Origin: Gudongella sp.
GTDB taxonomy: Bacteria > Bacillota > Clostridia > Tissierellales > Tissierellaceae
DNA: 64,000 bases
Direction of reading: 5' to 3'
Assembly (NCBI GenBank): GCA_024649995.1
Contig: JANKMX010000002.1
Coordinates: 9,446-73,445 of the forward strand
In this document: positions 1-64,000 of the stretch, in pieces
Layout of the letters: each line of letters begins with the position of its first letter
How positions within the stretch are numbered: the first letter of the stretch is position 1
Made by a program: the position numbers and the translations under genes
The notes under the pieces: model-generated
Databases searched by the model: none
What the model saw: only the letters and a program-made list of their open reading frames with translations
Told to the model about the DNA's origin: nothing

Positions 1-1
1 G

Positions 2-571
2 AAGGAAAGACTTAAGCTTATCCAGATAATGTTTATCATCCTTTCTGTTGGGGGAGTTATAGTCATTAATGTACTTAATGATTCAAGCGGCCTGGGTGGA
101 AACACCCTTGGGCTTATGTTTTTGACCATGTCCGTAATTTCCGGGACGCTTTACAGTCTGAGTTCAAAACGGGCATCCAGTCAGTTCACGCCTGTTGAGA
201 TAACCTACACTATGATGACCATCGGAGCAATTGTCTTCAACGGTACCCTTCTTGCCAGAAGCCTATTTGAGGGTACCCTTGCAGTATATTTCCAACCCCT
301 TACAAATCCTGAGGTATATGGACCAATACTTTATCTGGGGCTGCTGTCCTCAGTTGTTGCATTTTTCTTCCTGAACTTTACAATATCAAGGATTCCGGTA
401 TCCCAATCTGCCATATTCGGAAATCTTGTCACAGTTTTTGCAATCCTTGCAGGAGTATTCATACTCAATGAACCCTTCGGGACCAAGGATGTAATCGGAG
501 CAGCGATGATAGTTACAGGAGTTTGGGGAACACTCTACTTCGGATCAAGGAAGAAACGGGTTAGAGCTTAA
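2..571 (+). CDS. EamA/DMT-family permease, C-terminal portion (5' end outside window)
   Basis: The frame is open from base 2 to the stop at 569-571. The product is a series of hydrophobic helices resembling the second EamA repeat. No start can be assigned. Confidence 0.6.
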   Translation, partial: KERLKLIQIMFIILSVGGVIVINVLNDSSGLGGNTLGLMFLTMSVISGTLYSLSSKRASSQFTPVEITYTMMTIGAIVFNGTLLARSLFEGTLAVYFQPLTNPEVYGPILYLGLLSSVVAFFFLNFTISRIPVSQSAIFGNLVTVFAILAGVFILNEPFGTKDVIGAAMIVTGVWGTLYFGSRKKRVRA

Positions 572-652
572 GAAATTCGTAAGAATTCTGTGGAGTGTTT
601 TGTAAGAATTATCCCTTATACTTTTGATAAGGTAAAGGATGGTGGAGATTTT

Positions 653-1363
653 ATGGAAAAACCCCGTATTTTGGTTGTTGATGACGACAGGGAAATTGCA
701 GCAGCCATTGAAAAGCTTCTCTTATTGGAGGATTTTCTTGTGATTAGGGCCTATGATGGAATGGAGGCCTTGGACCTGCTCATGGGGGAAGAAATTCACC
801 TGATTATCATGGATGTCATGATGCCAAGGCTGGATGGCCTTTCTGCCACAATGAAAATCAGAGAAGAGAGAAATATCCCAATCATTGTCCTGTCAGCCAA
901 GTCCCAGGACAGCGACAAGATTCTTGGACTGTCCATGGGAGCGGACGACTACGTTACCAAGCCCTTCAACCCCCAGGAGCTGGTGGCAAGGGTAAGGAGT
1001 CAGTTGAGAAGGTACATGCAGCTTGGTGATTTGGGAAACGCAAGACAGGAATCAGGACTGAGGGTAGGGAGTCTCTATCTTGACGAAGAGTCAAGGGAGC
1101 TTCTTGTGGACGGAGAAAATATCCGTCTTACACCAACGGAATATGGGATCATTCAGCTTCTTATGAGAAATCCTGGGGTGGTGTTTTCAGCTGAGCAGAT
1201 ATATGAGAAGGTCTGGAAGGAAGAGGCCTACTCAGTGGAAAACACAGTTATGGTACATATCAGAAGGATACGGGAAAAAATCGAAATCAATCCAAAAGAA
1301 CCTAAATATCTAAAGGTGGTGTGGGGAATTGGATACAAGATTGAAAAGCTTCAGCAGAAGTAA
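653..1363 (+). CDS. OmpR/PhoB-family response regulator
   Basis: Receiver domain (ILVVDDD, IMDVMMP, SAK) plus a winged-helix output (LTPTEYGIIQLL, VWGIGYK). The ATG at 653 follows GGTGGAG, so the ORF-track start at 590 is probably too early. Confidence 0.9.
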   Translation: MEKPRILVVDDDREIAAAIEKLLLLEDFLVIRAYDGMEALDLLMGEEIHLIIMDVMMPRLDGLSATMKIREERNIPIIVLSAKSQDSDKILGLSMGADDYVTKPFNPQELVARVRSQLRRYMQLGDLGNARQESGLRVGSLYLDEESRELLVDGENIRLTPTEYGIIQLLMRNPGVVFSAEQIYEKVWKEEAYSVENTVMVHIRRIREKIEINPKEPKYLKVVWGIGYKIEKLQQK

Positions 1364-3155
1364 TTGGACAAAGCTGGCATCCTTTTTACTTATTGTGGCA
1401 ATGGTGGCTGGCATGTCTGGAATATTTGTTTATTGGTATTTTTCAGGGATAAATCCGGAGGTCCTTCTAACTGGGGACTACAAGGAAAGCGAGGCCTATG
1501 GAAGCGATCTCAGGTCTATTGCATATGGTGTGGCAAGAATACTGGAGGGTGAGCAGGAGACGGTTCCTGGCGGTATTAGTTTTTATGGCAAGAATGAAGA
1601 AAATACACTGTCCTGGCCTTCCAATCTAACTGAGAAACATTTCATTGAAGGGGAGGGGGAGTATTTCTATCTGGAGGAAGGCAGATTCAAAAACTCTGAA
1701 ACAGGTGAAACCATATTTCCATACGGGTCAGAGGCCTCATACGAAAAGGCCTACTTCTCCTTTGATGATGGCTATATGCAGCTAAAGCAAAAAGAATGGA
1801 CATCCGATAGGGAAGTCATGATTCCCCTTATGGTATGGCTTGTGATTATTCTCCTTGGTCTTGTGGCACTTTTGGTGTACCAGTTTATTGTAACAGGGAA
1901 GAAGGCTGGAGATGAAGAGGTTCACACTGCACCCTTTGATAGGATATACCTTGAACTCCTCATTGCTGGTCTTGCTCTTATGGGGCTCTTATGGTTCAGT
2001 GGCTTATCCAGCCTCTTGTATTCAGGTGACATAGGCTTCAATGGAAACGGCGGCATGTCATCAAGACAGACCCTTGGCATATATATGGTAGCAGCCTTAA
2101 CTGCATTTGTAACTGCAGGCGTAGGGGTGACTTTGTTGTCAGTTGCCCGAAGGATCAAGGCCAAGAAAATCATAGAGAGCAGCTTTATCTTTGGTGGACT
2201 GAGAAGAGGAGTTCAAAAGGGTAGAAGCTTTATGGACGGAAGTCGGTTTGACAGAGCATCCCTGACAGGGGTTCTTCATCAGAGGCAGATATATTTTGTT
2301 GCAGGAAGCTTGCTCCTTGTCCTATTGACCTTTCTAATGCTTATAGTAGCAACTCCCCTGGCAATCATCCCGCCTATCATGGAAGGCTTTCTGATTTACT
2401 GGTACTTCAAGTACAACAGGGAAACCTTTGACGAAATAGAAAAGGGTTTTAATGAGAGTCTGGAGGAGCAGATGAAGTCAGAGAGGATGAAAATAAACCT
2501 TGTGACAAATGTATCCCATGACCTGAAGACTCCCCTGACATCAATAATCAGCTATGTGGACCTGCTTTCAAGGGAGGAGGACATGTCCCCCTTGGCAAGG
2601 GACTATGTCAGAATCCTATCGGAAAAGTCCGAAAGGCTTAAAAACATAGTGTCTGACCTGTTTGATCTTGCAAGGAGCACCAGTGGTGACATTGATACTG
2701 ATTTTGAGGACCTTGACCTGAAAAAGCTGGTGGAGCAGACCCTGGTTGATATGGAGGACAGCATAGAGGCCTCGGGATTTCAAATCAGGACGGATCTTCC
2801 TGAGAGGTCCGTCAATATACATTCCGATGGCAAGAAGCTTTACAGGGTTATTCAGAACCTGATTGACAATGCCCTGAAGTATTCTCTAAAGGGCACAAGA
2901 GTGTATGTTGAGCTGGTGGAGGAAAAAGGTAAGGCGATTCTTGGAATCAAGAACACTGCGGGGTATGAAATGAATTTTTCAAAGGATGAGATCCTTCAGC
3001 GCTTTTTCCGTGGAGACCAATCAAGAAGCGGGGATGGGAGTGGATTGGGACTCTCCATTGCTGAGAGCTTTACCAGGGTATCTGGGGGAGAATTCGATCT
3101 TCAGGTTGACGGAGATCAGTTCAAGGTCATTGTGAAATTTCCTGTCGATAGATAA
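1329..3155 (+). CDS. Sensor histidine kinase (HisKA + HATPase_c) with membrane-anchored sensor region
   Basis: H-box VSHDLKTPLTSI, N-box IDNALKYS and G-box GDGSGLGLSIA. It overlaps the stop of the regulator gene. The start (TTG at 1329) is uncertain. Confidence 0.85.
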   Translation: MDTRLKSFSRSNWTKLASFLLIVAMVAGMSGIFVYWYFSGINPEVLLTGDYKESEAYGSDLRSIAYGVARILEGEQETVPGGISFYGKNEENTLSWPSNLTEKHFIEGEGEYFYLEEGRFKNSETGETIFPYGSEASYEKAYFSFDDGYMQLKQKEWTSDREVMIPLMVWLVIILLGLVALLVYQFIVTGKKAGDEEVHTAPFDRIYLELLIAGLALMGLLWFSGLSSLLYSGDIGFNGNGGMSSRQTLGIYMVAALTAFVTAGVGVTLLSVARRIKAKKIIESSFIFGGLRRGVQKGRSFMDGSRFDRASLTGVLHQRQIYFVAGSLLLVLLTFLMLIVATPLAIIPPIMEGFLIYWYFKYNRETFDEIEKGFNESLEEQMKSERMKINLVTNVSHDLKTPLTSIISYVDLLSREEDMSPLARDYVRILSEKSERLKNIVSDLFDLARSTSGDIDTDFEDLDLKKLVEQTLVDMEDSIEASGFQIRTDLPERSVNIHSDGKKLYRVIQNLIDNALKYSLKGTRVYVELVEEKGKAILGIKNTAGYEMNFSKDEILQRFFRGDQSRSGDGSGLGLSIAESFTRVSGGEFDLQVDGDQFKVIVKFPVDR

Positions 3156-3165
3156 CAACTAAAAT

Positions 3166-3196
3166 GACCCCTGAGGTGAAAATCACCACAGGGGTC
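3166..3196. terminator. Bidirectional stem-loop terminator between the convergent kinase gene and ychF
   Basis: GACCCCTG-A-GGTGA aaa TCACC-A-CAGGGGTC read directly from the sequence. Confidence 0.7.
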
Positions 3197-3215
3197 CCCT
3201 TAAGTCTTGAATCAA

Positions 3216-4310
3216 TTAAACGTTGAATCTGAAATGGACAACATCCCCATCCTTCATGATGTAGTCCTTGCCCTCAATTCTCACAAGGCCCTTTTCCCTT
3301 GCAGATGCCATGCTTCCACCATGGGCCATCAGGTCATCGTAGTGGATCACCTCAGCCCGTATAAAGCCCCTTTCAATGTCGGAGTGGATCTTGCCGGCAG
3401 CCTGGGGTGCTGGAGTGCCTCTTTTTATGGTCCATGCTCTGGACTCAGGCTCACCTGCTGTAAGGAAGCTTATGAGACCAAGAAGTCTGTAGCTTGCTTG
3501 AACCAGCTTGTCCAGTCCTGATTCGGAAAGTCCAAGGTCAGCAAGAAACTCTTTTCTTTCCTCTTCGTCAAGCTGTGAAATTTCCTCTTCAATTTCAGCG
3601 CTTACAACAACAACCTCTGCACCTTCAGTGGCAGCAAACTCCCTAACCTTTTCCACGTATGGGTTTTCATCCTCTGAGCCCACATCTGACTCTGAGATGT
3701 TTGCAATGTATATGATCGGCTTTGAGCTCAGCATATTGAAGGACCTCAGTATTGCTACCTCGTCATCTGTAAGATCCAGTGTCCTAAGTGACTTGCCCTC
3801 TTCCAGTACCTGGAGGGCCTTTTTAATAACTTCAACCTCAAGCCTCATGGACTTGTCATTCTTTGCAAGCTTCTGTGCCTTTTCAAGACGTCTCTCCAAA
3901 AGCTCCAAGTCTGACAGCATAAGCTCCAGGTTGATTGTCTCAATATCCCTTAGTGGGTCTATTCCCCCGGAGACATGGACAACATCCTCGTTCTGGAAGC
4001 ACCTGACAACATGGACAATCGCTTCAACCTCTCGGATATGTGACAGAAACTTGTTTCCAAGTCCCTCTCCCTTGCTAGCCCCTGCAACAAGTCCTGCTAT
4101 GTCATAGAACTCTATTGCTGTTGGGACTATCTTCTTTGAGTTGTAGATTTCCGCAAGCTTGTAGATTCTTTCATCTGGAACCGCCACAACCCCTACGTTT
4201 GGCTCAATTGTACAGAAGGGGTAGTTTGCAGATTCCGCTCCTGCGTGGGTTATTGCATTGAACAATGTACTTTTTCCTACATTAGGTAGGCCTACTATTC
4301 CTAGCTTCAT
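3216..4310 (-). CDS. ychF: Ribosome-binding ATPase YchF
   Basis: N-terminal G1 motif MKLGIVGLPNVGKSTLFNAIT. Full-length 364 aa with the typical C-terminal domain ending GDVVHFRFNV. Confidence 0.95.
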   Translation of the reverse strand: MKLGIVGLPNVGKSTLFNAITHAGAESANYPFCTIEPNVGVVAVPDERIYKLAEIYNSKKIVPTAIEFYDIAGLVAGASKGEGLGNKFLSHIREVEAIVHVVRCFQNEDVVHVSGGIDPLRDIETINLELMLSDLELLERRLEKAQKLAKNDKSMRLEVEVIKKALQVLEEGKSLRTLDLTDDEVAILRSFNMLSSKPIIYIANISESDVGSEDENPYVEKVREFAATEGAEVVVVSAEIEEEISQLDEEERKEFLADLGLSESGLDKLVQASYRLLGLISFLTAGEPESRAWTIKRGTPAPQAAGKIHSDIERGFIRAEVIHYDDLMAHGGSMASAREKGLVRIEGKDYIMKDGDVVHFRFNV

Positions 4311-4536
4311 ATTGATTTCCTTTCCATATATAAATTATTTTCATAGTCTATCCACGAGTTAGAATTATACCCTAAATAGCCTCAGATTGCAACGAAAGTA
4401 TTGCTCCTAGGAAGATTATATCACATAGGGACTTATGTTTAGGGAGGTTTTTCAGATATTCAATATCCTTGTATTAAATCGGTATTTATTGTAAACTGGT
4501 AATATTAGTTAGATACACAAAGTAATTGTAATATAG

Positions 4537-5421
4537 ATGGAGTGGATCAAGATGAGTGAAAAAATTACTGACATAGCCGGAGAAGGCTGTGAGATACTGG
4601 TTCCTTTCAATGAAAGGAAGCCCTTGAAGGACATAGAGAGAAGCATTATCAAAACCTACAGGAAGCATGTATGGACCAAGTTCATTAAGGCGGTAAAGGA
4701 ATATGAGCTGATTCAGGATGGGGACAAGATAGCTGTTGCTATATCTGGTGGAAAGGACAGCCTCCTGATGGCTAAGCTTTTTCAGGAGCTGCACAAATAT
4801 GGAACACAGAATTTTGAGTTGGAGTTCATAGCAATGGATCCCGGCTACCATCCCGATATCAGGGACCTACTGGAGGATAACTGCAGGTATCTGGATATAC
4901 CTGTACACATCTACGAAGCCAATGTCTTTGAGGTCGCAGATAAGATAGCCCAGGACTATCCCTGCTACATGTGTGCAAGGATGAGAAGGGGAGCCCTCTA
5001 TGGAAAGGCCCAGGAGCTTGGCTGCAACAAGCTTGCCCTTGGACACCATTACAATGATGTTATTGAGACCACCATGCTGAATGTCCTTTGCGCGGGTAAC
5101 TTCAAGACCATGATGCCAAAATTGAAGGCACAAAATTTTGAGAAGATGGAGTTGATCAGGCCAATGTACCTGATTGAGGAAAAATACATTGAACGTTTTA
5201 TTCAGAATGCCGGAATATGGCCGCTTAACTGCGCCTGTATGGTGGCGGCCAAAAAGATTGGAAACAAGAGGACTGAAATCAAAGAACTGATTGAAAGGCT
5301 TAAGGATGATTTCCAGAATGTTGACAGTTCAATATTCAGAGCTGCACAAAATGTCAATATGGAAGGGATTCTCGGATGGGAAAAGGATGGAGAGAAGCAT
5401 TCCTTCCTGGATGAATATTAG
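4537..5421 (+). CDS. TtcA-family PP-loop ATPase (tRNA thiolation type)
   Basis: PP-loop SGGKDS, Cys pairs CYMCARMRRG and LNCACM, and LALGHHYND. An alternative start is the ATG at 4552. Confidence 0.75.
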   Translation: MEWIKMSEKITDIAGEGCEILVPFNERKPLKDIERSIIKTYRKHVWTKFIKAVKEYELIQDGDKIAVAISGGKDSLLMAKLFQELHKYGTQNFELEFIAMDPGYHPDIRDLLEDNCRYLDIPVHIYEANVFEVADKIAQDYPCYMCARMRRGALYGKAQELGCNKLALGHHYNDVIETTMLNVLCAGNFKTMMPKLKAQNFEKMELIRPMYLIEEKYIERFIQNAGIWPLNCACMVAAKKIGNKRTEIKELIERLKDDFQNVDSSIFRAAQNVNMEGILGWEKDGEKHSFLDEY

Positions 5422-5432
5422 GGAGTGATAAA

Positions 5433-6080
5433 ATGGTATATACACCACAAAGACTTTTTAAGGTTGTGGTAGGTCTGTTCATATTCGCTGTAGGAATTGT
5501 ACTGACCATAAACGCAAGCATGGGTGTTTCTCCATGGGATGTATTCCATCAGGGCGTATCAAGAACAGTAGGCATAACAATTGGTCAGGCCCACATAATA
5601 ATGGGCTTTCTGATAATCCTTCTTGATATTTATCTGGGACAGGCCATAGGATGGGCAACAATCATGAACATGCTGCTTATAGGTACCTTTATAGATGTTA
5701 TTATGCTGAATGAGCTGGTTCCAGTGGCTCAAACGCCTTTAATCGGTCTTGCTATGATAATTGCAGGTATTGCAGTTCAAGGACTTGGATTCGCGGCCTA
5801 TATTTCCCAGGGAATAGGTGCAGGACCAAGGGACGGATTGATGGTTGTCCTTACGAAAAGAACCGGGAAATCCGTCCGGCTCATAAAGAGTTTGATTGAA
5901 GCAACCGTTGTAACAATAGGAATTATACTTGGGGGCAGCTTTGGAATAGGGACAATCATAATGGCTTTTTTCGGAGGGATCATTTTCCAGGCGACCTTCA
6001 GATTGATCAGGTTCAGGGTGGAAAATGTGGAGCATAGATTTATACAGGATGACTTGAAGGCAATGAAGAATAGGGTATAG
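5433..6080 (+). CDS. Polytopic membrane protein, YczE/YitT-like
   Basis: 215 aa with about 6 TM helices. The N-terminal GIVLTINASMGVSPWDVFHQG resembles the YczE family. Confidence 0.55.
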   Translation: MVYTPQRLFKVVVGLFIFAVGIVLTINASMGVSPWDVFHQGVSRTVGITIGQAHIIMGFLIILLDIYLGQAIGWATIMNMLLIGTFIDVIMLNELVPVAQTPLIGLAMIIAGIAVQGLGFAAYISQGIGAGPRDGLMVVLTKRTGKSVRLIKSLIEATVVTIGIILGGSFGIGTIIMAFFGGIIFQATFRLIRFRVENVEHRFIQDDLKAMKNRV

Positions 6081-6108
6081 AGAATGGATGGCAGGGATGC
6101 CATCCATT

Positions 6109-6795
6109 CTATTTGATCTCAAATATATGGTTCCTCTTATGAATCCCATGGATATGTGTACTGTTTGCCATGGGAATGTTGATAAATTCATTAATTATCT
6201 CAAAGTTATCCCCAAAGTGCAGGGGAAAGAAATGCTTTGGCTTGATATTGTCAACAAAGTATTTGCCTCCCAGTGAATAATGGTCTCCAAGTCTAGGGTC
6301 AACAGGGAAAAAAGCAAGGTCAATTTGCTTACCCCTAATCCTGTCAATCTCACTTTTGAAATCCCTTTCCATTTGAGCCTTCTCCTCCAGGGAGTCCTCT
6401 TCCCAGTGCCACCAGTGAAGATCACCTGCAAAGAAGAGGCTTGCACCATCAACCTGTACAAGGAAAGAGACCCCCTGGTCTGTTGAGCCAAAGGTTTCAA
6501 CGGAAAAATCCGTGAAATCCAACCGTTCATATGGTCCCATAAGCCGTATCCTACCATTTGATGGCACCATGATGTCATCGCTTAGGATATAGGTGATATC
6601 ATCGCTTGCCAAGGTCCATTTGAAGATGTCCTCGTTGAAATGGTCCGGGTGTGAATGACTTACAAAGACAATGACCGGTTTGTCGGGAAGCTCTATGTCC
6701 CCCTTGAAATAGTCAAAGACCATATAGTAATTTTCGGTTTCAACTGCATAACCGCTGTGATATATATATTCCACTTTTATTTTTGTGCCCCTCAT
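6109..6795 (-). CDS. MBL-fold metallo-hydrolase
   Basis: VSHSHPDH (HxHxDH) motif with downstream His/Asp ligands. GGAGG lies upstream of the start. Confidence 0.75.
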   Translation of the reverse strand: MRGTKIKVEYIYHSGYAVETENYYMVFDYFKGDIELPDKPVIVFVSHSHPDHFNEDIFKWTLASDDITYILSDDIMVPSNGRIRLMGPYERLDFTDFSVETFGSTDQGVSFLVQVDGASLFFAGDLHWWHWEEDSLEEKAQMERDFKSEIDRIRGKQIDLAFFPVDPRLGDHYSLGGKYFVDNIKPKHFFPLHFGDNFEIINEFINIPMANSTHIHGIHKRNHIFEIK

Positions 6796-6921
6796 CTAGT
6801 AACCTCCTCTTGACTATAATAATAGTCTACCCATTTTTACTATTTTTCCACCTGATTTTCATATTCCTTTCACATTGGGCTTGTAGAATCTAATTAGTAA
6901 ACAAGGAAAGGAGATTTGAAA

Positions 6922-8136
6922 ATGGATAGCAACAATAATATAGACCAAAAGATTAATGTTGACCAGGATGTTGAGAGTGGTCAAGTGGTAGATAATCATG
7001 AGAAGCAGAATTTCCATGATGGGAAGGAAAAAAGAGGTAGAAATTGGATCTTTCTGGTTGCGGTGGTTCTCCTGATTTCCTTTGTTGGTGGATTTGCGGG
7101 AGCCTATTTTGGAAATGGTTATTTTGCAAGTCAGGACAGCCCCAATGCCTATGTTCAGGACCCCATAACAATCAATCCCAATGACAGCATCACAGCTGTT
7201 TCTGCAGTTGCCAAAAAGAGCATGAGTTCAGTTGTGGGTATTACAACGGTTGAAACCCAGGAGTTCTGGTTTTCACAGCAGGATGTCAGTGGGGTAGGCT
7301 CTGGGGTAATCGTACATGAAGATGGATATATCCTGACCAACTCCCATGTGGTTGCAGACGGAGAGGCAAAGGAAATAACCGTAAAATTTGAGGATGGAGA
7401 ACAGACGGATGGGGAGGTGCTTTGGAATGACCCCTTCCTTGACCTTGCTGTCGTCAAGGTTGAGCGGAGCAAGCTTCCTGTGGCAATATTGGGAGATTCC
7501 GACAGTCTGGTGGTTGGGGAGCTGGCAGTGGCTATAGGAAACCCATTGGGACTTGAATTTGAAAGGACCGTTACCAGTGGAGTGATTTCAGGACTCAACA
7601 GAGCTGTAAGGGTTGATAGGAGCAATATCATTGAGGATCTTATACAGACTGATGCATCAATCAATCCTGGAAACAGTGGAGGTCCCCTTTTGAACGGAAA
7701 GGGAGAGGTCATTGGAATAAACACTGCAAAGATGCAGACCGCCGAGGGTTTGGGATTTGCCATTCCAATTAACCTTACAAAGCCAATCATTGAGGATATC
7801 ATCAAAACTGGAACACATCAGACGGTGCTTCTTGGAATAACAGGTGTTTCTCTGGAGGAATACGAGGCAAGGCTTGGAATTGACCTGGAGCCTGAAGGCG
7901 GAGTGGTGGTAATTGAGGTCCAGCCTGCATCCACAGCACAGGAAGCAGGAATACTTCCTGGTGATGTGATTACAAGAATAGCTGATAGGGATATATCAAA
8001 TATGGGTCAGCTGAGAAGAGCCTTGTACAAATATGACTCTGGAGATGAAGTTGAGCTTAGAATCATAAGAAACGGAGAGGAACAAATCCTCCTTCCTGTT
8101 TTCAAGGATACAAAAACAAATCCTGAGACAAATTGA
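6922..8136 (+). CDS. htrA: HtrA/DegP-family serine protease with N-terminal TM anchor and one PDZ domain
   Basis: Triad context NSHVV, DLAVVKV and GNSGGPL, with a C-terminal PDZ (GVVVIEVQPASTAQEAGILPGDVI). The ATG at 6922 is better spaced from AAGGAG than the TTG at 6916. Confidence 0.9.
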   Translation: MDSNNNIDQKINVDQDVESGQVVDNHEKQNFHDGKEKRGRNWIFLVAVVLLISFVGGFAGAYFGNGYFASQDSPNAYVQDPITINPNDSITAVSAVAKKSMSSVVGITTVETQEFWFSQQDVSGVGSGVIVHEDGYILTNSHVVADGEAKEITVKFEDGEQTDGEVLWNDPFLDLAVVKVERSKLPVAILGDSDSLVVGELAVAIGNPLGLEFERTVTSGVISGLNRAVRVDRSNIIEDLIQTDASINPGNSGGPLLNGKGEVIGINTAKMQTAEGLGFAIPINLTKPIIEDIIKTGTHQTVLLGITGVSLEEYEARLGIDLEPEGGVVVIEVQPASTAQEAGILPGDVITRIADRDISNMGQLRRALYKYDSGDEVELRIIRNGEEQILLPVFKDTKTNPETN

Positions 8137-8162
8137 TGTCTCAGGATATTTTTAATCTCCTA

Positions 8163-9770
<1,608 letters not shown>

Positions 9771-9861
9771 TCAGTATTTTCATCAAGTCATTGTATCATG
9801 GGAGACTTTTTAATTCAACAAAAAAGAACCTTTTCAGGTCCCTTTAACTGTATTAATGAAA

Positions 9862-10287
9862 TTATTGCCAAATTCCCACGGATTTTGACAGAAAATCACT
9901 TTTTCTGGCCCTCGATGCCGCCTTGGCTGAATTCTTTACACCTAGCCAGGCAAAGCATGAAATTGCAGCGATTGTTCCAAGCCTACCCCCTACACCAGCA
10001 TAGGAAGTGGCGGTTATTGAAAATAAAAGACCTATAATTGCAGAAATCATCACCATATCCAGTATGGTAGGTGCATTCTTCCTGGAGACCATTCCGCCAT
10101 AGGAAGCGCAGGCTGCCACTACCATAAGTGTTGAGCCCGTGGTTGGAAAGAAATAGGGGAAAATTATCCCTGAAGCAAGGGTTACAGATGCTGATGCAAG
10201 CACTGCTCCCTTTTTAAGATTATTTGCTATGAAATATGTCGTAACGCCTGCCGCAATGGCAGTCAATATGATCAGTAATATGTCCAT
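9862..10287 (-). CDS. Small Gly/Ala-rich membrane protein (paralog of the next gene)
   Basis: The ATG at 10287 is preceded by AGGAGGGAAACC, so the track start at 10368 is likely too early. It shares ...YAGVGGRLGTIAA... with ...YAGIGGKGGTTAA... of the neighbour. Confidence 0.6.
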   Translation of the reverse strand: MDILLIILTAIAAGVTTYFIANNLKKGAVLASASVTLASGIIFPYFFPTTGSTLMVVAACASYGGMVSRKNAPTILDMVMISAIIGLLFSITATSYAGVGGRLGTIAAISCFAWLGVKNSAKAASRARKSDFLSKSVGIWQ

Positions 10288-10297
10288 GGTTTCCCTC

Positions 10298-10657
10298 CTA
10301 GCCCAAAAATCCTGAAATAGCTCTGGTAACAAGAGCTGCGGCAGCAGCTGTGGTTCCACCCTTGCCACCGATACCAGCGTAGATTTCCGTTGTAGTTATA
10401 ATCACTAAACCTGCAAACAACCCACCCATCAGTGCCAGCATAAGTGATGGAAGAACTGCCAATGAACTCATCCCAACAAAGGATGAAGTGTAGGCAACCC
10501 CAGCAAGGGCTCCTGGCATAAGAAAAGCTGCCAGAACTCCAATTAGTCCGTTGGCCACAATCGGTCCAAGTCCCAAATGATGGTTGAGAATCCAGGTTAG
10601 TGCTGTGCTCCCAGTGGCCAATGCCAGTATTTCAAGCTTTCTTTTGTCAACTGTCAT
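10298..10657 (-). CDS. Small Gly/Ala-rich membrane protein
   Basis: 119 aa with 3-4 TM helices. Tandem and similar to 9862-10287. Confidence 0.6.
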   Translation of the reverse strand: MTVDKRKLEILALATGSTALTWILNHHLGLGPIVANGLIGVLAAFLMPGALAGVAYTSSFVGMSSLAVLPSLMLALMGGLFAGLVIITTTEIYAGIGGKGGTTAAAAALVTRAISGFLG

Positions 10658-10660
10658 TTA

Positions 10661-10834
10661 TTATTCACCCTCCTTCAGTTCCCTGTAGTGGTCTACAAGA
10701 CTTAGGGTAAAAAAGTAACCAACTGTCATTAGAATTATTGTATTGAGTGGACTCATTTCATTAAGTCCCACAGTAAATAATAGTCCTGAACCTGTAGCTG
10801 CAAAGGCTACAAGTCCAATCAACTTTTTAGTCAT
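10661..10834 (-). CDS. Small two-TM membrane protein
   Basis: 57 aa counted from the ATG that follows GGAGG. It lies 3 nt upstream of the next gene on the same strand. Confidence 0.45.
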   Translation of the reverse strand: MTKKLIGLVAFAATGSGLLFTVGLNEMSPLNTIILMTVGYFFTLSLVDHYRELKEGE

Positions 10835-11212
10835 AATAGAACCTCCAGTGGACATTGTTATTAATATAACGGAATATTATCATGATATGAAGTATAAATC
10901 AATAGTAATTGGTAAAAAACACAATGTTTTTCACAAAAACTAAAAACAAAATTTCTCAAAATTACTAAAAAGGAGAGTTATAGATTAAATCTGAGTAAAC
11001 ATCTACAAATTTAACAGTATCAATTTTAAAGTGAAAAATATAACAAACATATGATCCTTTGGATATATGGACCAATCATATGGCCATGACCGTCAATTAC
11101 GGGTGCAAACATTCAAATTGAGCCAATTATTTTCATGAATTCCCAATATGTGAGGGAAACAATATCCATTTCATGTTATAATTAACATTAGAATGGATGA
11201 AAGGGGATTCCT

Positions 11213-11692
11213 ATGTTTATATATATTTTACAAAGAGTCGCAATGCTGGTTTCAATAATGCTAATGCTGTTGGGTACAGTCTTTTATTTTTCCGATTCAA
11301 TAAAGTATGAGCCAATGATTCAGGTAATCCAGGAGGATTATCCTCAATATGAGTTCTATTCCACCCAGCCTGATGAATATGAGAATCTTGATATTGAATA
11401 TAACCGAATACTTGCATTTGATAACCTTGAGTTCCATATGTTTGACAAGGATAGCTCAGTAGATGAGCCTAGGCTTCAGGAGGAGGTAGTGAGGGGATTG
11501 GATTCCCAGCAGGTGGTTGAACTGAGGAACCAGGTGGGTTTGCTTTCAGGTGACATACATGACTATTATCTTCCCAGGGCATTTTTCAGGTACGCCAGAG
11601 GACATTATGCGGTGTTCTTCATAGTAGCTGCATTTGAGACCATCAGGATAATGATGGCTGGAGACCGTGAAAGGAGGAAAAATGTCAAATAG
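11213..11692 (+). CDS. Hypothetical membrane-anchored protein
   Basis: 159 aa with TM helices at both ends. Preceded by AAAGGGGA and overlaps the next gene by 11 nt. Confidence 0.5.
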   Translation: MFIYILQRVAMLVSIMLMLLGTVFYFSDSIKYEPMIQVIQEDYPQYEFYSTQPDEYENLDIEYNRILAFDNLEFHMFDKDSSVDEPRLQEEVVRGLDSQQVVELRNQVGLLSGDIHDYYLPRAFFRYARGHYAVFFIVAAFETIRIMMAGDRERRKNVK

Positions 11693-12971
11693 AAAAATAC
11701 ACAGACTGGAAGGTTTCAGACTGGTTGACTGGAAGGTCATGGAGGACCACTACAGGAATATGGCCAGCAGGGGCATGTTCATAGAACGATTCAAATGGGG
11801 AATCAGCACCTACAGGGAAGGATACCAAGAGGACCTGGAATACTCAATAGCTATCTATCCCCAGCCCAAGGCATTTGAGACCGTTGATGACAGAAAGGCC
11901 AGGGAGTATATAGACAAGCAGGAGGAAAAGGGCTGGGAGTATGTAGCTTCCAAGGACAATATGCATATTTTCAGCAAGAAATCGGGAGACGTTCTCATGC
12001 CTATAGACAGATCAGACCAGATCAGTAATGTGAGAAAAAGCATCAAGCTGGATATTATAAGCATGACACTATTCATACTTATGAATATTTTCAATATGTG
12101 GAGGATGTTTCCAATACACCCATCAATGTTCTATTCAAATACAGGGCTGATAAGCCTGGCTATTCTACCTTTGATATCCCTTTTCATATTCATATCAGTC
12201 ATTGAAAACATACGAATATGGTTAAGCATAAGAGAGGATGATAATCCTGAGGAGTATCCATATCGAAATCCATCGGCAGTTATATTGGCCAGAAGGATCC
12301 AGAATAGTGGAGCTTTTATGGTGCTTGCATTGATTTTTATGGCAATAGCTGTGGATTCCGTAGTGGCTGGGAACATGATACTCCTTACAATACTGCCGGT
12401 CCTTGTGGGATTGTTTGTAGCATTTAAATTGAGGGGGCTCTTTGTTGGAAGGGATATGGGGACCGTCCAGAAGACTCTCGTTGCATTTATTGTTGTATTT
12501 GTAGTGATTGGCTTGATGACTGTCATTAACATGAGATTCATTTCAACCGGATTTGGGGACCGGCTGCCAGAGGGCTATAAGGCCCTAAGACTTGAAAATC
12601 CTGATGAATATTCCTTCAGAAGGGAAGGTAGCATAATCGCGCCGAAAAGATATTCCTATACGGAATGGAGTCGGGGAGGCAGGGTTTCAACAGAGGTAAC
12701 AGGGTATATAAATGATAGTGTGGCAGAATATTTCTTTGACTTGGAGCTTGAGAGCTACACAAGGTATGTTGGGGAATACTGGGATGCCAGTGAGTGGTAC
12801 CCAGAATTTGACAAGGCATACTTTGCGACTTTCAGAGATCAGAATATGGACGATGGTGGAACGATTTTCCTGAAAAGGGATGATTACATAGTAGGCCTGT
12901 CAATGGAGAGGGACCTGAGAGAAGAAGAAATGGTTGTTGAGATATATGACTTTGTGGAGGAACTGTTTTAG
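11682..12971 (+). CDS. DUF2812-like membrane protein
   Basis: The ATG at 11682 follows AAGGAGG. The N-terminal soluble domain (WKVMEDHYRNMASRGMFIERF) resembles DUF2812 and is followed by multiple TM helices. Confidence 0.55.
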   Translation: MSNRKIHRLEGFRLVDWKVMEDHYRNMASRGMFIERFKWGISTYREGYQEDLEYSIAIYPQPKAFETVDDRKAREYIDKQEEKGWEYVASKDNMHIFSKKSGDVLMPIDRSDQISNVRKSIKLDIISMTLFILMNIFNMWRMFPIHPSMFYSNTGLISLAILPLISLFIFISVIENIRIWLSIREDDNPEEYPYRNPSAVILARRIQNSGAFMVLALIFMAIAVDSVVAGNMILLTILPVLVGLFVAFKLRGLFVGRDMGTVQKTLVAFIVVFVVIGLMTVINMRFISTGFGDRLPEGYKALRLENPDEYSFRREGSIIAPKRYSYTEWSRGGRVSTEVTGYINDSVAEYFFDLELESYTRYVGEYWDASEWYPEFDKAYFATFRDQNMDDGGTIFLKRDDYIVGLSMERDLREEEMVVEIYDFVEELF

Positions 12972-13011
12972 GAGAGTATTTGGAGTAGATCCAAAAATTT
13001 GAACAGGGGGA

Positions 13012-14835
13012 ATGGTTATGGCTGAAAAGATGCCAAAGAGAAGTGAAGTTGAAAAAAGTCTTACATGGGACTTAACTGGAATCTTCAGGGACGAAAAGTC
13101 TTTTAAGGAGACCTTTGACAAGTACATCTCATTAGGGGAGGGAATTGAGAGGGACTACAAGGGAAGACTAAAGACCGCCCAGGATATCAATGACTGTCTC
13201 GACCAACTGCGTGAACTGGAAATGCTTGGTGGATGGCTTGAGAACTATTCCTACCTGAATGCAGAGGCTGACCTTACAAACATGAGGGCTCAGGAAAAAC
13301 TTGAGAATATAAGCAACAGGATTTCTGCCATGGAAAGCAGACTTAGCTTTGTGGAGGCTGAAATAATGGAAGCCCCTGAGGAAGAGCTTATGGAAGCTTC
13401 AAAGGAAAGCCCGGAGAACCTGGGTTATTTCAGGTTCATATTCAGGAAGAAGCCATATAGGCTCCACCCTGAAGCTGAAAGGGTCCTTTCCGCCCTGTCC
13501 ACAACCTTTGAGGCTCCATACAGGGTCTACAACATGTCAAAGCTTGCGGACCTTTCCTTTGATGATTTCAAGGCAAAGGGAGGGCTCCACCCTCTTAGTT
13601 TTGCATCCTTTGAGGGAGAGTGGGAGTACGAAAAGGACACAGAGCTTAGGAGGGAGGCATTCAGTGCCTTTTCAAAGGAACTGTCAAAGTACAGGAACAC
13701 CATGGCTACTGCCTACCAGGCCCATGTCACAAGGGAGAAGACCCTGTCTGACCTGAGGGGGTTTGAGTCGGTATTTGACAGCCTACTGGTTGACCAGGAG
13801 GTAAGCCTTGACCTTTACAACAGGCAGATTGATACAATAATGGAGCACCTAGCACCCCATATGAGAAGGTATGCAAAGCTTCTAGGGAGGATTCATGGTA
13901 TTGAGAGGATGACCTTCGCAGATCTTAAGGTGGATGTTGATCCTGACTTTGAACCGGAAATCTCCATGGAGGAGACAAGGAAATATATATTCGAAAGTCT
14001 TGGAATAATGGGCGATGACTATCTGAGGATGCTTCAAAGAGCATTTGATGAAAGATGGATTGATTTTGTAATGAATGAGGGCAAATCAACTGGGGCATTC
14101 TGCTCAACACCCTATGGATCACATCCATTTGTACTACTTTCCTGGACCGACAAGATGAGGGATGTTTTCACACTTGCCCATGAACTTGGACATGCTGGAC
14201 ACTTCCATCTTGCACATAGGAACCAGAGCATTTTCAACTCTGAGCCATCACTCTACTTCATAGAGGCTCCATCCACAATGAACGAAATGCTACTTACAAA
14301 TCATCTTATGAAGACCACTGATGACAAGAGGATGAAGAGATGGGTCCTGTCCTCCATGGTGTCAAAGACCTACTACCACAACTTTGTAACCCATCTACTT
14401 GAAGCTCATTATCAGAGAGAGGTCTACAGGATAATAGACGCAGGGGGAAGTGTAAATGCTGAGGTGCTTGATCGGCTTAAGAGAAATACCCTGGAGGAAT
14501 TCTGGGGAGAAGAGGTTGAAATAACAGCTGGAGCTGAGCTGACCTGGATGAGGCAGCCCCACTACTATATGGGTCTGTATCCCTACACCTACTCGGCAGG
14601 CTTGACTATTTCAACGGAAGCAAGCCAGAGGATACTTAAGGAAGGGGAGACCGCCATTGAGGATTGGAGAAATGTTCTTATGGCTGGAGGTACCAAGAAC
14701 CCTGTGGAGCTGGCAAGGATGGCGGGAGTGGACATAACAACTGAAAAGCCTCTCTTAAATACAATCGCCTATATCGGTAGGATGATTGATGAAATAGAGA
14801 AGTTGACCGATGAGATGGAAAAGGAAAATCAATGA
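13012..14835 (+). CDS. pepF: Oligoendopeptidase F (M3B metallopeptidase)
   Basis: HELGHAGH zinc motif, about 600 aa, typical PepF length and N-terminal region. Confidence 0.9.
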   Translation: MVMAEKMPKRSEVEKSLTWDLTGIFRDEKSFKETFDKYISLGEGIERDYKGRLKTAQDINDCLDQLRELEMLGGWLENYSYLNAEADLTNMRAQEKLENISNRISAMESRLSFVEAEIMEAPEEELMEASKESPENLGYFRFIFRKKPYRLHPEAERVLSALSTTFEAPYRVYNMSKLADLSFDDFKAKGGLHPLSFASFEGEWEYEKDTELRREAFSAFSKELSKYRNTMATAYQAHVTREKTLSDLRGFESVFDSLLVDQEVSLDLYNRQIDTIMEHLAPHMRRYAKLLGRIHGIERMTFADLKVDVDPDFEPEISMEETRKYIFESLGIMGDDYLRMLQRAFDERWIDFVMNEGKSTGAFCSTPYGSHPFVLLSWTDKMRDVFTLAHELGHAGHFHLAHRNQSIFNSEPSLYFIEAPSTMNEMLLTNHLMKTTDDKRMKRWVLSSMVSKTYYHNFVTHLLEAHYQREVYRIIDAGGSVNAEVLDRLKRNTLEEFWGEEVEITAGAELTWMRQPHYYMGLYPYTYSAGLTISTEASQRILKEGETAIEDWRNVLMAGGTKNPVELARMAGVDITTEKPLLNTIAYIGRMIDEIEKLTDEMEKENQ

Positions 14836-14843
14836 TCAAGTAG

Positions 14844-14870
14844 ACCCCTGGCAACAGGGGTTAAACTTTT
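14844..14870 (+). terminator. Rho-independent terminator after pepF
   Basis: ACCCCTG gcaa CAGGGGT followed by a T-rich tail. Confidence 0.65.
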
Positions 14871-14930
14871 GCCTTGATTTAACAGGTTAAAATATATATA
14901 CTGTTGATGAATTCAGAATTGAGGTGTTTT

Positions 14931-16628
14931 ATGGAATATTTAAGCTTGGAAAATCTAATAAACAGGGTTGGACTCATATTGATCCTGGCATTTCTCCTAT
15001 CCAGACTGGGAATGTTCAGGAAGCTTGTTTCCAAGAAAAGGATAAGCCTTCTGGACAAGCTGGTATTGGCTTTGATATTTGGCTCCTTTGGAATCATAGG
15101 TACATACACCGGCATACACATCCAGGGTGCCATAGCAAATTCAAGGGTAATAGGTGTCTTTGTGGGAGGCCTTCTTGGTGGTCCCTTTGTAGGTATCCTG
15201 TCAGGGATTATAGCTGGGGGACACAGGTATCTAATAGATATTGGAGGCTTTACGGCCCTGGCCTGTGCCGTTTCAACCATCTCCGAGGGAGCACTGGCAG
15301 GGATCCTCAAGAAGAGGATGGACCGCTCAACCCATAGGTTTACATTTGCTCTCTTAGCGGGTTTTGTGGCCGAAATCTTGCAGATGGCTATCATTCTACT
15401 TATGGCAAAGCCCTATAAGGATGCCTTTGAGCTGGTGGAAATCATAGGCATACCCATGATACTTGCCAATGGTATTGGAATTGGGGTATTTATTGCAATG
15501 GTTGACAGTGTTCTTCATGGAATGGAGAAGGAGGCTTCCTATCAAGCCCAGTTGGCTCTTAAGATTGCTAACAGGACAATGTATTTCAGAGATGGTTTCA
15601 ATGAAGAGACTGCAAGAAAGACAGCTGAAATAATAAAGGAGATGACAAATGTTGCAGCCGTGGCCTTTACTGACAAGGAAAGGATAATCGCCCATGTGGG
15701 ACAGGGGGAGGATCATCACAAGCCTGGAATTGGGGTTATGACCGAATTGACGAGAAAAGCTCTTAGCATGGACAGCTTCACAATAGCTGAGAGCAAGCAG
15801 GACATAGGCTGTGACCATAAGGGCTGCAAGCTCATGTCCGCAATAATCGTCCCAATAAAGCAGGAGGGCAGGGTTATTGGAGCGCTTAAGCTTTATAAGG
15901 CTGAGGAGCGTTCAATAACAATGGTGGAGACTGAGCTAGCCCTTGGTCTGGCACAATTGTTTTCAACCCAACTTGAGCTTAGTCGGATCGACCAGCAAAG
16001 GGAGCTCCTGGCCAAGTCTGAGCTAAAGGCTTTGCAGGCACAGATCAATCCGCATTTTCTATTCAATGCAATAAATACAATTGTTTCCTATACAAGAACT
16101 CAACCGGACGAGGCAAGAAAGCTCCTTGTGCATCTTGGAGACTTTTTCAGGTCGAATCTTCAGGAGCCCATGGATAAGGTACCACTGGAAAAGGAAATTG
16201 AGCATATAGTATCCTATGTTGAAATTGAGAAGGCAAGGCACGGAGACAAGCTAAGGATAAATTATGACATATCCCCTGGAGCTGAATGTGAAATACCGCC
16301 ACTATTATTGCAGCCCTTGGTTGAAAATGCCATTAAGCATGGGGTCCTACATAGGCTTGATGGTGGCAATGTTACCATCTCAGCAGCTGACAGCGAAAAG
16401 GGAACTGTCATAGAGGTTGTGGATGACGGCGTCGGAATACCTGATGGAATTCTAAGCAGGCTCTTAAGCGATTGTGGACCTCGTGACTGCATAGGACTTA
16501 GGAATGTCCATGACAGACTTATTAACCTTTATGGAAAGGACTACGGCCTTCAGATAACAAGCAGGGAAAATGAAGGTACCAGGGTTAGGATGGTTATCCC
16601 AACTACTAAGGAGGTGTATGCCCGGTGA
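14931..16628 (+). CDS. LytS/BtsS-type sensor histidine kinase (5TM-LYT, GAF, His_kinase, HATPase)
   Basis: N-terminal multi-TM domain, LQAQINPHFLFNAIN H-region and LQPLVENAIKHG. The ATG at 14931 follows GAGGTG. Confidence 0.9.
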   Translation: MEYLSLENLINRVGLILILAFLLSRLGMFRKLVSKKRISLLDKLVLALIFGSFGIIGTYTGIHIQGAIANSRVIGVFVGGLLGGPFVGILSGIIAGGHRYLIDIGGFTALACAVSTISEGALAGILKKRMDRSTHRFTFALLAGFVAEILQMAIILLMAKPYKDAFELVEIIGIPMILANGIGIGVFIAMVDSVLHGMEKEASYQAQLALKIANRTMYFRDGFNEETARKTAEIIKEMTNVAAVAFTDKERIIAHVGQGEDHHKPGIGVMTELTRKALSMDSFTIAESKQDIGCDHKGCKLMSAIIVPIKQEGRVIGALKLYKAEERSITMVETELALGLAQLFSTQLELSRIDQQRELLAKSELKALQAQINPHFLFNAINTIVSYTRTQPDEARKLLVHLGDFFRSNLQEPMDKVPLEKEIEHIVSYVEIEKARHGDKLRINYDISPGAECEIPPLLLQPLVENAIKHGVLHRLDGGNVTISAADSEKGTVIEVVDDGVGIPDGILSRLLSDCGPRDCIGLRNVHDRLINLYGKDYGLQITSRENEGTRVRMVIPTTKEVYAR

Positions 16629-17386
16629 TAAGGTGCATTGTGGTTGATGATGAAAAGCCTGCAAGAGAGGAGTTGGCCTGGATGATATCCCAGAGGGGAG
16701 ATTTTCAGGTTGCTGCTATTGCTGAAAATGGAATAGAGGCCCTTGAGAAGTCATGGCAAACTAATGCCCAGCTGATATTTTTGGATATCAACATGCCTGG
16801 GATAAATGGAGTGCAGGTGGCCCAGGAGCTGTCAAAGAGGGAAAATCCCCCACACATTGTCTTTGTGACCGCCTATGACAAGTATGCAATCAAGGCATTT
16901 GAGGTAAATGCGGTGGATTATCTCCTCAAGCCGGTATCTGAGGAAAGGCTTGAAAAAAGTCTTGAAAAGATCAAAAGGTTGATCGACCAAAGGGAGATGC
17001 TTGAGACCGAGAAAATTGACAGCATCATTAAGGAGATGGGAATGGGAAGACCCTCCAGAATAGTTGGTTACAGCGATGACAGAATGATTCCAATCGAGAC
17101 CAGTGAGATCCTATTCATTTCCATTGAGGAAAAGACCACCTTTGTCACCACATCAAGGGGAAGGTTCTCAATCAATTCGACACTTTCGGAAATCTATGAA
17201 AGACTCAGGGGAGAATCCTTCTTCAGAAGCCACAAGTCATATATCCTGAACCTGGACTTGATTCAGTCAATAGAGCCCTGGTTCAACTCGACCTATAATG
17301 TGAGATATAAGGGTGTCAAGGAGGGAATTCCAGTCAGCAGGACATATGCCAAGGAGTTCAGGGAAAGGATGAACATGGATCTGTAA
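16625..17386 (+). CDS. LytTR-family response regulator
   Basis: Receiver (IVVDDEKPAREEL, FLDINMPGINGV) plus LytTR domain (FFRSHKSYILNLDLIQSIEP). The GTG start overlaps the kinase stop. Confidence 0.9.
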   Translation: MIRCIVVDDEKPAREELAWMISQRGDFQVAAIAENGIEALEKSWQTNAQLIFLDINMPGINGVQVAQELSKRENPPHIVFVTAYDKYAIKAFEVNAVDYLLKPVSEERLEKSLEKIKRLIDQREMLETEKIDSIIKEMGMGRPSRIVGYSDDRMIPIETSEILFISIEEKTTFVTTSRGRFSINSTLSEIYERLRGESFFRSHKSYILNLDLIQSIEPWFNSTYNVRYKGVKEGIPVSRTYAKEFRERMNMDL

Positions 17387-17503
17387 CTTGGAGCCAAATC
17401 CTGCAACTTAGGTCCTTTTTAATGCATAATAGACAAAAGAGAAGCCTTCTGTAGCTGTTTTCATATATATTAAGATATGAAAATACATACAGGAGGTTTT
17501 ACA

Positions 17504-18922
17504 ATGACATACTTTATTATTGGTATTATTATTTTGGTGTTTGGTTACATAACCTACGGCAAGGTCGTAGACAATCATTTCGGAGCTGATGACTCCATTG
17601 AGACACCGGCGACAAGACTTCAGGATGGCATAGACTTTATGCCCATGAGCTGGAAAAGGATTTTTCTGATTCAGTTTCTAAACATTGCAGGACTTGGACC
17701 AATCTTTGGAGCTATCCAGGGAGCCCTTTTCGGACCAGTTGCATTTATTTGGATAGCACTGGGAAGCATTTTTGCAGGGGGAGTTCATGACTACTTCTCA
17801 GGTATGCTTTCAGTGAGACACGAAGGAAAGAGTATTTCCGAGATTGTAGGAATGTACCTTGGAAACGGGGCAAGACAGGTCATGAGGATATTCTCAGTTG
17901 TGCTGTTGGTTCTTGTAGGGACAGTATTCATGACAGGACCTGCAGGACTTCTGGCTAACCTGAATCTGTTTGGTCTGAACAGTCTTCAGGTATGGGTTAT
18001 GATCGTACTTGCATACTATTTCCTTGCAACAATCCTACCGGTTGACAAGATAATCGGAAAGCTTTACCCAATATTTGGAGCGTCACTTCTTATAATGGCG
18101 GCGGGTATCGGTACCAAGCTTGTAATTGACGGCTACCAGCTACCAGCATTCACACTTTCAAACCTACACCCTGGTGAACTTCCAATCTGGGCAATACTGT
18201 TCACAACAATTGCCTGCGGAGCCATATCAGGCTTCCATGCAACCCAGTCTCCCATGATGGCCAGATGCATGACCAAGGAAAGCTACGGAAGAAGGGTTTT
18301 CTACGGATCAATGATCGCTGAGGGAGTAATCGCTATGATCTGGGCAGCTGCAGGAATGGCATTCTTCAACGGAGTTGGAGGCCTTTCAGAGGTATTGGCA
18401 ACCGGAGGAGGACCTGCTGGAGTTGTCTATACAATTTCAACTTCCCTGCTTGGACCTGTGGGTGGAGTACTTGCAATGCTTGGTGTAATAGCCTGCCCCA
18501 TAACCTCAGGTGATACAGCATTCAGAAGCGCAAGACTAACAATTGCGGATGCCATGAACTTTGACCAGGCTCCTATAAAGAAGAGACTTCTTCTTTCACT
18601 GCCATTGTTTGTAGTTGGATTTGCATTAACAAAGATTGATTTCAACATAATCTGGAGATACTTTGCATGGTCAAACCAGACCCTTGCCATGATAGTTCTT
18701 TGGGCGGCTTCAGCCTATCTTGTGAAGATGGCCAAGAGTCACTGGATGACAAGTATTCCAGCAACCTTTATGACTGCTGTAAGCATAACCTATATACTTC
18801 AGGCACCAGAGGGCTTCAGTCTTCCAACTACCATTGCATATCCAGCAGGGGCAATCGCTGCGATCGCTGCAATAGGCTACTTCCTTTACAAGACAAGACT
18901 TGAGGCAGTGCCTGTAAAATAA
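17504..18922 (+). CDS. cstA: CstA-family (carbon starvation / pyruvate-peptide) transporter
   Basis: CstA-type N-terminus (...FLIQFLNIAGLGPIFGAIQGALFGP...) and many TM helices. The ATG at 17504 follows AGGAGG. Confidence 0.85.
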   Translation: MTYFIIGIIILVFGYITYGKVVDNHFGADDSIETPATRLQDGIDFMPMSWKRIFLIQFLNIAGLGPIFGAIQGALFGPVAFIWIALGSIFAGGVHDYFSGMLSVRHEGKSISEIVGMYLGNGARQVMRIFSVVLLVLVGTVFMTGPAGLLANLNLFGLNSLQVWVMIVLAYYFLATILPVDKIIGKLYPIFGASLLIMAAGIGTKLVIDGYQLPAFTLSNLHPGELPIWAILFTTIACGAISGFHATQSPMMARCMTKESYGRRVFYGSMIAEGVIAMIWAAAGMAFFNGVGGLSEVLATGGGPAGVVYTISTSLLGPVGGVLAMLGVIACPITSGDTAFRSARLTIADAMNFDQAPIKKRLLLSLPLFVVGFALTKIDFNIIWRYFAWSNQTLAMIVLWAASAYLVKMAKSHWMTSIPATFMTAVSITYILQAPEGFSLPTTIAYPAGAIAAIAAIGYFLYKTRLEAVPVK

Positions 18923-18940
18923 GATTCACAAGTAGTTATT

Positions 18941-18980
18941 ATTCCCCTTGGATATTCAACTGATCCAGGGGAATTTTTTT
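18941..18980 (+). terminator. Rho-independent terminator after cstA
   Basis: ATTCCCCT(T)GGAT...ATCCAGGGGAAT followed by TTTTTTT. Confidence 0.8.
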
Positions 18981-19047
18981 GATGTAATGCTCTTGTAACA
19001 ATATAATTGGAATTTGATAGTATAATGGTAATAGGGAGTTGATTGAA

Positions 19048-19836
19048 ATGAGAAAATTGCTTGTAGCCATAATACTTGCCAGCACGCTGTTTATTTCAGC
19101 ATGCTCTGAAAATGTTGAAAAGACAACTGAAAATGTTGATGTAGAGGGGTTAAAGGATAAGGCGACAGAGATCGTCAAGGATCGTCTTGGGGAGACAGAG
19201 CAGGTTCAGATACTCAAGGAATACTACACCTACATCGAGCAGAGAATGGATGAGGACAAGATCATCAATTTCCTGAAGGAAAATGTTGATAGCCTTGATG
19301 AGTTCCGGGTTGACGAGATGCTTCTTCAGCTGGAAAACCACCTTTATGCCCAGGGCTATGACACTAAGGGAGTGCTTCAGAAGCTTGCGCCCCATGTCCA
19401 GAATGCATCGGATGAGTTCAAGTCATACTTTAGGATATGGAACACAGAGGTTGAAAATGAGACTACGGATGGAGAGAGATTGAATATCTCAGCCGAGGAA
19501 ATCCTTGGGAGGGCTCTTCAGATTGAGAATCATATAGAAAACTATCCGGAAGGAAAAACAAGAACCAGACTGGAAGGCCTATATGACACTTATATGAGCC
19601 TTGCAATACAGGGTCTGGGAAATCAGTATATTTACGCCCAGGAAGGTAAAAGTGAGATCAGAGAAGATGTACTCCAGCTCTATGAAGATACAATTAGGGA
19701 AAATCCGGATTCAAGAACAGCAAATATCCTGCAGGAGTATCTGGATGAAATAGGGAAGGATGGAATGAAGCTTGATGGGGAGAATGCCCTTTACTTCTAC
19801 GACAACTTTGAGAGGATTATCGAAAACGTGAAATAG
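19048..19836 (+). CDS. Hypothetical lipoprotein
   Basis: Signal peptide with lipobox LFISAC, followed by an acidic helical protein. No family recognised. Confidence 0.6.
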   Translation: MRKLLVAIILASTLFISACSENVEKTTENVDVEGLKDKATEIVKDRLGETEQVQILKEYYTYIEQRMDEDKIINFLKENVDSLDEFRVDEMLLQLENHLYAQGYDTKGVLQKLAPHVQNASDEFKSYFRIWNTEVENETTDGERLNISAEEILGRALQIENHIENYPEGKTRTRLEGLYDTYMSLAIQGLGNQYIYAQEGKSEIREDVLQLYEDTIRENPDSRTANILQEYLDEIGKDGMKLDGENALYFYDNFERIIENVK

Positions 19837-19855
19837 GATGGTCGCCTGACCATCC
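19836..19855. terminator. Short bidirectional hairpin between convergent genes
   Basis: GGATGGTC gcct GACCATCC, overlapping both stop codons. Confidence 0.5.
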
Positions 19856-20193
19856 TAAAATTTTCTTCTGACCTTAATTCTCAAATTGTTGCCCACATAC
19901 CCCACTTCGCCATCATTCACAAGGGCTCCCAAGAGATGTAGCTCCGAAAAATCATTGCTTCCTATGAGATTCCAGTAATACTCCTCTGCTTCATCCTTTC
20001 GAGGTGAATTGATGATGCTGTCCAGTTCATGAATTTGCTTATCTGATATCCTTGTACAGCACCCCTCCAATATGATAACTCCTTCATGCTCATCAAGGTC
20101 CATTTGGATATTGATATGATGGTTGCCTGCCTTTAAGAAAAATCTTACCAATTCATTCATGATTTTCAATAGTTTGGATTTTTCATCCTTCAT
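19855..20193 (-). CDS. Hypothetical cytoplasmic protein (112 aa)
   Basis: Translationally coupled (4-nt overlap) to the upstream membrane-protein gene. No family recognised. Confidence 0.5.
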   Translation of the reverse strand: MKDEKSKLLKIMNELVRFFLKAGNHHINIQMDLDEHEGVIILEGCCTRISDKQIHELDSIINSPRKDEAEEYYWNLIGSNDFSELHLLGALVNDGEVGYVGNNLRIKVRRKF

Positions 20194-21458
20194 AGATCCG
20201 TCTCCTTTTTGTAAGATTCAAATACTGGAACCAGAAAAGCTGCTATAAACCCTCCTGAAAAACCGTTGTTGTAAAGATTCATGCCTCCGTGAAGATGACC
20301 GAGATTGGATACCAGGGAAAGGTGGAGGAACCCTGCCAGTATTCCTGCAAGATAACCATAATGACCAGCTATTGGAGCCAAGGTTGTTGCAAAAAGAACA
20401 GTTAGCATCAATCCTGTGGAAGAAAGTGAAATACCTGCAAATAGTGCTGAAACAATGACGCCGAGCATTACAGGCATTGCATTTAAAGGATGCTTTCCAA
20501 ATGCCCCGAACCCAACCAGTGTAAAAATTCCACCAATTATCGGACCATTTAAGGGTGCTTTAAGAATGGATACAAGGATAACCCCCAAAAGTCCAAGTAT
20601 TCCCATATTTAGAAGAGACACGGAAAACCCATGTAGAGTTACAAAATCAGTGACCAGTCTTCCAGGGCTCCTCATAAGAATCAGGTATTCCTTCCATCTT
20701 TTTTTTGAAAAAACAAGTCCAATTAATATCATTGACAGGAAGTAGAGTAAAAGAAGAATCAACAAATATGTATTGGTTTTGAATACAAGTATCTGTTCAA
20801 GGGAGTGGTCATACCCACTAAGTCTAAAGACAGACATGAAAATCATGCCTATGACACCTGCTGTAAAACCAATGTTATATAGATTGAAGCCTTGATGAAA
20901 TCTAACAAAGCTACTGGCCAATGGCGGAAGGATAAGTCCGATCAATATGCCAATGCCTACTCCAAGGAGCATCCCTGGGACCCTATTAAATCCCATGCCA
21001 AAGCTTACCTGGCTTACTACAGGAGAGAGAGCGGTCCCAAAATAGGCAATGATAATGTACCTTGTAAAATGGTCCTTTTGGATTTGACTAAAAATGTATA
21101 CACCTAATAAGATCCCTAGTATGTTGAAAATGTTTTTCCCGAAAAAAGCAAATCCTCCCACAGTGAAGATAGCTGCTATGAGAGGGCCGTTCATGAGGGT
21201 ATCATTTCTACCTGCTACAAATATAGTAAACAGCATTAAAAGTCCGCTGTTAAGAAGGCTTGCACCTATCCCCCCAATGGCAAGATAATCAGTCAAAAGA
21301 AGTGTCGGAGACATCACTATATTAACAATTCCATTGATAATGCCATCAAAGGAGTCGAAAAGAAATGATGCGAGGATAAATGCAATAGAGTACATATACA
21401 TTATTCTATATTTTATCTTTTCACTGAACTCCATGGACTTAAGTATCGCTTTTTCCAT
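20190..21458 (-). CDS. Polytopic membrane protein with internal duplication (DUF1576-like)
   Basis: The two halves share LMNGPLIAAIFTVGGFAFFGKN and PLNGPIIGGIFTLVGFGAFGKH. The two-repeat architecture matches my recollection of DUF1576. Confidence 0.6.
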   Translation of the reverse strand: MEKAILKSMEFSEKIKYRIMYMYSIAFILASFLFDSFDGIINGIVNIVMSPTLLLTDYLAIGGIGASLLNSGLLMLFTIFVAGRNDTLMNGPLIAAIFTVGGFAFFGKNIFNILGILLGVYIFSQIQKDHFTRYIIIAYFGTALSPVVSQVSFGMGFNRVPGMLLGVGIGILIGLILPPLASSFVRFHQGFNLYNIGFTAGVIGMIFMSVFRLSGYDHSLEQILVFKTNTYLLILLLLYFLSMILIGLVFSKKRWKEYLILMRSPGRLVTDFVTLHGFSVSLLNMGILGLLGVILVSILKAPLNGPIIGGIFTLVGFGAFGKHPLNAMPVMLGVIVSALFAGISLSSTGLMLTVLFATTLAPIAGHYGYLAGILAGFLHLSLVSNLGHLHGGMNLYNNGFSGGFIAAFLVPVFESYKKETDL

Positions 21459-21477
21459 CCCATCACCTAATTTCAGT

Positions 21478-22545
21478 CTAGATTATTCTTGAAATGATTT
21501 TTTTGTACCTGTCTGTGTATTTCACAAGGTCGTAATCCTGGTTTTTGATCACATTGCTTATGAAGTTCTGCCTTTGGTACTCGAAGCTCATGCTTGGAGT
21601 AAGATTCTCAACCAGGTAGAAGAACTTGTTCTTTGAAAGGTCAAGGTCTGAGTTTTCGTTCTTCAAGGCCCATTCAACGTATCTTTCAATGTAATCAAGG
21701 GTCCTGTCCACATCCCTTTTGACTGCATATATGTCAGCAAACATAAGTATGTTGTTTCCCATAAGATAACCCTCAAGATTATAGTCAGTAATCATCTTTC
21801 GTTGAAGGGTTGCAAGCTCCATTGCATAGTCAAGGTCCCTTTCCTTGAGGGCGGTGCCCCACATGCTGGCAAGGGAAATTATGGAGTTGTTGATATTGTT
21901 GAATAGACTTTCCTGCTCCACTATCTTGGCGCTTTCACTGTCACCGGTAATGGAATATATTGTGGAAAGCATGAAGTCTGTATTGACATTGAGCTTTGGA
22001 AGTGTGTTGAGCACCTCTATTGCCCTGTCGTAATCCTCCTTCATCGTATACAAACTGCTAAGTACATATAGGGAAGCCTGTTTAACCTCCAGGTCGTCAA
22101 TCACGGATGCAGCCTCCAGAAGGGATATTGACCTGTCCAGCACCCTATTGGCCTGTTCTTCAGATTCAGCCATCTGAATGTATTCCTGTAGAAGACTTCC
22201 CATTCTGAATTTCAGGAAAAGGCTGTTTGGGTAAGCCTCAAGGTAGTTTTCACATACCAAAAGGGCATCGTCATAATCACCTGTCTCAAACTTCTCAGCA
22301 CAAACCTTGTAAATGTTTGTAACATCGTCCGGACTTATCTCGGTTTCAAACATTAAAAGCGCATCCAGTGAAGTTCCCAGGAGCCTTGCTATGGGTGAAA
22401 GCATTGTAATATCTGGATAGGAGGAATTATTCTCCCACCTTTCGACAACATCAGGTGTTGTTCCAAGTGCGTGGGCAAACTGATCTATTGAAATTCCCTT
22501 GTTCTGTCTCAGCTTCTGAATTGTACTTCCTATTGATAGTTTCAT
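21478..22545 (-). CDS. XRE-family HTH regulator with C-terminal TPR-like domain (RNPP-like architecture)
   Basis: N-terminal HTH_3 (IQKLRQNKGISIDQFAHALGTTPDVVERWE) followed by about 280 aa of helical repeats. Confidence 0.75.
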   Translation of the reverse strand: MKLSIGSTIQKLRQNKGISIDQFAHALGTTPDVVERWENNSSYPDITMLSPIARLLGTSLDALLMFETEISPDDVTNIYKVCAEKFETGDYDDALLVCENYLEAYPNSLFLKFRMGSLLQEYIQMAESEEQANRVLDRSISLLEAASVIDDLEVKQASLYVLSSLYTMKEDYDRAIEVLNTLPKLNVNTDFMLSTIYSITGDSESAKIVEQESLFNNINNSIISLASMWGTALKERDLDYAMELATLQRKMITDYNLEGYLMGNNILMFADIYAVKRDVDRTLDYIERYVEWALKNENSDLDLSKNKFFYLVENLTPSMSFEYQRQNFISNVIKNQDYDLVKYTDRYKKIISRII

Positions 22546-22735
22546 CTTTTCCTCCTTGTAAGATAATATAATTACGGAATTTACCTATTATCAATTATAC
22601 CCTTAAGAGAAGATATTAATTAACAAAATTGCTCAATTTATCGGTCTGCCAGATTAGAGGATTATGGTTATGGGTTTTAGACCAAAACCAACGGGGTAGA
22701 AATATAGGGAAACGAAACCTAGAAGGAGGGATTTT

Positions 22736-24094
22736 ATGTTTTTCAAGAAAATTGAAACTGAAGGACTGGCTCACTATTCCTATATGGTAGGCGATGGTGA
22801 TGACATTGCTGTAATCGACCCCATGAGAGATGTTCAGGTGTACATGCATGAAGCAAGAAAAGCTGGTATGAGAATAAAATACATCCTTGAAACCCATAGA
22901 AATGAGGACTATGTAATAGGTTCAATGGAGCTGGCTGAGAAAACAGGAGCCCAGATATACATATCCGACCATGAAGATCTTGGCCATGTCTATGGGGAAA
23001 GAATTAGGGACGGCTTTGAAATTGAAATGGGAGAGATAAGGATAAAGGCAATACATACACCGGGTCACACCCTTGGTCATATGAGCTATGCCGTATACGA
23101 AGAGGGGACAGAGGAGCCATATATGGTGTTTACCGGGGACTGTATGTTTATGGGAGACTTCGGAAGAACGGACTTCTATGGAGAGGAAAACCTCGAAAAG
23201 ATGACAGGTCTCCTGTATGAAAGTGTATTTGAGAAGATTCTGCCCCTTGGGGACCATGTACTGCTGCTTCCGGCACACGGTGCAGGCTCTGCTTGTGGAG
23301 ACTCAATGGATGAAAGGCCTTATTCTTCCCTGGGGTATGAAAAGGCAACAAATGAACTTCTTCAAGTTGGTTCAAAGGAGGAGTTCATAGACAAGTTTGC
23401 AAAGATGAGAATCAAGCCTAGATACTTTGAAAGGATGGAAGTACTGAACGTTAAGGGAGGAGACTTTGTAGGGGATGAGGTTGTCCTCAATGTACTCACG
23501 GTTGAAGAGATAGAAGCCATCAAGGATGATGTAATTCTTGTAGACGCCAGAACAAAGGAGGGCTACATAGGTGGACACATACCAGGTTCAATTTTCCTTT
23601 CCAAGGGAAACATTACGGCATTTCTTGGATCCATGTACTTCCCGGATGACAAGCTAGCCTTTATCATTGATGGTTCTATGGGTGAAATGGAGGAAATATA
23701 CTGGTATTGCAGAAGAATTGGCTTTGATAATATGTTGGGTTATCTACCCGAAGGAATTGAAATGTGGCAGGAAAAAGGAAATGATATCAACAAGCTTCCT
23801 ACTGTAACCGCAAGGGAATACAAGGAAATGGACAAGGGAGATGACTTCATACTCCTGGACATAAGGGATGCAGAGGAAATCCAGGAAGGAGACCCTTCCG
23901 AGAACAGGCTAAACATCCAGTTGAAGAGCCTGTATGAGAATCTTGACATGCTTGACAGGAACAAGACCATATATGTTCTTTGTGGCTCGGGGAACAGAGC
24001 TACTACAGCTGCATCCTATTTACAGTTCGAAGGATTCAATGCAGCGGTAATAACCGGTGGGGTAAGAATGTACAGAAACATATCACAGGAATAG
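22736..24094 (+). CDS. Persulfide dioxygenase-like MBL domain fused to two rhodanese domains (CstB-like)
   Basis: MBL core (THRNEDY, HTPGHT, FTGDCMF, PAHG). The first rhodanese-like domain lacks the catalytic Cys. The second has the active-site loop CGSGNR. Confidence 0.8.
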   Translation: MFFKKIETEGLAHYSYMVGDGDDIAVIDPMRDVQVYMHEARKAGMRIKYILETHRNEDYVIGSMELAEKTGAQIYISDHEDLGHVYGERIRDGFEIEMGEIRIKAIHTPGHTLGHMSYAVYEEGTEEPYMVFTGDCMFMGDFGRTDFYGEENLEKMTGLLYESVFEKILPLGDHVLLLPAHGAGSACGDSMDERPYSSLGYEKATNELLQVGSKEEFIDKFAKMRIKPRYFERMEVLNVKGGDFVGDEVVLNVLTVEEIEAIKDDVILVDARTKEGYIGGHIPGSIFLSKGNITAFLGSMYFPDDKLAFIIDGSMGEMEEIYWYCRRIGFDNMLGYLPEGIEMWQEKGNDINKLPTVTAREYKEMDKGDDFILLDIRDAEEIQEGDPSENRLNIQLKSLYENLDMLDRNKTIYVLCGSGNRATTAASYLQFEGFNAAVITGGVRMYRNISQE

Positions 24095-24163
24095 AGAAAC
24101 TGGAAAAGATCAAGCAGGCTCAAAGGTGAGGCTGCTTGATTTCTAAATCAGGGGAGGATTGCC

Positions 24164-25951
24164 ATGAGTAATGATGTAATGATTGTTTTTGCTATACTTT
24201 TTGCTGCAATCATCATGTTCTCCACAGATAGGATCAGGAATGACGTGGCATCCATTATCATTATGCTATCGTTGGCATGGAGTGGAATAATACCACTCAA
24301 CCAAGCCTTTTCAGGCTTCTCATCAAATGCTGTAGTTGCAATAATGGGAGTTATGATAATAGGCTTTGGCATAGAAAAGACGGGGATAATGGACAGCTTT
24401 GCCAATATAATAATGAAAAAGGCTGGAACACAGGAGAACAGGGTAATCGCAGTGGTGATGGCAGTGGCGGGAATGATATCTTCATTTATGCAGAACATCG
24501 GAGCTGTTGCACTATTTTTGCCAGCTGTAAAGAAAATTGGAAACAAATCCGGCATAAGTCATCAGAGGCTCATAATGCCCCTGGCCTTTGCGGGAATTCT
24601 TGGTGGAACCGTTACAATGGTTGCCTCAGGGCCCTTGATCATATTGAATGACCTACTAAATGACGGAGGCTATGACAGCTTTGGGCTTTTCAGTGTAACT
24701 CCCATTGGACTTGGAGTACTCTTTGCAGGCATTCTATACTTCTTCCTTCTTTCAGGCAAGGTATTGCCAGGTGGGGAAGAAAAAAGTCAGGGAAGGAAGG
24801 ACGAGCTACTTGACATCTATAATCTCCCCAAGGAAATCCACGAGGTTGTTATAGAGAAGGATTGCGAGCTTATTGGAAAAACCATTGAAGAGCTTGATAT
24901 TTGGAGAATTTATGGAATCCATATTCTCGCACTGTGGGATTCTGGCAGCAAGACCTTTATCCCGTGGAGAAAGACTACCTTCAAAGAGGGTCAGGTATTG
25001 GCCATATTCGGGGAGGATGAGCACCTGAATCAATTCTTCAAGTCCTTCAATCTTGAACACAAGCACAACCTTGTTGTATTCAGGGAGCTTGCAGATGAGA
25101 AGGAAGCAGGTTTTGCCGAAATAATCCTGCCACCGGATTCAAATCTCAAGGGGAAGACCCTGGAGGAGATATCACTTAGAAAGAACTACAGGATAGAACC
25201 AATAACATATATAAACACCGATGGAAATAGGCTTAATCTGATGGATTGGGAAATGGAGCCGGGACTTAAGGCCATAGTTTTCGGAAGGTGGGAGGACCTT
25301 GACAGCTTGAAGAAGTCAAAGGATTTTGTGGTCATAAGTGACGTCAAGCCTCCGGAGGAAAGCTCCAGAGCTGACAAAAAAGTACATGCAATGGCAATAC
25401 TTGGTGCTGGAATTCTTCTGATACTTTTGGGAGTTTCCCTGCCACTAAGCTTTTTGTCGGCAGCTGTCCTTATGCTTTTTACCAAGGTAATTTACAAGGA
25501 GGAGCTTTACGAGGCAATAGACTGGAAAACAGTCTTCCTGCTGGCTGGTCTGATACCCTTGGGAACTGCATTTGAGCAGACCGGAGCCGCAAGGCTGACA
25601 GCCGAAGCCATAATCAGTGTAGTTGAATCGTGGAATGTATTTTTTATCCTGATTGTAATAGGACTGATCACCTCATTCTTTTCACTGTTCATGTCAAATG
25701 TAGCGGCAACTGTTCTGCTGGTTCCCTTGATACTTATCATGGGTGAAAGCTTTGGAATAGACCCAAGAGGTCTTGCTCTCCTAGTTGCGGTTGCTGCCTC
25801 AAATTCATTTGTCATACCAACCCATCAGGTAAATGCATACATTATGGGACCGGGAAACTATAAAACAGGTGATTACCTTAAGGCAGGAGGGATCATGAGT
25901 GTAGTGTTCCTTCTTGTCACTACATCGATAGTGTATTTCTTCTATATATGA
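24164..25951 (+). CDS. SLC13/DASS-family anion permease with central TrkA-C (RCK_C) domains
   Basis: Two TM bundles separated by a soluble stretch of about 170 aa that contains two RCK_C-like repeats. Confidence 0.75.
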   Translation: MSNDVMIVFAILFAAIIMFSTDRIRNDVASIIIMLSLAWSGIIPLNQAFSGFSSNAVVAIMGVMIIGFGIEKTGIMDSFANIIMKKAGTQENRVIAVVMAVAGMISSFMQNIGAVALFLPAVKKIGNKSGISHQRLIMPLAFAGILGGTVTMVASGPLIILNDLLNDGGYDSFGLFSVTPIGLGVLFAGILYFFLLSGKVLPGGEEKSQGRKDELLDIYNLPKEIHEVVIEKDCELIGKTIEELDIWRIYGIHILALWDSGSKTFIPWRKTTFKEGQVLAIFGEDEHLNQFFKSFNLEHKHNLVVFRELADEKEAGFAEIILPPDSNLKGKTLEEISLRKNYRIEPITYINTDGNRLNLMDWEMEPGLKAIVFGRWEDLDSLKKSKDFVVISDVKPPEESSRADKKVHAMAILGAGILLILLGVSLPLSFLSAAVLMLFTKVIYKEELYEAIDWKTVFLLAGLIPLGTAFEQTGAARLTAEAIISVVESWNVFFILIVIGLITSFFSLFMSNVAATVLLVPLILIMGESFGIDPRGLALLVAVAASNSFVIPTHQVNAYIMGPGNYKTGDYLKAGGIMSVVFLLVTTSIVYFFYI

Positions 25952-25975
25952 TAGGTTTTGTAAAGGAGGAGAAAG

Positions 25976-26488
25976 ATGGATTTTTTGGTGCTTGAAAGAT
26001 GGTCGCCCTATGTTGTGGGGGTTCTGATCGGATTACTGAATGTTGTCTCACTACTTGTCTCAAAGAAGCCTCTGGGGGCTTCCACAAGCTTTATGAAGCT
26101 TGGAGGGATAATCTACAGGTCCTTTGACAAGGAAAAGGTTCAAAACAACGAATATTATCAAAAGAATGAATTGAAGCTTGACTGGGGCATGATGCTGGTA
26201 CTGGGGATAATCATTGGAGCCTTCATATCGGCAATGCTTTCAGGGGATTTCAATCTTATTGCTGTTCCTAGCATGTGGGCCAATGAGATTTCAGGTAGCT
26301 TTCTGCTAAGGTTCTTTTCTGCTGTTCTGGGTGGAATTTTCCTTGGTGTAGGAGCCAGATGGGCTGGTGGCTGCACCAGTGGACATGGAATAAGTGGAAC
26401 CAGTTTTCTTTCGGTTATCAGTTGGGTGGCTGGAATCGCATTCTTTATTGGCGGTATAGCTGTGGCCTTCCTCATATACGGAATGTAG
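25976..26488 (+). CDS. YeeE/YedE-family sulfur-compound transporter, first half
   Basis: Conserved GGCTSGHG motif, 170 aa, 4 TM helices. Confidence 0.8.
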   Translation: MDFLVLERWSPYVVGVLIGLLNVVSLLVSKKPLGASTSFMKLGGIIYRSFDKEKVQNNEYYQKNELKLDWGMMLVLGIIIGAFISAMLSGDFNLIAVPSMWANEISGSFLLRFFSAVLGGIFLGVGARWAGGCTSGHGISGTSFLSVISWVAGIAFFIGGIAVAFLIYGM

Positions 26489-26499
26489 GGGTGATTAAA

Positions 26500-27045
26500 A
26501 TGGCAAAGAATAATAGAACCCTCATGCAGGGACTTATAATAGGGATATTCTTCGGTTTCTTTCTCCAGAAGGGAGGGGTCACCAAGTATGATGTTATTGT
26601 TGGACAGCTGAGGCTCATTGATTTTACGGTAATAAAAATCATCCTTACTGCAATCGTAGTTTCCATGCTGGGAATAAGCTATTTTTATCCCAAGGACATG
26701 CTTCCAGTCAAAACCAAGGCTGGTTCAATCAAAAATGCAACAATAGGTGGACTCCTGTTTGGTGTTGGCTTTGGTCTACTTGGCTATTGTCCTGGCACAA
26801 TAGCAGGCGCCATCGGTAATGGCTACATTGATGCAGTTACAGGAGGACTGATCGGGATCGTTCTTGGAACCATGATCTATGCAATGATCTATGGGAAATT
26901 GAAGGAAAAGGGAGTTCTGACACAGGATAAGTACAGTGAATATAGTCTTTTCCACCATATGAAGGGCAGCCCCTTTAAGGTGACAATACCATTTGGGGCG
27001 ATCATTGTTGCTGTGCTTTTCATAATGGAAATGGGTGGACTGTAG
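26500..27045 (+). CDS. YeeE/YedE-family sulfur-compound transporter, second half
   Basis: The ATG at 26500 (MAKNNRTL) lies 11 nt after the previous stop. Contains the LLGYCPGT motif. Confidence 0.8.
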   Translation: MAKNNRTLMQGLIIGIFFGFFLQKGGVTKYDVIVGQLRLIDFTVIKIILTAIVVSMLGISYFYPKDMLPVKTKAGSIKNATIGGLLFGVGFGLLGYCPGTIAGAIGNGYIDAVTGGLIGIVLGTMIYAMIYGKLKEKGVLTQDKYSEYSLFHHMKGSPFKVTIPFGAIIVAVLFIMEMGGL

Positions 27046-27073
27046 AGGCGAGAAATTTCGCCTCTTTATCTTT
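27045..27073 (+). terminator. Terminator-like hairpin between the YeeE/YedE pair and the reductase gene
   Basis: GAGGCGA gaaatt TCGCCTC followed by TTTATCTTT. It could act as an attenuator because an RBS and gene follow directly. Confidence 0.5.
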
Positions 27074-27089
27074 GGAAGGAGAGGATTAG

Positions 27090-28433
27090 ATGAATCAAGA
27101 GGTTGTAATCATAGGAGGAGTTGCAGCAGGAATGAGCTGTGCGGCAAAGCTATCCAGAGAAGACCCTGAAGCCAGAATAACAGTATATGAGAAGGGGAAA
27201 CACATCTCCTACGGAGCCTGTGGGTTGCCCTACTATATTGGTGATGTGATTGAGGACCACCATAGACTTGTGGTAAAGGAACCAAAGGATTTTGAAGATA
27301 CCAATGTGGATGTTAGGATTATGCACCAGGTGACAAAGGTCCTACCAGAAGAGAAGAAGGTAGTGGTAAAGAACCTTGAAACGGGAGAGAAATTTGAAAA
27401 GGATTACCACAAGCTTGTAATTGCCACTGGAGCTGAGCCGGTTAAGCCTCCCTTTGTGGATGAAAGCGTGGGGAATGTATTTACCCTAAGAACAGTGGAG
27501 GACGGACAGAGGATCAAGAAGGCAGCTTTATCAGATAAGGTTGAGAGGGTCGTTCTAATCGGAGCAGGCTACATCGGTCTTGAGCTGGTTGAATCATTTC
27601 ATAATCTTGGAAAGCAGATTTCTGTGATCAATCGGTCAGCAAACATCATGAAGCCTGTTGACCAGGAAATAAGAGAGATCCTCATAAAGGAACTGAAGGA
27701 CAAAGAAATTGAGCTTAATTTCAATGAAGAGGTAGATAAGATAATACAGGATGAGGATGGTATGGTCAAGACAGTTGTTACCGACAAGGGTGAACACCCA
27801 GCAGATCTTGTTGTGGTTGCAATTGGTGTTGCTCCAGCCACCAGGTTTCTTGAGGGAACGGGAATTGATACCCTTAGGAATGGGGCCATTGTAATCAACG
27901 ACAGGATGGAGACCAATTTAGAGGGCATTTATGCAGCTGGCGACTGTGCAACCCTTTACCACAGAATCCTCGGAAAGAATGTCCACATACCCCTTGCCAC
28001 CTATGCAAACAGGCAGGGGAGACTTCTTGGTGAAATCCTCTCCGGAAAGGACAGTAGCTTTCCTGGAGGGATTGGCGCATCTGTTGTAAAGATTTTGGAC
28101 ATCACCATAAGCGCCACTGGAGTAAACGAGAAGCAGGCAAAGGATGGAGAGCTTGATTATGAGACCGAGTTCATAAAGGGCTACAGCAATGCAGGCTACT
28201 ACCCGGGGAGCAAGCCCTTGTATGTAAAGTACATCTATGACAAGAAGACCAAGGTTCTTTTGGGAGCCCAGCTTGCAGGTGAAAAGGGAGCACAGCACAG
28301 GATTGATGCACTTTCAATAGCGATTGATAAGGGCTTGACTTTAAGAGAGCTTGCCTACAGTGATTTTGCATACACTCCTCCATATTCAGGAGCATGGGAT
28401 CCTCTTCAGGTTGCAGCAAATGTTGCTGAGTAA
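27090..28433 (+). CDS. CoA-disulfide reductase / NADH-oxidase-family flavoprotein (single redox Cys)
   Basis: GGVAAGMS FAD-binding fold, redox Cys in SYGACGLPYYIG, and a second Rossmann fold LIGAGYIGLE. Confidence 0.8.
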   Translation: MNQEVVIIGGVAAGMSCAAKLSREDPEARITVYEKGKHISYGACGLPYYIGDVIEDHHRLVVKEPKDFEDTNVDVRIMHQVTKVLPEEKKVVVKNLETGEKFEKDYHKLVIATGAEPVKPPFVDESVGNVFTLRTVEDGQRIKKAALSDKVERVVLIGAGYIGLELVESFHNLGKQISVINRSANIMKPVDQEIREILIKELKDKEIELNFNEEVDKIIQDEDGMVKTVVTDKGEHPADLVVVAIGVAPATRFLEGTGIDTLRNGAIVINDRMETNLEGIYAAGDCATLYHRILGKNVHIPLATYANRQGRLLGEILSGKDSSFPGGIGASVVKILDITISATGVNEKQAKDGELDYETEFIKGYSNAGYYPGSKPLYVKYIYDKKTKVLLGAQLAGEKGAQHRIDALSIAIDKGLTLRELAYSDFAYTPPYSGAWDPLQVAANVAE

Positions 28434-28472
28434 TATAAAGATTCTGGGGAATATATAGATAGAGGTGAATAT

Positions 28473-29588
28473 ATGGACAACAGAGATTACAAGGAGCTTA
28501 CAAAAAAAGAAAAATTGGGACGGCAAAAGGAAATCTGGAAGCTTTTCACCAAGCTGGGCTTTCTTGCCTTTGGTGGTCCTGCTGCCCATATAGCCATGCT
28601 TGAGACGGAGGCCATTGAAAAGAAGAAATGGCTCCAGCGGGAAAGATTTATGGACTTTATGGGAGCGACCAATATTATTCCAGGGCCAAATTCAACAGAG
28701 ATGGTCATGCTGGTTGGATATGAAAGGGGAGGAATACCTGGACTTTTTGTTGCTGGAGGGGCCTTTATCATTCCTGCCATGCTGTTGGTTTTAATGTTTG
28801 GGGTTATGTATGTTACCTACGGGTCTCTTCCTGAGCTGACAACGGTTCTTGATGGGGTCAAGGCTGTTATCATGGCCGTCATTGTCAATGCCCTCTACAG
28901 ACTTTTCAGAAATGTAATCAAAAGCAAGGAGGCACTATTCTTTGGTGTGGCAATAGCTGCTGTGTACCTGCTTGGTGTTGGAGAAATACCGCTTCTATTC
29001 ACCGCAGGTGTCCTTATGATGCTATGGAAGAACAAGGACAGGATTACTGGGAAAACCTACTCCCTGGCACTACCGATGATTTTTTTGACCTTCCTGAAAA
29101 TCGGAGCGGTTCTCTATGGTAGTGGCTATGTACTGCTGGCATTCTTGGAGGCTGAATTTGTTGAGACACTGGGTGTTCTAACAGAGCAGCAGATTCTTGA
29201 TTCAGTGGCTGTTGGACAGTTCACACCTGGTCCTGTGTTCACCACTGCAACCTTCATAGGATATGTATTGGGAGGATTTCCGGGAGCGGTCCTTGCCACC
29301 ATAGGAATATTCCTGCCTGCCTTTATACTGGTTATATTCCTTAAGCCCCTGATCTACAAGCTCAGGGAAAACAAATGGCTCTCAGGTGCCCTGGATGGTG
29401 TAAACATAGCATCCTTGGTTCTTATGGCAGTGGTAAGTGTAAAGCTTGGCTTGTCATCCATAATAAGTGTTACAACAGCATTGATTTTCATTGGAGGCAT
29501 GGTTGGAATTATGAAGTACAACATCAACACCGCCTGGCTGATAATTGCAGGAGGGACAATAAACTGGATAGTTCAAACGATCATATGA
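28473..29588 (+). CDS. chrA: Chromate-ion-transporter (CHR) family protein, fused two-domain form
   Basis: FGGPAAHIAM in the first half and GQFTPGPVFTTATFIGY in the second half. Confidence 0.85.
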   Translation: MDNRDYKELTKKEKLGRQKEIWKLFTKLGFLAFGGPAAHIAMLETEAIEKKKWLQRERFMDFMGATNIIPGPNSTEMVMLVGYERGGIPGLFVAGGAFIIPAMLLVLMFGVMYVTYGSLPELTTVLDGVKAVIMAVIVNALYRLFRNVIKSKEALFFGVAIAAVYLLGVGEIPLLFTAGVLMMLWKNKDRITGKTYSLALPMIFLTFLKIGAVLYGSGYVLLAFLEAEFVETLGVLTEQQILDSVAVGQFTPGPVFTTATFIGYVLGGFPGAVLATIGIFLPAFILVIFLKPLIYKLRENKWLSGALDGVNIASLVLMAVVSVKLGLSSIISVTTALIFIGGMVGIMKYNINTAWLIIAGGTINWIVQTII

Positions 29589-29613
29589 AAAGAACCCCTG
29601 AGGGTTCTTTTTT
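29589..29613. terminator. Bidirectional terminator
   Basis: AAAGAACCC ctga GGGTTCTTT followed by TTT. Confidence 0.8.
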
Positions 29614-30283
29614 AGTATAAACCATAGGTTGAATCAATGTCCTGCACGAATATAATTCCATTGCCTGGTTCATCTATTTTCATATCAGTGCTTATGGATG
29701 ATACTATTCCATCCGTAAGATCCCCTTTGGAGATGATCAGTACTATTTCCTTTTCAGGTTCAATTTCCATTCCAAAAACCTTGCTGGTCTCATGTATTCC
29801 TGAGCCCCTTCCGTTTATAATGGTGGCACCTCTTGAACCTGCCTTGTTTGCCGCATCGACAACCATCTCTCCTTTTCCTTTATCCACTATCGATATCACA
29901 AGATTGTAATCTGCCACCTTCTCACCTCTTTCAACGTTATCATTGCATTTCATTGCCTTGGTACCGAAAATTCCACTGATGGAAGTGCTAAAGGCAATTC
30001 CATGATTTGGTTTCCTGAAATTGAACCTTCTGTCCAGTTCTTCAAGTGTAGCCCTGGAGGTGTTGGAATCAGAAGCCATCAGGACAATCTCCTTCCTTGC
30101 CTCGTTAATTCCAAGAAATTCAAGAAGCTGGTTTTTGATTGTGCCAGTTCCCAAAAGGACCGTTCCCCCGCTGACGCCCTGCTTTTTGGCATGCTTCATT
30201 ATCTTGCTGGCCATACCATAATTGACAATCACTGTAATAAGATTTATTTCATCAAAGCAATTTCTGTCATTGATCACTTTCAA
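29612..30283 (-). CDS. Tandem P-II (GlnB-like) domain protein
   Basis: Two repeats: LITVIVNYGMASKIMKHAKKQGVSGGTVLLGTG and LVISIVDKGKGEMVVDAANKAGSRGATIINGRG. It overlaps the upstream membrane gene by 17 nt. Confidence 0.7.
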   Translation of the reverse strand: MKVINDRNCFDEINLITVIVNYGMASKIMKHAKKQGVSGGTVLLGTGTIKNQLLEFLGINEARKEIVLMASDSNTSRATLEELDRRFNFRKPNHGIAFSTSISGIFGTKAMKCNDNVERGEKVADYNLVISIVDKGKGEMVVDAANKAGSRGATIINGRGSGIHETSKVFGMEIEPEKEIVLIISKGDLTDGIVSSISTDMKIDEPGNGIIFVQDIDSTYGLY

Positions 30284-31757
30284 CCCCCTCCTTTCCAGAA
30301 TTCATACTGAAGAACAAGCCTAGTATCTGTAGGGTCAAAATCGGCATAAGTGCAACCATTGCAATCATCCCAAAGCCATCCAAAAGTATATCCGCCCATG
30401 GTATGGCCTCAGCTGCCCCCTGTGTGAAGGCAAGGATGAAGGTTGCAGTCATTGGACCTGTGGCAACCCCTCCGGCATCAAAGGCCATACCCACAAACAG
30501 CTTTGGGACAATGTAGCTAAGGCCGATTGAAAGGGCATATCCCGGCAGAAGATAATGCCATAGCTGAATTCCCGGGACCACAATCCTAAGCATTGAAAGA
30601 CCAATTGCCAATCCTCCACCCAGAGCCAGGGCAGTAAGAACAGCTCTCCTTTTGACGTAGCCGCTGGTTACCTCCTCAATCTGATGTGTAAGTACATAGA
30701 CCGCAGGCTCTGCCAGCATGGTCACAATTCCCAAGATAGTTCCCATGAGGATGAGAAAATAGTAGCTGTCCCGGGATGCCAGGGTATAGCCGATGATGGT
30801 TCCGACATTCATGAATCCTCCGTTTACACCCGTCATAAATAGTACCAAGCCCAGGAATGAATAGACAAATCCCTTAAGTAGCCTCCCGAAGGCCTTCTTC
30901 TCCAATTTGAAGCTTGCCTTTTGCAGGAATACAAGTATGATTAGCAAAGGGGCAAGTGATAGGATGCTTTCTCTTGTTATGCTTGAGAGCTGGGAAGAGA
31001 AGGGGTCAAATAATGACTGGGTTTGGGGCATCTGAAAGGCTATTGTTGAGCTGAGTTCACCGGTGTCCGAAAAGATGCTTAGAATCATCACAGACATTAT
31101 GGCTCCCACAGATGCAATCGATACCAGCCCAAAGCTGTCCTTCTCTCCAGCCTTACTGTCCTTCTTAAGAGCAGATACACCAACTGAAAGTGCCAGTATA
31201 AATGGAACTGCAAGGATTCCTGTCGTAGCTCCTGATGTGTCAAAGGCTATTGTCAAAAGCTGGGACGGTGTAAATATTGCCAGAAGGAATGTAATGCCAT
31301 AGAGTACGGTCAAGACCTTGTAAAGGGGTATGTTATAGACAATCCTCAGCAGTCCAAAAGCTACCATGACGGCAAGACCAAGTGATACAATCACCAATAG
31401 TGTGGTGCTGGTTATACCGCCATCAGTTACGGCATCCACCTGACTTGCTAGGACCATGAGACCGGGCTCAGCTACTGAGATGAGAAAACCCAGGACCAGT
31501 CCTGCCAATACAACAAGAAACACCTTGTTGGAGGCGGAAAGGGTTGCGCCCAGAAGTCTGCCAAGAGGAGCGATTCCAATATCCACACCTATCAGGAACA
31601 GGGTAAGTCCCATCACAATAAGGAAGACGCCCATAATGAAGGTTATGAGCATTGCGCCATCCAAAGGCGTAAGTGTAAAATTGAGCAGTATAACTATTAT
31701 GGTTATTGGAAGCACCGACAGGGAAACTTCCTTGAATTTATCCAGCAATAGGTTCAT
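30267..31757 (-). CDS. DUF1538-like polytopic membrane protein
   Basis: 496 aa and about 12 TM helices. The N-terminus and the P-II partner match my recollection of the DUF1538 / P-II pairing. Confidence 0.6.
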   Translation of the reverse strand: MNLLLDKFKEVSLSVLPITIIVILLNFTLTPLDGAMLITFIMGVFLIVMGLTLFLIGVDIGIAPLGRLLGATLSASNKVFLVVLAGLVLGFLISVAEPGLMVLASQVDAVTDGGITSTTLLVIVSLGLAVMVAFGLLRIVYNIPLYKVLTVLYGITFLLAIFTPSQLLTIAFDTSGATTGILAVPFILALSVGVSALKKDSKAGEKDSFGLVSIASVGAIMSVMILSIFSDTGELSSTIAFQMPQTQSLFDPFSSQLSSITRESILSLAPLLIILVFLQKASFKLEKKAFGRLLKGFVYSFLGLVLFMTGVNGGFMNVGTIIGYTLASRDSYYFLILMGTILGIVTMLAEPAVYVLTHQIEEVTSGYVKRRAVLTALALGGGLAIGLSMLRIVVPGIQLWHYLLPGYALSIGLSYIVPKLFVGMAFDAGGVATGPMTATFILAFTQGAAEAIPWADILLDGFGMIAMVALMPILTLQILGLFFSMNSGKEGVESDQ

Positions 31758-31889
31758 TTACTCACGTCCATTTTTATCCTAAACGACCTTCAGGTCATCT
31801 GAATAGTTATATACCCAAGTTCCTCCATAAGTACCAAAGGAATGATATAATTTGGACAGGTTCATAAATTCATTGTTAAAATCAAAAAC

Positions 31890-31903
31890 GTAACATTTGT
31901 TAC
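31890..31903. promoter_or_regulatory. Perfect palindrome GTAAC-ATTT-GTTAC, candidate Crp/Fnr-type (HcpR-like) operator
   Basis: Read directly from the sequence. Its centre is about 42 nt upstream of the TSS predicted from the -10 TAGAAT at 31927-31932. It has the same half-sites as the site in front of hcp. Confidence 0.65.
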
Positions 31904-31959
31904 TGAATATCTGATATATGTTAGTGTAGAATGTATACAGAGAATAAGGAGGTTTTTTA

Positions 31960-33204
31960 ATGAACAAATACTTTGACCCAAAGGAGAAAGTATACGATAT
32001 AACCGAAAGGTACCCGGAAACACTTGATGTATTTGCAGCAAACGGCTTTGAGCACCTGAAGAATGAGGCCATGCGCAAGGTCATGGGGAAGACAATAAAC
32101 CTTGAAACCGCCTGCAAGACAAAGAAGGTGAACCTTCAGCTTTTTGAGCAGAAGCTTGTGGACGTCATAGAGCAGACCAGGGGCTCTGTTGATGCAACCC
32201 TGAACCAGGCCAGGGAAAACGGCGATGGGGAAGTAAGCATACTTGGAGTTCTTCCATGTCCTGTAAGGATTCCCCTGATGGAAAGCTTTAACAAATGGCT
32301 CCAAGACCATGAAAAGGACCTGGATTACAAAATAGACTATGAACTGAAGGCTGCAAATATTGGAGTGGATTGGATCAGGGAAGAGATGGAGACGGCTTCT
32401 CCTGATGACATAGCTGATCTTTTCATGTCAGCTGGCTTTGACCTTTTCTTTGACGAGAAGCTTATGGGGAAGTTCAAGTCCCAGGGGGTTTTCCAGGATA
32501 TGTCAGGCTTTGAAAGCCTGAATAGGGACTTTGACAATGATAGGATCTCCCTGAAGGACCCAAAAGGCCAGTACACGACACTTGCAGTTGTTCCTGCTGT
32601 TTTTCTTGTAAATACGGAGGAGCTTGACGGACGTCAGATGCCCCTGTCATGGGCTGACCTCCTAAGGGGTGAGTTCGAGAACTCAATATCTCTGCCCCTA
32701 AACGACTTTGACCTATTCAATGCACTCCTGTTGAGCATTCACAAGGAATTTGGGGTGGATGGAATAAGAAGACTTGGGAGGGCTCATATGAGAAGCATGA
32801 CCCCTGCTGAGATGGTAAAATCCAATGTAAGGAACACATCATCAGGGATACCAACCGTTACAGTTATGCCCTATCTATTTGCCAGGATGGTAAGGGAGGA
32901 AAGTCCCCTAAAGCCGGTTTGGCCCAAGGAGGGTGCCGTAATAAGCCCCATTTTCCTTCTCTCAAAGAAGTCCAGCAGGGACAAGGTCAAACCTCTTGTT
33001 GACTATTTCATGTCAAGGGAAGTTGGCCAGATGCTGGCCACAAGCGGAAAGTTCCCCTCCACACATCCAGAGGTTAAGAACGGTCTAACTGATGACCAAG
33101 GCTTCATGTGGATAGGCTGGGATTATATCAATAGCCATCCTGACCTGGGAGCACTGATAAGTGAATTGATGGATATATTCAACGAGGAAGCAGGTGTGAA
33201 ATAG
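31960..33204 (+). CDS. Cytoplasmic periplasmic-binding-protein-like protein with N-terminal DUF1858-like domain
   Basis: No signal peptide. The N-terminal ~70 aa (VYDITERYPETLDVFAANGFEHL...MGKTINLETAC) resemble DUF1858/ScdA_N. The remainder has SBP hallmarks (VVPAVFLVN, SWADLL, ISPIFLL). Confidence 0.65.
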   Translation: MNKYFDPKEKVYDITERYPETLDVFAANGFEHLKNEAMRKVMGKTINLETACKTKKVNLQLFEQKLVDVIEQTRGSVDATLNQARENGDGEVSILGVLPCPVRIPLMESFNKWLQDHEKDLDYKIDYELKAANIGVDWIREEMETASPDDIADLFMSAGFDLFFDEKLMGKFKSQGVFQDMSGFESLNRDFDNDRISLKDPKGQYTTLAVVPAVFLVNTEELDGRQMPLSWADLLRGEFENSISLPLNDFDLFNALLLSIHKEFGVDGIRRLGRAHMRSMTPAEMVKSNVRNTSSGIPTVTVMPYLFARMVREESPLKPVWPKEGAVISPIFLLSKKSSRDKVKPLVDYFMSREVGQMLATSGKFPSTHPEVKNGLTDDQGFMWIGWDYINSHPDLGALISELMDIFNEEAGVK

Positions 33205-33906
33205 ATGAACCTAGTGATTTTCTCTGGTCCCCCCTCATCGGGAAAGACCAGTATAATACTGAAGACAATTGAGGCAATGAGGAAAAGGGACCTTCAGGTG
33301 GGAGTAGTTAAGTTCGACTGCCTCAGCACTGATGATGACATCCTTTACGAAAAGGCAGGAATACCTGTAAAGAAGGGTCTTTCAGGAGCACTTTGCCCGG
33401 ACCACTACTTTGCCTCAAATATCGAGGAGGTTGTGCAGTGGGGCAGAAGAAGGGGCCTGGACCTGCTGATCACAGAATCAGCAGGACTTTGCAACAGGTG
33501 TTCGCCCTATATCAAATCCATAAAGGGAGTCTGCGTAATTGACAACCTTTCAGGCATAAACACACCCAAAAAGATAGGGCCTATGCTCAAGGCTGCAGAT
33601 ATTGTCGTGATAACAAAGGGGGATATCGTGTCCCAGGCTGAAAGGGAGGTATTTGCATCAAAGGTGAACTCCGTCAATCCAAAGGCCATGACTATGCACA
33701 TTAACGGACTGACCGGCCAGGGAGCATTTGAATTGAGCACTCTGCTTTATGATGAGGATGAGAATCTGGAGTCTGTGACAGGAATGGAGCTTAGGTATCC
33801 CATGCCATCGGCACTTTGCTCCTACTGTCTTGGAGAGACTAGGATCGGAGACGATTTCCAGATGGGCAATGTTAGAAAGATTGAGCTGGGTGATATGGAT
33901 GAGTAG
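33205..33906 (+). CDS. HypB/UreG-like G3E P-loop GTPase
   Basis: Walker A GPPSSGKTS, CPDH, ESAGLCNRCSP (compare HypB ENVGNLVCP) and TKGD in place of NKxD. The start abuts the previous stop. Confidence 0.7.
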   Translation: MNLVIFSGPPSSGKTSIILKTIEAMRKRDLQVGVVKFDCLSTDDDILYEKAGIPVKKGLSGALCPDHYFASNIEEVVQWGRRRGLDLLITESAGLCNRCSPYIKSIKGVCVIDNLSGINTPKKIGPMLKAADIVVITKGDIVSQAEREVFASKVNSVNPKAMTMHINGLTGQGAFELSTLLYDEDENLESVTGMELRYPMPSALCSYCLGETRIGDDFQMGNVRKIELGDMDE

Positions 33907-33907
33907 G

Positions 33908-34891
33908 ATGACAATTAATAAGATACTTGAGAAATACCCCTTTGCAATGAGTTATTTTGTGGAGAACAAGCTGGATGTAGAGAATCACAAAGAAAAGACC
34001 TTCCAGGAATTCCTGGATGGCTTCACCCATGAAGAGGTAGAGGACCTGGCCATGGACAAGGAGGAACTCGCTGAAAACCTTGAGATTTTCATAGATCAGA
34101 TGAAGGAGTTTCTTGGAATCAAGGAGGAGGTTGGAGTCAGGTCGCTGACAATCCTGCCAGGGTTCGATAAATCAGGAAGTCCCGAGGGCTTCAATGAGCT
34201 TACAATAAGCACATCACAGGTGATTTCAATAGTTGGACCAACCGGAGCAGGAAAGTCTAGGCTGCTGGCTGACATTGAGTGGACCGCACAGAAGGATACA
34301 CCAACAGGAAGAAGCATACTGATAAATGATGAGCTTCCAGACAAGAAATGGAGGTTTTCATCAAACAACAAGCTCGTAGCCCAGCTTTCCCAGAATATGA
34401 ACTTTGTCATGGACCTGACTGTAATGGAGTTTCTTCAGCTTCATGCTGAAAGCAGGCTGGTGGAGGATGTTGAAGGGACAATCCAAAGGATAATAAGGGC
34501 AGCCAACAGCCTGGCAGGAGAGAAGTTCCAGCTGGACACTCCAGTTACAGCCCTGAGCGGAGGTCAGTCAAGAGCCCTTATGATAGCAGATACTGCAATA
34601 CTGAGCTCATCACCAATAGTCCTTATAGATGAAATTGAGAATGCCGGAATAGACAGACGGAAAGCACTAAACCTATTGATTGACGAGGACAAGATTGTCC
34701 TTATGGCAACACACGACCCCACATTGGCTCTGATTGCAGACAAGAGGATAATCATCAAAAACGGTGGAATAGCAAAGATTATCGAGACTACAGAAGAGGA
34801 AAAGGAGATCCTCCTCAAGCTTGAAAAGATGGATACCTACATCCAGGACATGAGATCAAGTCTGAGAAACGGTAAAACCCTTAGTGTATAA
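33908..34891 (+). CDS. Orphan ABC ATPase with ~90-aa N-terminal extension
   Basis: GPTGAGKS, LSGGQ, VLIDE and ATHD. The ATG at 33908 lies 1 nt after the previous stop. There is no permease gene in the operon. Confidence 0.75.
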   Translation: MTINKILEKYPFAMSYFVENKLDVENHKEKTFQEFLDGFTHEEVEDLAMDKEELAENLEIFIDQMKEFLGIKEEVGVRSLTILPGFDKSGSPEGFNELTISTSQVISIVGPTGAGKSRLLADIEWTAQKDTPTGRSILINDELPDKKWRFSSNNKLVAQLSQNMNFVMDLTVMEFLQLHAESRLVEDVEGTIQRIIRAANSLAGEKFQLDTPVTALSGGQSRALMIADTAILSSSPIVLIDEIENAGIDRRKALNLLIDEDKIVLMATHDPTLALIADKRIIIKNGGIAKIIETTEEEKEILLKLEKMDTYIQDMRSSLRNGKTLSV

Positions 34892-34936
34892 GTGAAAGCA
34901 TATAAACCAGTGGAAAATAATAGGAGGAATAATATT

Positions 34937-35179
34937 ATGCATGACGGATGTACAGGAAGCTTTGGAAGCGGCGAGGCAGTGGTGGACAAGATAAGGGCGA
35001 TGGGCTTCAACACAAGGCCTATGCCACCAGGAGTTACAATAACCTGCATAGAATGCGGAAATGACTTTGATATGACCCACCTTGAGACTAAATGCCCAAG
35101 CTGTGAAATGGTATACGGAGTTACCCCATGTTCAACAGCTTATCCCGAAAGAATCAAGGCTGCAGGGAAAAATTATTGA
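34937..35179 (+). CDS. Small zinc-ribbon protein (80 aa)
   Basis: The ATG follows a strong AGGAGG. Contains CIEC...CPSC plus additional Cys residues. Confidence 0.55.
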   Translation: MHDGCTGSFGSGEAVVDKIRAMGFNTRPMPPGVTITCIECGNDFDMTHLETKCPSCEMVYGVTPCSTAYPERIKAAGKNY

Positions 35180-35216
35180 TTTATTCCTGACTTGGGAAAA
35201 GAGACTAATTACGATG

Positions 35217-35250
35217 AATTCCCCTACTTAGAAAATAGGGGAATTTTTTT
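35217..35250 (+). terminator. Rho-independent terminator closing the four-gene module
   Basis: AATTCCCCT...AGGGGAATT followed by TTTTTTT. Confidence 0.85.
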
Positions 35251-35269
35251 CTGCCTTTTTCAACCATTG

Positions 35270-35283
35270 GTAACATGTGTTAC
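35270..35283. promoter_or_regulatory. Perfect palindrome GTAAC-ATGT-GTTAC upstream of hcp, candidate HcpR-type operator
   Basis: Read directly from the sequence. Its centre is about 41.5 nt upstream of the TSS predicted from the extended -10 TGTTATCAT (35303-35311). Confidence 0.7.
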
Positions 35284-35369
35284 GGTGTCCTTGCTGTAAA
35301 AATGTTATCATGGGTCTTGTGAGTTACATGAAACGACTGTAAATAACAATTGGAAAGGATGATTTTTAA

Positions 35370-37055
35370 ATGGTTGAAAGACAAAGTGGACATTCTATGT
35401 TTTGCTACCAGTGCCAGGAAGCGGCAGGTGGAAAAGGATGTACAAAGGTGGGTATGTGTGGAAAGACCAGTGAGGTTGCAAATCTTCAGGACCTTATGAT
35501 ATATGGACTTAAAGGACTTTCAGAGGTTGGCCTGAAGGCTGACGAAATTGGATACAGGATGGAAGGTCTTGACAGACTAATAATTGAAGGCCTATTCATG
35601 ACAATCACAAATGCAAACTTCGATAAGGACAGATTCTTTGAAGGTATAAAGCTTGTACTGAAAAAGAGGGATGAACTGAAATCAGTACTTAAGGAAAAAG
35701 GTGTGGATCTCGGAGAATTGAAGGATGCAGCTACATTTGCAGTAAACAGCAACGATGAGATAGTGTTCAAGTCAAACAGCGAAGAGGTTAGTATACTTGC
35801 AACAGAAAACGAAGATGTGAGATCACTCAGGGAATTGATTATCTACGGCCTGAAGGGAATGGCGGCATATGCTGAGCACGCTGACAATCTTGGATTCCAG
35901 GATGAAGAAATTTCAAAATTCATAAGAAAAGCACTTGTTGCAACCATGGATGACAGCCTGACAGCAGATGACCTTGTTGCCCTTACACTTGAGACAGGTA
36001 ACTACGGAGTTCAGACAATGGCACTTTTGGACAAGGCAAACACCTCAACCTATGGAAATCCTGAAATAAGTGAAGTAAACATAGGAGTCAGAAATAATCC
36101 TGCCATCCTTGTATCAGGACATGACCTGAAGGATTTCGAAGAGCTTCTGGAGCAGACAAAGGACAGTGGAGTTGACATTTACACACATGGTGAGATGCTT
36201 CCAGCAAACTACTACCCAACCTTCAAGAAGTATGAGCACTTTGTAGGAAACTACGGGAACTCATGGTGGATGCAGAAGGAAGAGTTTGACAAGTTCAACG
36301 GAGCCATCCTATTCACTACAAACTGTATTGTGCCTCCAAAGGCAGACTATGCTGACAGGGTTTACACAACCGGATCATCAGGATACCCAGGCTTCAAGCA
36401 CATTCCAGACAGAGTTGACGGACAGCCAAAGGATTTCTCAGAGGTGATTGAGCATGCCAAGAGACTTCCAGCACCTACTGAAATAGAGACGGGCAAGATT
36501 GTTGGAGGATTCGCTCACGCACAGGTATTTGCATTGGCAGACAAGGTGGTTGAGGCAGTGAAGACCGGAGCAATCAGAAAGTTCTTCGTAATGGCAGGCT
36601 GTGATGGAAGACAGGGCAAGAGAAGCTACTACACTGAGTTTGCAGAGGCTCTTCCAAAGGACACAGTCATCCTTACAGCTGGATGTGCAAAGTTCAGATA
36701 CAACAAGCTTAACCTTGGAGACATCAATGGAATTCCAAGAGTACTGGATGCAGGACAGTGTAACGACTCGTATTCACTGGCTGTGATTGCAATGAAGCTA
36801 AAGGAGATATTCGAGCTAAATGACATCAACGACCTTCCAATTGCATACAACATAGCATGGTACGAGCAGAAGGCAGTTATTGTGCTGTTGGCACTTCTGT
36901 CACTTGGAGTCAAGAACATTCACCTTGGACCTACATTGCCGGCATTCCTTTCACCAAATGTAGCAAAGGTTCTTGTTGAAACATTTGGAATAGGTACAAT
37001 ATCAGATGTTGAAAACGACATCAACATGTTCTTGGGTGAAGCAGCAAACGCATAA
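35370..37055 (+). CDS. hcp: Hybrid-cluster protein (hydroxylamine reductase / NO-stress protein)
   Basis: N-terminal Cys cluster [22 protein letters not shown]. About 560 aa, collinear with Hcp. Confidence 0.95.
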
Positions 37056-37071
37056 TCTCCCCTTATTAATA

Positions 37072-37105
37072 GAAAACCCCACCGAATTGTTTTTGGTGGG
37101 GTTTT
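37072..37105 (+). terminator. Rho-independent terminator after hcp
   Basis: AAAACCCCACC...GGTGGGGTTTT followed by T. Confidence 0.85.
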
Positions 37106-37180
37106 TGTACTTTACAAATTCTTCTTTTCGTCATATAGTACTATTGTTACACAAATATCAGAAAAGAAGGTAATGGAAAA

Positions 37181-38053
37181 ATGATGGCAAGCAAGAGATT
37201 GGAAATGGACAGGATGAGAATCTTAAGAAAGCTGTTTTTTATTGTTCTTGGGAACCTGCTATGTGCAATTGCATTCAATGCATTTTTCATTCCAAGCCAG
37301 CTACTAAGTGGAGGTGTAGGCGGAATTGCACTGATGCTAAGGTACCTTTTGGATATTCCTACAGGCATAACGGTTTTCCTGATAAATGTACCCATATTTA
37401 TTATTGGGGCTAAAATGGTAGACCGTGAATTTATAGTCTATGCATTTATCTCCATGGTTGCATTTTCCACACTGCTGACAGTTACCGAGGATATAGGGAG
37501 ATATTTTGTAATCGAGGATATTATCCTAGGTGCTGTATTTGGAGGGGTGATGAATGGAGTGGGCATGGGTCTTATGTTCAGGAACAGGCTATGTCAAGGT
37601 GGGCTGGATATTATCGCAACAATAATCAAGAAAAAGTTTAATCTGAACATCAGCACGGGACTGATGATTTTAAACACTACAATAGTCTCTCTCTCATCTG
37701 TCCTTTTCGGACTTACATCTGCAATGTATACAATAATCGCCATGTATGTTGGTTACCAGGTTGTGGATAAGATCCAGATGGGACTTAATGTTAGGAAGAA
37801 TGTATTCATAATATCCGACAGATCAGAGGAGTTATCAAGTGAGATCCTCACCAGCCTGCACAGGGGAGTCACTCTTCTGGAAGGTACAGGGGCATACACC
37901 AAGCAGGGGAAGAAGGTCATCTATTGCATAGTCAACTCCAATGAGGTGGTAAAGCTGAAGGCACTTGTGGATAGGATAGACCCTGCAGCCTTTCTGACCA
38001 TCAATGATGTGGTTGAGGTTAGGGGCAGCGGATTTGTAAATGAGGGAATATAG
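37181..38053 (+). CDS. YitT-family membrane protein (with DUF2179-like C-terminal domain)
   Basis: GNLLCAIAFNAFFIPSQLLSGGVGGIA and a soluble C-terminal domain ending FLTINDVVEVRGSGF. Confidence 0.8.
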   Translation: MMASKRLEMDRMRILRKLFFIVLGNLLCAIAFNAFFIPSQLLSGGVGGIALMLRYLLDIPTGITVFLINVPIFIIGAKMVDREFIVYAFISMVAFSTLLTVTEDIGRYFVIEDIILGAVFGGVMNGVGMGLMFRNRLCQGGLDIIATIIKKKFNLNISTGLMILNTTIVSLSSVLFGLTSAMYTIIAMYVGYQVVDKIQMGLNVRKNVFIISDRSEELSSEILTSLHRGVTLLEGTGAYTKQGKKVIYCIVNSNEVVKLKALVDRIDPAAFLTINDVVEVRGSGFVNEGI

Positions 38054-38219
38054 GAAGATCAGGATTTGTAATCCTGGTCTTTAATTTTGCAGCTTTTCGC
38101 AGCTGGGGCTTCACCAATAATTGAGTATTTCAAATGAGAAACTGATCCAAATCAATTGTTACCAAGCTGTCAGAAAAGGGTAGATACTATAAGATAGGCG
38201 GCAAAGACTGGAGGATAAT

Positions 38220-39419
38220 ATGTTTACCAATTGGCTACTTAAAAAATTTCTAAAGGATGATATAAACTACAAGGACCCTGGAACCAGAAGAAGTGTAGGT
38301 TATCTTGCTGGGATTGTTGGGGTTATTGTCAATATATTGCTTACAATAGTAAAGATAACAATAGGATTTCTTATATCTTCAATTGGGGTTGTGGCTGACG
38401 GGGTGAACAATTTGGCCGATTCCGCATCATCAATAGTCACTCTTGTAGGCTTCAGGATTTCAGGGAGGCCTGCCGACAAGGAGCACCCATATGGACATGG
38501 AAGGGTGGAGTACATCTCTGCCATGATAGTGGCCTTTATGGTAATAATTGTGGGGGTCCAATTTATCCGCTCCTCAATTGAAAGGATTATTGAACCCAAG
38601 GCTGTGGAGTTTGAAATTGTAACCTTCTCCATACTTGTGGTCTCAATTCTTTTCAAGGTTTGGCTTGCAATATTCAACAGAGACCTTGGAAATAGGATTG
38701 ATTCCAAAGGCTTGAAGGCTACGGCAACGGATGCCATGGGAGATGTTCTTATAACCTCGGTGGTTGTAGTATCAATTCTGGTCAGTCAGTTCACAACACT
38801 TCCCGTGGATGGGGTTGTTGGAGTAATTGTATCCCTGTTCATAATTTTTGCAGGCTACAATCTTGTCAAGGAGACCATGAGTCCCCTGATTGGTGAAGCT
38901 CCACCTGAAGGGATGATTCAGGGAATTTATGAGGATATAATGAAGTACAGATACATCACTGGAGCTCATGACCTGATTATCCACACCTACGGGGCAGGCA
39001 GGACCATGGCAACCATAGATGTTGAGTTTCCAGCGTCAATAGATGTCATCACAATACATGATGTCATAGACCAGGCAGAGAGGGACCTGGGTGATAAGTA
39101 TGACATGACCCTTGTCATCCATATGGATCCACTTGGACCTGAAAGTGAAGAGAGGTACCAGCTGAGGCAGAAGGTTAAGAGAATCATCAGGGCAGATGAC
39201 AGGGTTCACTCAATTCATGACTTTCATATATTGGAGGAGGGCAAGGAAAAAACCGTCGAATTTCATGTGGTGGTGACTGATGGAAAGCTTACAGGGGACC
39301 GGGATTATCATGGCCTAAAGCAGGAGCTTGAAAAGGCTGTTGATGACGAAATCGAGGGCTTTGGTTGCAGAATAATTCTTGATATAGATTTTCATGGGGA
39401 GAGAGAAAATGACATATAA
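38220..39419 (+). CDS. Cation diffusion facilitator (CDF) metal efflux protein
   Basis: Six TM helices with the DxxxD/HxxxD-type context (ADGVNNLADS, ATDAMGDVLIT) and a cytoplasmic C-terminal domain. Confidence 0.85.
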   Translation: MFTNWLLKKFLKDDINYKDPGTRRSVGYLAGIVGVIVNILLTIVKITIGFLISSIGVVADGVNNLADSASSIVTLVGFRISGRPADKEHPYGHGRVEYISAMIVAFMVIIVGVQFIRSSIERIIEPKAVEFEIVTFSILVVSILFKVWLAIFNRDLGNRIDSKGLKATATDAMGDVLITSVVVVSILVSQFTTLPVDGVVGVIVSLFIIFAGYNLVKETMSPLIGEAPPEGMIQGIYEDIMKYRYITGAHDLIIHTYGAGRTMATIDVEFPASIDVITIHDVIDQAERDLGDKYDMTLVIHMDPLGPESEERYQLRQKVKRIIRADDRVHSIHDFHILEEGKEKTVEFHVVVTDGKLTGDRDYHGLKQELEKAVDDEIEGFGCRIILDIDFHGERENDI

Positions 39420-40695
39420 CGAAAAAATAAATATGATAGAAAACTATATAAGAAGCGGTGAAAAAAAGAGAGAAAATTTCAGGGTAGGAGTTGAAATGGA
39501 GCATTTTGTAATCTGGGAGGATTCTCTTAAGACAGTGTCATACTATGGTGAGAATGGCGTTGAGGAAATCCTCAAGGAGCTATTGCCAAACGGCTGGAAG
39601 GGGACCTATGAAGGGGACCATCTCCTTGGACTTAGGAAGGATGATATTGCAATAACCCTTGAGCCTGGAAGTCAGCTGGAGGTGAGCATAGATTCAGCCA
39701 GAGATATAAGGGATCTTGAAAGGGGTTACCTGGCTTTTTTAGCTGAAGTCATCCCTCTATTGGAAAAGAGGAATCAGGTCCTGGTAACCCTAGGCTATCA
39801 TCCGGTCACAAGGATTGAAGAAATAAAGCTACTTCCCAAGAAGAGATATGATCTCATGTTCACCCATTTCAAGACCAAGGGTTCACATGCACACAACATG
39901 ATGAAGGGAACCGGAGCATTCCAGGTAGCCATTGATTATTGTGACGAGGAGGATTACAGTAAGAAATTCAGAGTGCTTAACGCTCTGGCTCCTGTTTTTT
40001 ACGGCATTTTTGAAAATGCACTCTTCTTTGAGGGGGAGCCCTGCAAAACCCATAACCTCAGGGCCTATGTCTGGATGAACTGCGACAACGACAGGGCAGG
40101 AATTGTGGAAGGAGCCTTGGGGGATAAATTCGGATACAGGGATTATGCCAGGTATGTTCTTGAAAGGCCACCAATATTCACTGTTCGAAACGGTGAGATA
40201 ATAGCCACGGGAGAGAATAGGGTAAAGGATATCCTAGACCCTGGAACTACCGGAATGGATGAGCTTGACCACCTTATGACCATGTTCTTTCCCGATGTGA
40301 GAACAAAAAAATATCTTGAAATAAGAATGATGGATTCAATTCCTTATCCTTTGAACTTCTCAGCGGTCGCACTGATTAAGGGACTTTTCTATGATCAGGC
40401 CAACCTGGATAAGCTGGTTGATTTTGTTGGTCATATTAGCATTGATAAGGTAGAGAATACAAAGATGGAGATGCTGGAGAAGGGAATGGAGGCCATGCTA
40501 AATGGAAAGACACTTCTTCAAATTGGAAGTTGGCTTCTGGAGCTTTCCAGAGAAGGACTGGCCCTGGAGGAGAGACCATACCTAAAGCCTTTGGAGGACC
40601 TTCTCATGCAGGGGAAGAACCCATACATCCATACAAGGGACAGATTCAAGAATGGTGATAGAAAATTTGCAATTGAATGGGCAATGCACAGATAA
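39409..40695 (+). CDS. Glutamate--cysteine ligase-like enzyme (GCS family)
   Basis: N-terminal FRVGVEMEHFV and ITLEPGSQLEVS are typical of gamma-glutamylcysteine synthetases. The start overlaps the CDF stop; an alternative ATG is at 39394. Confidence 0.65.
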   Translation: MTYNEKINMIENYIRSGEKKRENFRVGVEMEHFVIWEDSLKTVSYYGENGVEEILKELLPNGWKGTYEGDHLLGLRKDDIAITLEPGSQLEVSIDSARDIRDLERGYLAFLAEVIPLLEKRNQVLVTLGYHPVTRIEEIKLLPKKRYDLMFTHFKTKGSHAHNMMKGTGAFQVAIDYCDEEDYSKKFRVLNALAPVFYGIFENALFFEGEPCKTHNLRAYVWMNCDNDRAGIVEGALGDKFGYRDYARYVLERPPIFTVRNGEIIATGENRVKDILDPGTTGMDELDHLMTMFFPDVRTKKYLEIRMMDSIPYPLNFSAVALIKGLFYDQANLDKLVDFVGHISIDKVENTKMEMLEKGMEAMLNGKTLLQIGSWLLELSREGLALEERPYLKPLEDLLMQGKNPYIHTRDRFKNGDRKFAIEWAMHR

Positions 40696-40707
40696 TGAGG
40701 TGAAGCT

Positions 40708-42030
40708 ATGACAGGTGAAAAGTATCAAGAGATGTACCTGGAAATGGTTCTGGAAAACCAGGAAAGGTATAAGGATGATTATAAGAAGACTGTGGAGAGG
40801 GTAGCCAACTCCACTGCTATATACAAGAACAAGCCGGTACCATTTCTATACAATCCAATGTTCTTTTCGGAAAGTGAGGAGGAAGACCTCAGGTGGATTG
40901 GAAAGATGATGATGGATATTGGCGAGAGTATAACTGACAGGTATATTCGTGATGAGGAGTTCAGGAAAAAGTTTGGTTTCCCGGATTTTATCGAGAGGAT
41001 GATTCTTAGGGACAACAGGTATGGAGTCCATGTACCAGTAGCCAGATTTGACGTTTTCTACAGGGACAGGGAAAACTTCAAGTTCTGTGAACTGAACACA
41101 GATGGGTCCTCGGCCATGAACGAGGACAATACCATTGGCGGGATACTCCTTAGATCAAGAGCCATGGAGGATTTTATCAGGGAACATCCTGTAAGAAATC
41201 CTGAGCTGATCAAGAGCTGGGTTAGGGAAAGCATTAAGATTTACCGAAAGTGGGATGAGACAGGAAAGAAACCCAATGTGGCCATTGTTGACTTTACTGA
41301 AAGTGGAACTTCGGCTGAATTTCAACTCTTTAAGGAAACCTATGAAAATGAGGGTTACAGTTGCATCATAGCAGATCCGAGAGATCTCCAGTACAGGGAT
41401 GGAGGTCTTTATCATCAGAACTACAGGATTGACCTTGTGTATAGAAGAATTGTGACCTTTGAGCTTATAGAGAAATTTTATCAGGCGGATGAATTTGTCA
41501 AGGCCTATATGGATGATGCGGTCTGTGTGGTTGGAACAATAAGGTCCCAAGTGATTCATAACAAGATTTTCTTCAAGATACTCCACAACCAGGATACGCT
41601 GGATGGTTTGAGGGAGGATCAAAGGGAATTCATCCGAAAGCATATTCCATTTACAGGTCTATTCAAAGGGGAAGAGGAAGTGTTTCAGGAGGTCCTTAAT
41701 AACAAGAACAGATACATCATTAAACCCATGGATATGAATGCATCACAGGGTGTTTATCCAGGAAGGGATTTTAAGGAGGAAAGGTGGGAATCCATACTGA
41801 GGGACACCTTCAACAGGGATTATATCTACCAGGAATTTATAGACCCATATAAGAGAGAATTTGTCGTCTATGAAGACGGAAGGTTCAGGGGAGAGCGTTT
41901 GGGATCCATTGTAGGGATATTCATGTACAACAGAAATTACAGTGGACTATATACAAGGCTTGGCAGGAACAATATCATATCCGGGGTTACTGATTACTAC
42001 TGTGCTCCAAATATGATCGTACAGACGTAG
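40708..42030 (+). CDS. ATP-grasp ligase resembling the glutathionylspermidine-synthase (pre-ATP-grasp) family
   Basis: RFDVFYRDRENFKFCELNTDGSSAMNE parallels the RFDF...EYNADTP motif of that family. It lies 12 nt downstream of the ligase gene. Confidence 0.5.
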   Translation: MTGEKYQEMYLEMVLENQERYKDDYKKTVERVANSTAIYKNKPVPFLYNPMFFSESEEEDLRWIGKMMMDIGESITDRYIRDEEFRKKFGFPDFIERMILRDNRYGVHVPVARFDVFYRDRENFKFCELNTDGSSAMNEDNTIGGILLRSRAMEDFIREHPVRNPELIKSWVRESIKIYRKWDETGKKPNVAIVDFTESGTSAEFQLFKETYENEGYSCIIADPRDLQYRDGGLYHQNYRIDLVYRRIVTFELIEKFYQADEFVKAYMDDAVCVVGTIRSQVIHNKIFFKILHNQDTLDGLREDQREFIRKHIPFTGLFKGEEEVFQEVLNNKNRYIIKPMDMNASQGVYPGRDFKEERWESILRDTFNRDYIYQEFIDPYKREFVVYEDGRFRGERLGSIVGIFMYNRNYSGLYTRLGRNNIISGVTDYYCAPNMIVQT

Positions 42031-42055
42031 AAAAGACCGGGAAATCCCGGTCTTT
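42031..42055. terminator. Bidirectional terminator
   Basis: AAAAGACCGGG aaat CCCGGTCTTTT. Confidence 0.85.
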
Positions 42056-42075
42056 TCTACGTGTTAGAATATACA

Positions 42076-42414
42076 TCAATGATTGTGGTCCTCGCAAAGA
42101 GAGCCTGTGGACTGGAGAGTGTTATCCACATAGTTCTCAGCGACCTTTTCAATTGGTCCCGAGGCACCGCAGATTACCTTGATTCCATTTCTCGTGAACA
42201 GGTCTGAAGCACTTTGACCCATTCCTCCTGCGATTATTACATCAATTCCCTTTTCGTGTAGATATAGTGGCAGAAAACCTGGCTTGTGACCTGGATTCTT
42301 AATGGTATCCCATCCAGTTACCCCTTTTCCATCAGTGGTAAAGCATTCAAAGGCCTCACAATGTCCAAAATGCTGAGCCACATTCTTATTGTCGGATGCT
42401 ATGGCTATCTTCAT
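42076..42414 (-). CDS. NifX/NifB-C-like (dinitrogenase FeMo-cofactor-binding fold) protein
   Basis: MKIAIASD...VAQHFGHCEAF...VIIAGGMGQSA is typical of this small domain family. Confidence 0.75.
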   Translation of the reverse strand: MKIAIASDNKNVAQHFGHCEAFECFTTDGKGVTGWDTIKNPGHKPGFLPLYLHEKGIDVIIAGGMGQSASDLFTRNGIKVICGASGPIEKVAENYVDNTLQSTGSLCEDHNH

Positions 42415-43286
42415 ATTTCGTCCTCCTTTATATTGATTAGTCCCAATACCCCTTCTAATATCTCTTCTATCGCATCCCTTGCAGGTCCGTTTTTGTCCAC
42501 CAGGGTTTTACCTTGATTGACAAGACTGACCGCTTCTCTGTCATATGGTATTTTCCCGAGAAGGGGGATACCTTTATTCTTGCAGTAATTTTCAATTGTT
42601 TCCGTATTTTTCAAGTGAAGGTCATACTTGTTTATGCAAACCGCTAATCCTGCAGGAAAGCCCCTAGATGTTTCAACTATTCGCTCCATGTCACTGAATC
42701 CGGACAGTGTAGGCTCTGTTACAAGAACCACAAGGTCCACACCACTTATGGATGCAATTACAGGGCATCCTATTCCAGGAGAACCGTCAATTATGGCAAG
42801 AGGAGCCCTATTATTCCAGTCCTTTAAAGGTTTTTTGACCTCGGTTACTAGGAGTCCTGAATTGCCGCTTCCCATACATAGCTCTGCAGTTGAGAAAATA
42901 TGATTGTTTTCATGGAGTTTTAGATGTCCGGTAACCCTCCCTACCATGGTAATGGCATCTGCTGGACATACAAGCTGGCAAACTGCACAGCCCTCGCAGG
43001 CAAATCTGTCAACAGTATATACGTCCGTGACATCTATTGCATCAAATCGACACTTCTGTCTGCAAAGATCGCAGGAAATGCACTTATCCGTATCAATCTG
43101 CGCAGCTGGGAGCCCGTAGAAATCAGATTTATTAGGCTCCAGTGATTCATCCATAACAAGATGAAGGTTTGGAGCATCGACATCGCAGTCAGCATATGCC
43201 TTTGCTCCCGAGAGTTTAATCAATGAACTGGAAAGTGTGGTCTTACCTGTACCACCCTTCCCGCTAAGTATAAGTACCTGCTTCAT
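42411..43286 (-). CDS. MinD/Mrp-type P-loop ATPase with inserted 2x[4Fe-4S] ferredoxin domain
   Basis: Deviant Walker A SGKGGTGKTT. Cys motifs CISCDLCRQKC and CEGCAVCQLVCP. Confidence 0.8.
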   Translation of the reverse strand: MKQVLILSGKGGTGKTTLSSSLIKLSGAKAYADCDVDAPNLHLVMDESLEPNKSDFYGLPAAQIDTDKCISCDLCRQKCRFDAIDVTDVYTVDRFACEGCAVCQLVCPADAITMVGRVTGHLKLHENNHIFSTAELCMGSGNSGLLVTEVKKPLKDWNNRAPLAIIDGSPGIGCPVIASISGVDLVVLVTEPTLSGFSDMERIVETSRGFPAGLAVCINKYDLHLKNTETIENYCKNKGIPLLGKIPYDREAVSLVNQGKTLVDKNGPARDAIEEILEGVLGLINIKEDEI

Positions 43287-44119
43287 ACGGACACCTCCTC
43301 ATGGATTCTATGGAGAAGGCCTGTAAACATGTTTTTGTATTCATCCTTCTGCTCAGCCGCAATAATCCCCTCTGCATTGTAATTTCCAAGCTCGTCACTC
43401 CATGGAATCCTGAGTAGTATATCCAATCCCATCTCCTGACAGTAGTCTTCAGATGGATTTCTATCACCCAGGGTCTTGTTCAGGACAACTCCCAAGGGCT
43501 TTTCAAAAAGACTGACCAGCTCATGGACCATCCTAAGATTGTGTGATCCGAATATTGAAGGCTCAGCAACAAGAAGACAATAGTCTGCATCCCTTATGGA
43601 GTCCATCACAACACAGGAGCTTCCAGGAGGACAGTCTATGACAACGGAGTCCTCTTCAGAAACCTTTTTTAAAAGCTCGCCTATGATTGCTGTTCCAGAT
43701 TCCTCTCCCGTGTTGAGCATTCCCGTATAAAGTGTTGTATCTTCATATGAACGCTTTTCAATTTTACCGATTTCCCTAGGGACCTCTTTTATGGCATTCT
43801 GCGGACATATGATTTCACAACCTCCGCAGGAATGACAGATCTTTTCAAATACCAGAACCCTCTTACCAGTGTATGCCAATGCGTTAAATTGACAAAAATC
43901 AACACATTTCTTACAGCCGTCACAAAGCTGATGGTCAATAATCGGTATAGGTAGAGCAACTGGACTTGTCTCAAGGACGGGACCCTTTAGAAACAGATAG
44001 CCGTTTGGTTCTTCCACGTCACAATCCAGATATGTTGAGTTGTTAATGACTCTGGTGAGATTTGTGGATACAAAGGTCTTTCCAGTGCCTCCCTTACCAC
44101 TTAAAACCGCTATTTTCAT
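43283..44119 (-). CDS. MinD/Mrp-type P-loop ATPase with inserted ferredoxin domain (paralog)
   Basis: SGKGGTGKTF, CDGCKKCVDFC and CHSCGGCEIICP. 4-nt overlap with the next gene. Confidence 0.8.
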   Translation of the reverse strand: MKIAVLSGKGGTGKTFVSTNLTRVINNSTYLDCDVEEPNGYLFLKGPVLETSPVALPIPIIDHQLCDGCKKCVDFCQFNALAYTGKRVLVFEKICHSCGGCEIICPQNAIKEVPREIGKIEKRSYEDTTLYTGMLNTGEESGTAIIGELLKKVSEEDSVVIDCPPGSSCVVMDSIRDADYCLLVAEPSIFGSHNLRMVHELVSLFEKPLGVVLNKTLGDRNPSEDYCQEMGLDILLRIPWSDELGNYNAEGIIAAEQKDEYKNMFTGLLHRIHEEVSV

Positions 44120-44121
44120 GA

Positions 44122-44481
44122 CTAGTGCCTGTGAAACCCTTCATGGATATTATTTAGCTTCTCAAGTTTGCCATCCCTAAACAAAAGCACGTGATCCATA
44201 AGGCTGCCATCCTGTGACTGGAATAGCTCAATATTTGCATCCCGCAATACCATTGCTGCATTCTCCCCCAGCTGTGGTGATATTACCACTTCCGACTTCT
44301 GATCCACAAGAATCTGTGCAGCCTTGACACCAGCGCCACCCTGTGCTGTGGCAGCTGTATTCTCAACAAAATATCCTGCTTCTTTTTGGTCGTCATAGAT
44401 AAAATAATATGGTGTCCTTCCGAAGGATCCACCAACGGGTCCATTCATGTCTTCGATGTCTGCTGGTATTCCTATTATCAT
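44122..44481 (-). CDS. NifX/NifB-C-like protein (second copy)
   Basis: GGSFGRTPYYFIYD...VVISPQLGENA, same fold family as 42076-42414. Confidence 0.7.
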   Translation of the reverse strand: MIIGIPADIEDMNGPVGGSFGRTPYYFIYDDQKEAGYFVENTAATAQGGAGVKAAQILVDQKSEVVISPQLGENAAMVLRDANIELFQSQDGSLMDHVLLFRDGKLEKLNNIHEGFHRH

Positions 44482-44492
44482 TCCATGACCTC

Positions 44493-44792
44493 CTACTCTT
44501 TATCCACCTTTGATAGAGCTTCTTTAACTGCTGCAAGCTGGTCTTCAAGATATGCCAGATCCTCTTCCAGCAATTCCCTTTCGGTTTCCATTGGCATATC
44601 GTAATAGACCGGACCAAAAACTGGCCCTCTTCGAAAACCCATGCCACGTCCATAGCCAACTCCTCTTCCATAACCTCTTCCTGCTCCTCTTCCATAGCCC
44701 ATGCCTCCATAGGCTCTTTGAGCGCAGTATCCCATGCCTCTTCCTGTAAAAGGTCCAGCACCCATTGGTCCTGTCATATCAAATCTAGGCAT
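44493..44792 (-). CDS. DUF5320-like Gly/Arg-rich protein with C-terminal coiled coil
   Basis: MPRFDMTGPMGAGPFTGRGMGYC, GYGRG repeats, then LEEDLAYLEDQLAAVKEAL. Confidence 0.7.
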   Translation of the reverse strand: MPRFDMTGPMGAGPFTGRGMGYCAQRAYGGMGYGRGAGRGYGRGVGYGRGMGFRRGPVFGPVYYDMPMETERELLEEDLAYLEDQLAAVKEALSKVDKE

Positions 44793-44813
44793 AATAAATC
44801 CTCCTTTTGTAAT

Positions 44814-44828
44814 TGATAATCATTATCT
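44814..44828 (-). promoter_or_regulatory. Fur-family 7-1-7 box TGATAAT-C-ATTATCt
   Basis: 14 of 15 matches to TGATAATnATTATCA. The wider 19-mer 44809-44827 matches GATAATGATAATCATTATC at 16 of 19 positions. It lies between the predicted TSS and the RBS of the DUF5320 gene. Confidence 0.7.
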
Positions 44829-44840
44829 GCTTCTACTATC

Positions 44841-44868
44841 ATTATACTCCTATATGGACATATGTCAA
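44841..44868 (-). promoter_or_regulatory. Consensus sigma-A-type promoter TTGACA-N16-TATAAT for the DUF5320/NifX/MinD operon
   Basis: The minus strand reads TTGACAtatgtccatataggagTATAAT. Confidence 0.7.
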
Positions 44869-45088
44869 TAATAACCCAAAAAAAGATCTGCTGTTTAATA
44901 AGTTGGAATCCTGATGGGAATATAGTATACTGTAATTGAAGAAATATGCGAAAAATCATAGTGGGTTGATATTTAGGCGGGTGAAAGGTGCACCGCCTGT
45001 TATTTTAATGGATGGATCTTGTTATGGGATGCATGTAAATACAATATGAGATCCATATATTCAGTAAAATGTTAGAAGGGGTGAAAAG

Positions 45089-46495
45089 ATGAAGGCAATG
45101 ATTGTCGGAGCAGGCAAGCTGGGATCAAAGCTGGCTGAATTTCTGATAGCTGAGAATATAGACGTAACTGTAATGGACAGCAGCAACAAAGTTCTTGAGA
45201 GGCTCAATGAACATCTAGACGTGTTGACTGTTGTGGCCAATGGCATAGATATTCGAATGATGAGGGAGCTGGGAATATCGGAGTATGACCTACTGGTAGG
45301 GAGTACGGAGAATGATGAGACCAACACCTTGATATGTACCCTTGCAAAAAAGCTTGGATGTAAGCAAACCATCGCAAGAATCAGAAATCCTGAATACATG
45401 CAGCAGATTGATTTCATAAAGGCTGAACTGGGAATTGACCATATCGTGAATCCAGACTTGGCAACTGCAATTGCAATGGAGAAATACCTGATGAAAAGCT
45501 ACAGCTTCTACACGGATGAATTTGCAAGCGGTAAGGTGCAGATGGTGGACTTCAATGTTGGAGACAACCAGGAGTTCGTAGGAATGAGGATAATGGACCT
45601 TAAGGGTCTGGATTCACTATTGATAACAGCCATATCCCGGGAAGGCAATCTAATAATTCCAAACGGGTCCACTGAAATACTAAAGGGAGACATAATTCAT
45701 GTCATTGGTAAGGCCAATGAAATTGAAAAGATAAGTGGAAGACTTGGCGAGGACTACAAGACAAAGCTCATAAGGTCCGCCATGATCCTTGGTGGAGGAA
45801 ACGTAGGTTATTACCTTGCCCAGAGGCTAGAAAGGAATAAGATTCAGGTTACCCTGATTGAGCAGGATAAGAAGAGATGTCAGGACCTTTCAGAGCTCCT
45901 TGACAACGTCTTGATAATACACGGTGACGGTACGGATATACACCTTCTTGAGGAGGAAAACCTAAGTAGTATGGATGCATTCATAGGGGTGACCGGATTT
46001 GATGAAGAAAATCTCCTGATGGCTCTAATGGCCAAGCAATCGGGGGTAAGAAAGTCCATTGCAAAAATCAGCCGTTCCAACTATATCAAGATAATAGACA
46101 GGCTAAAGATTGATGCAGCCATAAACCCTGTATATATAACTGCAAGCAGCATACTGAAGTATATCAGAGGCGGAAAAGTGGTCTCAGTTTCCCTGCTGCT
46201 TGGAGGGAATGCGGAGGTCACAGAGATAATCATTGACAAGGACCTGCCCTGTGTAGGCAAAAAGCTTATTGACCTTGCCATGCCAAAGGGCATGATAATC
46301 GGGGCCATCGTAAGGGATAATGACGTAATTATCCCAAAGGGAAACACTGAGCTTAAAGCCAATGACAGAATTGTTGTATTCTGTCTTTCAGAAAATCTTG
46401 CAGGCTTGAAGATGTTCTTTAAACCGAAAAAGGGAGGTCTGTTCGGTGAACTATGGAATCGTAATAAGAGTGCTGGGAAGCCTGCTGATAGTTGA
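45089..46495 (+). CDS. trkA: Trk potassium uptake NAD-binding subunit TrkA (two RCK units)
   Basis: MIVGAGKLGSKLA and ILGGGNVGYYLAQRL Rossmann motifs, each followed by an RCK_C domain. Confidence 0.9.
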   Translation: MKAMIVGAGKLGSKLAEFLIAENIDVTVMDSSNKVLERLNEHLDVLTVVANGIDIRMMRELGISEYDLLVGSTENDETNTLICTLAKKLGCKQTIARIRNPEYMQQIDFIKAELGIDHIVNPDLATAIAMEKYLMKSYSFYTDEFASGKVQMVDFNVGDNQEFVGMRIMDLKGLDSLLITAISREGNLIIPNGSTEILKGDIIHVIGKANEIEKISGRLGEDYKTKLIRSAMILGGGNVGYYLAQRLERNKIQVTLIEQDKKRCQDLSELLDNVLIIHGDGTDIHLLEEENLSSMDAFIGVTGFDEENLLMALMAKQSGVRKSIAKISRSNYIKIIDRLKIDAAINPVYITASSILKYIRGGKVVSVSLLLGGNAEVTEIIIDKDLPCVGKKLIDLAMPKGMIIGAIVRDNDVIIPKGNTELKANDRIVVFCLSENLAGLKMFFKPKKGGLFGELWNRNKSAGKPADS

Positions 46496-47894
46496 AGCGG
46501 CTCTAATGCTGCCTTCATATTTGATAGCACTTTCAAGTCAGGGGCCAGATAGGATTCCCTTTCTTATAACAATACTTTTAACAGCTATAATAGGCGGATT
46601 GATGACAAGAAAAAAAAGTGTGCAAACATCCATTGGAGCCAAGGAAGGCCTTGCAATAGTGGCATTGGGATGGGTTTTTGCTTCTGTGATGGGAGCACTT
46701 CCATTGTACCTTTCAGGTTCAACAGTCAATTATGTGGATGCATTTTTTGAAATAGTATCTGGATTTACTACCACTGGAGCCACAATTCTTACTGAAATTG
46801 AAGGGCTTCCCCAGGGTGTATTGTTCTGGAGGTCCTTCACCCATTGGATTGGAGGGATGGGAATACTTGTATTCACACTGGCCCTGATGCCTGCACTGGG
46901 AATAGGAGGCTTTCAGATATTCAAGGCGGAATCCCCCGGCCCTGTTGCCGGGAAAATTGCTCCCAGACTCCGGGACACTGCCAAGATACTATATATAACC
47001 TATGTAACCATAACATTGGCAGAGGTGCTTCTTCTTACAATAGGTGGGATGAGTATATACGAGTCCTTTATCCACACATTTGGTACCGTGGGTACGGGAG
47101 GATTTTCCAATAGAAATGGTAGCATCGGAGACTACGACAGCACCTATATCCATATGGTGATAGCATTTTTCATGGTGGCATCAGGAGTTAACTTCTCCCT
47201 ATACTATTCATTTTTCAGAGGAAAGCCAACGGAGCTTTTCAAGGACGAGGAGTTTAGACTATATATGAAGATAATTGCAATCGCAACAATAGCAATTGCA
47301 ATCGACCTTTGGCTTGTAAGTTACCATAATGTGGGATATTCTCTAAGGGATGCCTTTTTCCAAGTGTCATCCATCATAACCACCACGGGCTATGGAACAG
47401 CTGACTTTGACCTCTGGCCAACCTTCAGTAAAGGTATTCTCCTGATCCTGATGTTTGTAGGTGCCAGTGCAGGCTCCACAGGTGGAGGTATGAAGATAAT
47501 AAGGATGCTTGTCATGATGAAGCTTGTAAAGCGAGAGGTAGGTAAGCTTTATCATCCAAGGGCCATGATGCCGGTAAAAGTGAACAATAAGGTTGTTTCA
47601 AATGAGACCGTAGCAAGGATAAACAGCTTTCTGGCACTATACCTGCTGCTGTTTCTATTTTCTACCCTATTGGTTTCACTTGAGCAGGTGGATCTTGTAA
47701 CCGCAGGAAGCGCTGTTGCGGCTACGTTGGGCAACATCGGTCCAGGCTTGGAGTTGGTTGGTCCGACACAGAACTACAGCTTTTTCTCAATTCCAACAAA
47801 AATATTGCTATCACTGCTTATGCTTCTGGGAAGACTGGAGCTTTTTACAATAATTGCACTGGTTGCTCCGAAGCATTGGAGAATCGACGTATAA
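46446..47894 (+). CDS. trkH: Trk/Ktr potassium transporter membrane subunit TrkH
   Basis: N-terminal MNYGIVIRVLGSLLIVEAALMLP and four MPM repeats with TTTG/GTGG/STGGG-like filter motifs. The GTG start overlaps trkA by 50 nt. Confidence 0.9.
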   Translation: MNYGIVIRVLGSLLIVEAALMLPSYLIALSSQGPDRIPFLITILLTAIIGGLMTRKKSVQTSIGAKEGLAIVALGWVFASVMGALPLYLSGSTVNYVDAFFEIVSGFTTTGATILTEIEGLPQGVLFWRSFTHWIGGMGILVFTLALMPALGIGGFQIFKAESPGPVAGKIAPRLRDTAKILYITYVTITLAEVLLLTIGGMSIYESFIHTFGTVGTGGFSNRNGSIGDYDSTYIHMVIAFFMVASGVNFSLYYSFFRGKPTELFKDEEFRLYMKIIAIATIAIAIDLWLVSYHNVGYSLRDAFFQVSSIITTTGYGTADFDLWPTFSKGILLILMFVGASAGSTGGGMKIIRMLVMMKLVKREVGKLYHPRAMMPVKVNNKVVSNETVARINSFLALYLLLFLFSTLLVSLEQVDLVTAGSAVAATLGNIGPGLELVGPTQNYSFFSIPTKILLSLLMLLGRLELFTIIALVAPKHWRIDV

Positions 47895-47906
47895 TCGAAC
47901 AAATGT

Positions 47907-47935
47907 TTGTATAAAAAACATGAACATGATATAAT
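47907..47935 (+). promoter_or_regulatory. Candidate promoter TTGTAT-N17-TATAAT for the radical SAM gene
   Basis: Read directly from the sequence. The predicted TSS falls inside the left arm of the trkH terminator hairpin. Confidence 0.5.
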
Positions 47936-47937
47936 AA

Positions 47938-47968
47938 CCTCAAGAAAATCATTCTTGAGGTGTTTTTT
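47938..47968 (+). terminator. Rho-independent terminator after trkH
   Basis: CCTCAAGAA aatca TTCTTGAGG, a perfect 9-bp stem, followed by TGTTTTTT. The right arm also supplies the GAGG RBS of the next gene. Confidence 0.8.
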
Positions 47969-49252
47969 ATGCTGGATACAATAGCTAAGCTTAAAATTCT
48001 TTCAGATGCAGCCAAATACGACGTTTCATGCTCCTCAAGCGGCAGCACCAGAGCCAACAGGAAGGGCGGGCTGGGCAATGCCAGCGAGGCTGGAATCTGT
48101 CACTCCTGGACTGATGATGGCAGGTGCATATCCCTGCTTAAGATACTCATGTCCAATTCCTGCATCTACGATTGTGCCTACTGTGTCAACAGAAGCTCCA
48201 ATGACCTTCCCAGAGCTACCTTCACGCCAGATGAAATCATTGACATAACAATAAATTTCTATAAAAGGAACTACATAGAGGGCCTCTTCCTAAGCTCAGC
48301 GGTTGTAAAGTCACCAAACCACACCATGGATAGATTTTTGGAGATCGTGAGACGGCTTAGGGATGAGGAAAACTTCAATGGCTACATACACCTTAAGGCC
48401 ATTCCTGGAGCTGACAGAGAGATTCTGGACAAGGTAGCGGTCCACGTGGATAGGCTGAGTATCAACATCGAGCTGCCAACAGATGAGGGATTAAAGCTGC
48501 TGGCACCACAAAAGAAGAAGAAGGATATACTTCTTCCAATGACTCAGATAAATCAGGGGATCACAAGGTACCAGGAGGAGAGAAAACTCTTCAGAAGCGT
48601 TCCAAAATACGTTCCGGCGGGACAAACCACCCAATTGATTGTAGGAGCCACAAGTGATTCAGATTACAGGATACTCAATCTTTCGGAGAATCTTTATCAG
48701 GGCTATGGCCTGAAAAGAGTCTATTACTCAGCATTTGTACCTGTATCAACAAACCCACTCTTGCCCCAGATAAGCGCACCGCCTCTCTTAAGGGAGAATA
48801 GGCTCTATCAGGCTGACTGGCTTCTCAGGTTCTACGGCTTTCAGGCTGCTGAGCTATTAAGTGAGGACAAGCCTGACTTTGACCTTCTCCTTGATCCAAA
48901 GTGTGATTGGGCACTTAGAAACATGCATCTGTTTCCCTTGGAGATCAACAGGGCAGACTACCAGCTGCTTTTGAAGGTACCGGGAATTGGAGTAAAGTCA
49001 GCCAGGAGGATAATCAGCAGTAGGAGGTTTGCAAAGGTTGGGTTCGATGACCTTAAGAAAATGGGGGTTGCCCTAAAGAGAGCCAAGCATTTCATAACAA
49101 TAGATGGCAGGCACTTTGGCATATCCTCCATGGATGAAGTGAAAATTAGAAGTGCCATCATTGGGGGTAGCCCCATGGGTTTAGAACAGCTGTCAATATT
49201 TGATCTTTCAGGAGGTGGAGACTGTGGAATCAAAACTGGCTTATCTGTATGA
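47969..49252 (+). CDS. Putative DNA modification/repair radical SAM protein with C-terminal HhH region
   Basis: CIYDCAYC (CX3CX2C) and the C-terminal LLKVPGIGVKSARRI helix-hairpin-helix. Matches my recollection of the TIGR03916 family. Confidence 0.8.
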   Translation: MLDTIAKLKILSDAAKYDVSCSSSGSTRANRKGGLGNASEAGICHSWTDDGRCISLLKILMSNSCIYDCAYCVNRSSNDLPRATFTPDEIIDITINFYKRNYIEGLFLSSAVVKSPNHTMDRFLEIVRRLRDEENFNGYIHLKAIPGADREILDKVAVHVDRLSINIELPTDEGLKLLAPQKKKKDILLPMTQINQGITRYQEERKLFRSVPKYVPAGQTTQLIVGATSDSDYRILNLSENLYQGYGLKRVYYSAFVPVSTNPLLPQISAPPLLRENRLYQADWLLRFYGFQAAELLSEDKPDFDLLLDPKCDWALRNMHLFPLEINRADYQLLLKVPGIGVKSARRIISSRRFAKVGFDDLKKMGVALKRAKHFITIDGRHFGISSMDEVKIRSAIIGGSPMGLEQLSIFDLSGGGDCGIKTGLSV

Positions 49253-49973
49253 CGGGTCCTTTGAAGGGCTGCTTACTGCAATTTATCATGTATATTACGA
49301 CAAGGTTGACCCTGTGGCCATTCTTCCCATCTGGGAGGAAGGGTCAAATTTTTTATACACCTACAAGAGGGTGGAAACTGACGTAAATAAGTGGGAGAGG
49401 GTTTATAATGCCGTTGAGGAGAAGATATCCCACTATTCCCTGAAGAGAATATACAATGTTTATCTTTCAGAAATGGAGGATAGTGGTATAATAATCTTGA
49501 GATACCTTAGAGAAGGCTTCAGGATTGGGTCTGGAACTGATGACTACCAGACAAATCCTGCCGTTAGAGATCTGGAGGAGATATATCACAAGGTGAGGCT
49601 TGAGGTACACAGGTTTCTAGGCTTGGCGAGGTTCAAAAGACTTCAGAATGGAATATTCTACTCACAGGTTGAGCCGGACCACAATGTTGTGGCGCTTTTG
49701 GCACCTCACTTTGTGGATAGAATCCCAGCCGAAAGGTGGATAATCCACGATATCAAAAGAGGTGTGGCTGTCTTTTACGACACCCGTGAATGGACCATCA
49801 GAAGTATAGAAAAGCCAAGGGATGTGGTGCTTTATGAAGATGAGGAAGACTATCAGGACATGTGGAGGGAGTACTATAGAAGTGCCAACATTGAGAGCAG
49901 AAGAAACAAACGTCAGCAAAGGGCATATATGCCCGTAAGATATTGGAAGAATCTGGTTGAGAAGGGGGATTAG
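49224..49973 (+). CDS. DUF4130 / TIGR03915-like probable DNA metabolism protein
   Basis: The GTG at 49224 follows AGGAGGTGGAG. LAYLYDGSFEGLLTAIY at the N-terminus is typical of the partner of the radical SAM protein. Confidence 0.65.
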   Translation: MESKLAYLYDGSFEGLLTAIYHVYYDKVDPVAILPIWEEGSNFLYTYKRVETDVNKWERVYNAVEEKISHYSLKRIYNVYLSEMEDSGIIILRYLREGFRIGSGTDDYQTNPAVRDLEEIYHKVRLEVHRFLGLARFKRLQNGIFYSQVEPDHNVVALLAPHFVDRIPAERWIIHDIKRGVAVFYDTREWTIRSIEKPRDVVLYEDEEDYQDMWREYYRSANIESRRNKRQQRAYMPVRYWKNLVEKGD

Positions 49974-49976
49974 ATT

Positions 49977-51140
49977 ATGGATTTAACAAGACCTGCATGG
50001 CTGGAGATTGACCTTGATAATCTCCACTTCAACTATAATGAAATCAGAAAGCTTGTAAGAGATACTGCGGATATCATGGCTGTTGTCAAGGCTGATGCAT
50101 ATGGACATGGAGCAGCTGCAATCGTCAGGGAGTTAATGGACCTGGGGGTTAGGAGGTTTGGGGTTGCACATCTATCCGAAGCCATTCACATAAAGAATCA
50201 TACTCCGCATGCCCAGGTGCTGGTAATGGGCTATACACCTGAATACCTTGCGGAGACTGCAATAGAAAAGGGAATCCGGCTTACGGTATACCTTGAGGAA
50301 CAGGCAGAGCATTTTGCAAAGATTGCAAAATCGATGGACAAGGATGCGGTGATTCACCTTAAGATTGAAACGGGAATGAACCGACTTGGATTTTTGCCCG
50401 ACGAGAAAACGCTCCAGGCAGTGGGACGAATCAAGGAGATGGACAATATTATCATCGAAGGTATGTTTACACATTTCCCGGCGGCAGATGATGACCATGA
50501 GTACACTGAAAGGTCCATGGCAAAATTCAGGGAGTTTTGCAGGATGCTTTATGAGAAGGATATAGACATTCCGGTTAAACACGTCAGCAACAGCGCAGCC
50601 ATCATGAATTTCCCGCAATTCGGATTGGATATGGTACGGGCGGGAATCATTCTTTATGGAATATATCCCTATCCCCAGGCTAAGAGGGAAACGCTTCCCC
50701 TTAAGCCCTGCATTAGCCTCAAGGCCCAGATTTCCCATGTAAAGACCATCGAAAAGGGAGACAAGGTAAGCTATGGCCTGACATTTGAAGCAAGCACCAG
50801 GACACAGGTTGCTACGGTCCCCCTTGGCTATGCTGATGGATGGAGCAGGGAATTGAGCAACAAGGGACATGCCCTGGTAGAGGGGAAGAGAGTACCCATA
50901 ATCGGTCGAATCTGCATGGATCAGCTAATGCTTGATGTGACAGGTATGGATGTGAAGCGTGGAGATGAAGTCGTTCTCATGGGAAGTCAGGGTGATGAGC
51001 AGATCACAATTGAGGAGATAGCTGAAGAGATAGGTCAGATACCGGCCTCGGTCCTTTGCATGCTAACAAAGAGACTGCCAAGGGTGTATGTTAAGGAAAG
51101 AAGAGTACCTGAGGTTGTGGATTATCTCCTGGAAATATAA
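49977..51140 (+). CDS. alr: Alanine racemase
   Basis: PLP-lysine motif AVVKADAYGHGA and the C-terminal PLGYADGW. Confidence 0.95.
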   Translation: MDLTRPAWLEIDLDNLHFNYNEIRKLVRDTADIMAVVKADAYGHGAAAIVRELMDLGVRRFGVAHLSEAIHIKNHTPHAQVLVMGYTPEYLAETAIEKGIRLTVYLEEQAEHFAKIAKSMDKDAVIHLKIETGMNRLGFLPDEKTLQAVGRIKEMDNIIIEGMFTHFPAADDDHEYTERSMAKFREFCRMLYEKDIDIPVKHVSNSAAIMNFPQFGLDMVRAGIILYGIYPYPQAKRETLPLKPCISLKAQISHVKTIEKGDKVSYGLTFEASTRTQVATVPLGYADGWSRELSNKGHALVEGKRVPIIGRICMDQLMLDVTGMDVKRGDEVVLMGSQGDEQITIEEIAEEIGQIPASVLCMLTKRLPRVYVKERRVPEVVDYLLEI

Positions 51141-51150
51141 GGGGTGAACT

Positions 51151-51822
51151 ATGAAGCGAATATTTGAAAATACCTGGCAGGAATTGCTCAAGGAGGAGAT
51201 GGAGAAGGATTATTATCTTAAGCTTAGAGAGTTTCTGGTACAGGAGTATAGAACGAAAACCATATATCCGGACAAGTACAGCATATTCAATGCCCTCCAC
51301 TACACAGACTACAATGATGTGAAGGCTGTAATAATAGGCCAGGATCCCTACCATGGTCCCGGGCAAGCCCATGGTCTGTGCTTCAGCGTCAAGCCAGGGA
51401 TAGGTCTCCCTCCTTCACTTGTAAACATCTACAAGGAACTGAGAAACGATTTGGGGTTTGAAATACCAAATCATGGCTATCTTGAAAAATGGGCCAGAGA
51501 AGGAGTGCTTATGATAAATACGGTGCTGACCGTTAGGGGCGGACAGGCAAATTCCCACAGAAACAAGGGCTGGGAGATATTCACAGATAGAATAATCCAG
51601 CTACTTAACGAAAGGGAAAGGCCCATGGTATTTATTCTGTGGGGAAGCCAAGCTATAGCCAAGGAAGGGATGATTGACACGGATAAGCATCACATAATCA
51701 AGTCACCCCATCCAAGTCCACTGGCTGCATACAGGGGATTTTTCGACTCAAAGCCCTTCTCAAGGACAAATGATTTCCTCCAATCAAATGGAATGAAGCC
51801 AATTGATTGGAGAATTGAATAG
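51151..51822 (+). CDS. ung: Uracil-DNA glycosylase, family 1
   Basis: GQDPYHGPGQAHGLCFSV and HPSPLA motifs. Confidence 0.95.
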   Translation: MKRIFENTWQELLKEEMEKDYYLKLREFLVQEYRTKTIYPDKYSIFNALHYTDYNDVKAVIIGQDPYHGPGQAHGLCFSVKPGIGLPPSLVNIYKELRNDLGFEIPNHGYLEKWAREGVLMINTVLTVRGGQANSHRNKGWEIFTDRIIQLLNERERPMVFILWGSQAIAKEGMIDTDKHHIIKSPHPSPLAAYRGFFDSKPFSRTNDFLQSNGMKPIDWRIE

Positions 51823-51841
51823 AGATAGAAGTATGCGCTTA

Positions 51842-51875
51842 AAAGCCCCTGCCTGTAAAGAACAGGAGGGGCTTT
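51842..51875. terminator. Bidirectional terminator between ung and tupC
   Basis: AAAGCCCCTGCCTGT...ACAGGAGGGGCTTT, a long stem with one bulge. Confidence 0.8.
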
Positions 51876-51876
51876 A

Positions 51877-52584
51877 TTAGATCAATCCCTTCTTAATGAA
51901 CTCCTTAATTTTTGGCATTGCGCCAGATCCAAAGATTTCAGCTGGAACACCACTGTCAATAATCTGCCCTTCATTCATAAAAGCAATCCGGTTACATAGT
52001 CTCTTGGCCTGCTGGATGTTGTGAGTGACCATCAGAATGGTGGGCTTCTCTTTTCTGTAGTAGTCAAGGATTTTTTCCTCCAGGAGCATTATTGATTCAG
52101 GATCGATATTGGAGGTTGGCTCATCAAGGATCAGAATTCTGGGCTTGAAGACAATAGCCCTTGCAAGAGCCACCTTCTGGGCTTCCCCACCTGAAAGGGT
52201 CCAAGCCTTCTGATCACGGATGGATTGAATATTGAAGGATTCTATCAGCTCATTAACTCTTGCTAAAATCTCTTGTTCCGATACTCCTCTTATCCTCAAG
52301 GGGTAGGCAATATTTTCATAGACAGTTGACCTTATAAGGTAGGGCCTCTGAAATACAAGAGTCATCGCCTTCTTAATTGAATCGCTGTACTCATCACCCT
52401 GATAGAGCACACTACCAGAGCAGGAGTCTAAAAGTCCAGCTACAATCCTGACCAAGGTTGTTTTTCCTGAACCGTTTGGACCAAGGATGCCCCACAGGCA
52501 ACCCTCATCGAAGATCATTTCAGGGATGTCCAAAACAGATTTGTTATTATATCTTTTTGTCAATGAGTCTATTGTAATATTCAT
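51877..52584 (-). CDS. tupC: ABC transporter ATPase, tungstate uptake type
   Basis: GPNGSGKTT, LSGGEAQKV and [12 protein letters not shown]. Last gene of the tupABC-like operon. Confidence 0.75.
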   Translation of the reverse strand: MNITIDSLTKRYNNKSVLDIPEMIFDEGCLWGILGPNGSGKTTLVRIVAGLLDSCSGSVLYQGDEYSDSIKKAMTLVFQRPYLIRSTVYENIAYPLRIRGVSEQEILARVNELIESFNIQSIRDQKAWTLSGGEAQKVALARAIVFKPRILILDEPTSNIDPESIMLLEEKILDYYRKEKPTILMVTHNIQQAKRLCNRIAFMNEGQIIDSGVPAEIFGSGAMPKIKEFIKKGLI

Positions 52585-52585
52585 A

Positions 52586-53275
52586 TCAACGCTCCTGCTG
52601 CCAATGATATAGCAGTGAATTTATTAGAAATGATATCAGTAATAGTACAATACCCGTTGCAATTGCCAGAGAGTATTCCCCCATATTTCTGAGCATGGCT
52701 ATTGTGGTTGTCATAATCCTTGTATGGCCCTTGATGTTGCCACCCACCACCATAACAGCCCCCACTTCTGACATGGCTCTTCCGTAACCCGTAACAACTG
52801 CAGAAAGGATATTGATTCTCAGTTCCTTGATAAGGAGCCAAACGGTCTGTGTTGGGCTTGAACCCATGGTTCGTGCCAGGTCCTGAATGTCAGGGCCCCT
52901 GTCCTTGGTTCCGTTGAACACCACGCCTGTGATGATAGGGGTTACAAGCACAAACTGAGCAATTATCATGGCTGTTGCAGTGAAGTTAAGCCTGAACTCC
53001 CCCAGTGGACCATTCCTAAGGAACAAGAGAAATAAGACCAATCCTATTACAACAGGCGGCATGCTCATCAGGGTATAGATTATCCTGACCAGAAATCTCT
53101 TTCCAGGGAATTCCTTTATCCCCAGCCATGTGCCGAAGGGGATGGCAACAATGGCAGCAAGAAATGTGGCTGTAAGGGATACAACCATGGACAGCCTTAC
53201 TATTTCAAAGAATTCAGGATCCAGATCGATTATTAGCTGAAAGGCATCCTGGAAGCCACTTACAAAATTATCCAT
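52586..53275 (-). CDS. tupB: ABC transporter permease, tungstate uptake type
   Basis: 229 aa, 5-6 TM helices with an EAA-like loop (DLARTMGSSPTQ). Confidence 0.75.
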   Translation of the reverse strand: MDNFVSGFQDAFQLIIDLDPEFFEIVRLSMVVSLTATFLAAIVAIPFGTWLGIKEFPGKRFLVRIIYTLMSMPPVVIGLVLFLLFLRNGPLGEFRLNFTATAMIIAQFVLVTPIITGVVFNGTKDRGPDIQDLARTMGSSPTQTVWLLIKELRINILSAVVTGYGRAMSEVGAVMVVGGNIKGHTRIMTTTIAMLRNMGEYSLAIATGIVLLLISFLINSLLYHWQQER

Positions 53276-53359
53276 AAAAAACTCCTTAATACTGCCCCTC
53301 TCGGGGCAGTATGATTTAAATCATTAACTTAGTTGACTTGCAAAATTCCTTGGTTGGTT

Positions 53360-54289
53360 CTATTTTGCATTGGGGAAGAAAAGTGGTTCGCCGTATTCCT
53401 CAACACCAAATTCTGATATGAGTTCCTGAGTTTCTGGTGCCAATATCCAGTCCACGAACCTCTCGGCCGCGGGATAGTTTATATGGTCACCCTTTTCAGG
53501 ATTTACAGCCATAACGCCATACTGGTTGAAGAGTGTCTCGTCTCCCTCAAGAAGAATCTCAAGGTCAATGTCATCCTTCATTGAAAGGTAGGTTGCCCTG
53601 TCAGCCATTGTGTAAGCTTCCATTTCATTGGCCATAAGGATTACATCTCCCATTCCCTGACCTGCCTCAATATACCAGTCTCCTGAAGGTGTTCCAACAC
53701 CTGAGGATTCCCAAAGTGACAGCTCTTTTATATGTGTACCTGAGTTATCTCCCCTTGATACAAAAGGTGCCTGGTTTTCTGCAATCAAAGCATAACCGGC
53801 ATTTACATCAGCTGGTGCATTATCCAAAAGACCTGCGGGGTCTGATGGAGGACCAACTATTATAAAGTCATTATACATTACATCAAATCTTTCAAGAGTG
53901 TCCCCATTGGTTACAAGCTCTTCCTCCTGAGTCTTGGCATGGGCAAGAAGTACATCTGCCTCACCATCAACACCCATCTGGAGTGCGGCTCCTGTACCTA
54001 CTGCAACAACCTTGGTTTCTATACCGAACATCTCATTGAAGGTTGGAAGGATAAAATCCAGCAGACCACTGTTTTCTGTACTGGTAGTGGTAGCCAGAAT
54101 CAGCTCAGTGTTCATAAGCTCTTCATAATCATCAACTGCTTCAGGCTCTTCTGCTGGTTCCTCAGCCGGTTCTTCAACAGGAGCAGGCTCTTCAGCTGGA
54201 GCAGGCTCAGAGTTGCTGCTGCAGGCTGTAACAAATGGTAATGCAAGTACAAGTAATAAAATCAATAGGTTCAACTTGTTTAATTTCAC
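53360..54289 (-). CDS. tupA: Tungstate-binding lipoprotein TupA
   Basis: Lipobox FVTAC, a Pro/Glu-rich linker, then ILATTTSTENSGLLD (TTTS anion-binding motif) and SRGDNSGTH. GTG start after AAGGAG. Confidence 0.8.
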   Translation of the reverse strand: MKLNKLNLLILLLVLALPFVTACSSNSEPAPAEEPAPVEEPAEEPAEEPEAVDDYEELMNTELILATTTSTENSGLLDFILPTFNEMFGIETKVVAVGTGAALQMGVDGEADVLLAHAKTQEEELVTNGDTLERFDVMYNDFIIVGPPSDPAGLLDNAPADVNAGYALIAENQAPFVSRGDNSGTHIKELSLWESSGVGTPSGDWYIEAGQGMGDVILMANEMEAYTMADRATYLSMKDDIDLEILLEGDETLFNQYGVMAVNPEKGDHINYPAAERFVDWILAPETQELISEFGVEEYGEPLFFPNAK

Positions 54290-54369
54290 ATGATCATCTC
54301 CTTAATTTTAGCGTGTTTTCATGAGTTTGAAAAGGAAAACGGCCTAAATTTCTTAATTATCACCTCCGT

Positions 54370-54406
54370 AAAAAAACAACTCCCTTTAATGATAAAAGTA
54401 GAGGTG
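54370..54406 (-). terminator. Candidate expression-platform terminator of the riboswitch
   Basis: The minus strand reads CACCUCU-16 nt loop-GGAGUUG (one mismatch, one G-U pair) followed by UUUUUUU. The stem is weak. Confidence 0.4.
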
Positions 54407-54434
54407 TCTATAGAAGGCAATATCTTATGATAGT

Positions 54435-54550
54435 GCCAAACAGTCTCCTTTCCACAACGGGAGGCAGCATGGTTTCCCATGATACCCTGCCGGACCTGAT
54501 TTCATGGCATCTGAAATGCTTTAGAAAAGAGGACTCGGAGCATGCTAAAT
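54435..54550 (-). promoter_or_regulatory. Moco (molybdenum/tungsten cofactor) riboswitch-like leader of tupABC
   Basis: The minus strand reads ...GCUCCGAGUCC...GGUCCGGCAGGGUAU-CAUGG-GAAA-CCAUG-CUGCCUCCCGUUGUGGAAAGGAGAC. By recollection of the Moco RNA motif it contains the CUCCGAG, GGGAAACC hairpin, GCCUCCC and GGAAAGGAG elements. Confidence 0.7.
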
Positions 54551-54568
54551 TGCTATTCAATTACTGTA

Positions 54569-54597
54569 ATTATAATGAATTGAAAGCGGTATGTCAA
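54569..54597 (-). promoter_or_regulatory. Consensus promoter TTGACA-N17-TATAAT driving the riboswitch/tupABC transcript
   Basis: The minus strand reads TTGACAtaccgctttcaattcatTATAAT, about 20 nt upstream of the riboswitch. Confidence 0.7.
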
Positions 54598-54721
54598 TGC
54601 GTGCATAACGAAGGCCCTTGTTTTTCTAAGCTTGCATGAGCTTGTAATCCTCTGGGTGCTATTGATTTTCGGCTCCTGATGGCATAGAATCAAATAGAAG
54701 GATTGTTAGGGGGTGAGGGAA

Positions 54722-55870
54722 ATGGATAGGAATCAAGCGTATGGATTTCAAATGTATATACAGCTGAAAAACAAAAAGCAGATTTCCACTGACAAGCTAT
54801 TTTTATTGCTTGAAAATATTGAGAAGGAGGGCTCCATATCCAAGGCTGCATCGGAAATGAAGCTATCATATCGTTATTCATGGGGACTAATAAAGGATAC
54901 CGAGGAACTCTTGGGAACAAAGCTTCTTTATAGAAAAGTTGGAGGCTCAGAGGGTGGAGGAGCAACCCTTACAAAGGAAGGTAGGGAATTGCTGGACCAC
55001 TATCAGACCATTAGATATTCACTTGATAGCCAGTTGACAGCCCTTGTTCAAAGTAAGGTTGAAGAGGAAGACAAGGAACAGGGAGCTGGGGAAGGAATTT
55101 CGTTCAAATACCTATTGATGGCAAGTACAATGGAGCCCATAGATACTGGGCTGATGGACCTCTTGGAAAAGGAATACTTCATGAAGACTGGAATACTGGT
55201 GAGGCACATTTCCGTGGGCAGTGGGAAGGCTCTTCAGATTGCAAAGTCTGGTGGTGTGGACCTTGTTCTAGCCCACAGTCCAAAGGAGGAAGAGGACTTT
55301 ATGGCTAAGGGCTTTGGAGGCTTTAGAAAAGCTATCATGGCCAACAGATACTATCTGGTTGGACCAGAGTCTGATCCTGCAGAACTTAAGAACATAAAAG
55401 AGGATGCTGGAATAGATGAATTTTTTAGACAGATGGGAGAGACCAAGGCAGTTTTCATAAGCCGTGGAGATAATTCTGGAACCCATGAGAAGGAGCTTGA
55501 ACTGTGGAGTGAGGCTAAGATATCCACTGAAGAGAGAAATACGATGATTGCAGGAAGTATATCCGGCAACAGTGAATGCATGGATTTCGCCTTGGAGAAA
55601 TCGGCATATACCTTAGTGGACTCAACAAGCTATCAACTGTACAACCGGAAAGAGAACCTAAAGGTGTTTGCAGGAAACAAGAGAGGCTTGCACCCCAAGC
55701 TGGACAATGTGTTTTCCCTAGTTGCAGTTAGGAGATTTCCAGCTGAAGAAGCCAGATTTGAGGAAGCGGTAAGGTTCATAAACTGGTTGAGTGGTAACGA
55801 GGGAAGTGAGATCATTGAGAATTATCCTGACGAGGAAGGACAGGAGCCATACTTTCACTTGATGAAATAG
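54722..55870 (+). CDS. ModE-N-type HTH regulator fused to a TupA-like binding domain (TunR-like architecture)
   Basis: N-terminal GSISKAASEMKLSYRYSWGLIKDTEELLG (ModE/LysR-type HTH). The C-terminal domain shares FISRGDNSGTHEKELELW with TupA FVSRGDNSGTHIKELSLW. Confidence 0.75.
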   Translation: MDRNQAYGFQMYIQLKNKKQISTDKLFLLLENIEKEGSISKAASEMKLSYRYSWGLIKDTEELLGTKLLYRKVGGSEGGGATLTKEGRELLDHYQTIRYSLDSQLTALVQSKVEEEDKEQGAGEGISFKYLLMASTMEPIDTGLMDLLEKEYFMKTGILVRHISVGSGKALQIAKSGGVDLVLAHSPKEEEDFMAKGFGGFRKAIMANRYYLVGPESDPAELKNIKEDAGIDEFFRQMGETKAVFISRGDNSGTHEKELELWSEAKISTEERNTMIAGSISGNSECMDFALEKSAYTLVDSTSYQLYNRKENLKVFAGNKRGLHPKLDNVFSLVAVRRFPAEEARFEEAVRFINWLSGNEGSEIIENYPDEEGQEPYFHLMK

Positions 55871-55875
55871 GAAGA

Positions 55876-55901
55876 CCTTGAATCTGTTTTCAGATCCAAG
55901 G
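55876..55901. terminator. Bidirectional terminator between the regulator gene and mop
   Basis: CCTTGAATCTG tttt CAGATCCAAGG, 11 bp with one mismatch. Confidence 0.65.
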
Positions 55902-55949
55902 CCCTTATTGAAAGCTTATTGTTCTATGCTGAGAAGGTGAAGATGCTTG

Positions 55950-56162
55950 TTAGTCATCCAACCCGATCATTACATTTGATGCCTTGACCAGGGCAACAAC
56001 TTCCTTGCCTACCTTAAGGTCGAGTGACTTGACGGAGTCCATGGTTATGGAGGATGTTACGATGTTTCCTCCACCTATATCCACTGTCACAATACCAGTT
56101 ACAACACCCTCCTTGATGTCGGTTATTTTACCCTTAAATTGGTTTTTAGCACTTAAATTCAT
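55950..56162 (-). CDS. mop: Molbindin (single TOBE/Mop domain, 70 aa)
   Basis: SAKNQFKGKITDIKEGVVTGIVTVDIGGG...VALVKASNVMI is the classic Mop/TOBE sequence. Confidence 0.85.
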   Translation of the reverse strand: MNLSAKNQFKGKITDIKEGVVTGIVTVDIGGGNIVTSSITMDSVKSLDLKVGKEVVALVKASNVMIGLDD

Positions 56163-56312
56163 ATAATCCCTCCTAAAATAGTCTACTGCCTATATACCCT
56201 CGAAGGGTAATAGCTATTCAAATCAATGGTATTTTGATAGAATATCCTGTAAAGACATAAAGCGATTTAGTAAAAATGACTTATCCTAATCTTAGGGTCA
56301 GGAGTGAATAAA

Positions 56313-57404
56313 ATGCGAGAAAAAGATTTTAGATTTACATTGGATGAGGCAGCTGGAGCCTTGGGGGATTTTGGAACTCTGCTGCCAATAGTGATTGGGG
56401 TTTCAGTGGCAACAGAGATGGACCTGTCACGAATGCTGTTCTTTTTTGCCCTTGCATATATTGGAACCGGGTTGTATTACAAAATGCCAATGCCTGTGGA
56501 GCCTATGAAGGCCATAGGTGTTGTTGCCATAGCGGAGGGTCTATCAGCAGCTGAAATTGCCGGTGCTGGAATCGGCATGGGAATAATTCTGTTCATAATT
56601 GCAATAAGTGGACTGATGGGCTGGATAAAGAGTATTATGCCCACTCGTCTGATCAGGGGAATACAGTTTGGTCTGGCACTAACCCTTGGTTGGCAGGCCA
56701 TAAGGATGATATGGGGTGACCCAATTATGGGTTTGATCTCAATACTCATAGTCATATTCTATGCCAAATCAACCAGGTTGGATATTTCCGCATTGATTGT
56801 TTTTGGACTGGGTATAGCGGTAGGTATTGCAAGGTTTGGTGCTCCTGAAATTTCAATGATGACAATGCCGGAATTCATACTGCCGGATGCTCGGTCCCTG
56901 CTGAATGGAGTCGTAATGGGAACTATGCCACAGGTTGCCCTTACCCTGGGAAATGCAGTTCTTGCAACAGCCCTGCTTATTACGGACCTCCTGGACAGGA
57001 AGGTCAAGGAAAAGGAGCTGCTTCTGAGTATGAGTGCAATGTGCCTGTTCTCAGTCCCCTTTGGAGGATTTCCAATGTGCCATGGAGCGGGAGGTCTGGT
57101 AGCCCAGTATAGATTTGGGGCAAGGACAGGCGGGTCAAATATAATATCAGGGGTTGTACTGCTTGCTGTGGCAGTGCTTTTTGCAACTCCACACCTTGAA
57201 CTGATCATACCCTTTGGAGCACTTGGAGCCTTGCTGTTCTATTCAGGAATTTCCCTATACAGGACATCTACCAAGACTGAGGATATGACATTCACTGCAA
57301 TAACGGGTTTAATCGCTTTTATTTTTGGAATGGCCTGGGCTTTCGTTGTAATGATTTTTGCCCACAACATTCAGAAGAGGTACAAGAAATCACACACTGA
57401 TTGA
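56313..57404 (+). CDS. MOT1-family putative molybdate/sulfate transporter
   Basis: GALGDFGTLLPIV and KMPMPVEPMKAIGVVAI match the two signature motifs I recall for MOT1. The ATG at 56313 follows AGGAG. Confidence 0.7.
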   Translation: MREKDFRFTLDEAAGALGDFGTLLPIVIGVSVATEMDLSRMLFFFALAYIGTGLYYKMPMPVEPMKAIGVVAIAEGLSAAEIAGAGIGMGIILFIIAISGLMGWIKSIMPTRLIRGIQFGLALTLGWQAIRMIWGDPIMGLISILIVIFYAKSTRLDISALIVFGLGIAVGIARFGAPEISMMTMPEFILPDARSLLNGVVMGTMPQVALTLGNAVLATALLITDLLDRKVKEKELLLSMSAMCLFSVPFGGFPMCHGAGGLVAQYRFGARTGGSNIISGVVLLAVAVLFATPHLELIIPFGALGALLFYSGISLYRTSTKTEDMTFTAITGLIAFIFGMAWAFVVMIFAHNIQKRYKKSHTD

Positions 57405-57457
57405 TATTGAAATATAACATAGGCTAAATAAGCTATGATGTATCCAGGAGGAGAAAT

Positions 57458-58225
57458 ATGAAGTTCTTAAATGTTAAGAGTGAAAATATAGACATTGATG
57501 GTATTCCGGCAATTTTCTTAAGACCGGATTTGAAACTGGATGTATATCCAACCGTGGTATTCTATCATGGATGGAGCTCAAAAAAGGAGTATCAGGAGTT
57601 TCGGGGTTCAATAATTGCAAGCCTTGGATATCAGGTAATAATTCCAGATGCCATACACCATGGAGACAGAGGCCAGCTTGATTATGATGCTTCAGAGAAC
57701 TCCGGCTTCTTCTGGAGGGTTGTTCTAGCAAACCTTGATGAGTGGTCAAAAATCAAAGCACATGCAGTTGAAAAGCTAAGGACTGATCCGGGGAGATTGG
57801 CTGTCGCGGGACATTCAATGGGAGGTTTCACTTCAGCAGGTATTTTTGCGGAGAACACTGATATCAGGACCTGTGTAATCCTTAACGGATCCTTCAATTG
57901 GCTTGATAGCAATGAGGAATTCAAGAGAAGGCTCAATGTCCATATGACAAAGGAGTTTCAGGAGCTTGAGCAACAGGTTAAGGACAGGAATCCAGCCGGA
58001 AACATGGATAGCCTTCTGGACAGGCCCATACTGATACTTCACGGGGAAGCTGACTCTATGGTTGAAATAAGTCCCCAAAGGGAATTCTACGAAAGACTTC
58101 GGGAGCTACACAGGGCTGAGGGGGATCTAAAGATGGTCTCCTACAAGAATCTGGATCACTTTGTAACGACAAACATGCTTGAGGAAATGGGAAAATGGCT
58201 GGATAATAAAATGGTGGAGGAATAA
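57458..58225 (+). CDS. Alpha/beta hydrolase (esterase/peptidase S9-like)
   Basis: Nucleophile elbow GHSMGG, a late acidic residue (GEADSMV) and His (LDHFV). Confidence 0.7.
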   Translation: MKFLNVKSENIDIDGIPAIFLRPDLKLDVYPTVVFYHGWSSKKEYQEFRGSIIASLGYQVIIPDAIHHGDRGQLDYDASENSGFFWRVVLANLDEWSKIKAHAVEKLRTDPGRLAVAGHSMGGFTSAGIFAENTDIRTCVILNGSFNWLDSNEEFKRRLNVHMTKEFQELEQQVKDRNPAGNMDSLLDRPILILHGEADSMVEISPQREFYERLRELHRAEGDLKMVSYKNLDHFVTTNMLEEMGKWLDNKMVEE

Positions 58226-58226
58226 T

Positions 58227-58940
58227 ATGAAAAAGCCCATAATTGGAATCACATGCATTCAGGCAAATATCAAAGGCAAGAAGGTCAATACAATCAACGA
58301 TTTTTATTTTAATGCAGTCCTTAAGGCTGGAGGGGTTCCCCTAATAATACCTTCCATAACAGATGCTGAAACAATAACAGAATACGTAAAGATTCTGGAT
58401 GGGATAGTATTAACTGGAGGTCATGATGTGTGGCCACCAAGGTTTGGAGAGGAGCCCGTTAAGCAGGTTGTTGAAATAACCCATGAAAGGGATGAGCTTG
58501 AGCTGGTTCTCTTTGAAAAGGCATACGATGTAGGACTGCCTATACTTGGAATTTGCAGAGGCCTGCAGGTAGTTAATATCGCATTGGGAGGGACCCTTTA
58601 CCAGGACATTTACAGCCAGGTGGAGAATGTTGGTGGTCACTCATTTGGATACAGTCCTGAGGATGTGTATCACTCAATCCGTATTGAAGAGGAATCCTTG
58701 ATGAAGGAGATTTACGGAAGAGAAACTGTTTACGTCAATTCAGAGCATCACCAGGCAATAAAGGATCTGGGAAGGGACCTTAAGGTTACATCAAAAGCCC
58801 CTGATGGAATAATCGAATCAATTGAATCAACCAATGACAGGTTTATCCTGGCCGTTCAGTATCACCCAGAGGCAATTGCCCCAAAGTATCCTGAGCATCA
58901 GGAAATCTTCAACTACTACATTGACAGATGCAGCAGATAA
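58227..58940 (+). CDS. Class-I glutamine amidotransferase, peptidase C26 / PuuD-like gamma-glutamyl hydrolase
   Basis: GICRGLQVVN (Cys nucleophile) and QYHPE. The ATG at 58227 lies 1 nt after the previous stop. Confidence 0.8.
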   Translation: MKKPIIGITCIQANIKGKKVNTINDFYFNAVLKAGGVPLIIPSITDAETITEYVKILDGIVLTGGHDVWPPRFGEEPVKQVVEITHERDELELVLFEKAYDVGLPILGICRGLQVVNIALGGTLYQDIYSQVENVGGHSFGYSPEDVYHSIRIEEESLMKEIYGRETVYVNSEHHQAIKDLGRDLKVTSKAPDGIIESIESTNDRFILAVQYHPEAIAPKYPEHQEIFNYYIDRCSR

Positions 58941-59065
58941 ATCAAAAAGAGTGGATTTAAAACAGAAGGGACTGTTCTTTTTTTGTTTGAAAGCACATAT
59001 CAAAAAACAAAAGAACCGCTCCCGATGTTTCCGTATTATGATTGAGAAGAGGAGATGATGTCTGA

Positions 59066-59476
59066 ATGTATGATTTCTTGGAGGACTTTGGGGAAATTTT
59101 GGGATATGCGATTATTTTCTTCTACAGCTTGACGATTTTAAACTACATAGTTAAGCTTGCAAACAAAAAGTTCAAGACGCAGATAAGAAGGAACAAGACA
59201 TTTGCGGACAACTATATGAAAATGATGAGATTCATAGTGAAGAATCACCGATATTTTGGATTTCTGGCTATATTATTCCTTCTGCTTCATTTTTCAGTTC
59301 AGTTCTTAACACATGGACTGAGCATTACAGGAATAATTGCAGCAGCAGTAATGGTCTTGCAGGTAGTTCTGGGAATCTATGGTCACAAGGCTAAAAAGAG
59401 AGGGAAAACCTGGTTGACGATCCATCGTTCCATAGCTGTTCTTCTGTTGATTGCCATTGCCATCCATATAGAGTAG
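59066..59476 (+). CDS. Hypothetical 4-TM membrane protein
   Basis: 136 aa with conserved-looking His residues inside TM helices (LLLHFSVQ, LTIHRSIAV). No family assigned. Confidence 0.5.
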   Translation: MYDFLEDFGEILGYAIIFFYSLTILNYIVKLANKKFKTQIRRNKTFADNYMKMMRFIVKNHRYFGFLAILFLLLHFSVQFLTHGLSITGIIAAAVMVLQVVLGIYGHKAKKRGKTWLTIHRSIAVLLLIAIAIHIE

Positions 59477-59494
59477 TCTGGAAGCTTCAAATAT

Positions 59495-59782
59495 CTAGTG
59501 GAGCTCCTTTAGTAAAAGCATCATAACCAAAATATTGATTATTGCAATCAAGGGTAGCCCCAGCTGAAAGGCTGCCTTTTTTGTTTTGTGGGAGAAAAGA
59601 TGCATTCCAAGGACCGCACCAAGGCCTCCACCGAGAAGGGCTGATAGGAAAAGGGTTTTTTCAGCTATTCTTCTCTTCCCTCGTCTTGCCAGGGATTTGT
59701 CTCTCATAAAGAGAAAGAGTGCAATGGAATTTATTAACACCATGTATATAATAATGAAGTAAATAAAGTATTTATCAAGCAT
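59495..59782 (-). CDS. DUF1294-like small membrane protein
   Basis: RRIAEKTLFLSALLGGGLGAVLGMHLFSHKTKK matches my recollection of DUF1294. Confidence 0.65.
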   Translation of the reverse strand: MLDKYFIYFIIIYMVLINSIALFLFMRDKSLARRGKRRIAEKTLFLSALLGGGLGAVLGMHLFSHKTKKAAFQLGLPLIAIINILVMMLLLKELH

Positions 59783-59970
59783 AATTTCAACTCCTTTTTT
59801 TCTTTGAAAAAAGCCCTCAAGTGTCTAAGAATAAACATATTGCACCGAATTTATAAAATTCAGATATCATTGACAATCATCTTCTAATATTATACGCTAA
59901 AAGGGTATATAATTTTCAATAAAATTGAGAAAAATTCAATTTAACATTACATATTAAGAGGGGGAGAAAA

Positions 59971-60456
59971 ATGGAGTTCAAGTTTGATATTGAAGAAAAC
60001 AAGGAGCAGATCATAGCCTTCAAGGAGTTTCTGGATTCTAAGAAAGATACTCCTGGACCACTGATGCCTTCGCTTCAGCGTGCTCAGGACGTATTTGGAT
60101 ACCTGCCAAAGGAGATGCTTGAAGTGATTTCGCGGAAGCTGTCTATTCCAATGGCTGAAATCTACGGGGTGGCAACCTTCTATTCACAATTTTCATTTAT
60201 ACCTACAGGGAAAAACAAGATTAGTGTCTGCCTTGGAACCGCCTGCTATGTAAAGGGAGCCCAAAGCATACTCGAGGAAATAGAGACACAGCTTGGCATC
60301 AAATCAGGGGAAACCACAAAGGATGAGGTTTTCTCAATAGCATCAGCCAGGTGTGTTGGAGACTGCAGCATAGCACCTGTAATTTTAGTGAATGAAGACG
60401 TATATGCAAAGGTCAAGAAGGACGACATTGCAGAGATACTTGCTAAATACAATTAA
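59971..60456 (+). CDS. NuoE/HydC-like [2Fe-2S] subunit (HylC-like)
   Basis: Thioredoxin-like 2Fe-2S motifs: CLGTAC and CVGDCSIAP. Confidence 0.85.
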   Translation: MEFKFDIEENKEQIIAFKEFLDSKKDTPGPLMPSLQRAQDVFGYLPKEMLEVISRKLSIPMAEIYGVATFYSQFSFIPTGKNKISVCLGTACYVKGAQSILEEIETQLGIKSGETTKDEVFSIASARCVGDCSIAPVILVNEDVYAKVKKDDIAEILAKYN

Positions 60457-60468
60457 GGGGAGAGTGCC

Positions 60469-62049
60469 ATGATAACAAAGGAGAAGCTGTTTGAAATAAA
60501 GGAGAAAACCAAGCCATCCCTGGTAGAAAAACTCCTTGAGAGTGACAGGGTTGAGTTTAGGGGTGAGGATCTGGTCCTAAAGGGTGAATACTACAAAAAG
60601 CAGGTTAGAATTGCCCTTAAGAACTGCGACATAATAGATCCAACAAATATTGATGAATACATAGCCATGGATGGGTACTTTGCACTTCTAAAGGCTCTAA
60701 CAGAGCATGAGCCTGGATATGTGGTGGAGGAAATAACGGAATCACTGCTGCGAGGAAGAGGGGGAGCAGGATTTCCCACAGGGAGAAAGTGGAATGAGGC
60801 CTATAGGTATCAGGCTGACAAGAAATACATAATTTGCAACGCAGACGAGGGAGACCCAGGTGCCTTCATGGACAGATCAATCCTTGAGAAGGATCCACAC
60901 AGTGTTCTTGAGGGAATGGCCCTAGGAGGCTATGCAATAGGCTCGGACCAGGGCTACATATACGTAAGGGCTGAGTACCCAATGGCGGTTAAGAGACTTC
61001 AAATTGCAATAGATCAGGCCAGGGAGTACGGACTCTTGGGCAAGAACATATTCGGAACAGGCTTTAATTTTGACATAGAGCTGAGACTTGGCTCGGGAGC
61101 CTTTGTATGCGGAGAAGGAACAGCCCTGATGGAATCAATCGAGGGCAGGAGGGGCATGCCTCGTCCAAAGATCCACAGGACAGCACACAAGGGACTTTGG
61201 GGTAAGCCAACAATAATAAACAACGTGGAGACACTGGCCAATGTTCCAGTAATCATGAACAGGGGAGCAAAGTGGTTTAGGGGAATAGGTACTGAGGAAT
61301 CGCCAGGAACCAAGGTCTTTGCTCTTGTTGGTAAGGTTGAGAATGCTGGTCTGGTTGAGGTTCCCATGGGAATGACCCTTAGGGAGATAGTATTTGATAT
61401 CGGTGGTGGAGCACAGGATGGCAAGGAGTACAAGGCTGTACAGACCGGTGGCCCATCGGGAGGCTGCATACCAGCTGAACTTATCGATACCCCAGTTGAT
61501 TTTGAATCACTTGGCAAGATCTGGTCAATAATGGGCTCAGGTGGAATGGTTGTAATGGATGAGAATACCTGTATGGTTGACATTGCGAAATTCTTCCTTG
61601 ACTTCAGCGTTGAGGAGTCCTGCGGGAAATGTGTTCCATGCAGGGAAGGAACCAAGAGGATGTATGAGATCCTTGACAGGATAACCAAGGGCGAGGGCGT
61701 TGAAGGGGATATAGAGAGACTTGAGGAGCTTTCAGAAACCGTTAGCTCAACATCACTTTGTGGACTTGGACAGACCGCACCAAATCCTGTAATTACAACA
61801 ATCAAATACTACAGACATGAATACGAGGCACACATAAAGGACAAGCGCTGTCCTGCAAAGAGCTGCAAGGCCCTAATAAAATATGAAATCACGGACAAGT
61901 GTATCGGCTGCACCAGATGTGCAAAGGTGTGTCCGGTAGTGGCAATAACAGGCAAGGTCAAGGAGATGCACCACATTGACCAGTCAATATGTATAAAATG
62001 TGGAGCATGCTATGATGTGTGCCCTGTTGATGCCATTTCAATAATATAG
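60469..62049 (+). CDS. NuoF/HydB-like NAD(P)H- and FMN-binding subunit with C-terminal 2x[4Fe-4S] (HylB-like)
   Basis: GRGGAGFPTGRKW, ESCGKCVPCREG, then CIGCTRCAKVCP and CIKCGACYDVCP. Confidence 0.9.
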   Translation: MITKEKLFEIKEKTKPSLVEKLLESDRVEFRGEDLVLKGEYYKKQVRIALKNCDIIDPTNIDEYIAMDGYFALLKALTEHEPGYVVEEITESLLRGRGGAGFPTGRKWNEAYRYQADKKYIICNADEGDPGAFMDRSILEKDPHSVLEGMALGGYAIGSDQGYIYVRAEYPMAVKRLQIAIDQAREYGLLGKNIFGTGFNFDIELRLGSGAFVCGEGTALMESIEGRRGMPRPKIHRTAHKGLWGKPTIINNVETLANVPVIMNRGAKWFRGIGTEESPGTKVFALVGKVENAGLVEVPMGMTLREIVFDIGGGAQDGKEYKAVQTGGPSGGCIPAELIDTPVDFESLGKIWSIMGSGGMVVMDENTCMVDIAKFFLDFSVEESCGKCVPCREGTKRMYEILDRITKGEGVEGDIERLEELSETVSSTSLCGLGQTAPNPVITTIKYYRHEYEAHIKDKRCPAKSCKALIKYEITDKCIGCTRCAKVCPVVAITGKVKEMHHIDQSICIKCGACYDVCPVDAISII

Positions 62050-62064
62050 CATTGGAGGAAGAAT

Positions 62065-63021
62065 ATGAGTACAGTAAAGCTAACAATAGATGGTAAGACA
62101 GCTGAGGTATCCAATCAGCTGACCGTCCTGCAGGCAGCGAAAACTGTGGGAATTGATATTCCTGCCCTATGCTATGATGAGACCCTTGAAATATTTGGGG
62201 CATGCAGGATGTGCATTGTTGAGATAGAAGGAAGCAGTAAGCTTCAGACGGCCTGCTCCACCCTTGTGAAGGAGGGAATGGTTGTTCATACTGAAACTGA
62301 AAGGGTGGTATGGAACAGAAAGCAGACGCTTCAGATGCTTTTGGACAGTCATCCCAATGACTGCTTGACCTGCCACAAGGCGGGGGAATGTCTGCTGCAG
62401 GACTACGCATACAGATACGATGTAAACTTTAGAAAGCACGACGGGGAAATAAGACCTCAGCTATTGGATACGACAAGTCCATATATACTTAGGGACAACA
62501 GCAAGTGTATCCTCTGCGGTAAATGTGTTATGACTTGTGCCCAGGTATCCGACAGACAGGTTCTTTCCTTTGCGGAGAGAGGCTATGAGACCAGGGTGAT
62601 ATTTGGAGCGGACGAATCAATAGAGGAATCTCCATGTGTATCCTGCAACAGGTGTGTTGCTGTATGCCCTGTGGGAGCGTTGGTTGATAAGAGGGATATG
62701 GACAAAATCCGTTCCTGGGAGGCAGAGACAAAAATTGTGGGCTGCAAGGCCTGTGAATACGGCTGTGAATTTGAGGTAAGATCCAGGAACAGAAAGCCAG
62801 TTTCAGTTGTTGCCAAGGCACCAACAAATGGAAGACCCCTTTGCCTTAAGGGAAGGCTAACAACCGAGCTTAAGTATCTGGATAATCCGGATGCACCATA
62901 TAGAAAGCTGGATAAGTCATTTGAGAAGACAACCTGGGACAAGGCTCTTCAAATTACTGAGCTCCTTGAAAAAATCGAACGACTTGAAGGATCAAACAAG
63001 GATGGAGAGGGGGAAGAGTAG
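62065..63021 (+). CDS. NuoG-N-terminal-like Fe-S protein, paralog of the FdhA N-terminus (HylA-like)
   Basis: The 2Fe-2S region (CRMCIVEIEG...ACST), HPNDCLTCHKAGEC, CILCGKCVMTC and CVSCNRCVAVCP are all present. It ends after a CKACEYGC...C motif equivalent to the first cluster of the molybdopterin domain. Confidence 0.7.
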   Translation: MSTVKLTIDGKTAEVSNQLTVLQAAKTVGIDIPALCYDETLEIFGACRMCIVEIEGSSKLQTACSTLVKEGMVVHTETERVVWNRKQTLQMLLDSHPNDCLTCHKAGECLLQDYAYRYDVNFRKHDGEIRPQLLDTTSPYILRDNSKCILCGKCVMTCAQVSDRQVLSFAERGYETRVIFGADESIEESPCVSCNRCVAVCPVGALVDKRDMDKIRSWEAETKIVGCKACEYGCEFEVRSRNRKPVSVVAKAPTNGRPLCLKGRLTTELKYLDNPDAPYRKLDKSFEKTTWDKALQITELLEKIERLEGSNKDGEGEE

Positions 63022-64000
63022 ATGCAGGTTACAATAAACGGTAAACAATATGATTTTGATAAAGGAACGACTGTCCTTAAAGCCTGCAGTGAAATAGGAC
63101 TGGATATCCCCACATTGTGCAATGACGAAAGACTTGTTCCCTCAGGGTCATGTAGACTGTGCCAGGTTGAGATAGAGGGCTGGGGGAAGCTGCACACAGC
63201 CTGCACAACACAGGTAAGGGAAGGAATGGTCATACATACCCATAGCGACAGGGTCATAAAGGCAAGGCAGGATCTACTTGACATGCTCATATCCAATCAT
63301 CCCCTGGAGTGCCTGACCTGTGAAAAGTCAGGAGCATGCAAGCTTCAGGACTATTGCTACGAATATGGGATCACTGAAGGGACCTATAGATGGGAAATGA
63401 GCAAGCCATATTTTGACGATACAAATCCCTTCTACACCTTCGATGCAAGAAAGTGCATACTTTGCGGATTGTGCGTCAGGGTATGCGACGAGCTTCAGGG
63501 GACAAATGCCATAGGCTTCGAAAACAGGGGATTTGATACTCAAGTTGCCACTCCTTTCGGGGAAGGCCTTGAGAATTCAACCTGTGTATCCTGTGGAAAC
63601 TGCGTTTCCGTATGTCCAGTTGGAGCACTTGAGCCAAAGAGCAAGAAAAAGTTCAGACACTGGGAGACCAGGACTGTAAGGACTACCTGCTCCTATTGCG
63701 GAGTAGGCTGCCAAATGGATCTTAAGATAAAGGGAAATGAAATTGTGGAGGTTCAGCCTGCATTCGATGCACACAATGAGGGCCTCCTGTGCGTAAAGGG
63801 CAAGTTTTCATATAACTTCCTTTCACACCCGGACAGGTTGAAAAAGCCAATGGTAAGAAAGGACGGAGTCCTTGTTGAAACAGGCTGGGATGAGGCCTTG
63901 GATGTAATCACCTCAAAGATGAAAGAGGTGAAGAAGGAATTCGGATCAGATGCATTTGCCGGATTGACGTCTGCGCGATGCACAAATGAAGATAACTATA
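63022..64000 (+). CDS. fdhA: Formate dehydrogenase catalytic subunit FdhA/FdhF, N-terminal 326 aa (3' end outside window; not in the ORF track)
   Basis: My own translation from the ATG at 63022 (TAGATG junction): MQVTINGKQYDF...CRLCQVEIEG...HPLECLTCEKSGAC...CILCGLCVRVC...CVSCGNCVSVCP...CSYCGVGC...LCVKGKF...GLTSARCTNEDNY. The frame is open to the window end. Confidence 0.85.
   Translation, partial: MQVTINGKQYDFDKGTTVLKACSEIGLDIPTLCNDERLVPSGSCRLCQVEIEGWGKLHTACTTQVREGMVIHTHSDRVIKARQDLLDMLISNHPLECLTCEKSGACKLQDYCYEYGITEGTYRWEMSKPYFDDTNPFYTFDARKCILCGLCVRVCDELQGTNAIGFENRGFDTQVATPFGEGLENSTCVSCGNCVSVCPVGALEPKSKKKFRHWETRTVRTTCSYCGVGCQMDLKIKGNEIVEVQPAFDAHNEGLLCVKGKFSYNFLSHPDRLKKPMVRKDGVLVETGWDEALDVITSKMKEVKKEFGSDAFAGLTSARCTNEDNY

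Follow-up and report, generated by a model that had tools for sequence, protein, structure and literature searches.

Predicted HcpR2-type operators upstream of hcp and of a conserved four-gene module in a Tissierellia contig

Two GTAAC-N4-GTTAC palindromes lie upstream of hcp and of a four-gene operon in the window (the whole 64 kb stretch of DNA analysed here, part of a contig from a mud metagenome). We consider it highly likely that they are class II operators for an activator of the HcpR2 subgroup, which would switch on both transcription units under nitric oxide (NO) or nitrite stress. Some 70 other anaerobe genomes show the same pairing of palindromes. The four-gene operon, whose function is unassigned, is very probably part of the nitrosative-stress response; the operator is of a known type, and the widely conserved module is probably a new member of its regulon.

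Operator 1 (GTAACATTTGTTAC, 31890–31903) begins 70 nt 5′ of the ATG of module gene 1, and operator 2 (GTAACATGTGTTAC, 35270–35283) begins 100 nt 5′ of the hcp ATG; neither is assigned to a strand. In a search of both strands of the window for GTAACNNNNGTTAC (GTAAC-N4-GTTAC), these are the sole two exact matches, against 0.02 expected; in 100 shuffles, two matches never arose. The coordinates given in the earlier note, and the absence of further such palindromes, thus hold; its description of the two as identical applies to the half-sites, whereas the N4 spacers differ by one base. With up to two mismatches, the window contains 26 matches versus 12.6 expected. With a weight matrix derived from 84 sites of related loci, operators 2 and 1 score 20.4 and 19.9, respectively, and the next best position in the window 4.4, which leaves no third credible site there.

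Both operators fit all ten specified bases of GTAACnnnnGTTAC, which Rodionov et al. (2005, PLoS Comput Biol 1:e55, PMC1274295) gave as the consensus of HcpR2 in Clostridium, Bacteroides, Thermotogales and Treponema; in their study HcpR2 corresponds to profile 3, 'nnGTAACnnnnGTTACnn'. The motif that the earlier note named for HcpR is this published one. The immediate flanks of operator 1, aacGTAAC...GTTACtga, differ from the extended consensus TnGGTAAC...GTTACCGA. In clostridia, HcpR2 sites occur 74–134 nt before the ATG, and those of hcp at −87 to −134 (PMC1274295, Table S1), a range that includes the distance of operator 2. The window shares with the known regulon the same 5-4-5 palindrome, the preferred spacer beginning in A, and the hcp distance (−100 here, −101 in C. 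tetani; PMC1274295).

The comparison set comprises 80 related loci from other species and, with the window, 1.35 Mb of DNA. Tissierella praeacuta DSM 18095 and Clostridium ultunense are examples of carriers. An exact site is found 70–190 nt 5′ of the orthologous module gene 1 in 49 of the 80 loci and 5′ of hcp in 34, and the full 1.35 Mb contains 86 exact matches, of which 50 lie within 400 nt 5′ of the binding-protein gene and 35 before hcp, although such counts are not independent events, as the loci share common ancestry. The 86th match is located 17 nt 5′ of a Crp/Fnr gene in locus L045, in which all three sites are on one Tissierellales contig. Conservation in the intergenic DNA is confined to the half-sites, the −10 element and the ribosome-binding site, and the N4 spacer is variable.

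The two −10 elements proposed in the earlier note, TAGAAT for the module promoter (31927–31932) and the extended TGtTATCAT for the hcp promoter (35303–35311), are both found in the sequence of the plus strand, and the predicted ribosome-binding site AAGGAGG (31946–31952, plus strand) precedes module gene 1, with GGAGG kept in relatives. The hcp hexamer begins 36 nt after the start of its palindrome. This is the commonest offset of the TAtAAT hexamer among relatives (27 of 35 hcp sites and 26 of 50 module sites), and it places the palindrome centre at −41.5. At operator 1 the offset is 37 nt, exceeding the consensus by 1 nt and placing the centre at about −42.5; alignment with relatives shows that the window carries an insertion of 1 nt, and an offset of 37 occurs in three other module sites. 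Both −10 elements are recognisable, and the −35 regions match TTGACA poorly (for example, TGAATA after operator 1). In the class II CRP/FNR promoters of E. coli, FNR or CRP sites are centred at −41.5. Like these, the promoters described here have a dimer site that is centred 41.5 nt before the predicted start and overlaps the −35 region; their −10 element is good or extended and their −35 element poor. Unlike in these, the half-site is GTAAC instead of TGTGA or TTGAT, and the starts are predicted ones. The class II position claimed earlier is supported by a spacing conserved in relatives. In mechanistic terms, a dimeric Crp/Fnr-family HcpR2 activator, presumably encoded elsewhere in the genome, would occupy both palindromes, centred about 41.5 nt (operator 2) or 42.5 nt (operator 1) 5′ of the predicted start of a SigA-type promoter, where the bound dimer would replace the −35 contact and recruit RNA polymerase.

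Operator 1 could in principle be a repressor site, with the module transcribed from TGGACA-18-TGtTAAAAT (31853–31882) and only operator 2 activating, which we regard as very improbable. With its TG extension and 10 of 12 hexamer positions matched, this element does beat the TAGAAT promoter on consensus, and its start at about 31889 would put operator 1 at +1 to +14. However, it is unconserved: across 48 orthologous module promoters, anchored profiles carry no information 5′ of the palindrome, while 3′ of it the −10 element is kept at a constant distance. In addition, promoter-like matches are near chance in this AT-rich stretch (9 versus 5.8 expected), and RNA contigs leave the palindrome uncovered in a relative, Clostridium sp. 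Cult1. The latter observation comes from metatranscriptome contigs identical to the Cult1 locus, a distant relative of the window organism: they leave L038:9897–9985 uncovered, a gap that holds the site and the −10 element, and the first module RNA contig begins at 9986 compared with a predicted start of about 9966. This is compatible with the class II geometry, although assembler contigs carry no 5′-end resolution. Low-depth RNA contigs also run from the module into hcp in Cult1, indicating that the two units are incompletely insulated there. In the window, an intrinsic-terminator-like hairpin followed by a T tract (GAATTCCCCTA / TAGGGGAATTT; 35216–35250, plus strand), recognised from sequence and RNA folding, sits between the module and the hcp promoter; a simple terminator scan missed it because of its 9-nt loop.

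Activation of the module from operator 1 has also to be weighed against service to the divergent operon on the minus strand, which encodes a DUF1538 membrane protein (30267–31757) and a P-II-like protein (29612–30283). The start codon of the DUF1538 gene is 133 nt away from the palindrome, which is symmetric, and in loci L043 and L054 the module and hcp are separated by the DUF1538/P-II pair, there on their own strand. Yet the mirror-spaced minus-strand hexamers, TTATGA or TATGAA, lack the invariant final T of a −10 element, and the upstream neighbour of the module varies between loci while the site position and the −10 element stay constant on the module side. There is only a very slim chance that operator 1 acts on the divergent genes, whether instead of or besides the module.

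The cognate regulator is not encoded in the window, as the earlier note had said: no Crp/Fnr open reading frame was detected there by phmmer with E. coli CRP or by an HMM from eight HcpR-like proteins, nor by Pfam among ten other window open reading frames of 215–265 amino acids. Related loci supply the link between motif and protein. Twenty-two of the loci without GTAAC carry GTTGK-N4-MCAAC instead, at the same distance from a TGnTAnnAT element, and this motif matches the C. thermocellum HcpR profile (profile 5, TGTTGnAnnTnCAACA; PMC1274295), whose regulator has Ser at position 181. This second type of operator, which is absent from the window and serves as a co-variation control, precedes the module orthologues of Lachnospiraceae and Oscillibacter at the −41.5 spacing. 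Crp/Fnr genes adjoining the module encode Arg-Pro at the positions of CRP 180/181 in the GTAAC loci L045, L046 and L056, and Arg-Ser in the GTTGK loci L033, L041, L044, L068 and L063 (four Lachnospiraceae or Clostridia and one Muricomes). The published HcpR specificity rule concerns these very residues (PMC1274295), and the switch from Arg-Pro to Arg-Ser together with the motif is as that rule predicts. Membership of the module in the hcp regulon, proposed in the earlier note, is therefore strongly supported by comparative genomics, including this joint change of motif and recognition residue.

The GTAAC-associated regulators resemble those of the known HcpR2 regulon in further respects. The sequence R-P-S-L is present in the regulators of relatives (L045, L046, L056, P0189 and P0172), with Pro at the position of CRP Glu181 as in HcpR2 proteins. 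Two HcpR2-like proteins with a QRPSLFRE helix, one of them labelled as from a Tissierellia metagenome-assembled genome, are encoded divergently from an ArsP-permease/ferredoxin pair; between each regulator gene and its pair lies one GTAAC-N4-GTTAC site, an exact match. The layout is the same as that of C. tetani CTC00896-98, and in the HcpR2 regulon, too, the regulator gene has its own site and is divergent to a permease/ferredoxin pair. By recognition helix and gene context (hemerythrin/DUF438 and permease-ferredoxin genes), the regulators found fall in the HcpR2 branch. The published clostridial regulon comprises hcp, frdX, hcpR, CAC0759-COG3945, a sulfate permease and a nitrite/sulfite reductase (PMC1274295). 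It lists no operon for a binding protein, GTPase and ABC-type ATPase such as the window contains; conversely, the window hcp is not accompanied by frdX. The window organism belongs to the Tissierellia, a class outside the 2005 survey.

In C. difficile, NO induces hcp about 200-fold via HcpR, and the response is lost in an hcpR mutant (PMC12915319); P. gingivalis HcpR likewise activates hcp in response to NO (PMC12750200). The HcpR signal has been shown in these two species only. A Crp/Fnr paralogue that senses oxygen, redox state, CO or metal, rather than NO, might bind the sites and control a general anaerobic or redox regulon. C. tetani does have two HcpR2 paralogues with a common GTAAC motif (PMC1274295), the Oscillibacter module adjoins superoxide dismutase, ferritin-like, DtxR-like and CobW genes, and sulfur and redox genes are abundant around these genes in the window. 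We nevertheless judge a non-NO signal unlikely: hcp is the sole gene sharing the motif with the module in nearly every locus, its NO induction via HcpR has been established by experiment in two phyla, and the regulators found are of the HcpR2 branch. The preferred reading remains that an HcpR2 regulator would sense NO or nitrite stress and turn on two separate tandem transcription units, one for hcp, the NO- and hydroxylamine-detoxifying hybrid cluster protein, and the other the four-gene operon (31960–35179).

All genes of these units are encoded on the plus strand, in a neighbourhood rich in sulfur and redox genes, and the module and hcp are real open reading frames with Pfam matches. Gene 1 (31960–33204, 414 amino acids) encodes a DUF1858 domain (3.6e-18) fused to an FbpA/PotD-like solute-binding fold (SBP_bac_6, 4e-78). 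Its AlphaFold model (pLDDT 74) has ferric-binding proteins and PotD as best PDB fold matches, and 2376 homologues are found at E≤1e-10. The product has no signal peptide and begins with the cytoplasmic DUF1858 domain, which gives a faint ScdA_N match (E=0.035, below any threshold). DUF1858 proteins are NnrR targets in Bradyrhizobium.

Gene 2 (33205–33906, 233 amino acids) encodes a G3E-family (HypB/UreG/CobW-like) GTPase, the most conserved protein of the module, with 78–93% identity over 80 loci. Pfam cobW scores above threshold (3.8e-13), whereas NCBIfam hypB (2.8e-14) is under its cut-off; the NCBIfam cut-offs exclude the protein as a hypB or ureG equivalog. UreG and HypB are among its PDB matches. 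It contains GPPSSGKT (Walker A), ESAG (ExxG) and TKGD ((N/T)KxD), together with the invariant Cys/His motifs LCPDH, ESAGLCNRCSP and CSYC, of which LCPDH and GLCNRCSP are at least 95% conserved among 77 sequences. Gene 3 (33908–34891, with ATG at 33908 or 33899) encodes a soluble ABC-type ATPase (ABC_tran, 4.5e-14) with a short DUF1858-like N-terminus (a weak match), and is kept in all loci long enough to include it.

Gene 4 (34937–35179) encodes an 80-amino-acid zinc-ribbon protein with the N-terminus M-H-D-G-C. Its open reading frame had been started at GTG 34892, but homologues move the start to ATG 34937 (39 of 39 begin M-H-(D/E)-G-C) and all 39 contain CxxC...CxxC. HypA is the commonest weak Pfam match of the family (36 of 39 members at E≤1, best 4.9e-5), the window protein itself scoring 15 bits against PF01155 (cut-off 28.9), and a profile search of the PDB returned only generic zinc ribbons. 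Beyond the module, hcp (35370–37055, 561 amino acids) encodes the hybrid cluster protein/hydroxylamine reductase (NCBIfam NF003658, 852 bits versus a cut-off of 367), a metalloenzyme of the Prismane/CODH family (Pfam Prismane, 1.6e-177). We rejected a binding-protein-dependent ABC importer as a description of the module: across the 80 loci the three core genes have no conserved permease gene as neighbour, and the binding protein lacks a signal for export.

The task of the module would most likely be intracellular handling of metal or metal clusters during NO stress. Like the G3E metallochaperone systems (HypA/HypB for hydrogenase, UreG/UreE for urease, and CooC for CODH), the module includes a G3E GTPase, with Cys/His motifs that resemble the CPH of UreG and ENVGNLVCP of HypB. 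Its zinc-ribbon protein begins M-H-(D/E) like HypA, although it is under the Pfam HypA threshold. The co-regulated Hcp, itself a metalloenzyme, would be a candidate target; no described G3E system includes a cytoplasmic FbpA-like protein or an ABC-type ATPase as partner, and the module has both. The iron-centre repair proteins RIC/YtfE/ScdA/DnrN likewise share NO-responsive regulators with hcp (an HcpR2 site precedes dnrN in B. fragilis; PMC1274295), but the module is devoid of their hemerythrin-like di-iron domain.

More speculatively, and with a rather low chance of being right, the operon may be an undescribed NO-inducible cytoplasmic machine that builds or repairs the hybrid [4Fe-2S-2O] cluster of Hcp. 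The soluble FbpA-like protein would hold iron or a cluster fragment, and the G3E GTPase, the HypA-like zinc-ribbon partner and the permease-less ABC-type ATPase would use nucleotide hydrolysis; more broadly, iron might be salvaged from NO-damaged Fe-S proteins. If true, a dedicated maturation or repair system would have been proposed for Hcp for the first time, and the periplasmic-binding-protein fold would have a new intracellular use.

The palindrome upstream of the four-gene module, GTAACATTTGTTAC, lies at 31890-31903 (site 1) and that upstream of hcp, which encodes the hybrid cluster protein, GTAACATGTGTTAC, at 35270-35283 (site 2), where the earlier note had placed them. A search of both strands of the 64 kb window with GTAACNNNNGTTAC returns these two matches alone, compared with an expected count of 0.02, and none of 100 dinucleotide-preserving shuffles contained two matches; on these statistics, chance occurrence and a generic repeat were rejected as the origin of the palindromes. 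A 22-nt weight matrix, trained on 84 sites from related loci, scores site 1 at 19.9, site 2 at 20.4 and the runner-up position of the window at 4.4, and this gap, together with the motif search, leaves exactly two credible sites. A sequence with two mismatches to the motif, GTAATATTAGTTAG, is found in intergenic DNA at 4499-4512, 25 nt 5' of an ORF starting at 4537; as an operator it was rejected as probably a chance match because of its matrix score of 0.5.

Site 1 is followed by four co-directional, tightly packed ORFs, comprising gene 1 (31960-33204), in which an N-terminal DUF1858 domain is fused to an SBP_bac_6 solute-binding fold; gene 2 (33205-33906), a GTPase of the CobW/HypB/UreG type; gene 3 (33908-34891), an ABC-type ATPase whose N-terminus is faintly DUF1858-like; and gene 4 (34937-35179), a Cys-rich protein of 80 aa, for which an annotated-looking GTG start at 34892 is without support from homologues. 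A terminator-like hairpin and T tract (35216-35250) lie between the module and site 2, which begins 100 nt before the ATG of hcp (35370-37055; 852 bits with the hydroxylamine reductase model, cut-off 367). On the opposite strand, 5' of site 1, are genes for a DUF1538 membrane protein, weakly UmpA/UmpB-like, and a P-II-like protein (29612-31757, minus strand). The wider surroundings (22736-29588 and 38220-43286) have a sulfur, redox and metal character, with a metallo-beta-lactamase-rhodanese fusion, two YeeE/YedE-type sulfur-transport halves, a pyridine-nucleotide disulfide oxidoreductase and a chromate transporter and, further on, a cation-efflux protein, a GCS2 glutamate-cysteine ligase with a glutathionylspermidine-synthase-like protein, and a MinD/ferredoxin protein; no HcpR-type site precedes the genes of these two stretches. 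As the earlier note had observed, the window holds no Crp/Fnr gene detectable by phmmer with E. coli CRP or by an HMM from eight HcpR-like proteins, and Pfam assigns ten ORFs of 215-265 aa from elsewhere in the window to other families or to none.

The earlier note had attributed the palindrome to HcpR regulators, and GTAAC-N4-GTTAC is indeed the HcpR2 consensus, GTAACnnnnGTTAC, derived by Rodionov et al. 2005 for a Crp/Fnr branch hosted by Clostridium, Bacteroides, Thermotogales and Treponema, and tied to a proline at the position of CRP Glu181 (PMC1274295). The window operators are new instances of this known kind, and the hcp site, at -100, is placed much as its C. tetani counterpart tTGTAACATtTGTTACcG, at -101 (PMC1274295, Table S1). 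Nothing like the four-gene module figures in the published clostridial HcpR2 regulon, which comprises hcp, frdX, hcpR, CAC0759-COG3945 and a few others (PMC1274295). In C. difficile, hcp and frdX are induced about 200-fold by an NO donor, a response abolished in an hcpR transposon mutant (PMC12915319), and in P. gingivalis, binding of NO by the haem of HcpR brings about hcp transcription (PMC12750200). By analogy with these two species, an NO-responsive HcpR would activate both hcp and the module, with an HcpR2 dimer at -41.5 recruiting RNA polymerase to two tandem promoters. That the regulator would instead be a non-NO-sensing paralogue with the same DNA specificity seems very improbable.

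The gene 1 protein has 2376 homologues at E<=1e-10, and at least 465 loci encode one in a scan of one genome per species. The best 80 of these, from other species, were used for comparison, the nearest relatives among them, with 76% identity, being MAGs of Tissierellaceae and Gudongella, which places the organism of the window among the uncultured Tissierellia. Every locus long enough has the genes for binding protein, GTPase and ATPase side by side in this order; 42 loci, mostly of Tissierellia, also have the small protein, and hcp lies 3' of the module, about 0.1 to 8 kb from its end, in 38. An exact GTAAC-N4-GTTAC precedes gene 1 in 49 of the 80 loci, at a distance of 70-190 nt in all but one, and most of these 49 carry a second exact copy directly before hcp. 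The 1.35 Mb of loci and window together contain 86 exact matches, against roughly two predicted from base composition by our estimate, although the shared ancestry of the loci makes these counts non-independent. Of the matches, 50 precede the binding-protein gene and 35 precede hcp, and the single one left over (L045:20708, in an Anaerosalibacter-like member of Tissierellales) is 17 nt 5' of a Crp/Fnr gene; sites for the module, hcp and hcpR therefore share one contig in that genome.

Anchored profiles and alignments show conservation of the half-sites, the -10 hexamer, the ribosome-binding site and the start codon only, the N4 spacer and the remaining intergenic positions having drifted. Both -10 elements named in the earlier note are present, TAGAAT at 31927-31932 for the module and TGtTATCAT at 35303-35311 for hcp. 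Among the relatives, a TAtAAT hexamer begins 36 nt after the palindrome start in 27 of 35 hcp promoters and 26 of 50 module promoters, and 8 further module promoters have the -10 hexamer at 35 or 37 nt. The spacing is exactly 36 nt at site 2 and one base longer at site 1, which reflects a single-base insertion visible in the alignment. Taking the hexamer as -12 to -7 puts the palindrome centre at -41.5, so the class II geometry proposed earlier fits the predicted spacing of the conserved promoters, and we infer such an arrangement, with starts predicted from the hexamers, for both promoters of the window.

Two other uses of site 1 can be weighed against this activator arrangement. Immediately 5' of the palindrome, a promoter-like TGGACA-18-TGtTAAAAT (31853-31882) would put it at +1, as expected of a repressor operator, but this element is conserved in no relative, and the anchored profiles contain no conserved promoter element 5' of the palindrome. 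Site 1 might also serve the divergent DUF1538/P-II operon, a pair that occurs 3' of the module in L043 and L054, from two other species; against this, the mirror spacing offers no -10 element, and the module has different upstream neighbours in different loci. Since conserved elements are lacking, both uses are unlikely. We note that in these two species the DUF1538 gene separates the module from hcp and shares their orientation (L043:13411-15539, L054:9460-10833), accompanied by the P-II gene in L043, whereas the L054 contig ends within DUF1538. This recurrence beside the module hints at a functional link.

In 22 loci without the GTAAC motif, mostly from Lachnospiraceae and Oscillibacter (L033, L041, L044, L049, L051, L052, L055, L057, L058, L061, L063-L065, L067-L069, L071, L073, L074, L077, L078, L080), the same place, about 90-150 nt 5' of the first module gene, is taken by GTTGK-N4-MCAAC, followed by TGnTAnnAT at the same spacing. 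This second motif is profile 5 of C. thermocellum, TGTTGnAnnTnCAACA, whose HcpR has a serine at position 181 (PMC1274295). Where the upstream sequence was long enough, in 78 loci, one or other exact motif is present in 71 (about 90%), and four more have one-base variants (L056, L059, L072, L075). A Crp/Fnr gene occurs near the module in eight loci (confirmed by Pfam in all seven scanned), directly beside it in seven and 7 kb downstream in L045. Aligned to CRP, the proteins of three GTAAC loci read R-P-S-L at 180-183, and those of five GTTGK loci R-S-A/S-L. Regulator and module diverge in L033, L041, L044 and L068 from either side of the palindrome, the layout that hcpR usually has with hcp. 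The module thus keeps to the regulator when the DNA specificity of the latter changes, which would be hard to explain if the module were not a genuine target. A profile built from the three Arg-Pro regulators retrieves 882 proteins at E<=1e-20, two of which, P0189 (by its name from a Tissierellia MAG) and P0172, contain the helix QRPSLFRE. Each gene lies divergent to one for an ArsP-type permease that includes a ferredoxin domain, and a hemerythrin or DUF438 gene comes next; the divergent gap contains an exact GTAAC-N4-GTTAC, a layout matching C. tetani CTC00896-CTC00898 (PMC1274295, Table S1). The helix, layout and site therefore place a cognate regulator in the class Tissierellia.

The hairpin between the two promoters, and the fact that hcp keeps a site of its own in loci where it comes straight after the module (L039, L042, L056), indicate that module and hcp would form two transcription units and not a single long operon. 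The window is complete in just one sequencing run, a small mud metagenome, and no RNA run contained it. A sediment metatranscriptome has only relatives of 85-90% identity, which show that the homologous ORFs are transcribed and nothing more. In four wastewater metatranscriptomes, the Clostridium sp. Cult1 locus L038 is matched by contigs with about 100% identity. There, RNA contigs of the upstream gene end at 9894-9896, leaving 9897-9985 uncovered, the segment with the site (9918-9931) and TATAAT (9954-9959). The first module contig begins at 9986, compared with a predicted start near 9966, these being assembler contigs that do not define a 5' end. The word depth of hcp is 10-100 times that of the module, and low-depth contigs run through the hcp promoter. 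Taken as a whole, the coverage is compatible with the proposed activation of two tandem promoters. Within the ABC ATPase gene, a stretch at L038:12205-12684 reaches word depths of 365-1400 in the four metatranscriptomes, against 10-100 elsewhere in the module.

The AlphaFold model of the gene 1 protein (pLDDT 74) matches the ferric-binding proteins FbpA, FutA, HitA and KfuA as well as PotD-type proteins. A PDB sequence search returned only a DUF1858 match (2fi0, E=0.006), and no NCBIfam family was found for genes 1 and 4. The most conserved component is the GTPase (78-93% identity); besides the motifs Walker A, ESAG and TKGD, it contains conserved LCPDH, GLCNRCSP and CSYC, which recall the metal sites of UreG and HypB. 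In the small protein, an M-H-(D/E)-G-C start and a zinc ribbon with two CxxC pairs are kept in 39 of 39 sequences (window and 38 homologues), reminiscent of the nickel chaperone HypA, which is also its commonest weak, below-threshold Pfam match. In the ABC ATPase, Walker A, signature, Walker B and H-loop are all intact. A canonical ABC importer was rejected, since no permease gene is conserved beside the module and the binding protein lacks a signal peptide, starting with a cytoplasmic domain. Elsewhere, DUF1858 proteins belong to NO regulons, among them bsl7085, an NnrR target in Bradyrhizobium, and DrpB, which adjoins the Thermus nar operon. The setting of the module in Oscillibacter sp. (L057:7301-9775 and 13089-14276) is one of metals and oxidative stress, with no hcp nearby: its flanking genes encode a DtxR-type repressor with a FeoA domain, an Fe/Mn superoxide dismutase, a ferritin-like protein and a full-length CobW. 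The module is best read as a cytoplasmic system that handles a metal or a cluster and would be induced along with Hcp. A narrower hypothesis, that its specific task would be to mature or repair the hybrid cluster of Hcp, we regard as unlikely; in the literature searched, no paper linked DUF1858/SBP_bac_6 proteins, or a GTPase, to Hcp maturation or HcpR.

In sum, the observation of the paired palindromes is confirmed, and its interpretation, that the module would belong to the hcp regulon, is supported by comparative genomics, including the co-variation of motif and regulator. Both the kind of operator and its control over hcp belong to textbook comparative genomics and are ordinary; what is probably new is the likely membership of an uncharacterised, widespread operon in the HcpR regulon, its position behind an HcpR-type site at activator spacing holding across two HcpR DNA specificities. 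The operon is probably mis-annotated in its current description as an iron importer component. The large family annotated as 'ABC transporter substrate-binding protein' thereby gains a testable physiological context, nitrosative stress, and the module is a candidate accessory system for Hcp, an enzyme for whose cluster assembly no helper is known.

Follow-up and report, generated by a model that had tools for sequence, protein, structure and literature searches.

A predicted HcpR2-controlled operon beside hcp in Gudongella encodes a candidate cytoplasmic metal- or cluster-handling system with two NTPases

Little is understood about the repair of NO-damaged metal centres in strict anaerobes, or about the assembly and upkeep of the unusual hybrid cluster of Hcp. 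In a 64,000-nt stretch of Gudongella sp. DNA (GCA_024649995.1, contig JANKMX010000002.1, positions 9,446-73,445, forward strand; hereafter the window), four same-strand genes, termed A, B, C, and D, are tightly packed, and a terminator and then hcp, the gene of the NO-detoxifying enzyme Hcp, follow D (Table 1). Existing annotations call their products no more than "ABC transporter substrate-binding protein" or "GTP-binding protein", and no description of an A-B-C-D module was found in the literature searched. We asked what these four genes may do. A preliminary description, made from the sequence, had suggested a soluble machine for metals or clusters tied to hcp and nitrosative stress.

The gene positions and the strong terminator given in that description were confirmed, and all of the motifs that it had quoted (GPPSSGKTS, CPDH, ESAGLCNRCSP, TKGD, VVPAVFLVN, and SWADLL) were found. 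B follows the stop codon of A with zero gap, B and C are separated by 1 nt, and C and D by 45 nt. A longer reading frame for C, starting from a TTG at 33830, was rejected because the homologues align from residues 1-3 onward when C is started at 33908. An upstream GTG start for D at 34892 was also excluded, since nearly all of the 241 homologue clusters share the 80-aa length and an MH[DE]GC start. The terminator has a predicted dG of -13.7 kcal/mol (z = -2.9), and the product of hcp matches the Prismane family in Pfam (E 1.6e-177). Sequence and comparative evidence together back the prediction that A-B-C-D is a single operon.

Table 1. Positions of the genes and predicted control elements in the window.
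Feature	Position	Strand	Description
Predicted HcpR2 operator of A-B-C-D (GTAACATTTGTTAC)	31890..31903	.	Exact GTAAC-N4-GTTAC; 70 nt upstream of A
Predicted -10 box of A promoter, TAGAAT	31927..31932	+	Read from sequence; starts 30 nt right of operator centre
Gene A	31960..33204	+	414 aa; predicted cytoplasmic, DUF1858 + type-II solute-binding-protein fold
Gene B	33205..33906	+	233 aa; cysteine-rich G3E GTPase, predicted distinct subfamily
Gene C	33908..34891	+	327 aa; predicted soluble ABC ATPase, N-terminal DUF1858-like domain
Gene D	34937..35179	+	80 aa; N-terminal MH[DE]GC + rubredoxin-like CxxCG...CPxC knuckle
Intrinsic terminator of A-B-C-D	35216..35251	+	11-bp stem (35216-35246), then U7 run
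Predicted HcpR2 operator of hcp (GTAACATGTGTTAC)	35270..35283	.	Exact GTAAC-N4-GTTAC; 100 nt upstream of hcp
Predicted -10 box of hcp, TATCAT	35306..35311	+	TG before; starts 29 nt right of operator centre
hcp (hybrid cluster protein / hydroxylamine reductase)	35370..37055	+	NF003658, 852 bits; predicted co-regulated neighbour

Pfam searches identified DUF1858 at residues 6-61 (E 3.6e-18) and SBP_bac_6 at residues 149-393 (E 4e-78) of A. As proposed earlier, A lacks a signal peptide and a lipobox; no hydrophobic leader was detected either, and DUF1858 itself occupies the N-terminus. The earlier assignment of this region to a DUF1858/ScdA_N type held for DUF1858 and failed for ScdA_N, which gave no score at E <= 0.1. 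The type-II solute-binding fold, also suggested before, was evident in both the SBP_bac_6 match and the AF2 model (pLDDT 83.7), for which Foldseek returned P5PA, FbpA, FutA, and AfuA as the nearest structures (12-17% identity; E 5e-14 to 1e-10; TM-score 0.6-0.72, normalised to the target). Profile matches to binding proteins ranged from E 7e-6 to 5e-4, and A was equally far from the PLP-, polyamine-, ferric-, and 2-AEP-binding proteins. In contrast to these periplasmic proteins, with which it shares the fold, A is predicted to be cytoplasmic, carries the N-terminal DUF1858 fusion and an invariant Cys100 (in an LPCPVR motif just after strand beta-1), and lacks the tandem-Tyr ferric site. Its cleft presents an invariant cysteine and acidic residues at canonical cleft positions. 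The family comprises 2376 clusters, and the best 120 listed all contain DUF1858, SBP_bac_6, or both. Both the sequence and its comparison with homologues argue for a location in the cytoplasm. DUF1858 proteins elsewhere are members of NO or N-oxide regulons. A resembles RIC/YtfE/ScdA as a predicted NO-stress-regulon protein with a small N-terminal helical domain; however, neither ScdA_N in A (E <= 0.1) nor a hemerythrin di-iron domain in any of A-D was detected by Pfam, and membership of the module in the RIC family was rejected.

B matched the cobW/HypB/UreG family (PF02492, E 3.8e-13), and its CPDH motif aligned with the nickel-binding CPH of UreG. Along with cysteines conserved at metal-binding positions, these matches upheld the earlier placement of B among HypB/UreG-type G3E GTPases. 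Equivalence to either enzyme was rejected, because the NCBIfam scores lie far under the cut-offs (53 bits versus 121 for TIGR00073 hypB; 29 versus 204 for TIGR00101 ureG). B is 78-97% identical across the best 80 loci, and 76 orthologues all retain C39, C64, H67, C96, C99, C110, C205, and C208. In the wider family, conservation of C64, C96, C99, C205, and C208 extends down to 28% identity, and one relative bears a PF04060 Fe-S domain. B has the P-loop, ESAG, TKGD, and Cys-Pro-x-His elements of HypB/UreG and, as in those systems, a small cysteine-rich partner, D. It differs from them in the additional invariant C39, C96, and C110 and the C-terminal CxxC (C205/C208). Unlike the genes of the Hyp and Ure systems, that of B is locked between binding-protein-like and ABC ATPase genes and is sometimes fused to the latter; two proteins, P0363 and P0364, are natural in-frame B-C fusions, implying that B and C are physically coupled. 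By these sequence features, B belongs to a discrete predicted G3E subfamily with a UreG-like CPDH and extra conserved cysteines.

In C, the ABC_tran domain (residues 98-242) lies behind an extension of ~95 aa, in line with the ~90 aa claimed previously. The canonical motifs claimed with it are also in place: C keeps all ABC motifs, including the Q-loop region, and Walker A GPTGAGKS, LSGGQ, DEIENAG, and H269 show conservation across 77 sequences. No named ATPase family lies close to C, the best NCBIfam score being 52 bits. Its N-terminus matched DUF1858 in Pfam (E 0.005) and, by hhalign, the DUF1858 of A (P-value 6e-4, probability 28%); this makes for a weak assignment. SufBC2D and PhnK/PhnL of C-P lyase are soluble ABC-ATPase complexes without a membrane partner that are encoded in stress-induced operons. 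C is comparable in being encoded with soluble proteins and without a membrane partner, in an operon predicted to be stress-induced, but the module has no SufB/SufD or Phn homologues and C possesses the DUF1858-like N-terminal domain.

D had been described as a CxxC...CxxC zinc ribbon. Pfam gave only weak zinc-ribbon matches, and six invariant cysteines (C5, C37, C40, C53, C56, and C65) and an invariant H2 indicate more than a plain ribbon. D almost always begins with MHD or MHE, ahead of the invariant Cys5; it resembles HypA, with its nickel-binding Met-His-Glu start, in the N-terminus and CxxC...CxxC at the motif level only. D was rejected as HypA by sequence (14.6 bits against the Pfam cut-off of 28.9, and only generic zinc ribbons in a profile search of the PDB) and by fold, since the AF2 model (pLDDT 85) had no significant structural neighbour in Foldseek (best E-value 0.55) and HypA was not among the matches. 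D was present in 41 of 66 loci among the best 80 and missing in 25. Furthermore, Desulfobacula has a D-like gene (55% identical) without A-B-C, beside 2-oxoacid:ferredoxin oxidoreductase genes. D is thus neither essential nor exclusive to the module.

The A-B-C-D operon occurs in at least 469 species-level genomes. We surveyed the neighbourhoods of the 80 best-matching species-level loci, which come from Tissierellia, Lachnospiraceae, Oscillibacter, and Peptostreptococcaceae, with one record labelled Pelosinus; adjacency and gene order are given for the loci with a long enough contig. B adjoined A in 76/76 loci and C in 75/75, and the order A-B-C was invariant. The same order at every such locus places the arrangement far beyond chance. 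The preliminary description had noted that a permease is absent from the module and had named routine linkage to a permease gene in other genomes as grounds for rejection; the module lacks a permease here, and no conserved permease or multi-TM gene lies beside A-B-C across the 80 loci. The conserved predicted metal-ligand residues and the absence of a permease are both backed by sequence and comparison. On co-occurrence, also raised there, A-B-C was always contiguous, and hcp was within 9 kb of the module in only 27 of the 48 loci with enough flank. The annotated clusters that recur as neighbours are hcp, Crp/Fnr, DUF2249, DUF302, DJ-1, ChrA, and ABC exporters; no hyp, ure, or hydrogenase genes were found among them. 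In a PADLOC search for anti-phage defence, A, B, and D had no matches and C had generic ABC/AAA matches only.

The sequence GTAAC-N4-GTTAC is the published operator consensus of HcpR2 (Rodionov et al. 2005, PMC1274295). Exact palindromes of this form occur twice in the 64-kb window, 5' of A and 5' of hcp, and both fall inside the published range of -19 to -163 (PMC1274295). Among the best 80 species-level loci, an HcpR2-type operator, either GTAAC-N4-GTTAC or GTTG-N6-CAAC, was found upstream of A in 73 of 77. The exact GTAAC form accounted for 53 of these 77 loci (at 54-190 nt, with one at 350 nt) and did not occur elsewhere in the ~19-kb loci beyond the A and hcp sites; the GTTG-N6-CAAC variant, known as the HcpR2 profile of the C. 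thermocellum type (PMC1274295), accounted for 18 more. Almost every hcp-containing locus in this set had an exact operator 5' of hcp. A -10-like hexamer begins at +29 from the operator centre in 64/73 A promoters and 41/41 hcp promoters, which would put the operator centre at -41.5, a class II activator geometry predicted to be the same for A and hcp. No hcpR gene was detectable inside the window. We examined seven Crp/Fnr regulators that adjoin the module in other genomes, at two GTAAC loci and five GTTG loci. The residue at CRP position 181 was Pro (RPSL) in both of the former and Ser (DRS[AS]L or ERSAL) in all five of the latter, which fits the published rule that Pro or Ser at this position of HcpR pairs with operator type (PMC1274295).

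A-B-C-D is accordingly predicted to be under HcpR2 control. The module agrees with the HcpR2 regulon described for Clostridia, Thermotogales, and Bacteroides (PMC1274295) in operator consensus, location with respect to the start codon, and residue-operator pairing; it differs in that the published members are hcp, frdX, hcpR, dnrN, permeases, and a few hypothetical genes, A-B-C-D being absent. PMC12750200 and PMC12915319 describe HcpR as turning on hcp upon NO exposure and protecting against NO. A-B-C-D appears to be a core target of this NO-responsive regulator, and the operator and promoter geometry predicted in common with hcp strengthen the proposed tie of the module to hcp and nitrosative stress.

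We give about even chances to the explanation that A-B-C-D is an operon turned on through NO-responsive HcpR2 in parallel with hcp, and that it encodes a cytoplasmic dual-NTPase handler of metals or clusters, not a transporter. As to what the substrate is, in which order the proteins hand it over, and which client receives it, we infer the following scheme. HcpR2, a Crp/Fnr activator, would switch the operon on alongside hcp. B would act as the insertase, carrying a metal or cluster at a dimer-interface site of the UreG/HypB type formed by Cys64-Pro-Asp-His67 and Cys96/Cys99, supplemented by the C-terminal CxxC. D, with its MH[DE]GC and Cys4 knuckle, may be a small metal-binding accessory partner of B in a role like that of HypA or UreE. 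A would hold a ligand in its inter-lobe cleft, and a dimer of C could serve as an ATP-driven clamp on A and B, comparable to SufC in SufBCD and PhnK/PhnL in C-P lyase. The DUF1858 and DUF1858-like domains of A and C probably serve for docking, either among the parts or onto a common client. Likely clients would be Fe-S or metal proteins that NO has damaged, Hcp perhaps among them.

A narrower function, in which the module assembles or repairs the [4Fe-2S-2O] hybrid cluster as a dedicated Hcp maturase, in the manner of CooC/CooJ/CooT for the CODH C-cluster, is unlikely but fares best among the alternatives. Besides the common operator and promoter geometry, it draws on the position of hcp, which lies directly 3' of the module here and in most Tissierellia loci, and on family membership: Hcp belongs to the Prismane/CODH family, whose Ni-CODH members are described as depending on dedicated metallochaperones. 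Against it stand the incomplete linkage noted above and the Lachnospiraceae and Oscillibacter loci among the best 80, in which no hcp was seen near the module. To our knowledge, E. coli and Desulfovibrio have active Hcp although they lack such genes, which also counts against a maturase. The published HcpR2 table (PMC1274295) points the same way, as it gives hcp and no module for C. acetobutylicum, C. perfringens, C. botulinum, C. tetani, Thermotoga, and Bacteroides; these are statements about the table and not about the genomes.

Alternatively, A might bind a small N-oxide-related or metal ligand in the cytoplasm and gate the NTPases, signalling to or regulating another protein as a sensor or regulatory module, comparable to the cytoplasmic NrtA-like domain of the NrtC/CmpC ATPases. 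Among solved structures, CmpC ranks with the closest relatives of C; for Thermus, a nitrate-sensing role of DUF1858/DUF2249 proteins has been proposed, and a DUF2249 gene is frequently located directly 5' of A. We regard a sensor as improbable: the module contains neither a DNA-binding domain nor any other output domain, it is itself a predicted regulated target of HcpR, and two NTPases with ~13 invariant cysteines in B and D suit metal trafficking better than signalling. The least probable reading, which we hold to be very doubtful, is a split ABC importer with A and C as binding protein and ATPase of an uptake system (e.g. for iron) and a permease encoded elsewhere; the database label of A, its fold closest to FbpA, PotD, and AfuA, and the complete ABC motifs of C favour it, but A has no signal peptide or lipobox and has a folded DUF1858 N-terminus family-wide (best 120 listed of 2376 clusters), the GTPase B always lies between A and C and can be fused to C, no conserved membrane protein accompanies them in the 80 best loci, and the recurrent upstream ABC genes, present at only ~13 of these loci, encode fused TMD-NBD exporters that do not use binding proteins, all of which argues against a transporter.

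Within the preferred reading of a cytoplasmic metal or cluster handler, a more specific version can be put forward tentatively, in which an ABC ATPase and a G3E GTPase, at times a single polypeptide, would work on a cytoplasmic binding-protein-like cradle to capture metal or cluster fragments released by NO and reinsert them into damaged proteins, as an unrecognised class of assembly or repair machine. Its targets may, as a similarly speculative point, be Hcp and other Fe-S enzymes, making it a counterpart in Clostridia of RIC/Suf-type repair. If the module does handle metals or clusters as proposed, this would define a new G3E metallochaperone subfamily and provide the first instance of a soluble metallochaperone system that has recruited an ABC ATPase together with a binding-protein fold. 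It would also correct the widespread mis-annotation of these genes as transporter components, and would offer a testable nitrosative-stress defence locus in gut and environmental Clostridia.

Four genes adjoining hcp, encoding a DUF1858 and SBP_bac_6 protein (A), a cysteine-rich G3E GTPase (B), an ABC ATPase with a DUF1858-like N-terminus (C), and an 80-aa cysteine protein (D), had been described as co-directional and tightly packed, and the ORF list agrees with this. The terminator proposed between D and hcp was likewise recovered, as a stem-loop followed by a U run. Homologues back the chosen start codons: alignments to C set in at residues 1-3 counted from the 33908 start, and a length of exactly 80 aa with an MH[DE]GC start is common to nearly all D homologues.

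Features of the A-B-C-D module and of hcp in the window
Feature	Position	Strand	Details
Gene A	31960-33204	+	414 aa; ORF list
Gene B	33205-33906	+	233 aa; ATG abuts the stop codon of A
Gene C	33908-34891	+	327 aa; 1-nt gap to B
Gene D	34937-35179	+	80 aa; 45-nt gap from C, with a Shine-Dalgarno sequence inside the gap
Stem-loop and U run, 3' of D	35216-35251		dG -13.7 kcal/mol, z = -2.9
hcp	35370-37055		NF003658, 852 bits
Exact GTAAC-N4-GTTAC palindrome, intergenic region 5' of A	31890-31903
Exact GTAAC-N4-GTTAC palindrome, intergenic region 5' of hcp	35270-35283
A promoter -10 box TAGAAT	31927-31932		spacing 30 to operator centre
hcp promoter -10 box TG-n-TATCAT	35306-35311		spacing 29 to operator centre

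The A family comprises 2376 clusters at 90% identity, is encoded in at least 469 GTDB species, and, among the best 120 clusters listed, always carries DUF1858, SBP_bac_6 or, nearly always, both. The preliminary description had suggested surveying whether the four genes travel with each other and with hcp. This linkage was complete for A-B-C, with B directly 3' of A in 76/76 loci and C next after B in 75/75; D was present in 41/66 loci, and proximity to hcp was partial (within 9 kb of the module in 27/48). B is the most constrained protein, retaining 78-97% identity in loci where A shows only 50-60%, and shares 98% identity with a Gudongella sp. SC589 protein, which places the window in a Gudongella-like Tissierellaceae organism. 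The gene arrangement supports the prediction that A-B-C-D forms one operon, with a conserved A-B-C core and an accessory D.

The GTAAC-N4-GTTAC palindromes 5' of A and hcp are the sole ones in the 64 kb, even with one mismatch. Two such sites within one window are insignificant alone, since at least two matches arose in 15 of 100 shuffles with one mismatch allowed; the regulon argument is carried by comparative evidence. The palindrome is the consensus of HcpR2 (Rodionov et al. 2005, PMC1274295), a Crp/Fnr-family hcp regulator in Clostridia, Thermotogales, and Bacteroides, whose reported sites range from -19 to -163 relative to the start codon (PMC1274295). We compared 80 species-representative loci encoding an A homologue (~19 kb each), 77 of them usable. 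An exact operator was located 54-190 nt 5' of A in 53 of the 77 (one at 350 nt), and the ~19-kb loci held no exact sites beyond those 5' of A and of hcp. Eighteen loci without an exact site, from Lachnospiraceae and Oscillibacter, carried GTTG-N6-CAAC at -90 to -147 (frequency, 23 sites in 307 kb), which fits the variant HcpR2 profile of C. thermocellum, nTGTTGnAnnTnCAACAn (PMC1274295). Furthermore, a Crp/Fnr gene (cNMP_binding and HTH_Crp_2) stands beside the operon in seven loci. Around CRP positions 180-181, its product reads R-P-S-L in 2/2 GTAAC loci and R-S-[AS]-L in 5/5 GTTG loci, which fits the published HcpR specificity rule of Pro/Ser at position 181 (PMC1274295).

Measured rightward from the operator centre, the distance to the start of a -10-like hexamer is exactly 29 nt in 64 of 73 A promoters and all 41 hcp promoters; this spacing would put the operator centre at -41.5, as for class II activators. 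A sigma-70-like match at 31853-31882 was rejected because its -10 element would lie 5' of the operator; better supported as the A promoter is the conserved -10 box 29-30 nt past the operator. HcpR turns on hcp upon NO (PMC12750200) and shields C. difficile from NO (PMC12915319). No hcpR was found in the window by tblastn with a module-adjacent Crp/Fnr protein as query. Together, the operators, comparative loci, specificity residues, promoter geometry, and HcpR literature make it well supported at the sequence level that A-B-C-D belongs to the HcpR2 regulon, with a predicted direct activation parallel to that of hcp.

Pfam bore out the domains proposed for A (DUF1858 and SBP_bac_6), B (cobW/HypB/UreG), and C (ABC_tran). 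B matched cobW/HypB/UreG with E 3.8e-13 and aligned with UreG (5xkt, 4hi0) and HypB (2hf8) in a phmmer search of the PDB, where its L-C64-P-D-H67 lined up with the UreG G-C-P-H motif. In UreG, this motif forms the dimer-interface Ni site. Against the hypB and ureG equivalog models, B scored far under the cut-offs. A search of 1.84 billion cluster representatives gave only 485 matches at E <= 1e-3, of which 69 reached E <= 1e-30; this indicates that B is a discrete subfamily. All 76 B orthologues share C39, C64, H67, C96, C99, C110, C205, and C208, and C64, C96, C99, C205, and C208 are kept down to 28% identity. One protein retrieved with B, P0387 (271 aa), is a B-type GTPase with a PF04060 domain ("putative Fe-S cluster") at its C-terminus, after the CxxC.

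The invariant residues of D are H2, C5, C37, C40, C53, C56, and C65. Its Pfam matches, to zinc ribbons and HypA, were all sub-threshold, and its CxxCG...CPxC pattern is rubredoxin-like, so that binding of either Zn or Fe is possible. The MH[DE] start and zinc ribbon had prompted a comparison with HypA, and no profile or structural match to HypA emerged: the D profile retrieved only generic zinc ribbons (RNA-polymerase, FYVE-type) from the PDB, and a confident AF2 model (pLDDT 85) had no significant structural neighbours, with HypA absent from the list. We therefore retain an analogy of role and reject family membership. Conserved residues of the metal-ligand type in both B and D are supported by these alignments as putative binding positions. 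In two Desulfobacula sp. contigs (L081 7896-8138, L082 4462-4704), a D-like protein of 80 aa with 55% identity to D of the window is encoded without A-B-C. Its gene comes directly after 2-oxoacid:ferredoxin oxidoreductase alpha/beta and Pyr_redox_2 genes, and beyond it lie an ORF of 47-59 aa and a DUF3786 gene. Based on this occurrence, D may serve more widely as a small metal or redox partner protein.

In A, DUF1858 spans residues 6-61 (E 3.6e-18) and SBP_bac_6 residues 149-393 (E 4e-78); in the AF2 model (pLDDT 83.7), a disordered linker (75-88) connects a helical DUF1858 domain to a type-II binding-protein fold. The nearest structures by Foldseek were P5PA, Bordetella FbpA, FutA, AfuA, KfuA, and PotD at 12-17% identity, and a profile search scored PLP, polyamine, ferric, and 2-AEP binders comparably low. 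Since A is equidistant from PLP, polyamine, ferric, sugar-phosphate, and 2-AEP binders in these searches, a ligand assignment by homology was rejected. Only one cysteine is invariant across the family, C100 in LPCPVR, just past strand beta-1, presumably at the position of the first FbpA ligand residue; A lacks the tandem-Tyr ferric site. In the alignment with PotD, D249 and D251 stand opposite acidic residues and Y305 opposite an aromatic one; these PotD residues line its ligand pocket. A cationic ligand, possibly a metal, is a tentative candidate from these FbpA and PotD positions.

ABC_tran begins only at residue 98 of C, in keeping with the N-terminal extension of ~90 aa noticed earlier. 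The first 22 residues gave a weak DUF1858 match (E 0.005), and the N-terminal 66 residues aligned with DUF1858 of A with an hhalign P of 6e-4 (probability 28%). Every ABC motif is conserved, and the protein has no cysteine; the best named-family scores were ~50 bits, and the best PDB relative was EcfA2 (E 6e-10). Two independent natural in-frame fusions, P0363 (509 aa) and P0364 (613 aa), each combine a complete B with a complete C. They were kept because they read cleanly through both domains; P0418, a candidate A-B fusion, was discounted because it decays to low-complexity, frameshift-like sequence. By the Rosetta-stone argument, the fusions imply that GTPase and ATPase act as one unit and would be physically coupled.

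Recurrent, non-universal neighbours include ChrA, DJ-1/PfpI, DUF2249, DUF302, and HcpR-type regulators, giving the surroundings an apparent metal, redox, and nitrosative-stress flavour. A DUF2249 gene (75-85 aa, E 2e-31), sometimes with a DUF302 gene, often lies close 5' of A, directly or within three genes upstream (L003, L007, L012, L029, L034, L036, L042). DUF2249 and DUF1858 co-occur in the Thermus nitrate-respiration proteins DrpA/DrpB, and DUF1858 proteins belong to NO/N-oxide regulons, as with Bradyrhizobium bsl7085 (NnrR-dependent) and Thermus DrpB. In five Oscillibacter loci (L056, L058, L059, L064, L072), the module sits inside a metal/oxidative-stress island, with a DtxR/MntR-like regulator (by eye), SOD, and Dps on the 5' side and, on the 3' side, a COG0523/CobW-type GTPase encoded in the other orientation; three of the five have a second GTTG-N6-CAAC ~8 kb upstream, at an ORF 3' end. 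Pairs of fused TMD-NBD ABC exporters (575-747 aa, MsbA/MdlB-like by eye) lie on the same strand 5' of A in ~13 loci (L003, L007, L008, L010, L027, L040, L043, L044, L048, L050, L054, L057, L061), adjoining A or separated by one to two genes, and in most of them A keeps its own HcpR site. These pairs may reflect lineage synteny or a functional link, for example thiol or metal export.

In the window, a pair divergent from A (29612-31757, minus strand) encodes a 496-aa membrane protein of the DUF1538 type and a protein of 223 aa whose C-terminal domain is P-II-like; the pair (clusters c91/c90) also accompanies the module in L006 and L048 and is otherwise not conserved. The flanks hold many sulfur, thiol, and metal genes: upstream (22736-29588), an MBL-rhodanese protein, two YeeE/YedE-type sulfur-transport proteins, ChrA, and a pyridine-nucleotide-disulfide oxidoreductase, CoA-disulfide-reductase-like by eye; downstream (38220-42030), YitT, a cation-diffusion-facilitator exporter, and a pair that may make a low-molecular-weight thiol, namely GCS2 glutamate-cysteine ligase and, after it, a glutathionylspermidine-synthase-like gene.

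The module resembles the G3E metallochaperone systems HypAB and UreEG and the soluble ABC-ATPase assembly systems SufBCD and PhnK/L, yet is a member of neither group; by analogy, it would work like a HypAB/UreEG-type system crossed with a SufBCD- or PhnK/L-type assembly. B would serve as an insertase with D as its small partner, A as a ligand cradle, and C as an ATP-driven clamp, while the DUF1858 and DUF1858-like domains would be docking modules. A sensor role is possible, if rather unlikely, and less parsimonious. That the module is an importer, already doubted in the preliminary description, we consider very improbable: when neighbouring ORFs of 80 loci were clustered and their transmembrane segments counted to look for a hidden permease, no conserved one appeared near the module, which bears out the permease-less description, and the search yielded only non-conserved neighbours such as TMD-NBD exporters and ChrA. 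An anti-phage defence system was dismissed, the PADLOC matches being generic ATPase ones for C only. Cytoplasmic module proteins with an absent permease are the supported prediction.

We found no description of this operon in the searchable literature, where generic gene names could hide an incidental mention in transcriptome tables. As a predicted member of the HcpR2 regulon, the module is new, and we infer that it moves a metal ion or cluster under NO stress; Hcp is the obvious candidate client, yet is not required by the data.
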